Shown here: piece by piece, positions 1 to 64,000 of the stretch
How positions within the stretch are numbered: the stretch's first letter is position 1
How the letters are laid out: each line of letters opens with the position of its first letter
NCBI GenBank assembly: GCA_012295275.1
Contig: CM022665.1
Span: forward strand, 4,960,001-5,024,000
Source: Chrysomallon squamiferum
Taxonomy: Eukaryota; Animalia; Mollusca
Direction of reading: 5' to 3'
Length of the DNA: 64,000 bases
Made by a program: the position numbers and the translations under genes
The notes under the pieces: generated by a model
The model's database searches: none
Told to the model about the DNA's origin: nothing
What the model saw: the letters and a program-made list of their open reading frames with translations, nothing else

Positions 1-1159
1 TCACCCTAGTCGATATATCTGACGCTCAGAAACGAAGAAAAAATTCAAATACCTAACAAAAGTATGCTGACTTAACGCCACCACTCACCAGTGGTGAAAT
101 CTCAGGATTACAGTTTAAATGACTCAAAAAAAAAAAAAAAAAAAAAAATGCTTCAAGCAGTTTTATGATTTGGACCATAAACCAAGCACTAAAATATCCA
201 CATTTATATCATAAACGTCTCATGTTACACATTATATGAACCTTTAAATATGTACGCAAATGAAATGGAGATATTTGACTCTGCAACCCCAGTATTCATA
301 ACAGCCAAATTTTTTTTTTTTTTTAAATCAGATATTCTGTAATAACTTAAAATGAAAGAGAAAGACATGGGCCTCGAGGGACTGGTTTCTGTATTTTATC
401 TCACAGATTATCTCTCTTTTATAACTGACCCGTTAAATATGTGTTGAATTCGGTAACTGACCGTGTTTAAATATAAAACTGATCAGTACACTGAAGTAAA
501 GTTTTCGCACACATGAACGTATGTAGCACATACTTGTTAATGTTAACGTGCAACGCACTGAGAAAACACGATCCAGTCTGGTGATATTAGCGTATTTTAT
601 ATACCACTATTGCTTTTTTCACACTGAATTAGTTTGCATTTATTATGCTGGTGTCTGTGTAAGTAAATATATGTATGTAGTCATATACTTATGTATATAT
701 GTATGTATGTGTACATCAGCGTAAGTACTCGAAAAAAATCCATAATATGTGTATACCTGTGCATGTAAGGACATCTTTGAATCCCTGTAAATACATACAT
801 ATATTAAATGGTTTGGGTAAATGTTTAATTGATACATAGGGAAATACTGCTTAATGAGAAAATAGTACGCGTTTTTTTTATCTTTAAAATAAGTGTGTTT
901 GAAGTACAAATATAATATTCATTCCTTAAAGAAAATAGTCAATACTGATATTTGACTTGTTCAAACAATTGTATTCAGTTCGATTATCGATTAATCACAA
1001 AGAGAAATAATGTTTATTTAGCGATAAACGGGACTTGCTATTTAATCAGTGGTTATAGCGTGGCAAGTATAATAATGTGTTAAAGAAAAGAAAATAATAC
1101 TTGAGAGACATATACACTGGATTTTTTTTTTACAAAATTTTATTATTATTATTAGTAGT

Positions 1160-1190
<31 letters not shown>

Positions 1191-1368
1191 GTAGTAGTAG
1201 TATTATATTATTATTAGTATTATTATTATATTATTAGTAGTATTATTGTTATATTATTATTATTACTGATGATGATGATATCTGTATTTTTTCTATATTT
1301 TTTATTTTTATTTTATATTATTTTTATATTATGGTACTGAATTATTATTTATTTATTTATTTATATAT

Positions 1369-1403
<35 letters not shown>

Positions 1404-1824
1404 CTTTATTTCAATATTTGATATATTCTTTTTAAAAAATGTATTTCTTTTATTTCCTCATATTTGTAATTATTTTATTTTATATTATTTATTTATTCGT
1501 TCATTTTACTTGTTATTTATTTCATTTTTTTTTTTTTTTTTTTTCAGTGTTATTTCAGTTTATTTTGTTGCGTGTTACTCTTTATGATAAAAGTTAAGAG
1601 ACAGTTCTTAGTTCTTGTACGAGGTGGCGAAGCAGTTGTTCTTACATTCAAAGAAGATCCCAAAGAAGATGTGCAGCATCGTAGTTAGAGATCTATCAGT
1701 CTTAAAGCTCCCGGGACACGATCACAGGACCTACTAGTATAGAAATCGATAGTTTAACCATAGCGCGGCATTGAAGCAGTTCAGGAAAACGTCAAAAGAC
1801 ACATTGCTTAGGTAAATGAGGTAG

Positions 1825-1861
<37 letters not shown>

Positions 1862-2468
1862 GACACACATACACACACGTACACAGACACACACACACAC
1901 ACACACATATACATCGAAACACAGGTTACATGGATCATGGAAGACAGAGACAATTTATATGTGAAAATGAGGCAGATTCGCAATATACATAAAAAAACAC
2001 AAAAAAAAAAACACGCGTTATCTAGTAAATGGGGAAAAGAGGCAGACAAAAAAATAGGGATCGAGGAAGGCTCGAAGATATATGCGAAAATGAGGCGGGT
2101 ATATAGACACATCAACAGAAAGGTCACACGGTGCGTATCAAAAATAGGCCGTCTCACAGATATATCAAAATAAAGGTTACGAGGTGCATGCGAAAATGTG
2201 AAGATTGAAAGATATACCCAAAGACGACTAATAACGAAACTCGATGAAGTATGCTGTAATGACAAGAAGGTGTTTGAGTGTGTCTGGGTTGTTTTTTTTT
2301 TTTTTTTTTTTTTTTTGCAGGGTGGATGTGGTTTTTTTGGTTTGTGGTTGTGTTTGAGGGGAGTGTTTGTTTTTATGTTGTTATTGTTTTTTTTTAATTT
2401 ACATGTCATTCCTTTTGTGTATGATCTAATATGTTTGTTGTTGTTTTGTTGTTTTTGGGTGGTTTTTT

Positions 2469-2501
<33 letters not shown>

Positions 2502-2569
2502 CATATTTCGTTTGAAGTAAGAGTACTGGATTCTGTTTTAGGTTTTAGCTTATGTTCGCAAAAAAAAAA

Positions 2570-2604
<35 letters not shown>

Positions 2605-2969
2605 GTTCTTTGAGTTTTGTTTCCGTTGAATTTTGTTGTTGTTGTATTTTGGCAGCTAACATGAAATAGTTTTTTTATATATATATATAGTCCAAATACT
2701 TCCATATGTAAAGAGAAAACGTTTGAAATGAATAATATTTCACTTTAATAGTGTAATAAAAAAAAACAGAAAATTAATCTATGGATTAAAGAGTAAATAT
2801 ATATTTATTAACATATCTCTTTGATGAACACGTAGGTTTGAACTGATTAATGACGCAAACAAAGCAAATTTTTCTCTTTTGAGATACTAAACGTTACAGA
2901 TATCAAAAGAAATCTGCTAAGGATACGAAATATTTCTCATACATACAGTCGCATACTTCTGATTTTGAT

Positions 2970-3141
2970 TGCAAATTTGATAAAGTAGTAATTGTATAAT
3001 AGATAATCAATACTAAATGTATTTAACAATATCACAAGATGATTTCTGCTCTCTGCAGATTTGATAAAGTGGTAATTGTATAATAGATAATAAATACTAA
3101 ATGTATTTAACAATATCACAAAATGATTTCTGCTCTCTGCA
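2970..3141. repeat. 84-bp tandem duplication (2 copies)
   Basis: The block TGCARATTTGATAAAGT...GATTTCTGCTCTCTGCA starts at 2970 and again at 3054, with only a few mismatches. Confidence 0.85.
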
Positions 3142-3776
3142 AACTGTTATAATTTCAATATGCAATGTTGGTACTGGATAATGTTTTTATTATTATTTTT
3201 TTTTTTTTTTTTTTTTTAAATGTCCTAATATATAAGAAAACAAATATAACTTAACAAAATTAAGTGATATTTGAATTCTGACTAAACACTTTCTTTGACT
3301 CTCTGTCTCTGCTTCCCTTTCCTAAACGGCTTGTGTTGGTATACAAATGTTTTAACGTAACACAATACATTTTTGAAACACAGTTTCTTTTTTGGTGGAA
3401 TGGGGAATTATGAAAAAAAAAATGTTTTAAAGCAACACAATAAATTTTCGAAACACAACCTTTAACAATATCAATACGAACAGTTTGAATTATAAGACCA
3501 CTTTCAAAAACGTTTTATCCCAGCAGTTTAAAAACTTGCAGTTGTGGAATTATAAACTCCAAACAGCTTGACGGTCTTGTGTAAATCGCAAACTTTTGAA
3601 AAGAGAAAATACAATAAACTTACAAAACCATAAAACGAAGGGGAGAACAGTTGTATGATAAAGATGTTAAAATATCTATTTTTATATATACGTATTTCTA
3701 TATTTTGACATTTTTGTAGGAGGTGAAACTTTACGAAAGGAAAATACACGGTGAGAAATTTAAAAATAACCAAACA

Positions 3777-3822
<46 letters not shown>

Positions 3823-3849
3823 GTAATAATAAATATATAAATCAATAAA

Positions 3850-4243
3850 TTAATTAATAAACAAATAAATAAAAAGATGACACTCTATAGATGTCCAGAT
3901 GAGACTGGCTAAAAGGTGGAATCTGTTTTCCCAATCAGCTACTTCACGGATTCTGGACATTTCTTTCTTCCTTTCTTGTTTTCCTCTCCCACAGCGAGAG
4001 CTCCTCGTTAGACGACAGACTGGAACGAGAACCACTGACCAATTTTGCGACAGACTCGGAGATGGGAACATGACAACAGGTAACTCTGGAATGGCAAGCT
4101 TACCTGTTTCCGTGTTCATGTGGAGATCTTCAAATTCCAAAGACTTTCGTCTGTGTCTTCTGCCGATTCTCCAATTAGCTGAAAAGTTTATAGATATAAT
4201 GTATAAACTGACAATTTCTTTTCTTAATTTTATTTGCCTCTCT

Positions 4244-4334
<91 letters not shown>

Positions 4335-4488
4335 GTGTGTCTCTCTCTCTGTCTCTCTGTTTCTCTATCTTTCTCTCTTTCTCTCTCATTCTCTCTGTCT
4401 CTCTCTGTGTCTCTGTGTCTCTGTGTGTCTCTCTCTTTCTCTCTCTCTGTCTCTGTCTCTCTCTGTGTGTCTCTCTCTGTGTCTCTGT

Positions 4489-4563
<75 letters not shown>

Positions 4564-5335
4564 CCTCTCACCCTCTCCCTCTCTCTTTATCTCTGTGCGT
4601 GAAGAGTGACTACCTTTGGTTTTTCGTTTTGTCGGTGTTGATGCACGACACGATAAGGTAACGGGATAAGGGTCAACAGAAAGTTTATATCTCGGACTCA
4701 TTTCACCTTCTTCCTTTTCTTCTGGTACTATCAAGCAGAAGGAAAAAAAAAAAATATATATATATATATAAGAGAAATTTATTAATTTCACATAAACAAA
4801 AATATTTACCTTTTAAACACGTGCAACATGTCGATATAAAGTTCGTCCTGAAACCATTATTCAGCGGTCTTAACGGATAAAACATTTCTTTAAGAAAAAG
4901 ATCTATATTTACGTGATACACGATCACAGGAGACTTTTTTTTTTTTTTTATTAAATATCTTTCAGGTGGTATACAAAAAAAAAAAAAAAAAAGAGTAATA
5001 AACCGAGTAAGTTTATCACGGACTGTTCCCAAGTTTTAACTGAGAGAGAGAGAGTTAACAGCGTGACGAGAATAACGTTACGAGCGTGTGTGATTGTTTC
5101 AAAAGATAACACAGATGTTATGATTAATTATAAAGACAAATAAATTCATCTAGAAATCACAACTGTCCAGCGCTTCTCCTGGTTCTGTACAAATGATGTG
5201 GTTAGCAGCAATCGTCAGCAACATTAACGGCGGATCGAAGGAATATAGAAAAGGGAGATGGGCACAAATGATGATGTTACAGATAAAATTAGTTTATTTT
5301 GATCTACAAAAATATATTTATTTAAAAAAGAGAAT

Positions 5336-5368
<33 letters not shown>

Positions 5369-5849
5369 AAAAAAAAGAAGAATTAGGTGAAATGTGTAAC
5401 GTTTGAACTACTCGTAAAGCTTTGCCGCTGTTGTGTCCTACCTACGTGATGTATCAGAGACGGATTCCGGAGTAAAGGGGAAAAGGATGCATAACATTTT
5501 GAATGACTAGATTACATGAAAATGTACAGTATGCGCGCGCCCTCTCCCTCACTACCAAACTTGTTCTGCAGATCAACTGTCACACTTGGATTCGCTTATC
5601 TACAAGACTATATAACTTACTTTTCGGCTGGCTGGTCAGGTTGGATTTCATCTCAAGTTGCATGGCTTTAAGATGCTCTCTTAACTGTTTCTCTTCTCTG
5701 GCCATCTGAGCAGAAACGAGCTTTCTTTCTCTGTCTATTATGATAGTTTTCTTCAGCAGGGAATTTCGTCGAGCACTGTTTTTGACACTTGCATCTCTGA
5801 AACTTTTACAGCTTTCTTTAATGTACTTATCCAAGGAATTTGGTTCCAT
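3850..5849 (-). CDS. Uncharacterised small coiled-coil protein, spliced (3' end uncertain)
   Basis: Phase-consistent exons: 5849-5621 (ATG; donor A|GTAAGT, phase 1), 4727-4614 (TAG acceptor, G|GT donor, phase 1), and a third starting at 4178 (CAG acceptor). The third exon either splices at 4104 (G|GTAAG) or reads on to the stop at 3850. Exon 1 encodes a heptad-rich helix (IDRERKLVSAQMAREEKQLREHLKAMQLEMK). Confidence 0.6.
4238..4595. repeat. (CT)n/(CTGT)n compound microsatellite, intronic
   Basis: Direct reading. It is the source of the poly-SL and poly-RE ORFs in the track. Confidence 0.95.
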
Positions 5850-6704
5850 TTCGTCGCTGTATTGTTTAAGTTGTTTCTTTTGTTTTAATGATTCTGTTTG
5901 GTTTTCTGTTATTCAGTTCTTTTTAATACTAATAATTTATAGAGTGTTTTATTCTTGGGGGTTTTATTCTGTTTTTCCCTCCAAAAACCGCAGTCCTGAT
6001 TCGATATTATATTGAAAATGAATCAACCGATATCCCTGATGTTTCTGAACAAAATATTCTCTCTGAAGCTTAACGTTCTTCTACACTTGATTGTCTATGG
6101 TCGTAACTGTCTTCCTTGAATTCTCAAATCTTCGAAAAGAAAAATTAAGTACAAACAAGAATCAAATGTAAAACCAAGAATAAAAGATTTAACGTGGGGA
6201 CGTAAAATAAGGAATGACATAAAAATAGAAAAAAAAAGATTAAAAACAAAAAATAATAAATTCTGAGGCATTCTAGATGGCAATAAATTTTTACAATGTA
6301 TAAATATTTTTAGGCTGACAGTGCGGATGAAAGACGAAACCCCTTAGACTGGTTTTATGTTACTCGCTGTTCTTTTGTTTATTTTTGCTTTTGTTGACGT
6401 TAATGATTCGTTTTCATAATTTACTGAAACAAAATATTTTTCTATTTTATTGTTCTCGCAAATGGGTGAAAGATTCCACGTATATACGTTAACCTCGCTC
6501 ACTCGAAGGTTTCATTAGTTGTACTATTTATTGGCAGTACACATTACGGTAGAGCATAACTCTTTGTAGACACCTTTAGTGTCAGAGGTAGGCCCGATTT
6601 CCTTACCTTATTTATAATATTATATCCATTTTTCTGCTAAATAACGTCTGCATTCATTAAATATATTAATTTATCGTAAGTAACGGACCGATGTGTATAT
6701 ATCA

Positions 6705-7358
6705 ATATGTACTGAATTTATAAAGCCAAGAATAAAATAAAATAAAACAAAACGTCTCTTACCACATCGGCTATATTATATAAACAGATTCCATTAATCG
6801 TGCAGACGACAAATATTATGACGTAGTGTTTTCGAGCATTACGTAACAAAAAATGAAATGATAACCAGAAACACTTTAACTGACGTTTGTTACACCACAA
6901 ACCAGAAACTGATATAATGATTCATACATTTCAGAACTGTCATTTTTTAAAGAGAAATTTGTTTAAATAAAAATGGAAATTAAAAGGGTTATTTTAATGT
7001 GTACCGTTGTGCTGATATATGTACTGAATTTATAAAGCCAAGAACAAAATAAAATAAAATAAAATAAAATAAAACGTCTCTTACCACATCTACTATATTA
7101 TATAAACGGATTCCATTAATCGAGCAGACGGCAAAATTATCCTATTTGTCTAATCTGTTTAAAGTGTTAGCTTATGACGTAGTTTTTTCAAGCATTACGT
7201 AACTTAAATGAAATGATAACTAGAAACACTTTAACTGTCATTTGTTACACCACAAACCAGAAACTGATATGAGACACACATTTTAAGTACTGTCATTTTT
7301 TGAGAGAAATTTCTATAAATAAAAAGTGAACTTAAAAAGGTGTATTTAATATGTCACC
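6705..7358. repeat. ~310-340 bp diverged tandem duplication (2 copies)
   Basis: ATATGTACTGAATTTATAAAGCCAAGAA...TTTGTTACACCACAAACCAGAAACTGATAT... starts at 6705 and again at 7017. The second copy has a ~30 bp insertion. Confidence 0.85.
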
Positions 7359-10300
7359 ACTCCCCCCACACACACACACACAAAAAAAGTTTAAATTGAA
7401 AATATCGTTGATAATGGTAAATTGATCTTCTTGGAAGGACCGAGAAATTTTAAGACCGCTAAGTTTACAATTGTCGAATGCACAATGTGTGTTTTGGGGT
7501 GCGTGCGCATACATACGCACGCAAATAAAATAACACTCCAAATAATGAGAAAACTGTAAATGCTAATAATTTAAGTCATGTCATTATCACATAGTTCATC
7601 GCCTAGTGTTGAAGGTTGTATGATAACAAGGCGATCAAAATATACACTAAAACAGCCTTGTTTTTAGTAATACAGACGTATTACATATAAAACCTAACAA
7701 TGAAAACGTTTATCTTTGACTGAAAGAAAAACAAAATGTCTCAAAGGGGGTTCCGAAATTAACAAAGCAGTTACAGGACAATTATAAAATAAAACTAATA
7801 AAATAAATAATAAAAATAAATTTAAACAGTTATTTATCGCACGAGAAATAACAAAATATAAATTCTGTTTAGAAATGTTTTTCGTATATTTTTCTTTTCT
7901 TTCCTTCTTTTTTTTTTTTTATGCTGTCACTCTTTATTTGCAATTACATAAGGCATTAAATTTAACAATTATATAATTACTATGTATCATCTATTTATCA
8001 CGACGATAATGCTGACATTCTACATGGTCTCAGTTTAGCATGTGATACGTTCTAAAGTGAAACTTGTTTGTCAGTTATTTGCTATTATTTCAGAAAGTAA
8101 AATAAATTGTACTAGACACCTGTATCGGTTTTTAAAATCTTTTGTTGCGCTCTGAAGGTTTTATTTATGTTTTGTCTCGATTCTTTCAATTTTAATTGTT
8201 GTTTTAATAGATTTATTGTATCCACTATCTGTTTGTTTACTTCGGTCAAAGTATTGGTTAACAGATTAGCAATGGTCGGGTCTGTTATTAAATATGTTTC
8301 CTTTACTGGATAATTATTTTTCAGTATCGTTTTAAATCACATAGTAATTTTCTGAAGAATAAATAAAGAAAAATATCTTAGTTAAAATGTAACACTACAA
8401 CATAACGAAAAAAAAAAAAACCTGGTTTATTCCTTAAAATGTATTACGTTTAGTCAAAGAAAATGTTTATAAAGTCGTGTAAACAAACATTGTATATTCT
8501 TTGAGAATGTATTACATCAAGTCAAATCACTAAGATATAACGTTATACTCGCGTGGTATTTTCCGTAAAAACGATTGCATAAAAACGCAAAAAGACTGTC
8601 TACAATATAACTTACCTGACGTATTTCTCAAAAACGTATGACGTTTATTTAAGGAAAGTTTATACTGCACACGCGCACAACTTAGTGGTGGGCACGGATA
8701 TGAAAACAGTGGTGGAAATTGTGGTGTTGTCTAGGTAGCATTTCGTGCACATCAGTTCCTGTACCCCTAACCAAAGCGATCGCCCGTACTCCTATGAAAC
8801 ATTGCATATTACTATTCCGTGGAGATGGTGTTATATTCACTGAAAGAGAATCTCTGCAACAAAACGTCAAACTGACCTGCACAAATTGGAATCTCTTGCA
8901 AAGATAACGTCACACTAACCTTACCTATTACTCGAAAACACTACTAAAGAACATTACTACTACAGCTTAACGTAATGTCCAGGCCGGCGTTTAGTCACAT
9001 AGTAATAACAAACCGTGTTTACATTTGAAAACTGCATGCGAATATTGCGTTGTTGTTCACGATAAGGTTTCGGTTGTTTGACAGGTTCTGGCCGAGAGAA
9101 TGGAGTGGGTGAGTGGGGTAAGGAGATATTGATAATGAAGTCGATTTCCTTTTAGTGTGTTTACTGCAGGCTTGTTTTAACGAGCTGTTTAAACAGTCAT
9201 CTGTTGTTTGTGAACGAGGGTCGTATTTCTCATATTTACGATTAAAACAGACTTGCAAGTTCTGATCCTCTTTACAGATGAAAGCATTCAAGTCAATGCA
9301 TCTTATTACATGTTACGTTTAATTATTTGCATCAGTACTTTTCGATAATAAAGTTAATATCTTCATTCGTTTCTTAACATTGTAAAGAAAGTTAAAAGTC
9401 ATTTGGTTTCACGATACACTGAAATTTCTATTGATTAAACTCTTCAATATTCAGAAGCCGAGGGAAAACAAGGGCTTGATATTTCCATAAAATATTTTTT
9501 TATAAGCCTTTTGAAATATGCAAAATTCACTAACATGGCACTCTGTTTTACATTTTTCATTCACCGTCATGACCGCAGACATTACCCACCTCATGTTTTT
9601 TTATTACTGTTGTTGCTGTAGTTGTTGCTTCTGATATTGTTTCGGTGTTATTTATTATTTCCTTATCGTTGTTTGCATGTAAACAAACAATATTTATATT
9701 TGAATTTAAATTTAACGTGTAGACTTCAAAACATCCGCACCAAAAAAATAAATAAATAAATAAATAAAACGAAAATAAATAAATAAATAAATAAAATTAC
9801 AGAAAAGTCAAATTTCCTTGATCCAAGATGAATATGTAGTCAATAAGATACACGCAACTTTTAAACAGAAAATTTTGAAAAGAAAAGTTCACAAAATGAA
9901 GTCATTAATGCTGTAATCTATTTTAAGGTTTCTAAAACAAAATTAATTTTGTCAGATTATCAGGAGAAAGACGCTAAGACCTTTGCTGATTAGATTAGAA
10001 AGAAAAGTGAAGTGACAGCGCGTACGGATTATCGTTTTATCAATGGAGAATGTGTTGTCAGTATTAAAAGATTACCTGTCGTGTGGTTTGTGGGGGTCGC
10101 TCGCTATGTGACGCTCGAAATGCGTTCGAGTAGTCATAAAGTATACAGTCCTTTTGCTTGCTTCGGGAAGAAGTGTTCTTCTTGCTGACAGTGTACTCGA
10201 GTTTAGCGAGGAAACAATCGAAGCAAGCACGTTACTGATCCAACTGGAGAAGAACAAAAGTGGGGGAAAAAAAAAAAAAAAAAGTATATGTTATGTGTCA

Positions 10301-11911
10301 TTTTGCGTGAGAAAATGTATACGTGTGTGTATAGTGAGATACATGTGTTTGTTTGTTTATTTTATTTTATTTATTTATTTTTCTTTTTTAATTTTTTTTT
10401 TTTTTTTTTTTTTTTTTTTGGCATTATCTGTACGTTTACATTAGTTTACGTGGTTTGTGTAGATATTTGTGATAACAAATTCAGGAAAGTGAAGAGGTTT
10501 CCCCCAGTGCATTGTGTTGTTATCATTTCGCACTCTAGTATAATTATTGTTTTATTATTAAAACAGTGAAAAAACACTGATCCACTGCATTGCCCTTTAA
10601 GGTAAAGGAATTAAGAGAAAGATAGTAAACTTAGTTACTGTATGTATTTCGTACATAATTATTCTTACTCATTTGTTTAGAGTTTTATTTCTTATGTTAT
10701 ACTTTTTTGTTACATTTAATTTGATTATTCTCGTTTAGCTTCAAATGTTTAATTTTATGTGATGTTATTTATGTGTCTATCCAAAGGTTTGTCTTGTTTC
10801 TTTATTTTTTAAAATTTACAGTATCTATCCAAAAGGTATTTTATTACTAAACTAGAATTTAAGAAAACATTTTTATTTTTTTAGATTAAAGGGTTTTACA
10901 GTAGTTCTATGAAAATTAATGAGTTATTTTCCATTTATTAAAAATAGAATTTACGATGAAAACAACAACATTGTCGTCAAAGATCATGCACCATTTTATT
11001 GAATCTTTACAGAAAATAGAATAAGAAATTAATCCGTGGGTTACAAAAAAAAAACATTTTCATATTTGGATCGTCTTACGTTAGAATTGGTGAATAGAAA
11101 TATGTCGGAGAACAGCCTTTAGAGCATTATTAAAACGGATTTATACATACACAAAAAGTTTCAAATATTAAATCATACACATACAACACACAACACATAG
11201 AAATATGTACAGCCAGGGATTATACATAAAAGTTTCAAATATTAAATCAAGATGATGGGTCAAACGGTTTCAGGGAATATGTATAAAATAACCAACTAAA
11301 TTCAGGTATTATGTATATTACCTAACATACACTAATACACAAACACACGAACATATACATACACTAACAAAGACATGTATACACCCAGACACACACACAC
11401 TAAAACACACACACTCACAAATCTCATACATAATTTAAAATCAAAGAAACATGGCTGATTTTCATAATCTCATCATAAAGATATTTTCAAGATAAGTAAA
11501 TTTATGTATGCATTCAGTTATGTTTTAAATTATAATGAACTATGTTTGTAATGCATACAAATAAATGAAAATTATTCATACAGGTCGACGAGTACAAAAC
11601 CATAAAATTAACTGTATTAATAACCTGATAAAGTGGACGGGTAGATAAAATATATAAAAAATATCTGGCGTTATTTTATTTTATTTGTTTATTTATCTTC
11701 TTTTTTTTTCTCTCTCTCTTTTTTTACTTCATAAAATGACAAGTGAATAGATGTTGAGAAGCAAAGAAGGAAAGAGATTATAATGTTTACATAAGATCGA
11801 ATTTTGTAATTGGTTAAACAGCCAGGGCTAGTGTCCAGGCAGGGGGGGGGATCGGCGTACGCTGGCTGTCTGCACGGGGGAGGTGCGGTGTTTTCTGTCC
11901 GATACTAGCCA

Positions 11912-12101
11912 CCCTGCCCGTCTCCCTCGCCCACTGGCTGTCTGCCCCGACCCTAGACAGCAGCCCTTTTTTTTTAAGATTTAGAAACAAGAACTAGACC
12001 CAAGATGAAACTATAGACAGTTCAAGTTCCTAAATCTAAAAATAGTAAATAAATTAGGTCTGCATAACAAGGCAGACAGCCAGTGCGGGCGAGGGGCAGG
12101 G
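11912..12101. repeat. Imperfect ~190-nt hairpin, probable left terminus of the first element
   Basis: CCCTGCCC..CCTCGCCCACTGGCTGTCTGCC (11912-11946) pairs with GGCAGACAGCCAGTGCGGGCGAGGGGCAGGG (12071-12101). The inner arms 11971-11995 and 12019-12042 also pair. GCGTACGC lies at 11855-11862. Confidence 0.75.
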
Positions 12102-12119
12102 GGGGGGATAGAATCTGAT

Positions 12120-13720
12120 ATGAAACACCAGAGCATCACCCCCGTGCAGACTAGTTCCATTGAAGTTGTCAAGAATAAGAAGTTGGAATTATTTTTGAAA
12201 CGGAAAGGAGTGGAAACTGTACAAAAAGTCAATCATTTAGAAAACTTTGAAAACAACGAATCAGACGAAGATACAGAAATTGTAAGCAGCTTGTTGCAAA
12301 TTTCCAAAGCAACAATCGAAAGAGGTCTCGGCAGCTGGGTTCTCCGCAACCGAAATCGATCTGACAGAATCTGTGAGAGAAAAGGACCTGGCAGATTGGG
12401 AAGATTCAGATACATGAAAATGCAGCCTAATTACGATGGATTGGTAAGAGAACTTTTCAAAAGAAAGAAAGAATTACAAACGGATTCATTCATCGAATAT
12501 CTTCGACGTGAAGAAAATCCGAGTGAATATCCGCCAGGACGAAAAGTTGCAACTCCTGAAGAATCAGCAACGAACTTCGTAAATTAGCAAATATAGATGC
12601 CTTACACTTAGCAGGCAAGCTGATAGCTACATTGGAAAGCATGGATATCAGTAAAAACTGCATCTTTGTTTAATGTCTTTCAACAGTCAGCAAGACATAC
12701 TGGTTTATTGAACCGTTTAGTCTTTTGCCATCCAATGATGTAGGCTGAATAGAAAAAGACCAAGAATTTTCCGTTGAGTGTTGTGCAAACAAAAGATTCA
12801 TTTTAATTGACGATGTCGAGATAACGGAGGCTACAGTCGAGCGGTACGAGGAACTTTTCTCTGATAACAATGTGGAACACCAGTTCGAATCCTGTTCTGG
12901 ACAAATTGTTAAAAAGATACCCGTAATAATGTCTTATCCGAAGTTTAATACGCTGTTTAATGTTGACATACTGAATGTTAAACAATGGATTCTTAACAAT
13001 ATGCAACAGATTGCCATCAGCTGTCAAAATGCCATTGTTAATTATTTTGAAGTTGTAGGTAGAAAGCAATCTCTAGCTCAGCCTTTGTATTTGTTTTGGT
13101 TGAACTTTATAAACAAAGACAGAATTACTGAAGAAAAAGGCATAGTGAAAAATAACCAGTTCGACTACAGGAGACGATTCAAAAACGGAATAGCATTTGA
13201 CTGTTCCGACGAAACCGTTCTCTTATTCGCTTACCGATATCTTAGGCATGACAAAGTTACAGTACGTTCAGCGAAGGTAGCGGCTTATTAAGTAAACCAT
13301 GGATGGGAGCTATAACAGGCAATCCGCTATCAGCAACCGGCACAGTGACTAAAACATTAACGCAGCGTAAATCTGCTTGCATTGCAGTGCTGCTCGGGCG
13401 TAACTTGGAAGACGGCAAAATTGCGCCGGATTGTCCACTTGACTTTAGATCTAATCAGATTGCTCATCCTTACCAGCCCGTGCTCGACAGCCGTCCTCGA
13501 AGAAGACGAAGAAAATCACTTAGACGCTACTCTTCGGTTTCTGCCAAACAGACTCGACCAGCACGACGAAGAAAATCTGAACAGTCCATCCCGACTAGCA
13601 GTTTGGCGCAGCATTCTTCATCGGCGATTGGAGCAGAAATTGCAAAGGCGGATACAAGAAAGACAGAATAGACAATATGGCAACATCTTACTACAGTATA
13701 ATTGTAGCACCCAACTCTAA
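12120..13720 (+). pseudogene. Gene X copy 1: NS1-helicase-like paralog with decayed motifs, continuing into a novel C-terminal region
   Basis: Joined reading across stops and frameshifts: GPGRLGRFRYMK..VATPEES..IFV*CLSTVSKTYWFIEPF..ILIDD..PVIMS, then in frame LYLFWLNFINKDR..FKNGIAFD and CIAVLLGRNLEDGKIAPDCPLDFR, which is homologous to 17086-17816. Confidence 0.7.
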
Positions 13721-14911
13721 CAATTACAATAAAGACCTCGAACTTCAACAATTGTTTAGTGGACGTTATTACGCTCCCATAATCAAGAATACATTTTAAA
13801 AATATGATAGAAAAGGTACAGTCTTTGCCACAGATGCAAAGAAGGAAGACGTCACTCGCAAATTGGTAGTCAGATGGTCGACTAAGAACGGCATCCTCCA
13901 GACTACCAGCAGAAATAAAAATCTTAAACAAATCTAATAGTTCTGACAAGTAGCTCTTATAATGATGAAATTGCTAATCCTGAAAGTTCCTTGACCAGAG
14001 AATCTCTTGTGTTTTCTCACAATGTGAAACCAATGTCATAAATTTCAGTACATACATTTTGTGCGTTCGAAGATTGTTATGACCGACTTCAGAGGACAGT
14101 GACTTTGCAGACGACTTCGACTGGCTAGAAGGACTTTCCAGTCTCCAATCTGCTCAAAGACAACAATCTCAGTCTTCGACATCTGTACAAAGTGCATATA
14201 CTATAGAAGAAGTAGTAGAAGAAGAGCAAACATTTCCATCGTATCCTCAGAAAAGAGGCATTGAAGAAGTGAGGAGAACAAACAATTAGACAAACGTGGA
14301 AATGGCAACAGAAGATTCCAACCAGAGAATTAAAGACTACGAAAATCTCTGTAAATTAACCATTGTTTCTATTATATCCGTTAATAAATCGGAAGCCTGT
14401 TCAGAAAAAAAAGGTTTGGTAGAATGGGTGCTATCCGATAAGGAAGAAAGCGATGTCATCTGTGAAAAAAACAGGCCCCGGACGCTTAGGAGGATTTAAA
14501 TACATTAAAACAAACGTAAAACTACCAAAGGACTGTAAAAGAGTTATTGGTCACGATAGAAAACAAACTATGGAAGCTTCATCGACTATATACGTCATCG
14601 AAACGTACCAGCGATCTCGAATTCGTTGAAAGTGGCAATCCCAGAAGACTGATTGCCCTATTTTATAAATTGGTGCAAGCTGACAAATTTGGACGGAATA
14701 GATATTGCTGCTAAGGCAGTGGCGATGCTTGAAAAATTAGACGTCAGTAAGAGCTGTATGTTTGTTCAGGGACCTAGTACTATCCGAAAGAGTTATTGGT
14801 TCACAGAACCATTTAACCCATTACCCTTCAGTGCCATCAGCCGAGCCGGAAAAGATGAGCCACACTGAATTTCTAGATGGAATAGAAGTCGAATATTCCG
14901 ATATAGACTGA
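13677..14911 (+). pseudogene. NS1: Parvovirus-like NS1/Rep copy A, internally deleted
   Basis: ATG at 13677: MATSYY..ELQQLFSGRYYAPIIK..VVRWSTK matches the 17869 copy (ELQQLFRGRYFYPMIK..VLRWSTK). Contains VEWVLSDKEESD and FVQGPSTIRKSYWFTEPF..RAGKDE. The HUH/Tyr segment and Walker B to motif C appear deleted. Ends EFLDGIEVEY. Confidence 0.85.
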
Positions 14912-14917
14912 ACAAAA

Positions 14918-15162
14918 CCATTCAGTATGAGAAATACGCGCATCTGGACGAGACACCCATCACCGACACGACAGGCAGCTGTATCGTGGAATCCCAGTGA
15001 GTGGTAGACATCAGAGATGCGCTCAACATCATGAGAAATTTTCTGATACCGGACTCGATTTCCCGAAAAATGACAGTGAAATTATTTGTATTCTGGAATG
15101 GGAATTGGATCAATGTTTATGAAATCTTTGACGATCATATGTTTTGTCAACTAATTTTGTAA
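14918..15162 (+). pseudogene. ORF-C paralog 1 (small unknown protein after NS1)
   Basis: MRNFLIPDSISRK..VYEIFDDHMFCQLIL* shares the NF-x8-K and [YF][ED]I-x-[DE]D-xx-F-x-Q pattern with the other two copies. AATAAA at 15192. Confidence 0.55.
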
Positions 15163-15429
15163 ATTCTCTGTATTATATTAATTTTTAATTAAATAAAACA
15201 TTAAATATACTGGGGCAATAACTATTATAGCCTTACTACACACATACTAGAATTGTCTCCCGTACGTACACGCAACCGTACGGGGTAAACAATACATCCA
15301 AAAACCCGTACGCTCAAGAGTATCTAACAACCATAGACACACGAGGCTGCTGACAAGAATTTACAGTTACCAACACATGCCTGAGATGGCATTGATAGAT
15401 GCTGCTACATTGCAAGTAAACAGTCCAAA

Positions 15430-15767
15430 ATGACTACATGAAATTTCAGACTTGCGTCTAGTCAAAATACATGAATATTCAATGCCTAAGATCATTCAGT
15501 ATAACTTTCCAAAGAAACACACATATGCTGTTTATGATCATATGGTAGATAAAATCTGTTATGAAGAAATATTTGGTTTACATTTTGTGAATTGTGTAGC
15601 ACTTAAAAACTTTAGTGACTACGGTGAAATATGGGGGAAACCTCACATGTACAAATACTTTATAAAATGGTTGCTTTGACACTTTACTGATTTATGACAT
15701 AATTGATGACTGTGTGTTCTTCCAGTATTCTCTTGGCAGTAAAAATAACTATGTTCCAATATGTTGA
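15430..15767 (+). pseudogene. ORF-C paralog 2
   Basis: KIHEYSMPKIIQYNFPKKH..VDKICY..LHFVNCVALKNF..WGKPHMYKY, then a frameshift to IYDIIDDCVFFQYSL. Aligns with 20044-20372. AATAAA at 15769. Confidence 0.75.
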
Positions 15768-15888
15768 TAAATAAATGATTGAAATGTTTATTGATTTATG
15801 TTTTGTATAATAAAATTAATATTTAAATAATTTCCGAATAAATTCATCGCAGAGTTATCTGCCCTTTTAATCGGAGTTATCTCCCCTT

Positions 15889-16327
15889 GTTCGGGTTGAA
15901 TCGGTTCGGATAGGTTCGGTTCAGACAAATGATATAGACAAAAGGATAAAAAAAATATAAAAAAATGTATTAGAAACCGTAATAGTTGTAACTGTATGGT
16001 TAGCTATAATACGGTTTATGGTTTAGAGAACATATGTTATCGAGGTAGAAGACAGAAAAGATGGTTTCACCATCGTTTTCATCTGGGACTGGGGCCGCTT
16101 TGATAGCCCGCCGCATCCTGCAAGTTCAGGGGCCTGAAGATTATCTCTTTTGGGGGTTTGGGACTGGGTGCACGGGCAATAAAAGGGCCCGAAGGAGCGT
16201 ACGCGGTTAACGGCCCTCGATTGCCCGGCACCTGATCCAAACTCCAAAAAGAAAGAGATAATCTTCAGGCCCTCGATTTGTTCTGAACCTGCAGGATGTG
16301 GCGGGTTATCAAAGCGGTCCAGTCCCA
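15889..16327. repeat. Terminal region: TTCGG-type pentamers, spacer and a 244-nt palindrome (16084-16327) centred on GCGTACGC
   Basis: TGGGACTGGGGCCGCTTTGATAGCCCGCCGCATCCTGCA...GGCCTGAAGATTATCTCTTT pairs with AAAGAGATAATCTTCAGGCC...TGCAGGATGTGGCGGGTTATCAAAGCGGTCCAGTCCCA. Apex at 16197-16204. Confidence 0.92.
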
Positions 16328-16512
16328 ACATAAGCCGGACATCTTCATTATGAAATTTCTGTCCATCCTCGAAAAAATGGATACACAAATATCAACATTT
16401 TGCATTCAAGGACCATCCACTATAGGAAAATCCTACTGGTTTGTGGAGCCGTTTACCCTTCTACCTCAGTCACACATCGGACGGGCCGGTAAGGATGAAC
16501 GGTTCGCTTTCG
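16328..16512 (+). pseudogene. NS1: NS1 helicase fragment B (Walker A region)
   Basis: PDIFIMKFLSILEKMDTQISTFCIQGPSTIGKSYWFVEPFTLLPQSHIGRAGKDERFAF, fused directly to the end of the hairpin arm. Confidence 0.88.
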
Positions 16513-17085
16513 GAAAAGAGGAATAAGACACGTGAGAAACATCAGTAAGAGGAGTAAAGCGGCAGTGTCAGATGGAGAAGATGAAGACGACGATCTATTT
16601 GGGAAACCACCAGAAACAAAAAAGCCAAAGTTGAAACTGAGCGAAAATCTGCCAGATGAGCGACATAATTGAAACCCGATTCAGAAGTCGGAAGCATCTA
16701 CAGAAAGACATATCATCGAATGGGCGTTGCAAAATAAAGATCAATCCGATGAGGTAATTGGGAAAACGGGTCCGGGAAAATTAGGAGGTTTTAAGTATAT
16801 TAAAATTCACCCAAATTACCAGCGTATAGTAAAAGAATTGTTGGCAAGTTGTGAAAAGAAAAGATTCAGTAATTTTATAGATTATCTCAGAGGGTTGGAG
16901 ATTTCTCCTATGAAGGAGCATCTGGCAATTGCCACTCCCGAGAAGAGCGCCTTCAATTTCTGGAATTGGCTGCTTCTAGCCAATATACAGCCAGATACAT
17001 GTATAATGCTTCAATACTCAAAAAGATGGATACTCAGCGTTCAACCTTTTGTATCCAAGGGCCTACCACCATCGGGAAGTCATAC
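16513..17085 (+). pseudogene. NS1: NS1 fragment C (linker to Walker A)
   Basis: SKRSKAAVSDGED..KLSENL..GKTGPGKLGGFKYIKIHPNYQRIVKE..WNWLLLANIQPD..STFCIQGPTTIGKSY. By my count 70 of 89 residues match copy D over QNKD..IQPD. Confidence 0.9.
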
Positions 17086-17816
17086 ATAACAATTTTGTAT
17101 ATTTATGGTTAAAAAACAAATTAAGTGATTTCAGTAAGTGGTCGTTTATTCACTTTGAAAAAATGCCTAAACAAACTTATGTGTATATCAACCCAACTGT
17201 CAATGATAGTTTTAAACAAGATGGAAAAGTGTTAACAGAATATAGAATTCCGCCTAGAAAACAAGCTCATGACTTCCCACAATACTTATACTGGTTGTGG
17301 ATTAATAATACAGACAGAGTACCAGACGATCATGGAATTGTTCCCTCTGACAAAATAAATTATAACAAAGTTTTAAAAAATGGATTATACTTCGACTCAC
17401 TGCCTAACGCACCTTTCGTGTATGCTCTGAATGAGATAATGCGGTGGGTGATGATTGTCACCTTCAGAAGCATTGTAGCCTATCTGTTATCGAAAACGTT
17501 AACAGATATGATCAAAAAGCAAATACAAGGAGTACAGGAAGGTCAAGGGACACCCCACGGTTTGTCAACACCGGTTGTTGGAGGAACCGAAAACAAATCA
17601 GAAGGTTGTATAGAAGTACTGTTAGGAAGAAATATAGAAGGAGGAAAGATAGAACAGTACTGCCCCATTGACTTCAGATTCAACGAACAAGACTATGATA
17701 GTGAAAAAGACCAAGACAAAACTACAGGACCGGAACATAAAAAACGATCAAATGCAAAACGATTTAAACGATCTATTCCTTATTCTCGTAACAGGCAGCT
17801 GAAGCACCGCATTTGA
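17086..17816 (+). pseudogene. Gene X copy 2 (5'-truncated; ~240 codons still open)
   Basis: RKQAHDFPQYLYWLWINNTDRV..GIV..LKNGLYFD..VAY..GCIEVLLGRNIEGGKIEQYCPIDFRFN is collinear with 13.06-13.46 kb, and is followed by an acidic then basic tail. Confidence 0.75.
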
Positions 17817-17868
17817 AATTTTAAACTCATAGTATCATCACCATAGACTTCATGTGTAAATATTCATT

Positions 17869-20043
17869 ATGGAAGAACAACTAAAAAATGGTAGTGGTAT
17901 TTTTATAGAAGTTAACGGAGTTAATAAGGAACATGATAGGGAGTTACAACAGCTATTCAGAGGTAGATATTTCTACCCCATGATTAAATCAGGGAACAAA
18001 CGCTATGACCGATCAGGCAGGCAGTTTGGCACATATGCCACGCCAGAGGATATAAAAACAAACGTAGTGTTAAGATGGTCGACTAAATTAGAAACTGTTC
18101 AAATACTGCCGAATGTTCAAACCAAAACATTTCTGTCAGGAGTTCAAACACAACAGCAACAATTTACTTATACGATAAAACAAAGAGAAACTTTGATGGT
18201 GGTCCACAGACCAAAGCAGCAGAAAAGTGACATTTAAACAGCAACTCCCCATCTTCACGTAATTGTTAACGAAACAGGTTTAGGGCATACAATACGCCAC
18301 GACAAAGAATTAAGAGCTGTAACGAGACCGTCGCAAGCTGCCCATTACAATGTTAGAGCACAAAGGTTAATTGATGTTCTCGGTTATATGAAATACCTCA
18401 AACGTCCCCAAAACGGTTACGAGTTGCTCGGAACCAACAGCAGACTTCTTGAGAAAATGTGGTTCAAATTACCGGAAGATTGCTCGAACTTGACAACAAT
18501 ACCTACATTGAAATCGATTCTTCAGCCTGAAGAAGAGGATCTTTCTGCTCCGTGGGCAACAATAGTGGAAGGAGATATTTGGGGAACCGCAGAACACATA
18601 GAACACGTCATTTAAAGCATCATCTTCCACTCCTGCAAAAGAGAACTTCAACGACTTCGATGACGACGACAACGGACCGCAACCGTCCACGTCGACATTC
18701 CGAAAACCACCGAAAGGAGACTTCGAGATAGGAAGTGACGAAGAAGAGCCAACAGCCGAAAGAACCTATGGAAATGGAATATCGCAGTATCAGAGAACAT
18801 ACCATTACACCTACTAAGGCCCTTTTTAAAAATCCACGTCCATATTGGATGTCATCACCTCTGCAGTCACAACCAAACGTTACTATGGATGATATAGTAA
18901 ATTTAGAAAATGAAGACGAAGTGTTACCAGCTATTGTTACTCAAAAAAGACAGAGACATGTCCGTACTCTGAGCAAGAGAAGCAGAGCTGCCGAATCGGA
19001 TGGTGAAGACGCTGACGACGACACATCGTCAAAACCATCTGTCGCTAAAAAATTAAAGTTAAGTGAAAATTTATGTACCATGAGCGACATAATAGAGAAA
19101 CTGATCGACAAATCAGAAGCAAGTACCGAACGCCAAATAGTCGAGTGGGTGCTAAACAACAAAGAAGAATCAGACAAGGTAATTGGTAAAACCGGCCCAG
19201 GAAAACTGGGCGGTTTCAAGTACATAAAGATTCATTGCAACTACCAGAGAATCGTAAAAGAGTCGTTAGTAAGCCAAGAGAGAAAGAAATTTAATAACTT
19301 TATCGATTACTTAAGAAAACTCGAATTACCAACAATGAAAGAAAATTTGGCTGTGGCTACACCAGAGGAGTCAGCTTTCAACCTCTGGAACTGGCTCCTT
19401 CTGGCAAACATACAGCCAGATTGCTTTATAATGAAATGTTTGTCTATTTTGGAAAACTTAGACGTCCAGCGAAGCACTTTCTGCCTCCAAGGACCAACCA
19501 CAATCGGGAAGAGCTACTGGTTTGTGGAGCCATTCACCTTAAGTCCAGTCCCACGTCGGACGAGCTGAAAAAGACGAACGTTTTGCGTTCGAGTCCTGCG
19601 TGGGACGCAGAATAATCTTAGTAGACGAAGCCAACATAACGAAGGCAACAGTGGCCAGTTACAAAAGTCTACTAAGAGGAAACGACGTGGAGGTGGAGGT
19701 GAAGAATAAACAGCCAGAGATAATCAATAAAACACATCACCCACCTTCGGACTGGATTCCAAGGACAATATGGCAGTCATCGAAAGGATGTACTTTTACC
19801 GGATAACAGAGGATCCAGAGCCATTAAAGATGTTCCTCAAGGAGGCTAAGTTCTCCAACCCCAAAATGTGGGTTGTTTTCTGGGATTTCATAAACAAGAG
19901 GAATGTCTAGCCGATTTCGAAGACGGTGCTTCGTTCGAATACCGAGACCCACAATTTACTGACGATACTGGATTCTTCAACTATCAACACCAATTGGAGA
20001 TCACAGCAGAACCCAACTTCATGATATCACCATCACCAATCTG
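17869..20043 (+). pseudogene. NS1: Near-full-length parvovirus-like NS1/Rep copy D (HUH endonuclease + SF3 helicase), disrupted by stops and frameshifts
   Basis: Reading through the TAA at 18235 gives PHLHVIV (HLH at 18250-18258) and GYMKYLKR (Tyr at 18385 and 18394). Then an acidic/basic linker, Walker A GPTTIGKS (19491), Walker B IILVDE, B' YKSLLRGNDVEVEVKNK, a deleted motif C, an Arg-finger-like IERMYFYR and NPKMWVVFWDFINK. About 725 codons. Confidence 0.92.
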
Positions 20044-20372
20044 ACTGACAGACATAGATGTATTACACGAAATAAAACTGTACGATTATTCTCTCAGACT
20101 TGTTGTTGTATAACTACCCTAGGACTCATATATTCACAACATTTGAAAAAACTGTAGATAGGTTTCTTTATTTTGAACATGAAGATTTAAAATGTGTTAA
20201 TGTTGTTTCACTTACTAATTTTTATGAATTTAATCATCTTTGGAGTAAAAGGAATATGTTTAAGTTTGTACTTGAATTTGATGACATTCTTATGTTCATT
20301 TTTGAAATTAGTGAAGATCTTGTATTTTTTCAATTATGTTTTAGAGAAATAAATCGAAATATATTGAAATAA
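20044..20372 (+). pseudogene. ORF-C paralog 3 (~105 aa, one frameshift near the 5' end)
   Basis: EIKLYDYSLR/LLYNYPRTH..VDRFLY..LKCVNVVSLTNF..WSKRNMFKF..IFEISEDLVFFQLCF. Starts at the NS1 stop. AATAAA at about 20368, 20398 and 20417. Confidence 0.78.
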
Positions 20373-20465
20373 ATTTTATTGTATTATGTCATTCGTCAAT
20401 AAATTATAACAATTTGAATAAATTATCGACTCTAGTTGTCTGCCCTTGATCACTCGGCTTGGGTG

Positions 20466-20910
20466 CTTCGGGTCGGATCGTTCGGGTTCGAATCAGGTGC
20501 CACGGCAATCACAAGGGCCTTTAGCGTACGCGACGGCCCACTTGATTGCCCGGCGCATCCAGACCCAGAGAGAGAAAAAGAAAAAGAGTAAAGGCCCATT
20601 GATTGCTCATTGCACCATTTCATTAACACACACCATGCCGGTCAATCCAAGTGGCCCCAGTCCCGGAAGAGGACAGCAGTGGAACTGCTCAAGTCTTCAA
20701 AGGTTGCCTGGCCGTTATAGACCGTGAATTTTTGCATAGGCGTACGTACAACAGTCGTACGTGTTTGTGTACGTACGTCTTTGACCCGTACGTCTGATAT
20801 GACCTTTAACCTTTAACCTTTTCAATTGATCTGACCGAACCGAACCGAGCCGAGCCGAGCCGAGCCGAGCCGAGCCGAGCCGATTCGAACCCGAACGATC
20901 CGACCCGAAG
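20466..20910. repeat. Right terminal palindrome remnant with GCGTACGC apex and (CCGAR)n array
   Basis: Perfect 29-nt inverted repeat at 20466-20494 and 20882-20910. Inner stem GGCAATC..GGGCC..GCGTACGC (20524-20531)..GGCCC..GATTGCC is homologous to the 16.2 kb hairpin. CCGAA x2 plus CCGAG x7 at 20835-20879. Confidence 0.9.
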
Positions 20911-21385
20911 AAAAAGTAAATATCCCAAGTAATTATAAACAAATTAACTGTATCATAACTGTTTGGCTTGATGCCTTTCTTTATATCTTATTTACTTGTG
21001 ATGTTTTGTGAGAAAAATGAAAAATTGGTACTGTACTTACTATTACTACTAATTCTACGATAAGTTCTACTATTTTTCTTAATACGTTCTATACCTCAAA
21101 AAGATGTACACTATTTAGATATTTGCCACTACTGCTAATGCGATTATACAACACACACACACACACACACACGATAGATATAAAATTACGAAATTAAAAA
21201 AAAAGACCGAAAAATAATGTCGGTTAATCTATAATGAATATCGACTGTTAGTGTAAAATTAAAATATAACAGAGTTGAGGAAACGTAAACATCACAAATA
21301 AATAAGATATAAAGAAAGGCATCAAGCCAAACAGTTATGATATAGTTAATTTGTTTATAATTACTTGGGATATTTACTTTTTCTT
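20908..21385. repeat. 99-bp inverted repeat (2 mismatches) abutting the right end of the element
   Basis: 20908-21006 is the reverse complement of 21287-21385. Confidence 0.9.
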
Positions 21386-22314
21386 GAATGGGATCGATTG
21401 TTTGTTTCTTTAGCAAAACACAACATATATTACTGATGTAATTTCGTTAAGTAGCTACAAAACAGAAAATGCATTGTTTACGTGTCGAGTCGCCATAGTT
21501 GTGTATCGTCAATATTTTAAAATGTTTATGCCTAATTATTTACGTATTTAGATGCCTTGGTACCAGAAAATCGGAAAATCCAGAAATCCGGAATGCCTCA
21601 GGCCCCAAGGAGTCTGGATAATTGGTCCGGTACCCGTACTACACATAAAGAAAACAACTATCACAGATATAATGATATTAGCAAACATTTGTTGATCAGT
21701 TTACATAGTTTAAAAAGTTAAAGCATTCATCTCGAATTAGAGCACTTTGCCTGAAGAAGTCATCTGAATTAGAAAATACAGCGTGCTCTCCAGTATTAAT
21801 TAATCATTCAGCAAGCGTCATACGCTGAGCAGAATCAAAACATAACAACAAACTTTGATCAGTCAAATCTTCGACGATGTTAACTACTAATACGATACAA
21901 AAACAAAGCGAAAACAGCAAACGTCAATGATACTACTACTACTAATAATGATAATAATTTCGGCTGAACACCCAGTTAATAAGATTCTTTCGTTGTTGTT
22001 TTTTTTTAATGACAGTCAACGTATACAATGAACATTATTTTGAATAAATTTCCATTATATTAATTTTTAAGTCTACGTTCAGCTTGGTAAGAACTCGGAC
22101 AGAAAAGCTACAGAAACCACGCTGGGTGAAATTGTTACTCTCAACCTATTGTTCAGAGAACGCTGAGATTATCTGAGGGAGAAGAAATTTGAAACGTGAG
22201 TATTTGTCACGACAGGTCTAACGTTATATAAGAACAACAAGTTTTACAGCTAACTACACGGTTTTCGTTCATGTTTCTAAACGAATCGACGCCGTTACAT
22301 ACTTCAAAACAAGA

Positions 22315-22836
22315 ATGTTTTTCTTGCTGAGAAAAATGATCAGCATTTTTTTGTTTTGTATTAAAATCCTGTTGAAAATTGTGCTCCTGGAATTAGGGAT
22401 CCGAAAGCATCGGCAGAGAAAAGATGGCCACACTCAGACGGATCCATTGCACGAAAGAAAATATTGTCAGGACGACACAGATGTGTCACACCAACATATT
22501 TCTCGTTTTTCAGTCAGTGAAAGTGATATTTTATCTTCATTTACAAATCGGGACAATTTCGAAAGCTTATTTACGGATAACTATATTGAAGAAATTATTT
22601 TCATTCAAGAGGATGGGGGACCAGTTTTTAAACTGAAGGACTACGTCAAGGTGCAAGAACTTAAAGAAGAAAATTTACGTTTGAAAATGAAAATATCACA
22701 GCTGGAGGATGTGTTAATGAATCTGACAGGTAATAAACAACATTCAAAGAAAAATTTCCTTAGAGGCCTATTTGCAAAATGTAAAGACACTGTGAAAAAT
22801 ACACACTTATATAATAAAAATATTAGAACAACGTAG
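22315..22836 (+). CDS. Intronless orphan ORF, 173 aa, with an N-terminal hydrophobic segment and a leucine-zipper-like coiled coil
   Basis: Non-repetitive 522-nt ORF in AT-rich DNA. Hydrophobic MISIFLFCIKILLKIVLLEL and heptads VQELKEENLRLKMKISQLEDVL. Confidence 0.5.
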   Translation: MFFLLRKMISIFLFCIKILLKIVLLELGIRKHRQRKDGHTQTDPLHERKYCQDDTDVSHQHISRFSVSESDILSSFTNRDNFESLFTDNYIEEIIFIQEDGGPVFKLKDYVKVQELKEENLRLKMKISQLEDVLMNLTGNKQHSKKNFLRGLFAKCKDTVKNTHLYNKNIRTT

Positions 22837-24646
22837 GCAAGAGAACTGTTTTTATTTGTTCACAACACCAAATTTTACGACTTTTTCATTTTTCAAGATG
22901 CTGGAATTCAGAGAGATGCAGGAACGAAAATGTTTTTTTTTTCTTTTTTTTTCTTTTTTTTTTGATATATATATAATTTTCTATTATGTCTTTCTCTCTT
23001 TTTGTCTCCCGCTCAGCCTTCTTTTTTTATTTTTTATGTAAGCCATTTAAAGATTAATTTATAACTAAAATAATCCATTAATAATAACATTACTAAAACT
23101 TTTTTTCTAATGTGCTAATATGTAAGAATTAAGATCACAGACATGAAATTTTGATCCCATGAATCGTTTCTCTACTGTTTTATCACAAATATGCGTGGTC
23201 TTGAAATAATCATCGTTAAAGCCTACACTATTTATAAATAAAATGCAAAATATTCGTCATACGCCTAATAGTACTATAATGTGCTATTTTTCGCGAAATA
23301 TCCATCCGAAACCAAATACATGTCTTAAGAAAGGTGTGTCGGTATTTCATATATGTTTTAAGACTTGTACACATTCTTTCGACGATATTTTTTTTTTACA
23401 CTGTTGCGAGTTCCTGGTAAATCGGAATTAATTCAATTTGAGAAGACAACATGATGCTACCTGTGTTAATACCACTGGTTTGGTCAGGTTGGTTTCTGCA
23501 AACATTTCGTGTTTGGTTCGTCTGCAGATGGCTCGAAAAAGCAAAAATGTGTGCACCTCCGCCATATTTGATCAGTGAAGATCAAACATAAATATTAGAA
23601 ATACGTATTTCTGCACATATTTTCACATGATTACGAGGCCGGAAGCAAAAATAATTTACCAAAGTTTTGAGGTTTTTAAATTACACAAGAGATGGAACTG
23701 TTTTAACATGTGAGGGGATGCGTGTGTGTGTGCGTGCGTATGTAGGTCAGTGTGTTTAGGTGCGTGGGTGCATGTGTGTGAGGGTGTGCGTGTCTGTGTG
23801 TGTGAGGGCATGCATGCGTGCGCGAGGACGTATGTGTGCGAGTACCTGCGTGCGTGTGTGTGTGTGTCGGTACGTGAGTGTGTGTGTTATAATAAATAAA
23901 TAAATATAACATTCTTAAAAAATTGTAAATCTAAATATTAACCGATTTTTTGGTTACACAAATTAGGGAAAACAATATAATAAAATAAAAGTAAATTGAA
24001 TCTTTAGTATTTAATATAATACGCCCATCGAGATGTGATTAAAAATAAATAAATAGATTACATATATACACAAAAATAATCGGACGCACTTAAATTTAAA
24101 AAAAAATTATAATAAAATAAAAGAATCACAAAACTTATTTTGTCTCATGTAACATTAACTGCACAAAGGTCTGTGTGGCTTATATATCATAATTATACTT
24201 TCATCAAAAAAAAAAAAAAAAAACATACTCACTTTTAACATTTAAAATTATAAATAAATGAAAAGTCAGTAATAAGAGTAATAATATAATACGATTTTTT
24301 TTTAAATTAACCTTTGCTCTGAACAAATTATTTTTAAAATATTCATTTAACGATATAAACTGAAATTAAATTCAAAATGTTTAATACTTATATATTCATT
24401 TCATTTGCCATTAAACTTTGAAAGATTTTTCTCTGCCGATAAATATATTTATCAGAGAAAATTACTGATGAATTACTCAAATTAGCATAGAAAAAAAAAT
24501 CGTAACAAAAAAATATAATCTATAACACCTAATACACAAATCAATATGTCATTATTAACTTAATCTCAGACACACACGCAGGCGAAAGATAAATTAAACT
24601 GAAACAAAAGGATAGTTCCTTATATTGACATGGCAAATTGACGTCT

Positions 24647-24680
<34 letters not shown>

Positions 24681-25286
24681 ATAAAAAATAAGAAAAGACA
24701 ATCGCATTTTGGTTTGGAGCCATTTTTCTTTTACTTGTTTGGCAAATGCCAACGTGTAGACGTTGTATCAACTCTGTTCTTGTCAGAAATTACCTCATAG
24801 TGTATATAGCCTGACTTAATCAAACTGGCATCTCACTGTTTGAAAAATCTTAAAACAAATATTCAGCTAGGCCAGGCTGTACTGTACGGTCCGAAACAAA
24901 TGTTTGCTTTGGAATCAGGCTATGTCAACTTGGGCTTGAGTCTGTATCGGTTGGTTTTTTTTTTTTTTTTTTTTTTTTCCTCTCAATCCACGAGCAAGTA
25001 GAAGTCCCATCAATGTCAACAAAACTTGACAAACAAGTCAGAAACGAGCCCATCCCAAAAGAACGCACGAATCTGGCAAGTTCGACAGAAGAGAGAAATG
25101 AAGGGTAATTGAGAGTCGAGGAAAGTGAATGTAAGAACTAAACACCACAGCACTCCGTGACATCAACCAAAAATGATTTCACTTAGAGATTGATTGTCTG
25201 TTCTCCTGAACCCAACACTGATTTCTTCTGTTACATTCTGAGGAAAAACTCTTACACTTCGTCTGTTTGTTGTTGTTTTTTTGACA

Positions 25287-25440
25287 ATGGAAGATTTTAT
25301 TATTATTATTAGTTTGTCTTTTTTCATTGTCTGTTGCTTAATTCCAAGACTGTCGCAGGCAACACCAATAGATGATAGTCCAGGTAAGCATGATTTGTTT
25401 AATTATTATTATTATTACCATTATCATCATCATCATCATC

Positions 25441-25478
<38 letters not shown>

Positions 25479-25587
25479 GTCTGTATGTGTGTATATCTAT
25501 ATATATGTGTGTGTGTGTGTGTGTATATGTATGTATTGATGTGTATATATTTATATATATATATATATTTATATGTATGTATGTATG

Positions 25588-25618
<31 letters not shown>

Positions 25619-25658
25619 TATATACACATATAAATATATATATATACACATATAAATA

Positions 25659-25701
<43 letters not shown>

Positions 25702-26840
25702 TTTTGTTTTTTTATATTTGGATCAGAATTGAATATTTCATTTGTTTAAATTTATTTCCAAAAGATATTTGGTATATCAGTTACAAATATTATAGCTAAA
25801 CGGACGCATATTTTTGTCAGTAATAAATACACGCACAAGTCATCAAAATGCCATTCATGATTTAGCATTGCTGTTGAGTAATACAGGTGTGATTTTATTT
25901 AAAACATTAGCATAAAACACCAGTGTGCTAATGGATAAGTAATATATATATAAATTAATTACACAGTTAAAACAACTTTTGCTGTTAAATCAAGCACAAA
26001 CACATTATACGTCAGAGAGGAAACTGTTATTTTGCATAGTAAAAACAGGGATGATCAAATGACATTCGCTTTAAACATAAATCAGGTGAGTTATATTTAA
26101 GTGATCACCATAAACGTTTACTAGGGAATAAAATATGTATAGATATGGCTGCCGTAAATTAATAAATACAGATTAATGGGTACGGTAGCGATATAATTAA
26201 ATTTATTTTACAGAAACACACACTTATTTACAGACTTGCATAGTGATACAAAACTAGAATGTATTAAGCAAAATATTAGTATTTATGCATCAACACATTT
26301 ATATATATAAAAATAAAAAGCGATAAAAAAAAAAAATAATAATAATAATTAACAAAAAAGTTGTGTTTTTTTAATCAGAGTATCACTGTTTGGCCATAAG
26401 TTTTAAATAAGAACTATTTAATTTAATTCCCTACCAAACTGAATAGAAACCAGTGGTATTCATTACAGACACCAACGTTTTAGAGTGGATATTGGGATTT
26501 TTGTGTGTTTGTTTGTTTGTTTGTTTGTTGTTGTTTCTTTTTTATCAGTTTGTCAATAGTAATAGTAATTTTTTATATATCTTAGAAGACTTTAGCTTAC
26601 AATGAAGCTTTCAACGATAACAATAATTAATACTAGCTAATTACAAACTATAGTATTAAAATCTGAATCTAGTTGATTAGAACCTTATTTACTAGCGGCT
26701 GGTTATATATCCTGCACTTTAATGGACTTTAGATTATTCTTTATTTGAACTTATGTTTTTTAATTAAAAAAATATTTAAAAGATTCAGGACTTTCTTTAC
26801 AAATTATGAGCATTTATAATGTTTGAAATATAGATGAGTT

Positions 26841-26879
<39 letters not shown>

Positions 26880-27243
26880 GGAAACAGAAAAGCGAGAAAA
26901 TTAATTAATACTATTATCAAGCATTTCATTTGCATAACGTATTACTTAAAAATATTTATATCAGTTAGCTGTATTATTACAGGGACCAGAAATTGAAATA
27001 TGGTTTCAAAGTATCCCAAAAGTTAAATCATATTTTCTAGAGCAGCGTTTCTCAACATTTTTACCGGTGTGGAACCCTTGAAATAGTTTTCATGTGTCAG
27101 GGAATCCCTACATACAAATTATTTTACACCGTTATTAATATTTTCATCGTTTGTATTTTTATCGAAGTTCACGTGGTAAGCCTAATATATTTTCTTACAG
27201 ATAACTGGTTCCCGTTTTGTCAAAATTAATGGCAACGCAAAAC

Positions 27244-27299
<56 letters not shown>

Positions 27300-27331
27300 G
27301 ATAATAATAATAAAAAGAAAAAAAAATACAA

Positions 27332-27401
<70 letters not shown>

Positions 27402-29370
27402 AATAAATAAATAAAAATATAAAAAAATAATAAATCATACTGTATGTAAATAAAAATCAAACCGAAGTTTTCAGTCACAAATTTTTATTTTTATTTTTTT
27501 TAAATTACAAATTTCTAAAAACACACAAAACAACCAACACAATTAAGACATTACCATATACACGTATAACACATATACATAGAACGAAAGCAGATTGCTG
27601 TTACAAATAATTTATCGTTTATTGTAAAGGCATAAGATAAATCAACGTAAAACGTCCTATGATCAAAAGACAAGGATGACCAGAAGATTCAGAGTGTGGA
27701 TCCTTGACCCAGTCATACACTTGCTGATACAAAGCTGCTTCACCCTGGCTCCACATCAAAATCGCTAAATATATTTCCTATCATTACTGTAACCTTAAAT
27801 AGTATAATAGGTTGAAGCCTTTATTGAAATAACCAACGATTTTCGAACAATATGCCGTACGTGTATAGAAATATTACGAATATGAAATTAAACAAAAATG
27901 ACTCAGAAATGGCTTAGCCTATCTATCCCAGTTTCTCGCGAAACCGCTAGCGACCTCTTGCGGAAAGCTAAGGTTCCGGGTAACCGCGGTCGATAAACGC
28001 TGTCTCTGTCCCAGAAAAAACCTGTTCTAGAGGTTCTAAGAGCAAATCATGTTATCGTGGATCTTAAGAGCTAAGCTGCTGTCGAGGAACCTCATAGCAT
28101 CGTCATCTTTCAAGAATCTAATCATCTTATCGGATTACAATCGAAGCTTTCCGTCAAGAGATCATCGCTTTTGTAAAATACGTTTTTAGGGGGAGCTAAG
28201 CATGTTTTCGTTTGAAAATCTAGATCTCACGAATCGTATGAATATAGTGGATGTTCTAGATCATTCATGCTCAACCTTTTTTTTTTTTTTTTTTTGGCCA
28301 ATACTGTTTTAAGATCTTTTCTCCGGTTCCAAGGCCTCTTGTTAAAGAAGGCTACTGTTTCTTTTTTTCTTTTTTTTCGATTCAATCTGTGGCCACCTTC
28401 AAATCTGCTAGGACTCCCTTTTGAGAATGGCTTTTCCACAACACAGCTACCTATACTGGTAATATACGTACCATCTGAGGTTTTCATTCCTACTCAATAC
28501 AGTCTGACACATTTCCATTACGCTCATTATAATTATTAACTGACACGCAAAAATAATCATCCTTAAAAAATACATGATTCAAACAGTTTTGATAATTTGT
28601 AACCACAAAAAAAAAAAAAAAAAAAAAAAATTTCTTTTATAAATGTCAAAAATTAAAACGCTTTCTGTGTTCTGCATCTTCAAAGAATTCAAGAAACACT
28701 TTTTTTTTTATTTTTTATTTTTTTAAAAATAATTTTTAAATCGTTCGTTTTATTACTTCCTTATAAATACACGGGTGAGCTCAAAGACTGTCAACGCCGT
28801 GTTGATTGACCGGTCAATACAGCACTTCCCCTGTTAGCTCATTTAATCTTTTACTGCCGCAGTGGACGATAGCCCGGAAAATCGTTCTCCCTCGAAGTTG
28901 TGTAACAAAGCTAATTTCAGAGACACCTTCAGTAAACAGTGAAGGAAGCGTACGCGGCACAATTTCCTCTTTGCGCGCGGTGACACAGGTGTAAAAAGCA
29001 AATTGAAAATTCACCTGGGAAATCAGGAATCTCAGGTGTGGTGAAGTAAAAAAAACCTGAAATAATTGTTTTAGTGCCAGTGTGGTTTTATAAAACTGTG
29101 GATGAGGGAAATAAAACGCGTACCGACAACAGGAGGAAGATAGACAGAGAAAAAAAAAAAAAAAAAAAAAAAGATGATCACTGATTCTTTTAGGTTAAAT
29201 TTATATTTGAACAAGCATGTGTCATGGTGTGTTGTTTTTATTTTTTTCTTCATAGCTGCATGTCTAATGCGTGTACATGAACGTAGACAAATATATGCAG
29301 AATATTATATAGTATGTTGATGTATGGGCGTCCGTGCTTATGTATGTATGCACATACGTGTGCGCATGTG

Positions 29371-29419
<49 letters not shown>

Positions 29420-32400
29420 ATCCTCTGGGTGTAGTTTTTAAGCTGCGTAGCTATGTAAAAGAAAAACATCAAGCAAACATTAAATGAATTCAGAGACGTT
29501 TTCAATTTCATACAGTATTCATGATTTGATTCATAAGGAATTTACAATTTATGGACATGGTCATAAAACAAACATAATAATTTGAATTTTTATGTCTGTA
29601 TGTGATTTAACACGAATATTCAGAAATCCAGTTATCTCAGTATCCGGTTTTACGTAATGTAATGTGTACAGAATACTAATAATAACAATAAAACATTTTT
29701 CCCCTCTGTAAAGGTTTTTAAATTAAAATATTTACAATTAAAGCGTAATTAAGAATAGGTTTGATCTACGAATTTTCATAATATTACATTCAATTTTGTT
29801 TCTTTTCTTGTCTTTCCTTTATATATATCTAATTTTATATATATTTGATTTGATTTAAATACAATTTATGTTTACAGAAAAGTCAGAGTTGCAGTTAGGT
29901 TTACCTTGAAAAGAAAATATTTAGAAATTATAATGGATTACTAGTGTTACTACTATTACTACTAGTACTAGTACTACTAGCAGTACTACAGTTATACTGC
30001 TCCTACTATTACCGCTCATGCTGCTATTACTACAGTAATTACTATTATTTCTACTACTAGTAGTAATAGTAGTAATAATAATAATAATAATAACAACAAC
30101 AACAACAACAACAACTGAATGGTTTATAATATTCAGTCATTCTTTTTAATATTTTTGTAATAATATGGGCAGAACACTGTTCATGGGCACATCTAGATAA
30201 ACAAGGGATATTCTTTACTGTTTGTTAAGTTTTACTCTTCAGAAGAATAAAACAGGTTTGCAAATAAAAAATAAATAAAAAGAAGAGAACTAAACAAATC
30301 AAAGTTATATTTATGCAAGTGGGAGGATAAATTGGCAAGTAATGGTGATAAAAAGGGTTTAACAAAGCATCCTCTATGACAGCCAGAGAAAGAATTACAA
30401 AACTGAACAAACACGAAACGAAACAAATTTTCCTCCCAAACCTAGAGAGACTTCCTGTTTTCTGAATAACTGGCTCTTGTTCAATGTTTGCTTTTGTTAA
30501 ATTATGTTATATTTGTTCAGAATTTTTTTCTTTTTTTATTAAGTGTGGTAGAAATTATTTGTGCCCGAATGTGCGTCAGAATTATTTTGTTAATGTCATT
30601 ATGGTGTGAGGACAAAAGTGAGACTGACGCATTTTTCAAAGAAGAAAAAAATATTTCCTGAATTTTAATTACATAATTAAAGAAAATTGTAAATGTTTGT
30701 AAGGAAAACAATAATAAAAAAACATCCTGTAAGAGATGCCAGTAAGTTAAAATGGAAACATAGCAAATGGAGTTTAAAATAATTATAAAATTATTATATC
30801 TGAATTATGTAAATTTTGGCTTGGCTTTAAAACCTTATTGCTCTACCTTTCTTTATATATATATATGCAAAAGAAAGAAAACTTAAACAATTTTGGCACT
30901 GGTGCACGGAACCTGTACCTCTTGCTGAACCAACATCTACCACATTTCAAAGTGCAATTAATGCAGAGTATTTTATATATGCAGTAATTTCTAGTTATAT
31001 TGCGGAACAGTATCACTACGTCCTGATCCTTGAAGTGCCAGAAATCAATCATTTCCAATATCATACCATATGTATTTCATATGTTTAAGATTTTCTTCAA
31101 AGCTTATATAATAATACAATAATTATTATTATTATTATTATTTTTTTAAATTAATCAAGGTACCCCTAAAGTCGCACTGGATTAAAATGGCACATGTATC
31201 TTTAATTTATTACTGCTATTAATAAAATATAAGATTTTCGAGAATGTCATATTTTGTTATACGTGATCTCCACATCTGTAGTGTCAGCAATTCCTTCTGT
31301 TAGACTTCATCCGTCATAGACAGAGCATCGGATGACTGTGGTGTTTCTAAATCCAGATCTGTTGTTTTTTTGGCTTTTAATCCTTCAAGGTCAAACGAGA
31401 AACATTCTGCAGACAGGAAGAGAAAATGTTAAAGAATGTCGTGGATATCTTTAGAAGGAAAAGGGGAAAAAAATGGCTTCCTGATTACTTAATCCCTTGT
31501 CTAACTTCTTAAGATCTGTCAGAAGTTTGTTAAATCTTTGAGAATTTCGCCGGCCTTTAGCAAGAATACTCATCTTGTTAAGTCTGAACTCTTCCTTGCA
31601 TTAATTTGAAACACACGAATAACCTTGACTACAATTTGTCTTCTTTATTTTAGTTCTTAAAAGCGCTGACATACAGACCTTGACCGAATTAGCGGTTTTT
31701 CAGTTTTATTTTTCGTCAGATACTTTTCTGTCTTGTACAGATCTCTGTGGCGAGGTCAGAGGTTGTGTCCATGATAGGCATGTTTGAACTGCTCTCTGGT
31801 AGAAGTCTGCAAAAATTACCTGAACTAATATAACAGATTTTGTATGTGCAGAAAAAACATTGACTTGAGCGCAGAAGTTTGATTTTGTTGAAAGTGCAAA
31901 ATTCTTTACCTTTACCATTATAAGGAGTTATTAATATTATTTGGAATATGCCTAAATAAACTTGATATTTTTTTTTTTTTTTTTAAGTTTCGGAATGAAA
32001 TTATGGCTAGCAAAGGAACGGTACTTGGCAAGATATGAATTTGCTTTGAATTAACTAAATTGCCACTTAAATTCCACGATTTTACCCATTCTTTTGTTAA
32101 CAACATCTGCAAAATTAATTTAAAAATACAAATAATATCTAATAAATGTATTCTACATCAGATGAAAAACAAATGGCTATAGACATTTTCAAAATACGTG
32201 ATGGTTTCTTGAATATCTAAAAACAAAATTAAAAAAGATGTGTCTTCTGTGAACTCCTAACTAATACTAAATTCTAAACATTTTTGTAAGCATGTATTGA
32301 CTTTTACATTAATACCATTGTTCTGCAACCCTACTGAAGACACAACAAAGCAACAGACAAATTTCTATAGATGAAAATACAAAGATGATCATATCCTGAA

Positions 32401-34632
32401 ATGACAAATGATGATAAATTCTTAACATTTTGTTAACCATATAGTGACCTTAGCATTAATACCATTAGCCTACATGCCAGTTGAAGATGCAACAAAGCAG
32501 TGACGAAAAATACTGACGAATTTATCTCTCAGCAGCCAAAATCTGCCTAATCCATGGGAGACATTTTCAGTCAAAGGTGTATCTCAGCCTGATCCTGTGA
32601 AACCTTGATAAACAAGAGCAGAGTTTGACTCAAACATGAGCAGTGTGTGTTCAGTTTATCCCATCCAAACCCCGGGGATTAACATGTAATGGTTGATTCA
32701 TGGCTCGTGGTTTGGAGTTTCAAGCACAAATATTCTCCTACGCAACAACAGTTAAGCAAATATCACTTAGGTTTCCGTGACATTTTTAGAAAAAAAGAAA
32801 AAAAAAGATTATATATATTTTTTTAAAGTTACTTATCAAAAGAAATTTTGCATGTTATCTGTGTATTTCTTGTATTTATTTTTATTTGTTGTTGTTGTTT
32901 ATTTTATTTATTTATACGCTCTTTTTCAGATAATTATTTATGATAAAAATGAAAACTGAATTTTAATAAAAAAAAAAAAAAAAAAAACATTTAATATGAA
33001 CCAAGCTCAATCATCATAATGATTAGAAGCTCACAAGAAAAAAAAAAAAAAAAAAAAAAAAAAGACAAGAAAACACAGAACGATAAAAACAACTGTTTCA
33101 GACTGTGAAGAAGAATTTACAACAATTAACCTTTCTTTGTATTAATTCTTTCAGACGAACGACATGCCTATGCCTGCTACGGCACTCAGATGAACTTTCT
33201 GGAAGCGTCGTGTCCGTATGGACAAGTAATCCGAGTCAACCAAGTGTTCTACGGAGCCAAACTGAAGTCGACCGAGTGTCCTAACCTAACTACTCACCAG
33301 CATTACAGACCCGAGTGCTGTACCACGCATGTTGACGACTGCATGATTTCACTGGTTCTCGAGAACAAACCAGATCCCTATTTCAAGACTTGCAATGACA
33401 AAGCAGACTGCACGATGAACTCAAGATGGCTGGACACCTCCAGCAAATGCGATCAGAAGCTGTTTCTGCCACGTACAAACTACATGGCAATGATATATAC
33501 CTGCGTTAAGGGTGAGTGTTTGCAGAGATATCACAAATACAGCTAATACGACCACAGTACTTCAGTTACATATATTTTAATTCCGTTCAGACTGCAGTAC
33601 AATGATTGACTGGTTTAATAAATTGTGTATACACGCAACGCAGAAGTATCAGTTTTGTGTATTTCGTTAAACAAAACTGGAAAATATTGTGTTTCATCAA
33701 GTTTAATATTTATATACAGTATTTATAAAACCTAAAACATCTACTAGCATACTAAAACAAAAATGTCTTTATTGTTGCTTTTTCTATGAACTGCATACAT
33801 AGAGTTTGATACAGACTGTTTGTTGTTCTTTTTTTTTTAAATAAAAAAACAGTCGTTGTTTTAGTACTTTGGTAATAGCGTTTTAATATTAAATGTGTTT
33901 TACAAGAATAAATAACAAAATGAATGGTATGACTTCTGGATTCTAATATATGTACAGTGGCACCGTTTTAATTAATGTTTAAATGTTGTTCTTGATTAAA
34001 AAAACAAAAATAGAAATCCCTATTGAAAATATTCAGCACACACTTGTCATTTATAATATTAAAACCTGTGTATAAAATTTCCTCTATGAACACTTCTTAG
34101 AAAAGACTTTCCAGAGAATTCTGCTAATTCTAATTTCTTGTATCTTTGTTTGCCTTCTCCATCTGACACTGTCACAAATTCAACATTGACGTCAATAAAA
34201 TACACTAATCATATTTGTCTTTAGGAGAGCAAACAAGCGGTAATCAATTATGTCTTTAAAATAGGTGTTTGCAACATTCACTCAATTAAATAAATAACGG
34301 AAACAACTAAAAAAAAAAGCACTAAATTTAGAGTCCCGATTGACATATTCTGTGTTTAAATTTAAACTCTGTTTATTGTTGTGTGTTCTGTTTTCAAAGT
34401 GTTCACTTTTGCAATATGCATATTCTTCAGTATTTAGAATCTTTGTTGACATCTGTTCAGATTCTGGGTTAGTTCTGTCGAAGGGTTCAGTTCAGATCTG
34501 TTCTGTTTTGTGTGCAGTTCAGTTTTTATTAAAGTCTACCTGTGGCGGTATGATGAAATGGTCTAATAAAATTATTTATAATTTCCACTTATTATTTTAC
34601 TATTTGGCGTCTTAATCCAATACTCAACAAAG

Positions 34633-34681
<49 letters not shown>

Positions 34682-35375
34682 TTGTAATAAATATTCATAA
34701 TATCTATATCTATCTATCTATCTATATATATATATATATATATTCTTTCTTTCCCGAAATCATACAGTGATTCAAATTATTGAGAATTTTAGCTTAATTC
34801 TGAATTCATTTCATAATACTAATTGTGACTACTCTCACTATTTTCGTATGTAATTATGAACATGTTAATTTTTCACAGCTCCTAACAGTACCCTTTCACA
34901 GACACATCTAAGAATGCTAACTTGGGCAATCAACCAGAGAAAAACCATTCCGCCTCAGAATAGAGGCACGAGACGCACGACGAAAGAAACAGCTGCTACA
35001 ACCGCGACCACAACAACTACAACAACAACAAAACTACCATCAGCCAGACATGCTTTAACAGTGTCTACGATGAAAACTCCAGAAATAAAGGTTCCTGTTG
35101 CGATCAAATCTTCTTTATGGAATGCTTCGGTCAATGCTGCAGCATCTAGACCAGAACCTCCAGCAAAAGCAAATGTCACTGTTAGTTACAGGCCAAAAAA
35201 CCACACATTGCAGAAGAAGCCAGCATCCAGCCCAGATTTTGCTTGTAAATATTTACTTATTTAACTGACAGTAACGTGTAATATTTAATGTACATGTGTA
35301 AGTAGGTATGGATGAATGGAAGAATATATGACGAGATGGGTTTATTCTGTTTGTGTGTATGTGTGTGTATATATG

Positions 35376-35445
<70 letters not shown>

Positions 35446-35473
35446 TGTTAATGAAATACTGGTTTAGCTGTAG

Positions 35474-35510
<37 letters not shown>

Positions 35511-35720
35511 TGTGTGTGTGTGTGTGTTTGTGTTTAATGTGTTAAATAGATATAAAACTTTATTTGTTTATTTTCAGTTACCACAGGAATGGTTGGGGGA
35601 ATGATAGCAGCCGTAATTGGAATGATGTTGACCATATTTGGTTTTATATTTTACTGGGGAAGGTGAGTTACTTTATCTGACGGACATTTCAGATTTAAAA
35701 TATATGTATATTTCTGTTAG

Positions 35721-35807
<87 letters not shown>

Positions 35808-36074
35808 CTCTGATTATTGTAATAATTTCTTATTTTTGCACCATCATAACTATTATTGTAAATTATTTTCGTTCATTATTATTATTATTGTTATTATTAT
35901 CATATAAATAATTTTTTGTTATCTTTGTTATCACTATTGTTGTTGTTATTGTTATCATTTTGTTATTATTATTATTATTATTATTATCATCATCATAAAC
36001 ATAATAATTTGTTATCTTTATTATCGTTGTTGTCGATTTTATCATTATTATTATTGTTGTTGTTGTTGCTGTTG

Positions 36075-36114
<40 letters not shown>

Positions 36115-36531
36115 TGCCATTATTATTATTATTATTTTTACTATTACTATTATTATCATTATTATTATTATTATTACTATTATTATTATTATTATTATTA
36201 TTATTACTGTTACTGTTATTACAGAAGAAAGAGGAAGGCTGTCACAATGAAACCTAACTCTACCACGGTGTGGGACTTCTTGCTTTCTCACACTGTCGCA
36301 TCACGAACTTTCCGTCGCGGCTACGACAACTTCGGCAGCAACAGCAACTGTTCTTCAGTCAGCTCAGAGGGCGACATGAATTCTCCGACTGCGAGAAAAA
36401 CAACATGGTTGCCAAATATAACAGTGGACTCGGGAAATTTTGATACCAGTTCGATGACATCAGACGACAACATTAGTCGAGTTAACGTCCAAGTTCCTGG
36501 TCCGAGTGAAAACGGTTCACACGAAGTGTGA
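25287..36531 (+). CDS. Type-I membrane protein 1: signal peptide, SUEL/rhamnose-binding-lectin-like domain, Thr-rich stalk, TM helix, Ser-rich tail (403 aa)
   Basis: Five phase-consistent GT-AG exons: 25287-25383, 33155-33511, 34879-35244, 35578-35662, 36225-36531. Cys pattern C..SCPYGQVIRVNQVFYG..C..CC..DC..CN..C..C..NY..YTC. TM GMVGGMIAAVIGMMLTIFGFIFYW followed by GRRRKRK. Confidence 0.82.
25400..25698. repeat. Compound (ATT)/(CAT)/(TA)/(GT) microsatellite
   Basis: Direct reading, just inside intron 1. Confidence 0.9.
27043..28024. mobile_element. Non-autonomous hAT (Buster/Charlie-type) DNA transposon
   Basis: Left TIR CAGCGTTTCTCAAC at 27043. Right TIR GTCGATAAACGCTG ends at 28002. The 8-mer TTCTAGAG (central TA, Buster-like) occurs at 27035-27042 and 28025-28032. 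No transposase ORF. Confidence 0.7.
35863..36220. repeat. (ATT)n/(GTT)n microsatellite filling the 3' end of an intron
   Basis: Direct reading. It is the source of the poly-I and poly-L ORFs. Confidence 0.9.
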
Positions 36532-37030
36532 AGAGAACTATGCTATACTTCTGACCTTCAGAATTAATTGGAATATATTATTTCAATAAAACGACATTTC
36601 TAATGCAGATTCTAATTTCATAACTGTATATAGACCTTCTGATAAATTTTTTATAAAATATTTTCTTTTTTTTTTTCTTTATATATATATATATTAAATT
36701 TCTGTTGTTGTTTTTTCTTGAGTTGAACAGTTTCTGATATTAAAATTAATTTGTATATATTGTACATATAAAATGTAAATATTATGCTTTGGGAAAGTCT
36801 GCATGTATATATTCAAACACTAATCTAAATAACAGTCAATAAAAAATGAAATTATATAAGAACAAGAATATATTTTGTTTTGTTTATTAATTTTAATTCT
36901 TCTAAGTAAAATTTGTTACATTTTCATTATTTTAACATATCCTGTTGCAATCTCACCTTTCTCAGATAATTAGTTGACATTAAAGAGATCGTCTTAACAG
37001 AATTCTAGTGGGATTTTTAACGTGTCAGCC

Positions 37031-37275
37031 TATAACAGGACACTTTGACAAGAATGAGAATGTAAGATGACCATTTGACTAAGATAAGAATGTAATAGGA
37101 TTGCTAGACAAGGATGAAATTGAATAGGACTATTTCACAAGATTGAGATTGTAATTTCAGAATTCGACAAGGATGTGAATATAATAGGACTGTTTGGCAA
37201 GGATGAAACTGTAAATAGGATTATCTGAGAAGGGTGAGATTGCAACAGGGTATGTTAAAATAATGAAAATGTAAC
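37031..37275. repeat. Degenerate ~30-bp minisatellite (~8 copies)
   Basis: Units resembling TGTAATAGGACTATTTGACAAGGATGAGAA recur with a period of about 30 nt. Confidence 0.7.
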
Positions 37276-38264
37276 AAATTTTACTTAGAGGAATTAAAAT
37301 TAAATAATATCTCTTCACGGTATTTTTAACTCAGATGGACATCACACAATATCTAATAAGATTCTTAAAATTTATTTTAATGGTTTTATAAGCTTGTAGT
37401 ACTTCATAATGTAACAATATTTTTTCTCAAGAAAATCTGTTGTAAACAGACTCAGTCTTATATGCTACCTCAAAAAGAGAGAGAGAGAGAGGGAGGAAAC
37501 CATGGCAGGTTGAACCACTTAACAATTAACCATGCAGAAATTATCAATTTTTTTTTTCCATTTTCTGACCACTTATTGTGTTTAATTAACCAGATCTACC
37601 GCTGACGTCATATTGTTATCTGACCTGCGTGAGCTTTCAAACTGTCCAAGAGATGCGCTCTGATTTGGTAAATTTTGTTTTTGCAACATTCGGCTTCTTG
37701 CATATGGCTAAAGATTATTTACTTTCAAAGGTCATCTTTACGATACTGAATTCTGAAAACACTTAGAAGTGTGATGATTACATTTGAACGAGCTGGCAAT
37801 TGCTGGTCAGCAACAGTTCAAAATAAAACGAAAGCCATCAGTCCGGGCCACTCTTCAGCCTGCTCCATTAAATTTGTGTACGATTATAAATTTTCTTGTA
37901 CAGTTTTAGTAATTCAGTTTCTCATATCAGTAAAATGGTCAACTGGACATTAATATATATATAAATATATATGAATGATTGGTTGACTGATTTAATAATA
38001 ACAGATTGTCAGAACATACCACATTTTTTCGTGTGCCAAATTATCGGATGACAATAAATATCTTCGTTTAGCTTTTTATTCATAGCATTTTAAGCTGTTT
38101 TTCTTTTTCTTTTTTCTTATCTTTCTTTTTTTTTAATTTTTTTTTTTTTTTTTTTTTTTTTAATAAATGTTTTTCATTTGCATTTCAAGTTTAAAAAAAA
38201 AAAAAAATCATATGTTTTTTGGCTGATTTAAGAGTATGTATCTAGTTATAATGCACTGCCGCAA

Positions 38265-38402
38265 GCCAACCCCAAGGGTGACCCAACCTACCCCCAGGGG
38301 TGACCCAACCTAACCCCAAGGTAATCCCAACCTAACCCCAAGGTAATCCCAACATACCCCCCAGGGTGATCCAACCTACCCCCAGGGTGACCCAACCTAC
38401 CC
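38265..38402. repeat. ~20-21-bp C-rich minisatellite (CCCAACCTACCCCCAGGGTGA, ~6-7 copies)
   Basis: Direct reading. Confidence 0.85.
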
Positions 38403-38803
38403 ATCCTGGTGTGGGCCGGGTCAGATTGGGTATGTGTCATTAACCATTAATTATTAAAAGAAAATAACAAATCAGGATATTTCAGTCATTCGTAATTGCT
38501 CCTAAATAATGAAAATTTCTTTTAAACCACTATTTTTTCGATCTGTATTTGAAATAGAGGTGAAAATGCCAAAACGAGTCTCAGATTGCCCCGGTCTCCC
38601 CTACGTATCATAATAATGCGAGACACGTAAACGACTACAGGTATCATTATTACTCGATGTACAAAATGAAGCATGAGCTTGAAATAATTTATGAGATCCA
38701 GAATAAAAAATTAATGACTTTCTGATCTGAAAAGAACAGGTACGGTGCAGTGTGCAAATGATTTGCATACATATATCCATTAAATTAATTTTAAATCGCC
38801 ACA

Positions 38804-38843
<40 letters not shown>

Positions 38844-39389
38844 ACCTACATACACACACATACTCACAAATACATTAACATACATAATTACATGTATACA
38901 TCCATACATACATACACATAAACGTGGACAGACAAATACACATACACACAGACACGAAAGCACATACCATCGCCAGCTCTGGACACATTACTCCCACCGC
39001 GATCAGACACATGTTCTGACATTTTCAGGAATTATAAATATTTCCTGTAGCATAAAGATACTTATAAAGAAATTTGTATGTGTCTCTGTCTGTCTGTCTT
39101 ACTGTGTTTTCCTTTTCAACTTCAAAATATTCATTTAACAGAAATATTATGCAATTTTATTAACCGTGGGCGTATGAGTGTATGGGTGTGAGGGTGTATG
39201 TGTGTGTGTTATCACCTGGTTATTGGTCACAGTTAATTCTTTTGTTTTATTTTGTTTCCTACTTGTTACTGTTTTCTGTGTTGTATTTCTTCGTTTATTT
39301 GGTTTTGTCTCTTTTGTGAGTTGTAGAGGGTGTTTATTACTGTAATTTATATTTATTTATTTTGTTTTATTCTATTTTTATTTTCTTGT

Positions 39390-39421
<32 letters not shown>

Positions 39422-39964
39422 TTTATTTATGTATATTGCTGTTGTTGCATTTGCTTGGGTTTTTTTTTTTTTTTTTTGTGGAGCTGGAGGTGAGGTGGGC
39501 TTTGTGATGTTATTGTTTTTATATTCTTTCATATTTGAATGTAGGGTGTAGAGTAAATGAAATAGTGTACACTGAATTATTTGCGTATAAATGTGTGTGT
39601 GTGTGTGTGTGGATGTGTGTTTGTTTGTGTGTGTGTGCATACAGATACTAATCTATAAATTATAAATATACATGCATGTCATGACATTTTTATAGTCTTA
39701 CTCACACACACACACACACACATAATACATGCATAGATACATTTTCACATACATAAACATTACATTCATAATACACAAACTTATACATAAATATACAAAT
39801 ACGAACCTACGTACGCACGTACGTTCACTGTATACTGAGATACATAATATATGTCATCAAGTTTACTAAATATTAAATTAATAAGATTACAAATAATTAA
39901 CAAAATATAACACTGAAAAAAAAAAATTTATTTCTTTACTTATTTCCTTTTATTTCCAACTTTC

Positions 39965-40020
<56 letters not shown>

Positions 40021-41098
40021 TTCATTTATTTATTTATTTAAATTTCTTAAATAATGGAAGTTCTTTTCTTTCTTTTGATTTCGTTTTTTTTTATTATTAT
40101 TATTTTTTTTTTTTTTTTTTTTTTTTTTTTGAACGTAATTTTATATTTGATTTGTATTTGATGTTTTTATTTAGTGTTTATGCCCTGAAAAAAAGAAAAA
40201 AAACATGTTTTACGACATGCATTGTGCTCCATATTTGTAAGCTGTGTTCCGCAAGAGGGCCCACAGAACGTGCGGAGATCTCTAGGACATCGTGACATTC
40301 ACAACAAAAGAATTCTCAAAATAGATCTCTTTCATTATTTGTACTTTGCTTTTCTTCAATATTTACACACACGCGCGCGCGCACGCACGTACACACACAC
40401 AAACAAACACAATTGTATTTTTACTTAATTTTTATTTTTTAAGTGAAAGAGATTTTACGTAAAGCGAACAATGATGGTATTACAGAAAGACATTTAGAAA
40501 TAAGCTAAATTAATCTTCTTTTTCTAATAATTCATTCATTCATTCATTCATTCATTCATTTATTATTATTATTATTATTATTAGTTTGCTTGATTTTTGA
40601 GTGTTGGTTTGTTTATTTGTTTCTTTGCTTACTTATTTGTTTGCTTACTAGTTTGTTTTTTCTATTAAGAGAAAAAAACACCAAAAAACAAGAAGAAAAA
40701 AACTGTTACCTCGATCGTGAAATTTAGCGCTTGAATAAACACCGTTTTGGTTGAATGCATCAGTGTGTGTTGTAGGGATAAATTATAATGTGCTATAGAT
40801 TACAAAAAGCGGTAACCAAAATAGAATCCTGTCAAACCAGTTTCCTAATGAAAGCAGAACATTATTCCTATGTTCAGTTATCGTTTTCGCTGAATCACAC
40901 TATACTGTTGTTTTCGTGTCAAATTTCGTTATTTGTTTAATTATTCTGTTTAGTTGTAGTTTTCTTCTTTTCAAATAAACTGAACACAACCTTTTAAATT
41001 ATTTAACGTTCCACTCAGTGCGCCATAATTTCCGCATGTTTCTGAAACTTGCCGTGAGCTGAAAATATATAATGAAATACATGAAATTAAAAATACAG

Positions 41099-41138
<40 letters not shown>

Positions 41139-41559
41139 TTTTTTGATGATGTGTTTCTTGTCTTGCCTATGTCATACTTATTTATTCTTTCTTTCGTACT
41201 TTTCAATTACCTTTTCTTTTCCATCCCAAGTACACAGAACTACACGGGAAAAAAAAAAAAAAAAAAAAACAGCCAGACCTTCACAATGGCCTAAGGTTAT
41301 GGCCTTTTGTGTATAATGTATTATCATATTTGGCTGCTCCGCTTGTACTGTCGAGACTTGGGTACACACCTACGTTTTATAATTACACAGGACATAAAGA
41401 CGGCAGAGTGAGACGCAAGTTTCAGTGTATTTCGAGGTCTGTTTAACATAGCAGGATGCACTGAATAGATGTCTCCTTTCGTCACTTTCTAGAAGTCACC
41501 GTTGATGGCGACGGGGAAGTAGAAAAATCTGAGATTTAGAACATTTTCACGAAAACAAA

Positions 41560-42049
41560 ATGGAGTTGACCTTGTACGTTCTTTTCTTCTTCATGCCCCT
41601 GGTGATTATCCGTGGTTTCACAGGTAATGTGAAAGATTAGTTTACATAACTTATCATTAAGCCGTTTAGACACAAAACACACACACACACACGTACGTAC
41701 GAACATAGCTTTCTCTTTGTAATTATTTTTCTCATTTAGACTAAAGAAAAACGATAACAAAACTGTCATACATTTTCTCAGTATGTACTATGTACAAGCA
41801 TCTAAAATCGAACTATCTATAATCGCGTTCTAAAATGGCTCATTTTATATTAATGAAACATATGTGAATCGAATGGACGGATTATATAGAAGCGATACCA
41901 GAACCTTATCACCAGCAATTTTTTCTAGACAAGTGATTGTTAAACTTGTAAAAGTATTGCTGTCTCACATTATAGAAAATGTGGTTAATGAAAAGTCTTA
42001 TTAATAAATTAATACATTGTTTGTACAACTGCTGCTGCTGCTGCGGCTG

Positions 42050-42139
<90 letters not shown>

Positions 42140-44143
42140 GTGTTACTACTACTTTTACTACTACTACCACCACTACCAACAAACCATAATATCATAGACG
42201 TTTTTGAATTTCGGTATCAAATACTTTAATAGTAGTAGCGACAACATCAGCAGCAGCAGCCATAGATAGTGGTATTGGTGGTAGTAGTAGTAATAGTAGT
42301 AGTAGTGGTAATTGTTTTTTAATACTGAGAGAAGCAATAGCGCATAGAGAAACACTGCTAATGAGTCATTCCGTGTCAAATCACCCAATGGGTTAAACCC
42401 GACCGTCTCAGATTTTTATAAAACTTGGTATACTTGTTGACTGGGAACCCTCATATCTCAGGAACTACTGGGCCAATCTTCATAAAAGTTTGGAAACTAT
42501 TGGAGTACATTGACCTTGTGACTTTTGCTGACCTTGAAATTGACTGTGTGGATCACGTGTCCTTGAGATGACCTTTATTGAAATTTAATCTCCCACATGT
42601 TAACTAAAAAATATAAAAGTTTCCTGGGTGTAATATTTTTTGTTTAGATACAATATAGATTTAAAAAATGCACATACATAAAAATAACACCTTTTCAGCC
42701 ATTAACATCTGATTAACTAAAACCTGAATGATCAATTCTGGATGCTAGGAATCAAAAGATGAGCTTTTGGTCTCAGAGAAAATGTACATTGTAATGCATT
42801 GTATCAATCATCCATGCAGGTATGCATTTTTTAAATCTCTATTATGGCTAAACAAAAAATATTACATCCAGGAAACTTTTATATGTGAACTTTATGCATT
42901 CATGTAGGCCTACAATGTCTTACTCGATGATCAAGAAAGATGGTGATTCCTAGCATCCAGAATTGATCATTCAGGTTTTAGTTAATCAAATGTTAATGGC
43001 TGAAAAGGTGTTATTTTCATGTATGTGCATTTTTTATATCTATATTGTGGCTAAACAAAAAATATTACACCCAGGAAACTTTTATATTTTTTAGTTAACA
43101 TGTGGGAGATTAAATTTCAATAAAGGTCATCTCAAGGTCACGTGATCCACACAGTCAATTTCAAGGTCAGCAAAAGTCACAAGGTCAGTGTACTCCAATA
43201 TTTTCCAAACTGAACAAAAATGGCAGATTTGGAATCCTTGTTATATTGCCTTTTCAACAATACCAATTTTATGAAGATTGGCCCAGTAGTTCCTGAGATA
43301 TGAGGGTTCTAAGGTTGGTGGTCACACCTATTTTTGCCACAAATCTCAAAATTCGGTGGGCCATATCTCCCACACCACTGATCCGATTGGGCTAAAATTT
43401 CAGATTTGGTGCTGTGGGATCCCAGTCACCGAGTATACCAAGTTTTATAAAAATCTGAGACGGTCGGGTTTAAGTTATTTTTGTGGGGGGCGATTGGACA
43501 TGGAATGACCCTAATGTATTCTAACAGATATATTTATTTCTCATTTCTCACTATTTTTAGATGTCAAACAAACATACAACAGTTCTACACTGTGCAGACG
43601 CGGAAGTAATCAGACCAATTTCTACGAAGCCAGCTGCAAAGACAAAGTGACCAGTTCTTCGGAAGTTAGCATTATTGCTGTTACTAATGTTTGGTACGGT
43701 GCGAAACCTCGTTCTCTGCAGTGTGCTTCGAACGGTTCCTTCGACGAGTGCTGCAGTTTCATCAAAGGTCAAGACTGTTTGATTGAGCCACCTAGTGCAG
43801 GGGATTTGTTCAAAATCGCACTCGACTGTAATGGAGCTAAGTGGTGCCAGTCTCAAGGGAGAAGAATTGATGCCTCGAGCTTTTGTGAGTTCCCCAAACT
43901 CTTCAGTGGGCTTACAACTTATAGCATGTTTGAGTATCAGTGTATCAACAGTAAGTGTGTTTTCGAATTTATCGGGTTTTGGGGTTTTTTGCTGTTTTAT
44001 TTTTATTTTGTTTTTGTTTTTTAGGGGGAGTGTTGTTTTTCTTTTGTTTTTTGTTATTGTTTTCATAATTCTTAAATCATCACTCTGTCTTTGTTATCCA
44101 ACCCTCAGTCCATCTACCTTTGTATCTATGCCGCTGTCTAACT

Positions 44144-44193
<50 letters not shown>

Positions 44194-46329
44194 GGCCTGT
44201 ATGTATTTACCTACATAATAACTATCTCTGACCATCTTTCCATTTATTTATCTGTATATCTTTCTCTCTGTTCTTTGTCTTTCTGTTTGTCAATCTCATA
44301 TTTCATTTAATAATTAACTAATTTATTTATTTAGCTGGTCTCATAGAAAATATGTGCCACGGGGGTATAATTCAGGAAGGAAACGAGGTCTACATGGCGA
44401 GCAACGTATATTACATGAACAACGACAGACAAGACAACTGCTTCTGCACATTTTCTACAACGTGTGGAAGTCGAATCATCTTCGAAGCCGTTGACGTTAG
44501 ACTTGCGAGAACACCTTCTTCCCAGTGCGGTGAAGCTCTGCTGTTTTCCGATGTCAGAAACCCAACACACAACCACAGTGTTACATGTTACGACAAATAT
44601 TTACAGATGAAGACATTGTTTGAATCCCAGAGTAATCTCGCAATGGCTGATTTGACCATTCTTGACGAAAAACACAAAGGAAAAGTGTGGATAAGAGTTA
44701 AGTGTAAGTGCTACCATTTATCATAATAATACTATAACCATCCTAATTTATGAAGTGAAAAAAAAAAAAAAAAACGTAATAGAATTCATGAAGTGTACGG
44801 GTTTCCTGTCTCGTTATCTGTACGTTCCTTAATCGTATGTATAATGCCACATAACCGTTGATTAAAACTGTTGAGGCTGTCTTTAAACAAAGCATTTCTT
44901 TTTCCTGTGTTCTCTTTTATACATTATAGCTTCATCTGAAAATGCTACTATACGCCTTCTCTGTGGAATCACCACAAACACACCGATAATAGAGAAACAC
45001 ATGTGCGATGAAGACAAACCAACAACAACGACGACACCAACATCAACGACAACAACGGTGACAAACTTTGAGGATATCAGTAAGTTATAGTTTCATGTAA
45101 TCATTAATAAGACTTTCGCTGTGAGTATTTGAACATGAGATCGTCTGAGCTGATCAAAGGCTGTTATTAAACTGAAGTCATAGGTTTATGCGTGATATTT
45201 GTAATTTCAGTTTCTCTTAAAGATTATTTTACTAAGACCATAAGGAATTCATCAATTAGTATTTCATGTAATTGAACTTTCACAGAGAGGATTCGACCCA
45301 TTTATCTTTTTATTACAAAAACATGATATGTTGACGAATAAATATTCCTTCACAATCAGAACAAATTCTTTTGTTGTTTTTCATTTTCAAAATGTTCGTT
45401 CATCAGAATGCATTTAGCTAATACTGAAACAATTTTCTAAGATAAGGGTAAAATTTATAGAAATATGGAGATTCATTTGAATTCTTTACTTTTCTGCAAA
45501 CTGAAATTATTTTCACATTACCAGGTACAAAATTTTCATCATCACTATTATTACGTTTCATATTTATTCATTTTAAAATGTTAAAACTGATTTAAATATT
45601 TATTTTATTTTGTTTATTACTTACTGTTTTTCATTTGAAATTTTTCATATGTGACAAATTACAAAAACAAGGCATGACTCTTACAACTATCTACATTACA
45701 TTTACTTGGCATAAATTATTTATTTTCAGAAATGCGACCTAACTGCGATGCCCACCCTGAACAATGTGTGGAAAATGCAAAGGATCAGCCAGGTTAGATA
45801 ATTACAAACAACTGTCGATTAAATGTTACAGAGTTTAGTACAAGTGTGTCTTTTACCGTGAGTCTTTAATGTCGTATAAAAGTTAATATATTAATAGTTC
45901 ATACTATAACATAATTACAGTACCTGTACTTGAATTTTATTCAGGTATAACGAAAATGAAAAGAAAGATGTTCTGTTCTTAGCAGTGGTTGGGTATGTCG
46001 TTAGAATTTGTAGATGGAGTTACTGTTCTTTACGTATTCTCCTGTTAGAAAATCTCCTGTTTACCGGTTTGTCTGTGCTAAGTATCAACTGGATATTTCG
46101 AATGATAAAGAGTCAGTGTGATTAATAAAACGATCCCTGTGTAAAATAATAACTTTAAAAGAATCATAAAAATATTTTTTTTTTTTATAACTGTTTTAAA
46201 ATAAATAAATATGATGATTATTTTGTACATTTATTTACTGCATTCATCAAGTTTTTGGGGTGTTGAGCAATTTTTGGGTCAAAACTTTAAGCTATTTGCG
46301 TTTTCATGACAGATATACCTTAAATAAAA

Positions 46330-46423
<94 letters not shown>

Positions 46424-47124
46424 GAGAGTATAAGAGAAATATGGGAACTTAGGATGAAAAAAGAATGGAAGGGGTTTATAATTATGTAGCTACGATGCTG
46501 AGATATCAAATTAATGCTACAAGATTTTAGAAGTTAAATTTGAAAATGTATCGTTATCATCATATATTAACTGTAACTGCTAGAATAAGAAATTATAAAA
46601 TATTTAAAAATGAATATATTAGAATTTTGTTTGTTAACTTTTTTAAACAGATTCTCTTCGGATTGGATACATAACTGGAATAGTGGTTGGTGGACTTGTG
46701 CTGCTATTTATTCTCCTTGTCTTCGTTGTTATTTTGGTAAAAAGGTAAAAACAATATATACTTAATATCGTAATAAATCAGGAACCAAAATATGTTAAGA
46801 TATACTGATAGGGAAAAGAAAGAAATAAAGGATGTACAAATATGAAATAATATTATGTTTTGTAATTGCAGTTAGCGAATTTGTGGAGAAAGAATTCCCT
46901 TCACTATGTCTTTTATTTTTGGTTTTATTTATTTATTTTTATTTATTGTTTGTTTGTTGTTGTTTTTTCAAATTATATTTTATTTATTCATATATATATA
47001 TTAGTTTTATTTATTTATTTATTTTTTTTTTTTTTTTTTTTGGTTACTGGTCAGTTGTTTATATTGTTATTGTAATTATTCTTAATATTACTATTCTTCT
47101 TCTTCTTCTTCTTCTTCTTATTAC

Positions 47125-47173
<49 letters not shown>

Positions 47174-47564
47174 GTTATTGTTATTATTTTTTAAAATGTT
47201 ATAACTGTTATTATAGTTATTATTATATACACATTTTTTTTCTTTATTTTCAAGGCGTCATAAACGAGACGACAATATCTACGACGTCCCGTATAACAAC
47301 GGCAACATTTATGAAACCTTAGCACCAACAGTGTCACAAACACCTAACGGCTTCCTGAATGAGTCCTACATTTCTAATGAACGTGTCATTCACAAAGCGA
47401 ATGAAAAACGAGAAAACAATCCGCCATCAGGATACGCTTACTGCATACCACGTGACCAGCTTCCTGACGACGACGGCTACGTGAGACCCATTTTCGAGAA
47501 CTCCAGAAATGATGCCATTGCTTCGAATCTTGAAAGTCCATCTTTACAGAAGACATCTTTGTAA
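41560..47564 (+). CDS. Type-I membrane protein 2: signal peptide, SUEL-like domain, CUB-like domain, Thr-rich stalk, TM helix, Tyr-motif tail (479 aa)
   Basis: Seven phase-consistent exons: 41560-41623, 43561-43950, 44335-44703, 44930-45079, 45730-45792, 46651-46744, 47255-47564. The lectin exon is paralogous to gene 1 (NFYEASC/NFLEASC, VWYGAK/VFYGAK, ECC, DASSFC..KLF/DTSSKC..KLF). TM IGYITGIVVGGLVLLFILLVFVVILV. Confidence 0.85.
42363..43511. mobile_element. Foldback non-autonomous DNA transposon, Sola2-like
   Basis: Termini GAGTCATTCCGTGTCAAATC and GATTGGACATGGAATGACCC (GRG..CYC). 4-bp TSD TAAT at 42359-42362 and 43512-43515. Long internal inverted arms (42488-42753 vs about 42944-43211; 42446-42487 vs 43267-43309). 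The superfamily assignment rests on termini and TSD only. Confidence 0.8.
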
Positions 47565-47637
47565 ATTATGAAATGAATAATGGAATTCTTCTTTATATAT
47601 ATACAAAATTGCATAATTTTTTATTGATTAATAATAA

Positions 47638-47703
<66 letters not shown>

Positions 47704-48363
47704 GATTTCTGGTGTTGGGGTTATTACTATACCTGTGAATTGCTTACAAACCACCGCGCTGTAAATAAATGTTCATTTGCACGACTGTCGTGATAAGGGA
47801 GATAACTCATTTTATAAACGAGTTAAATCTTGTGACTACATTTTGTGACTGTAATAAAAGATTTTTCTTATTGTGTTTGTGGTATAGTAAATTGAATACA
47901 GTTTCATTTCTTATTTTTGTAACATTACTCGTTTCAAATTATATAATTTTATATGATTCATCTTTTTTCTTCTTTTTTTTCTTCAGAGTAAATCCTGAAA
48001 TTGTATCATCAGCATTAGTATATATATATTAAAAGATTAAAACTAATCCAGACTTCTAGACAAGAAAGTACCTGCACTGTTGCGGATATAACTCAAAAGA
48101 TGAAATAAAATTTAAAAGAATAGTCCTTAAAACAATAATAAAATAATTATGTGAATAAATACACAAATAAATAAATAAATTTAATGTGAATATAATAATG
48201 ATGATGATGATGATGATGATAATGATGTTGATGATAATGACAATATCGATTGGAAAAAGTTATAACTGGTAGAAACACAAATCTTCTATCGATCCAGCCA
48301 TATGTATCCCTTAACTAATCATTTAACGATCAATGATTCATTGTGTCTGTGTGTGCGCGCGCG

Positions 48364-48479
<116 letters not shown>

Positions 48480-49238
48480 TGTATGTGTGTGTAGACGCTA
48501 GCATTAAATTTATTGTTTAGATATTTATATATAACGCGTGAAACTTATTATCATTTTGTCAGTGAATAATAACATTCAGCTGTTAAGGGTTCTGTTAGTT
48601 TTATTATCGATATATATTTAAAATCACAACACTGGTAGGCCCGATTGACGATGTAAAAAGTACGGAAGTAACCGAAGGAAGAAGAAGAAGACGATGAATT
48701 ATCTACAATAAAATAAGCCTATTAGTTAAAGTACAATAACTGTATGAACAAACATATCAATCTACAACTTATTATTTCAAGTAGATGCAATGACAAATAA
48801 GCATTTATGCCTATCTTACTGTGAACATAGTATTAATTATACGCATTAAAACATGATATGACTAACGCATATCTTATTTACACGTTTATTAACAATAATT
48901 AAAATATACAAAAATGCATAAAACCCAGATTAATTAGTAACTAGATGGAAGTAGGATTCCAAAAATAATTTCATAAAGTCAAACATTATTTATAATCTAA
49001 ATAAAACAAACAAAGTAATTAAAAACTCGCAGTAATAAATGTTACAACATTTAAGGCATTATGTATGAAGACATGGATATTGTCCATTATTGGCCTAATA
49101 TTCAAATTACTATCTCTAGTAGTTTTTACATATGGCCAAAATAATAATTAGATTATCGAAAATATTGTTGTTGTGCATAATTAAAATCAGAACCTTGAAA
49201 CTGTCAGAGTTGTGGTTGTCAAACATTACGAGGTCAGT

Positions 49239-49310
49239 GGGATTCCCTTGCTTTGCAACCGATTATGACGTTTTGGAAAACCCCTTTCCAACATTAGAGT
49301 AATGACGTCA
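49239..49310 (+). promoter_or_regulatory. Putative RCAN proximal promoter motif cluster (CRE plus Rel/NFAT-like sites)
   Basis: Full CRE TGACGTCA at 49303-49310, half CRE at 49266, TGGAAAA/GGAAAACCCC at 49274-49284, TTTCCA at 49285, GGGATTCCC at 49239. All lie 210-280 bp upstream of the ATG. Confidence 0.4.
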
Positions 49311-49519
49311 ATCGGAAAGAGAATTGACAGAACATTTTACGGCATGGGTATTCGTGATGCATGTCAAATCGGTCACCCATGCGCACTTTAATTGATTGTT
49401 TTATTTTTATTATATATTGGAATTTTCATACAGTACGAACAGCTTTTCGGTGAGGCTAAGTTATCAATATTCCGCTTTTTTCTTCAATACTGAAATGCTC
49501 GACGTGCCTTCGGGCTAAA

Positions 49520-52500
49520 ATGGCGGAAGAAAACCAAGAAAATGATTCAACAACTGATAATGGTGAAGACGTAAGCGATCTACCGGATGCATTAATAGCT
49601 GCCAATCTTCATGACAGTATTTTCGATGACGCTAAAGCGAAGGTATGTTATATTTTTATCTGAAGGAATGGGATTGCCTAATGTTTGTGAAATATTCATA
49701 TTATGTTGGTTGTTACGGATTTTGCCGGTAACCACAAACATTAAACACTAAGCGACTAACGGCGAGTTGCACAATTTAAAGAAGAACGCATAATTAATGA
49801 GTTACTTGAGTATTATTCTCAGGACTCTGATACTGGCATTAGAGGAATACATTATGAAATTAACAATTTGGATTTATATTATTTTATCTCGATAAGCCAC
49901 CTACTGTTACTTAATTTATTAAGCTTTGTATTTATGAAGTGCAGCAAATTTTCTCAGTAACGAACTGCCCTCCCCACCCCACCCTGCTTCACAAAGGAAC
50001 CTGCTCAGGAATTATAACTTGAAAATCCTTATTAATTGTGGCATCACAGAAAAATAATTGTTTTAATTACTGCATAGGCTTATTTTTTTACATTTATTCA
50101 AATTTTATGTTACAATCAAATAATGAAATTTCACAGAATCATATAGTACATGTTCAAACTGAAGATAATGACAGCTAAGTTAATATGCATATAAAATGAA
50201 TATGCATTAAATTTTTTTACTTCTTTATGATAACCAAAATACACAAATAAATAATAGTACTTGATAAATAAATTACTAAATTCTGAAGATGTAACTGAAA
50301 TGAAACATGTTTTATGAGCTGAAGTACTGTAGCAGTGTATATAAAAAGCCATAGAAAATATACTTAGGAAAATATTATTATAATGTGATATAATATTACA
50401 TATATACTTTCATTCAATAAAAATAAAGAATTAGAAGTATAAATTGGTATAAAAATAAACACTATAAATAGTATAACGATAGCCAATTTTGTTATTTCTT
50501 TAATTTTCTTCTTCTTTATTTTTTTTTTTTTCTTAAAATAATACATAATAAAAAATAAAAATAAAAAATCAGGAAGGAAATTATTTATCACATTTACATA
50601 AATTATTATTTAAAATATTTGTTTGGTATTCCAAAATAAATATAATAATAATCTCTTTAATAATTTTTGTTCAATAACATGCCCTTAAGAATGATTAATC
50701 ATTTTGGATTCTGTGGTAAATAGAATATTATCTTTATATCTCTTTGTTCATCTGTGTGTTACTTCTGCTTCTTAATAGCTATTGAAAATTGTTTATCCAA
50801 CTTGTATTTTAGTAACATTTCTATTGTTATACTTTTTGTTCCTTTTTTAAAATTAAGCATTTTACAGAATAATCAATATTTAATGTAACATTTTTAATAA
50901 TAAAATCTCGGATTAGCTGATGTATTTTCTTTGACTGCAGGCACAGTTTGAAGCACTCTTTTTGGAATATGATGAGACAGTAACTTTCCAGTACTTGAAA
51001 AGTTTTCGCAGAGCTCGGATCAATTTCTCCAACCCTGAAATAGCTGTCCAAGCCCGACTTCACCTGCATGAGATAAACTTGTTGGGAAATACAATGAAAT
51101 GCTACTTTGCTCAGGTTAGACATTTTATATTTTTAAACCAAGTAAGTTCTTTGCCTTAAATTTTTGTTTTTATTTTAACATTATTTTATAAATTCTGTTA
51201 TTTCGTTACGAAAAACAATTAGATAAACATACAAAAATACAAGATTGTTTTTTTTTTAATTTTATTTCAGTTATTTTGATATGAAATAAACTATTAAATT
51301 GACTTCCAAGTGTAAGATGTTGTATTTTACTTTATTATTATTATTATTATTTTTTTTTTATGTTTATTATTTTGTTGTGAAATAAAAATTAGATTGGCAT
51401 CCAAAATATTATTCATTTCAATTTTTTATTAGTGTGTGTGTGTGTGTGTGTTTTTGTTTGTTTTTTTAGGTTATGAAATATAAATTAGATAGGCATCCAG
51501 AGAACAAAGACATTTTATTTTGATTATTTTGCTGTGAAATAAAAATTAGACTAACAGTCAAAATATTTGGCATATTTATACTTAATTTCATGTTCTTTGC
51601 TAATTTGCTCCAATCCAATTCCATTCAGCTGTAATTAACCCTTTCAAAATGCCTTTTTCATCATGCATTTTTGGGTGGTTTTTTTGCTAGTGTTGCACAT
51701 TTAACTAATTGGATTTTGGTTAATGAAATTTGTTGATGATAGCAAATCAGAAAACAGTAGCAGAATTAATGCAGTGCTGATCAGTTCTAACATTCTGAAT
51801 TCAGTTAAACATATTCTGTAATGTATGTGTAGTTATGTTAAAAATCACTGAAGATTACTGTCAAACATGCAGATATTAAAATTTTGTAATGTATATGTTT
51901 ATTCATTGGTAGATTCAAATTTAAGTTTGATGATTTCAGTGTTTGTATGTGTCTGTTGTGTCTTATCTCACAAGAAAATATTTAATGCATGATAAAGTCT
52001 TTTAAATAATTAGACCTCATCTCCTATGTTTGCTTAGTAATAGAAATGACAATTGTATTTAAAAAAACTTTAAAAAAATATATATAAAAAATTGATTGGT
52101 ATGTCTCGGTAATGTGATGGAGGGAACTAGTAAGAAATTATCATTTTTATATGTGATTAGTATTGATGCAAATAAGGGTGTTAATGATATGTTTCTTGAT
52201 GTTGTCATGGGAATAATTAATGTCATTATCATTACCAGAGGGTAAGTATTAAGAAATCAATCTCATGTTCATTAATATTGACAGTGTTGCATTTTCAGAT
52301 AAACAGCTATATTAAGACCCTCACTAGTATCTTAATGTGAACAGGTGGAGCCTTTTTTTTTTTTTTTTTTAATTCTCAGTTTAATGTGCATGATCAGTAT
52401 TTCATCCAGTAGTATAGAGAAAGTCTTCTTTGTGTTTAGTAACTTTTTGTTTAGTGTATACAGATAACTGGAAATCATGTTTAAAGTGTACACATGGAGA

Positions 52501-52553
52501 AATGTTTAAATATATCCTTCATATTTGTAAGTTTTATTGTATTTGTTTTCTTG

Positions 52554-52590
<37 letters not shown>

Positions 52591-54450
52591 TCAAGGTTAA
52601 AATCAATAATGAAGTAAGTAAAAGAGTACAGTTACAAAAATATCTGGGTGCACTCATAATTTTATAGTGTGATATCATAGTATTCAGACCATATACATTC
52701 ACAAGTGTGTGGAATGTCTGCCAAAAAGCAGAAATATGCCTTTTTCAAAATTGTGACTCCAAAAAACAAAATTCTTCTTTTTTTACTTTTCATTTTAATT
52801 TTTAGTTTTATAAAATATTAAAACTTGATTGAAATTGCAGTATTGAAAATGGAAAAGGGAAGAGTGCAGCGTCTGCACACTGCTTTTTCATATTGTTGCA
52901 AATGCAAGTGCAAAAGTTGTTTTCTTCAGAAGAAAATCACATTAATAATCTTATCTTTGTATTAAACAATCTGTTATTTTGCCAATGGGATATTGTTACG
53001 TATTAGTTCATTACAGTAGTCCTTGGAACAAATTTAACTGTTGGCCTCTTTCCTATCGCCATTACAAAGTCACAAGACTGTTGCTTATTATTTTGATCAT
53101 AATATTCATTATATTCTGCAGATCTCATTAAAGTGTTCATTATGTATTCATTCTCTTTTTCAAAAAACAGTAAACATCTTACATATTAAGAACTTTGTGT
53201 TTTGAATATGAAAGCTGTATAAATTCATAATCCCTGTATTTAAACAAAAATAATAATAATAATTAAAAAATAACATAGTTAAAAACCATTTTACAGACAT
53301 GTTTTGTCTATATATTTGGAATGACAATTTTACAATTAATATTTCTATCTCTAGATGGTTAAACAAAAATGTTTAAATTAATAATAAATTGGAAAAGGAA
53401 AATAAAAATAATAATAATAATAAAAAAAACTGCAGCAACTTTCACCAACTAAATTTTACAATTGTGTTACTCTGGGGAAAAAAGAAGTATAAATTCCAAC
53501 AGTATTTGTTATGTCTGGAGAATGATAATTTAGATAAATCTCAAAATGCATGAAATCTTTATTTGATATTTCAGGATTACAGGGTAGAAAAAACTGAACA
53601 CAGCAAAACTGCATGTTTCTGTGCTGTTAGTATATCACTGTTAAAACCATTTCTTCGTATTTAATTATACTTTCACACTTAAAACATTATTTTTATTGAA
53701 ACTAATGGCCATTTCATCATTGTTTTCACATTTAGACAGCAAAGGCCCAATGTGACTCACCACATTTACATCCTCCTCCCATTGAGAAACAGTTCCTTAT
53801 CTCTCCACCAGCATCACCCCCAGTTGGATGGGAACAGATGCGTGAAGCAGAGCCTGGCATCAACTTTGATCTTCTCGCAGCCATAGCAAAACTGGCTCCT
53901 GGTAAGAGCACATTACCTTACAGTTTGAAACATATTCAGTAAAATACAGAAATTATAACCGATTCATCTGAGACTTCATTATTTACATAAAATCAATATA
54001 CGTTCTGGGTCTTTATCACAAAAGTTTGTTCATGATCAAAATTTAACCCTTTTGATAATTTTGATTTTATTCTCTACAGGAAATCATCCTTTGACATTTT
54101 TCTTGTTCAGAGCAGAAAAAAAATGTGTGTGTTTTTAATCAGATGTCAGCAAATTAAAGTTCAGATGCTGTAAGTTTGAACATTTTTGAAGAATGTTGAT
54201 AATGTCAGATAGTTTCAAGCTGAAACTTTTTCATGTCGATTACTGTCAAGGAAAATGCCAGGTACCTTTACATTATTAATAAATGTTTTAATTATTATTT
54301 TTATTTCTTTTAAATTCAGGTGAAGCCCATGAACTACATCCCCAGTCAGAATCTCAACCAGGTATAGTTGTACACATATGCGAAGACCCAGAGGGATTTA
54401 ATGATCCGGACCGTCCTCGAATTGTTCAAACCAAGAGACCACAAACGTGA
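49520..54450 (+). CDS. RCAN: Calcipressin / regulator of calcineurin (197 aa)
   Basis: Exons 49520-49642, 50941-51114, 53736-53901, 54320-54450. RRM-like [19 protein letters not shown] (LxxP), the signature [21 protein letters not shown] (PxIxIT-like) and a C-terminal TKRP. Confidence 0.96.
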
Positions 54451-57400
54451 TATTCATGTGAATAAACTCTGGGGAATAAACCAATACATTTATAAAAGGA
54501 CAAAATGGAAATGCATGATTTTCATGCAGGTTCATCCTTTCAACAATATCCATTGTCAAACACTTGTAACAAAAAAAAGCTAATATTTCAGTTGGCTTTC
54601 TGCTAAAAAGCAGAAAATATTAACATTTGATAAATAATACCTCAAGTGGTAACTACTTCATAACTGTTAGATTATTTGATCTCAAAGTTGAAGGACAAGT
54701 TTTTTGTGTTTCTTTTCATCCTTATGATGTCAACTAATTAAGTTTCAGTCTTTATATCTGATGATAGCTTTTGCGGAAACCAAAGAAATTGTTGTGGGTT
54801 TTTTTTTTTTTGGATTCCAGAACATGTTTTTTTTTAATTAGAATTGATATTTAAAGGTGATATTGTGAATTTTGTTATGCATACGTGTTGATATTTATAG
54901 TGTGTCATTATAATTTATATACTAAACTTTATATTTTTTCTTACAGCATCTGTTTAGAACTAGAACATTTTGTTGTATATTTTTATCTTTGTGTTCAACT
55001 TAAAATTCTGTCTCTACTTATTTATTTGATAGATTAATTTCATGTCAGACAGAAAACTTACATTTTAACCATGGTATACAGGGTTTTTCAGTTCTTTTTC
55101 TTTTTAAATGTTACAAAATGAGATTTTTTATCATTCATTAGCACCATGGTCCCAGTAATTTTTACAACAGATTATCTGAAATTTGATATTGATTATCAGT
55201 ATTTTATATTCACCAATTTTTGGAATCTCATTGTCTAAGAACAAGTTTTGTTTTTTTTGGTTCCCCCACCCCCAAGTACATATTTCTTTGTTAAATAATT
55301 TTATCAGTACATAAGAACTTAATTCCATTAACAAACTAAGAACTGTTTTATATACAGAAGTTACCAGGCGATACATACTGAGATTTTCAAAATAATATAA
55401 CTGAAAATTGATGCCTGTGGAAGAATGTTTGGCCAAAATTTACATTGCTAAATGTCATTTTTCATTGATGGTTTTTCAGAAGTTTGTTGTTATAGAAGTT
55501 ATGTGCATTACTAAACTTGTGAAAAAATTCATTAGTTCATATATGTTTGATGCTAAATGTGTGTTCTATACAAATAATGGCAATCATTTTTCCATGATGT
55601 TATTTACTTCTAGAAAATGATATGTATAACCACAAAACTTTTATATTATATATATATTTATAAGTTTTGTGTGTTTGGGGTTTTTCAAATATTTTTTGGT
55701 TATTCGTTTATAAATCTGCCAAATTGGCATTTAATCTATGGACAATATTAATTCTGTTTACTAAACTCAAGAACTGACTTAATAACTTCTTTTTTTTATC
55801 AAAAGATATATACAAATTTAGAGAAAACATTTTTGTATTGCCCCTGTGGTGGCACTTTTATTTTTATTTGGGCTTGTATATTATATACATAAGAAAAATC
55901 ATTATGTGTTAGCTTTGTGTCATAGGAATAAATATTTAGTGATTCTTACAATGCTCAGAAAACATTATTGTTCTTTTCAGAATCTTTAGAATGAATGGAT
56001 CATTTGTATCATTTTTGCTATAAGAATGTTGGTATAATGTGCGAGACAAACAATACTCTGAAATAAAATATCAAATTTTTTAGTTTGTGTTATTTCATTT
56101 GTTCATTACAATGCTTTTTTTTTGCTTCTTATATGTATGTTGAACTGCATTTCTTTCGTAATTACTACTTTTAATATTATTTTTTTTTATATTACATTTG
56201 GTATCAGACACTTTCTGGTAACATTTCTGGAAATATATCAATTTAAAAATCAATAAAACTGAGTAATAATAATAATGACAAGATGTTCTGCCATGTTGTT
56301 TCAAAAGAAGATGGTAAATGTTAACACCTAGATTTGAATATACAGTAAAATCTTACAAATAAAACAATTATTTTAAAAACCTAAAATAAAATAAGGACTG
56401 CAACAATGTAACACATGTATTTTGATATTTTGCTGTCAGGACACAACTCAGTGGCAGATTTTAGGCCAATATTAAATTGTCAACTAAAATGACTTCCTAT
56501 TTCAGCGAGCCTTATGATAATATTTATAATTCATGTACAATACTGCAACAAAGTACAAAATAAATTTTAAAAATATCAAGTCAAGGCATATTTACATAAT
56601 GGTCTTCAAAAATAATAATACAAGAAAATGGGTGATATATTAATGATATGTATTATATGGAAAAGTACACACACCGATACACGTCATTATTTTGATTCGT
56701 TTGAAATTAATAAAATCTATTACCTTTAATAAAAATTCAGTTATTTCAGTATTATTTTAAATGATTTATAATATTAAAAGTTATTATTTAACTGTCCAGC
56801 TGCATGCTGTTTTGAAACTTTCATTACATTCCCCTTATTTTTATTGGAAGAAATGTATAAATAAAATAACGTTAATATGTCGGACTCTAAACTGTTGAGG
56901 CAGTGGCTACCGCCAACCAATCAGCTGGTGGAATACAAACGGATGACGACGCTGTAATCTTTAAGAGAAAGAACCTACAGAGGAACTTGTGCGATAACAA
57001 ATTTATAATATACAGGTAAAAACAAAATAAATATCTGTTTTATTAATATATGCAATGGGGAAAAAAAATAGATAGCTGTTCTATAACACAGTTTCCACAA
57101 CTGTCGTTGTATAAAATACACGCAAGATCTCCCAACTCCACGAAAGAAGATTTTTGTTGTTTTCTTCCTCCACATCCAAAGATTTTTCTCACTCTGAAGA
57201 ACTCTCCATTTGGAGATTCATATTGCTAATGTAAATATATTTAGATTTCACGATTTGGGAGATCTTGCTATTAGTAGTGATTGATTTTCCTGAATATATC
57301 TGTTTTAACAGTTAACTGATAACGTCACGATTGAAAAATTAAAACAAAATGGCTACACTGACCTATATTTTTTACATACAAGGACGCCGTTAAAAAACAG

Positions 57401-58533
57401 AACGTTGATAAACATCGATATTGCCTTTGTTGACATCACTTGATAGCATATCACTATATAGTATATGCTATTAAATAAACATTGACATTAAGAGGAAAAT
57501 AAAATTTAAAAAAAATGAAGCTGCTTGTTGCGATCTGTTTCATGAACATTATAAAAATAAAATACAGTGATACACCAAACGCGTACAAATTGTTATTATA
57601 TGTATTATATTTAATAACGAAGGGCAACTATAAAATAATTTAAAAGCCTCTGTAAATCATTAAATAATATTAGAAGGATGTATACAGAAATTCATTAAAA
57701 CTGACAAGCATTAACAATTAAACTTAAATTTACAATAACTTACTGAGGGAAAGTTTCTCCCCCCCCCCATCATTTAACAAAACAAAACCATAATTTGTGG
57801 CTCTCACAAGACGTATGGTTAAAGCAATATCTAAATATTTGAGAACAATAAGAATTTATTATAGTACTTATTTAAAACTAATTGTAGTATTCATTTTTCT
57901 TTATATCATAATAATAAACGAACAAACAAACAAAAAAAAAAAAAAAAAAACAACAACCACCCAAGAATATATATATATATACTTCAAAAATATTATTTAT
58001 TTACTTAATTATTTCCATAAATCAGTATTTGTTTGGTGTCTTTATCACAGAATTTATTTTATTTGTTCCAGTTTGTTGACTCCGAGGTTAGTTTAAAAAT
58101 AAAACAAAACAAAACATTGTAACATTAATTACATGAACAGAGGAAATCAAACTAGAATTAAATTAAAATTAGCATTGCAGTAGTAAAGCAGCAGAATTTC
58201 ACAGAATAACAGCTATACTATAGCCTACAGGTAACTAAACTACTCAAAAAATTACACTAAAGATTAATAAGAATTGCCAAAAAACCAAGATAAACTCTCC
58301 CCAAAAACATAAACATTGTTGATTATCAATCTATTTTAATGAGTTGCATACTAAATTGCAAAGGAGTATTTTCATTCTGTTGAAATAATTTTTATAAAAA
58401 GAAAATTGATCTTAATTTGATATTAAACTGTTTTAACGCAGACATTTGAAATTACATGCTAACCTGATTTTTCATTTTATTTGATAAAACAATATAAACT
58501 TATTCCTTTCTCGTATTTTACAGATTTTACAAA

Positions 58534-59782
58534 ATGCCTTCCACTAGAAGCAGCTTCATGCCATCTAGAAGATCATCTGGACAGAGACTGTCTAATCCCA
58601 AAAGTCAGATAGTGAAAACACCAAATAACAAACTTGTTAAATCATCATCTAGTTTATCTTCTGAAAAGGCCAAACCTGAAAAATCTCGACCTCTTAAAGC
58701 AGGCAGAAAACTGTCAGAAAATCTGGACACTGATTTACCAGGTTCTCCAAAACAAACCCCAAAACAAGCGACAACAGTCAGACAAAAGTCAAAGAAAGAA
58801 ACTGTCAAAGAAAAAAGTTCTGATTTCTGTGTTAAAACTGAAAAAACAAATCTCAGCAGGGATGTATCACTGCCTAATTATGAAGATGGTACAGGAAGGA
58901 AATTTCAAAAACTGACTAAAACAGATAAGAAAAGCATGTCCAATATCAGTTCAGAAAAAGATCTGAACAAAGAGGATTTAAGTGAGTCACAAAAGGAAAA
59001 TGCTAAGCATCAGAGTTTAACCCTTTTATCCGATTCAAAAGTTAAAGGTAAAAAAAGAGGAAGACCACCAAAGGAAGCAAAGACTGAGGAGAAGAAAATA
59101 TCAGAAGTTGACAAGTTAGTCAGTGATGAATCAGTGATTCAGAAAGAAGATTTATCTGGTAAACATATGCAGGGATATTTTGATATCACTGTTAAAAATC
59201 TTATAAGTAAATAATAACATAGGTATGATGAAGATTATTTGGATAATATTTAGATTGTTTCTATAATTTGTATATTTCAGACACAATTTTTTAAGGAAAT
59301 AGTCTGTTTGTTCAACTTTAGTTTATTAATTTTATTTCTTTGTTTGTTTGTTTGTTTGTTTGTTTATTTCTTATCAAATTCTTATACTGTTTGAATGGTA
59401 AACATTGCTATTTAGTTGTTCATCTTTTGCATATTCATATTGTGATCTTTATTTTTTATTTTTGTTTAATTGTCAGCAGTTAAGCCTGAACAATCAAACT
59501 CATCTGCAGATGATTTCTCACCAAGAAGAAGTGGCAGAGCAGTTGTACCTAACAGACGATATCTCGATTCAGAAGAGGATCACATGGTCAAAAAGAAACC
59601 TAAGAAAGGTACCTTATGTTTTTCTTATTTATCATTAAATTCATATAATAAAAATAATAATAATAATAATAATAAAGCTCTACATTTTAATTTCACTATA
59701 ATTAAAACATTGCAGATATTTTCAAAATATTATATAAATATTTTTGGACATAAAACAACTGCATACAGAATTTTTTTAATTG

Positions 59783-59846
<64 letters not shown>

Positions 59847-60888
59847 GTTGTTGTTGTTATCATTTGTTTCATCTGTCAGTGAAAATTTAATGCAATAGTT
59901 CATAATTCAAGAAATCATGTTTGTAGCTGACTGCAAAATTTACACTGTATTGCAGATATTAAGTAATTATAATATGGGTTTTTGTAAATCATTTACATGT
60001 TTAAAATGATTTATTGCTGTAAGAAACTTGTTAACTGAAACAAGTATTTTTAATTATGGTTTGCTGTGTTTGTATGTATAACTTAAAACAATGACAGTTA
60101 ATTATTTAAAAAATATAACCTGCTAACATCAGTCAATAAGCTTATTAAATTTCCCTCCAGGAAAAAACCCAAAAACAAAACAAAACAAAACATTAACTGA
60201 GAAGTTATCATTTTATTCAAATAAAAAAAAAATGAAGAAAAAAAGAAGTCATTTTCAGTTCTGTACAGTAATTGGAAACATCTGATTTACTCATTTCAAA
60301 GTATCAATCAATATTTTATTTCAAATGTTTAAATTGTTCAGAGGTGACTGCAAAAAAGCTAGAGAAAAAAGAGCTAAAGTTCAGTCCTGGATGGTCAGTC
60401 AAATCACAAAGAAAAAGGTATGACTATTTTTTTACAAATATATTTTGACATTATTGCCATATGTTGTTAACTCAGAGAGGTGTGTGAGCAAGAATGTATA
60501 TTTGTGCCATAGATGTTAACAAATGGAAAATTGATTTAAGTTACAGAGTAAATTACTTCATATCTTGTAGTTGTAGATCTATTGCAAAGGGAGTAAATCA
60601 TTTTTAAAGGATATTAAATATGTTTAGCAGTTTTAATGATTATGAGTACAATGTGAACATAGGTTTTCAAAGAGATACCGATTATAAAATTAAAATAGGA
60701 GAAATGGCTGCTATGGCAAAATGTATGTGTGAATAATTATGTCTATTTAACTGCACCAAAAACACATAAATTACAAATGTATATAATAATTTAATAAATC
60801 TTCATACATTACATGTTAATTTAAAATATGTATCATTTTGATTTCATTTACCTAGCATTTAATGTACAGAACAGTTATAAGTGATAAA

Positions 60889-60950
<62 letters not shown>

Positions 60951-62942
60951 TGTGTGTTTGTGTGTGTGTGCACACGCACACACACACACGCACACACATA
61001 TATACACCAAAGATTGTTATTCTTTGGTACATTTCTGGCCAAATATATTCGCACACAATTACTGAAAAGTTACTAAATAAAGAAAAAAAATAACACGTTT
61101 CTGCTGCAGACAGTAATCATTTTATAAATTAATGTTATCTTGATGGCTGATGTAGTAGTGTATGTAGTGGTGGTGGTTAGGAAAAGAGGAGGCTACTGAG
61201 GCCCCACTTCCCCCTCACCATCACTTATTGGTAGAGAAGAATTTGTGTCCTTCTCATGATTACTGAAGGGTACAGAAGAACCTTGTTCCTCATCACTGGT
61301 TAAAGTGAGTTTGGGTAAAGGGGAATAAGTGACCATTTCAAATCACTCCAATGTGTGGAGAGAAATGCCTGAGCAGCTTCTAAATTGCTATTTGAAGAGA
61401 GCCCCTAAAAAACACAACAATAAAAACAAATATGGCAGATAAAATGGTCTCTGTAGAACAGACCATTGTCGTAGTCAGTCTCAGAGTTGTTTGTACTGAA
61501 TATTTTATATTATTGTGACTTTATATGTTTTATCTTTTTTCAATGACATTGAATGAAACAGTGTTAAAGAGGGAGATTCTCTATGTGATTTTTTTTTTGT
61601 TTTGTTTTGTTTCAGTACTGAGAAAATAGGTTCGCAAATAAAAATAAAAGAAAAAACTAGACTCCCATTAAAAACATATAAAGATGAAAGTGAGAATGAT
61701 AAAGCCATTAGTGATGATGAAAATATTAAACAAGATGAGAATTCTGTTAGAGTAAGAACAATAAATTTGAGTAAAAATGAGGTAATGAAGTCTGATTTAC
61801 AAAGCAAAGAAAAAACTATGCCTGTTTGCAATTTATATTTCAAAAAAATCAGTGAAGTTGTCTCTCAAATTAAACCAGCAGAACAGCCAGATGGTTGTAA
61901 AGGTGACATCCATTCTTCATTTACAAAAAGTGTACATTCGGCAGCAGATACCAGCAAGGAGTTAGTTCCAACAAAAGACATTCCTCACACAGATAATGAA
62001 AATTGTGTTGAAAAGGACACATCTTGTCAACACCAAGATGTAAATTCAGCATGCAACAGTTCTGTTTCCTCTTTCTCTAAGCCTGCTGACACAAATGATG
62101 ATTCGTCTTTAACTACCTCATTTCAGACAGCTGAGAACAAATCTTTGAGAGATGGTAAAGAACATATAAACAGTGAATATGCAGCAGATATTGTAAATAT
62201 ATCTGCAGTTAAAACACGTAAGGCAGCATCCAATGATGATATTGAGACCTCAACCTCTGATGATTCTAAACCATCTTCCTCAGTTGCAGATGTGACCAAG
62301 ATACCAACACCAGTTCAGGAAGATATTTCTGGACATAACCATACACAACAAAGTACTAAGGAATTGACTAACAAGAAAAATGAAATCAAAGAGATTCCAG
62401 TTGCTCACGGTGGAAAAGAGAATGTACCAGATATCACATCAACATCTATTTCAAACACTGATGAGAAAAGCAGTTCATCTGTGGGAACCATGATGACCAA
62501 GAGACCAGTGGTCCACATCCGAAGTTCCTCAGGAATCAGATCACCTCCTGAGATACAGACACAGACCATTTACAAAGTGAATCTTGATGGGACTTCAACT
62601 CGGACAGTGATTATCATGGATGCTGCTTGCAGTCCATGCAAAGGGAAGTCACTTCTCAAACAGTCGAAGTCTAAGAGGAATATAGAAACCCAGAGTAATA
62701 ATGAGGCTAATGAGAAAGAACTGTCTGACTACAGTGAACAAAAAGAATTAAAATCAGGTAAGCAGTTATGAAAGTATAGATTAACTGAGAAATTAAAACA
62801 AGAATAGACTGACTGGGGAAACGAAAAAATAAATTTAAAAAAATTAAAAATTATTATTATTTGAATCTAGTGTTATTTCTTGTTAATTAACTGCTACAAA
62901 TACATCAGTTTCGAATGAGTGTTTTTCAAATAAATAAGTTCT

Positions 62943-62982
<40 letters not shown>

Positions 62983-64000
62983 CAATATCAAACAATTTCC
63001 TTGTTTGTTTCTTGTTTTTTCATTAGATAAACTTTTAAAATTATTTTATTACAGGTACCAGTTCTTCACATGTGCTGCCTGCTGAAATGGTTACTTCAGA
63101 TGTGAAGGAATTTACTGAGGCAAACAACCAGAATACTCGGTTAGTTGAAAATCCATGCAGTCTGCTCTCGTCTACTGTTGACACCCATGGTTTCCATTCA
63201 GCTGTAAGAAAAGTACAAAAACCAACCACAAAACAAATTACATCCGACAACATGCCTCCACTTACAAAAATTGTTCCTGTTCAAGCGAAAAGCAACACCA
63301 TGAAAACAATCCAAAGTTCAGTGAACAGTGAGGCAAAGCTAGATGATTCTGTTTTAGAAACTCAGGATCCACGAATGTTAATGATGGATGCCAGCACAAA
63401 AAGAGCTGTGGCTTCCATCTTGTCACTGGAGTCAGGAATTACATTTTCACCGTCTGCTGTTAATTCCCAGACAGATTCTACAACATGTTCTGCACCAACA
63501 AGTAAAGACAATTTAGTTGATTTGCTGCCCAAAGCCATTTCCTCTTCAAATAACCTGATCACCCACACCAGTGAAACACCGTGTTCAGACACTGTGACCA
63601 TTCATTCCAGTGAAATACCATCTTCAAACACACTGACCATTCACACCACTGAAACCCCATCTTCAAACACAATGACCGTTCACCCCAGTGGAATATCATC
63701 TTCATATACACCTATCATCCATAACAGTGAAACATCGTCTTTGAGTACACTCACCATTCATGCCAGTGAAACACCCTCTCTAAACGCACAGACCATCCGC
63801 ACCTGTGTTGGAGAATCACTTTCCAGTGGGATTCCACAGATGAATGTCATATCAGCTGAGTCTAAAAACATAACATCCATCAGCTCCACAGATGTTGTGG
63901 ATGGCTCTGAGTGTGCAAATTCTGATTTCACATCTCTATGGTCAGACATTTTAGAAACCAGTTCAGTCGCAGCAGTACAGATATCAGACATTACCGATCT
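58534..64000 (+). CDS. Large low-complexity protein with an AT-hook, probably nuclear (5' part; continues past the window)
   Basis: Phase-consistent exons 58534-59158, 59477(or 59480)-59608, 60342-60417, 61616-62757, 63055 to beyond 64000. AT-hook KKRGRPPK, a RRSGRAVVPNRRY motif, and Lys/Ser/Thr-rich disorder. No diagnostic domain in the window. Confidence 0.82.
63543..63803 (+). repeat. Coding 39-nt (13-aa) tandem repeat, ~6.7 copies
   Basis: SSNNLITHTSETP / CSDTVTIHSSEIP / SSNTLTIHTTETP / SSNTMTVHPSGIS / SSYTPIIHNSETS / SLSTLTIHASETP. Confidence 0.85.

Follow-up and report, generated by a model that had tools for sequence, protein, structure and literature searches.

In the 64-kb window (the whole stretch of DNA that was analysed) of an animal genome, parvovirus-like pieces have integrated and decayed, and they form a cluster between 11.8 and 20.9 kb. 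Our leading reading, to which we give an even chance, is that the pieces descend from a parvovirus-like DNA with the order gene X, NS1, ORF-C and terminal hairpin and without a VP gene, which would replicate by rolling hairpin and be packaged by a VP segment or a helper parvovirus.

An integrated and decayed locus

A single contig of run X6 spans the host flank at 9804 through to 16769, and the locus is therefore integrated. Read depth over the locus equalled that over its flanks in three of three runs of organism A, at a likeness of 80% (copies less than 80% alike would escape), and no intact copy was seen in the runs examined for depth. Because the two depths are equal, active transposition in the present host is unsupported; this single-copy depth also lacks the many dispersed copies of a transposon of the PIVE or DENSOV type. 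We found no target-site duplication beyond one chance 6-mer. At least half of the locus words were contained in 7 of the 10 listed runs (3 studies), with no RNA run among the listed holders, and the single run of organism B covered neither the locus nor most of its flanks.

The sequence-only reading had described two separately diverged units. Both do share gene X followed by NS1 on the + strand (Table 1), with gaps of 4 and 52 nt between the two genes, but they are not clean units: the locus is a dead fossil to which no fewer than five related, diverged NS1-like sequences have contributed pieces. In 11 of 12 pairs of copies, third codon positions were 26-44% identical compared with 58-96% at second positions; in the twelfth pair, the ORF-C remnant with 13 codons, the codon-position comparison was not significant. 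Judged by codon positions, the copies diverged under purifying selection, and their decay came later.

The NS1 tail followed by ORF-C is seen at three places in the locus. Alignment of 15330-15924 with 19941-20496 (349 of 538 nt alike) gave a score of 344, while the best of 100 shuffles reached 255. Within this alignment lies the conserved junction that had been noticed at 15.8 and 20.4 kb, and the AATAAATT..TCG sequence at 15837 and 20417 accounts for two of the three matches in the window. The AATAAA signal had been counted as part of the shared layout; alone it carries no evidence, because 169 AATAAA occur in the 64-kb window. The parts sum to about 4.7-4.9 kb, which is parvovirus-sized and agrees with the 4-6 kb linear, hairpin-ended DNA of the Parvoviridae, the left hairpin being seen once.

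Table 1. Features of the parvovirus-like locus, in positions of the window
Feature	Position	Strand	Remarks
Left palindrome of unit 1	11818..12151		Axis near 12007; arms about 68-74% complementary; z -8.4
Gene X copy 1	12120..13671	+	HUH-less NS1 paralogue, by profile match; interrupted by frameshifts and stops; linker, pre-helicase region, SF3 helicase, NS1-type tail, lineage-specific C-terminal part
NS1 of unit 1	13676..14920	+	Heavily decayed; N-terminus to Walker A and short C-terminal tail kept; Walker B region missing
ORF-C remnant and AATAAA (15192)	14921..15200	+	Weak shuffle support
Spacer (CGTACG three times) followed by the C-terminal tail of another NS1 copy	15201..15433	+	Tail alignment reached by 0/2000 shuffles; stop position common to unit 2
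ORF-C copy 2	15434..15836	+	About 110-130 codons; aromatic-rich; broken
Right terminus	15837..16330		PolyA junction, pentamer repeats (TCGGN), spacer, long stem, hairpin core; GCGTACGC at 16197
Two rearranged NS1-like fragments	16331-16512 and 16513-17087	+	Protein 78% identical to unit 2 NS1
Gene X copy 2, C-terminal half	17088..17816	+	242 codons, open
NS1 of unit 2	17869..20044	+	Full length, broken; HLH at 18250, catalytic Tyr region, Walker A, B, B', tail
ORF-C copy 3	20045..20416	+	
Right terminus, opened tail-to-tail form	20417..20910		Junction, pentamer repeats, hairpin core, spacer, inverted pentamer array

NS1 and its relatives

The NS1 of unit 2 aligns over its whole length with intact relatives, retains 27 of the 31 residues that are invariant in the clade and matches Pfam Parvo_NS1 (E 1.1e-8; its relatives, E 1e-9 to 1e-19). 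Its HUH part had no Pfam match; between the piece in the window and four full-length relatives, the HLH columns and the YL columns downstream vary little or not at all. The helicase profile found AAV Rep40/68 as its best matches in the PDB (E 0.0014), and the atlas neighbours of NS1 are NS1 clusters at 0.96. The NS1 N-termini of the two units are 49% identical, a score that none of 200 shuffles reached. Together with the hairpin z-scores given below, the Parvo_NS1 match and the alignment of relatives bear out the earlier proposal of an HUH and SF3 parvovirus-type Rep with hairpin ends.

In a tree of SF3 helicases, built without classified viruses, NS1 and five public proteins (P0002-P0006) form one clade (support 100/99 and 98/94; 0.986); 30 clusters were looked up, and the 3 that are named are all bivalve genes. 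Two of the five near relatives lie on long contigs, at 161 kb and 70 kb, and the former carries P0004 (589 aa), an intact NS1 gene, and the latter P0152. In the P0047 cluster 7 of 9 members are on contigs of 0.5-2.5 Mb, 5 at full length. More distant matches are chromosomal in bivalves or are present on megabase contigs in several near-identical copies, and the chromosomal NS1-related genes (four in Mactra antiquata and one in Mya arenaria) fall outside the near clade. The relatives on the 161 kb and 70 kb contigs and on bivalve chromosomes, and the copies on megabase contigs, suit a genome-resident element as well.

The contigs of the near relatives P0002, P0003 and P0005, with lengths of 2850, 3243 and 3445 nt (genes of 655-707 aa), are of a size that NS-only molecules could have. 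Nothing is drawn from them, because other NS1 matches also lie on contigs of 2161-6151 nt. A word-based protein search with the NS1 piece confirmed 0 of 575 candidates, and such a search is insensitive here, since the alignment of NS1 relatives found only itself among 7995 scored. Scans of viral contigs and metagenome contigs gave no confirmed relative.

Gene X is related to NS1

By profile and tree, gene X is an NS1 paralogue that lacks the HUH domain and has a predicted SF3 helicase fold and a C-terminal extension of its own. It is not an unrelated reading frame; the sequence-only reading had missed this second, HUH-less helicase copy, which in unit 1 starts near 12120 and not at 13 kb. Pieces of copy 1 match the profile of the intact relatives at 309-418 (E 2e-12) and 431-592 (E 2e-27), and gene X nests with the NS1 copies of the window in the tree (95/84 and 83/73). 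The homology is drawn from this profile match, from the helicase side. Between the two units the X cores are 28% identical and the C-terminal parts 45%, and neither score was reached by any of 200 shuffles; identity of the cores at first, second and third codon positions is 0.52/0.58/0.29, and the junction of core and extension is conserved. The C-terminal part has two conserved Cys and a basic tail. The extension is shorter than 200 residues, much of which is this tail, and most of X is helicase.

Deletions and joins abound in the locus, and the fragment at 16513-17087 abuts gene X copy 2, whose N-terminal half it may represent, at a break after Walker A. Gene X could accordingly be an artefact of host rearrangement, with 3' pieces of NS1 joined before NS1 after integration, which we consider hardly credible. 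It is largely refuted already by the 28% identity and codon-position pattern of the two cores, the 45% identity of the C-terminal parts and the conserved core-to-extension junction. X appears to have diverged as its own gene long before, because a direct comparison of the X core with the NS1 tail of unit 2 was not significant.

Only 14 of the 30 residues invariant in the clade survive in copy 1, and its Walker A, B', motif C and arginine-finger positions are changed. This retention differs from that of unit 2 NS1 (27/31, p 0.001) and does not differ from that of the decayed NS1 adjoining it (7/11, p 0.48). X may be catalytically impaired. The changed ATPase motifs of this copy sit badly with a role as packaging motor.

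Neither the X extension nor ORF-C is carried by any of 150 matches, which makes this locus the sole known case of the three-gene plan. For the C-terminal half of X, a word-based search confirmed 0 of 1779 candidates (lengths 63-424 only), the atlas gave no usable match and the AlphaFold model, made from a 3-row alignment, was unusable (pLDDT 39.4). Searches of the PDB and Pfam with X, ORF-C and the minus-strand reading frames returned chance-level matches only.

No recognisable capsid gene at the right ends

In the two right ends only 373 and 404 nt separate the NS1 stop from the terminal hairpin. The claim that a VP gene has no room after NS1 therefore holds, and the right-hand VP cassette, for a T=1 jelly-roll capsid, that the Parvoviridae carry on the same molecule is absent. 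The longest stop-free stretch in the locus is 278 aa on the + strand and 148 aa on the - strand, and the reading frames of the locus had no capsid match in Pfam or the PDB. Elsewhere in the 64-kb window there is no VP-like sequence and no second, VP segment with the same termini, and no VP segment or helper was found. The sequence-only reading had also reported neither a capsid-sized reading frame nor an HDxxY motif. Both HDxxY matches of the window do lie outside the locus, but the absence of PLA2 says nothing about VP, because several parvovirus genera lack PLA2 (PMC11357303, excerpt).

Two independent copies limit ORF-C to some 130 codons at most, and 19% of its residues are F, W or Y. Copy 2 is 32% identical to the copy at 20.1 kb (0/200 shuffles). 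Of the proposal that both units carry ORF-C, the part on unit 2 stands; the remnant in unit 1 is weakly supported: in comparison with the 15.7 kb copy 4 of 2000 shuffles reached its score, and with the 20.3 kb copy 99 of 2000. The AlphaFold model of ORF-C, again from a 3-row alignment, was unusable (pLDDT 36.5).

ORF-C is aromatic-rich and occupies the position of VP, the predicted folds have low pLDDT (39 and 36), and VPs of different parvovirus subfamilies share no sequence similarity (PMC13426907, excerpt). A capsid might thus be present and unrecognised, with ORF-C (alone or spliced) or the C-terminal part of X as a tiny or divergent jelly-roll. We regard this as very improbable, given that the small VP of the Acheta domesticus segmented densovirus (AdSDV) has 378 aa (PMC10267136, excerpt) compared with the 130 codons or so of ORF-C, that X beyond its helicase offers fewer than 200 residues with much basic tail, and that Pfam and the PDB gave no capsid match.

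Terminal hairpins and the left end

Hairpin z-scores (40 shuffles each) were -15.7 for 16060-16350, -8.4 for 11810-12160 and -6.7 for 20440-20915. The GCGTACGC motif occurs at 11855, 16197 and 20524 (three of four matches in the window), and all three window matches to G[CT]T[GA]TCTGCCC fall in the left palindrome (11937) and the two right ends; blastn found no match between the left palindrome and the right ends beyond these two motifs. The terminus at 15837..16330 matches the reverse of 20910-20481 in three blocks, and 20466-20494 and 20882-20910 form a 29-nt perfect inverted repeat.

The palindrome at 11818..12151 might be a true left terminus, or integration might have created it as a fold-back. 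The sequence-only reading did not consider that it overlaps the start of X and may be a fold-back, which would allow for a VP gene that once lay to the left and was lost. The locus would then descend from a one-piece parvovirus whose VP lay upstream of or opposite X and was lost in both units, which seems unlikely to us, though less so than a hidden capsid. There is one left end only, its right arm overlaps the first X codons, the frame is open from 12009, and the arms are only 68-74% complementary, about as expected from the decay of unit 1; the left part of unit 2 is rearranged, and megaparvoviruses, with genomes of 6.4 kb, have extra cassettes upstream of NS1 (PMC13426907, excerpt). Against such a loss, the left palindrome has the above two motifs in common with the right ends, no VP-like piece occurs among at least five integrated fragments, VP is right-hand in all genera described in the excerpt of PMC11357303, and VP together with the parts present would exceed 6 kb.

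Replicon without a capsid, or packaged by another molecule

A rolling-hairpin replicon that never formed particles, nuclear and plasmid- or transposon-like as planarian PEVE/PIVE, is a tentative alternative that we hold to be roughly half as probable as our leading reading; X and ORF-C would then have a part in replication or maintenance, with occasional integration of copies. No VP was found at three right ends or by the one left hairpin, intact related NS1 genes lie on long contigs (P0004, the P0047 cluster, Mactra antiquata and Mya arenaria), X may be catalytically impaired, and integrated NS1-like elements, PIVE and DENSOV_HM, are described (PMC3198968, excerpt). The single-copy depth at 80% likeness with no intact copy in the runs examined, and the lack of a target-site duplication beyond one chance 6-mer, fit this poorly; the presence at one locus of no fewer than five sequences, saturated at synonymous sites, points to several arrivals from outside, the parts sum to a capsid-sized length, the bivalve matches fall outside the near clade, and the acorn-worm repeat does have a VP1 domain (PMC3198968, excerpt). 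It is similarly doubtful, though possible, that the locus represents an undescribed class of capsid-free, hairpin-ended animal replicons from parvoviruses, in which an HUH-less, possibly ATPase-dead duplicate of the NS1 helicase replaced VP and which spreads as nuclear linear DNA in mollusc-like hosts, with repeated integration.

On our leading reading, a VP-less DNA packaged by another molecule, replication would likely proceed by rolling hairpin and packaging would likely use capsids that a helper parvovirus or a separate VP segment supplies. By what is established for parvoviruses, NS1 is expected to attach to the pentamer repeats and then to nick and unwind the hairpin, and the 20.5 kb core with inverted repeats on either side would correspond to a dimer junction formed in replication. 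In a DNA of about 4.7-4.9 kb, X would fill the space that VP takes elsewhere; with the domain content of Rep52/40, it would assist NS1 in packaging or join it in oligomers, perhaps with weak catalytic activity.

Relation to known systems

Parvoviruses are defined by an NS cassette and a VP cassette. Planarian PEVE has two Rep-like ORFs, inverted repeats and an extrachromosomal state, and we know of no capsid for it. The locus likewise has two SF3 ORFs where PEVE has two helicase-like ones, but the two PEVE helicases, unlike the closely paralogous X and NS1, are not known to be related. No named PEVE protein is among the NS1 matches. PEVE/PIVE, Hydra DENSOV_HM and an acorn-worm repeat resemble the locus as invertebrate NS1-like elements, extrachromosomal or integrated; the acorn-worm repeat differs in its VP1 domain (PMC3198968, excerpt).

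The ns segment of AdSDV, a Brevihamaparvovirus, is also a hairpin-ended, VP-free DNA with an SF3 NS1, with unlike hairpins at its two ends and a small ORF of unknown function, and is the precedent for a split genome, called the first bipartite parvovirus in its paper (PMC10267136, excerpt). That segment has 3316 nt with NS1 and NS2, compared with about 4.7-4.9 kb and a second SF3 paralogue here (PMC10267136, excerpt); AdSDV has a VP partner, none is known here, and the tree contains no AdSDV sequence. AAV Rep52/Rep40 are likewise SF3 helicases with no endonuclease domain that accompany a complete HUH and SF3 initiator, and they are required for packaging (PMC8428402, excerpt). They arise from an internal promoter of the same ORF (PMC8428402, excerpt), whereas X has its own, 40%-identical gene upstream of NS1 and a C-terminal part peculiar to it; the ATPase motifs, present in one copy of X, are altered there. 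The Swazi bat-associated megaparvovirus lineage is likewise divergent, known partly from endogenous elements (EVEs), and has extra cassettes upstream of NS1; it keeps VP downstream of NS1 and a PLA2 ORF, and its upstream genes are not helicases (PMC13426907, excerpt).

The literature covered, with few subscription journals and no Repbase or supplements, describes neither this lineage nor a parvovirus with a duplicated HUH-less helicase. Excerpts of PMC6950620 and PMC6085071 hold nothing specific to the lineage, and the accession lists of PMC5013282, seen as an excerpt, may include relatives of it.

A second, unrelated NS lineage with a duplicated helicase in place of VP would mean either that replication and capsid genes were split more than once or that parvoviruses gave rise to capsid-free replicons. 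The division of labour between Rep78 and Rep52 would here have been reached by gene duplication and not by an internal promoter. The five public relatives make the question of gene content directly testable.

NS1 and its relatives

The proposal that the cluster of decayed pieces at 11.8-20.9 kb encodes an NS1 of HUH + SF3 parvovirus type held up. One of 14 ORFs tested (the piece 19543-19803) matched Pfam Parvo_NS1 (E 1.1e-8), and 1.84 billion representatives, searched with a profile built from seven pieces of the helicase region, yielded 187 matches at E <= 0.001. Five proteins, none of which bears a name (P0002-P0006), were well ahead of the others (E 1e-39 to 1e-24); the HUH + SF3 protein is complete in four (589-707 aa), and the fifth is a 354-aa fragment. 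Pieces from 17869-19907 are colinear with positions 18 to 594 of the relatives' profile, and the HLH and Tyr columns of the unit 2 NS1 align with the full-length relatives. The window pieces and P0002-P0006 formed one clade (support 0.986) in a tree of five window rows and the 133 of 154 proteins with a recognisable Walker A, and again with 19 hand-picked matches in IQ-TREE (100/99 and 98/94); all NS1 trees were built without classified viruses and place the clade relative to public matches, with no subfamily assigned.

Bivalve genes occur among the more distant matches; these and a weakly matching SUEL-lectin exon near the locus are faint hints that the host is a mollusc. Five long NS1-like ORFs on chromosome-scale records (P0038, P0150, P0151, P0167 and P0168) are annotated as host genes, one in Mya arenaria and four in Mactra antiquata (records of four different lengths). 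An NS1-like cluster (P0047, P0155-P0162) has seven of its nine members on contigs of 0.5-2.5 Mb, where five are full length (788-793 aa); it may be a parvovirus-like element that is present in multiple copies in a eukaryote assembly and was recently active.

Gene X

The sequence-only reading had taken gene X as unknown, and profile matches now identify it as a homolog of the NS1 helicase without the HUH part. Copy 1, which starts directly at the left palindrome, aligned with the NS1 profile of the relatives over positions 309-418 (E 2e-12) and 431-592 (E 2e-27); it runs from a linker through the pre-helicase region and SF3 helicase to a tail. Its helicase is in frame with a segment common to 17088-17816, and beyond that segment lies a part that has a basic tail and two conserved cysteines. 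No relatives of this extension were found among 150 NS1 matches or by word search. That gene X is an artefact is hardly credible.

Gene X clustered with the window's NS1 copies, with the five relatives outside (pre-helicase 95/84, helicase 83/73), which shows that a duplication inside this lineage produced it. Identity between X and the unit 2 NS1 drops from 41/98 to 22/95 toward the catalytic half (p 0.006), and in the same comparison P0002 climbs from 30/112 to 39/99; X has thus diverged faster in its catalytic half. X kept 14/30 clade-invariant residues versus 27/31 in the unit 2 NS1 (p 0.001). Decay may explain this loss, because the decayed NS1 adjoining X keeps just 7/11 (p 0.48 versus X). 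The N-terminal half of X copy 2 might be the fragment 16513-17087, which is colinear with that copy, has an intact Walker A and is 78% identical to NS1; a sister NS1 is more likely, because the variable linker of the fragment is conserved.

Termini and space for a capsid gene

The locus has three copies of an NS1 tail with ORF-C behind it, of which the one at 14.9-15.2 kb is weakly supported. Those at 15.4 and 20.1 kb are clearly homologous (32% identity, 0/200 shuffles; C-termini, 0/2000), and NS1 stops at the same position in both. As originally read, ORF-C runs into a conserved terminal junction in both: 15330-15924 aligned to 19941-20496 with 349/538 nt identical. Three blocks of the first right terminus match the reverse of 20910-20481, and the second appears to be arranged as a replicative junction joined tail to tail would be.

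From the NS1 stop to the common junction there are 404 nt (15.4 kb) and 373 nt (20.1 kb), which leaves no space for a capsid gene (VP), and no minus-strand stop-free stretch at the locus exceeds 148 aa; the earlier claim that no VP follows NS1 therefore stands. A tiny, unrecognised capsid is very improbable; both structure predictions gave no usable model.

The case against a capsid gene is weakest at the left end. Blastn matched its palindrome to neither right end. Two motifs, chosen after inspecting the sequences, are common to it and the right ends: GCGTACGC (three of four window matches at the three hairpins) and G[CT]T[GA]TCTGCCC (three of three at hairpins). The palindrome may be a fold-back formed on integration, since its right arm extends over the opening codons of X and complementarity between the arms reaches only 68-74%. 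Loss of VP on this side is rather unlikely.

Features of the locus and its surroundings (window positions)
Feature	Position	Description
Left palindrome	11818-12151	z -8.4; directly 5' of gene X; one only
Gene X copy 1	12120-13671	start near 12120
Right terminus	15837-16330	pentamer repeats, spacer, stem, core
Gene X copy 2, C-terminal half	17088-17816	
Unit 2 NS1	17869-20044	
Right terminus, second	20417-20910	core between inverted pentamer arrays; perfect 29-nt inverted repeat
Inverted host duplication	20908-21006 / 21287-21385	99-nt inverted repeat (98%) of host DNA at right junction; begins exactly at end of viral terminus
Very high-copy repeats	21.1-22.1 kb	adjoin the inverted host duplication
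Open frame	22222-22836	204 aa, just right of locus; short coiled-coil-like part; chance-level Pfam matches only
Cys-rich exon-like ORFs	33130-33543, 43515-44021, 44322-44723	probably host lectin/CUB-type gene; weak SUEL lectin match in first (E 0.043, under cut-off)
Foldback or MITE-type element, likely young	42487-43211	725 nt; 268-nt arms 97% complementary; internal 62-nt repeat
Open stretches, +	58498-59895, 61557-63998	238, 142, 404, 320 aa; charged, low complexity; three scanned, none with a Pfam match; probably large exons of a host gene

Integration and history

The window is AT-rich animal DNA with many microsatellites, in which the 11.8-20.9 kb stretch is distinct (GC 36-44% in most 1-kb bins, positive AT skew). 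This stretch is integrated in the host genome, since a single contig covers 9804 (host DNA) to 16769, read depth equals that of the flanks in three runs of organism A (the source of sequencing runs containing the locus), and seven of the ten runs listed (organism A, three studies) contain at least half of its words. In the three runs no contig spanned the entire stretch, and SNPs and small indels set the alleles apart by as much as about 2%. Decay is ongoing and polymorphic among organism A runs, because deletions differ between them (77 nt at 12683-12761 in gene X copy 1 in one run; 13-24 nt near 15.4-15.8 kb in others).

Third codon positions are near saturation (identity 0.26-0.44) in 11 of 12 pairwise copy comparisons while second positions in the same 11 are 0.58-0.96 identical, so the copies were working genes when they diverged, entered the genome as at least five different sequences and decayed afterwards. 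Selection acted on X and ORF-C as well; the order X, NS1, ORF-C, hairpin is therefore long-standing and did not result from decay.

Packaging and meaning

By parvovirus precedent (PMC11357303), NS1 would nick the hairpin ends and unwind them. The summed parts (about 4.7-4.9 kb) are parvovirus-sized, and X has the same domain content as AAV Rep52/40, which lacks the endonuclease domain and is required for packaging (PMC8428402). These likenesses suggest an NS molecule that would enter a capsid made elsewhere, either as a satellite or as in Acheta domesticus segmented densovirus (PMC10267136); we put this at about an even chance. A capsid-less replicon, doubtful in our judgement, would accord with NS1 relatives that lie intact on chromosomes and long contigs and with PIVE and DENSOV_HM as precedents (PMC3198968), but single-copy depth at the locus counts against it.

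All the evidence comes from a single decayed locus; no intact copy was seen, and the relatives are known as proteins. We found no such organisation in the literature searched, which took in few subscription journals and not Repbase. The locus works like a parvovirus NS cassette, yet the molecule shows no VP cassette. The feature is real and represents a parvovirus-like lineage not described before, in which the helicase gene has a HUH-less duplicate and no VP lies downstream of NS1.
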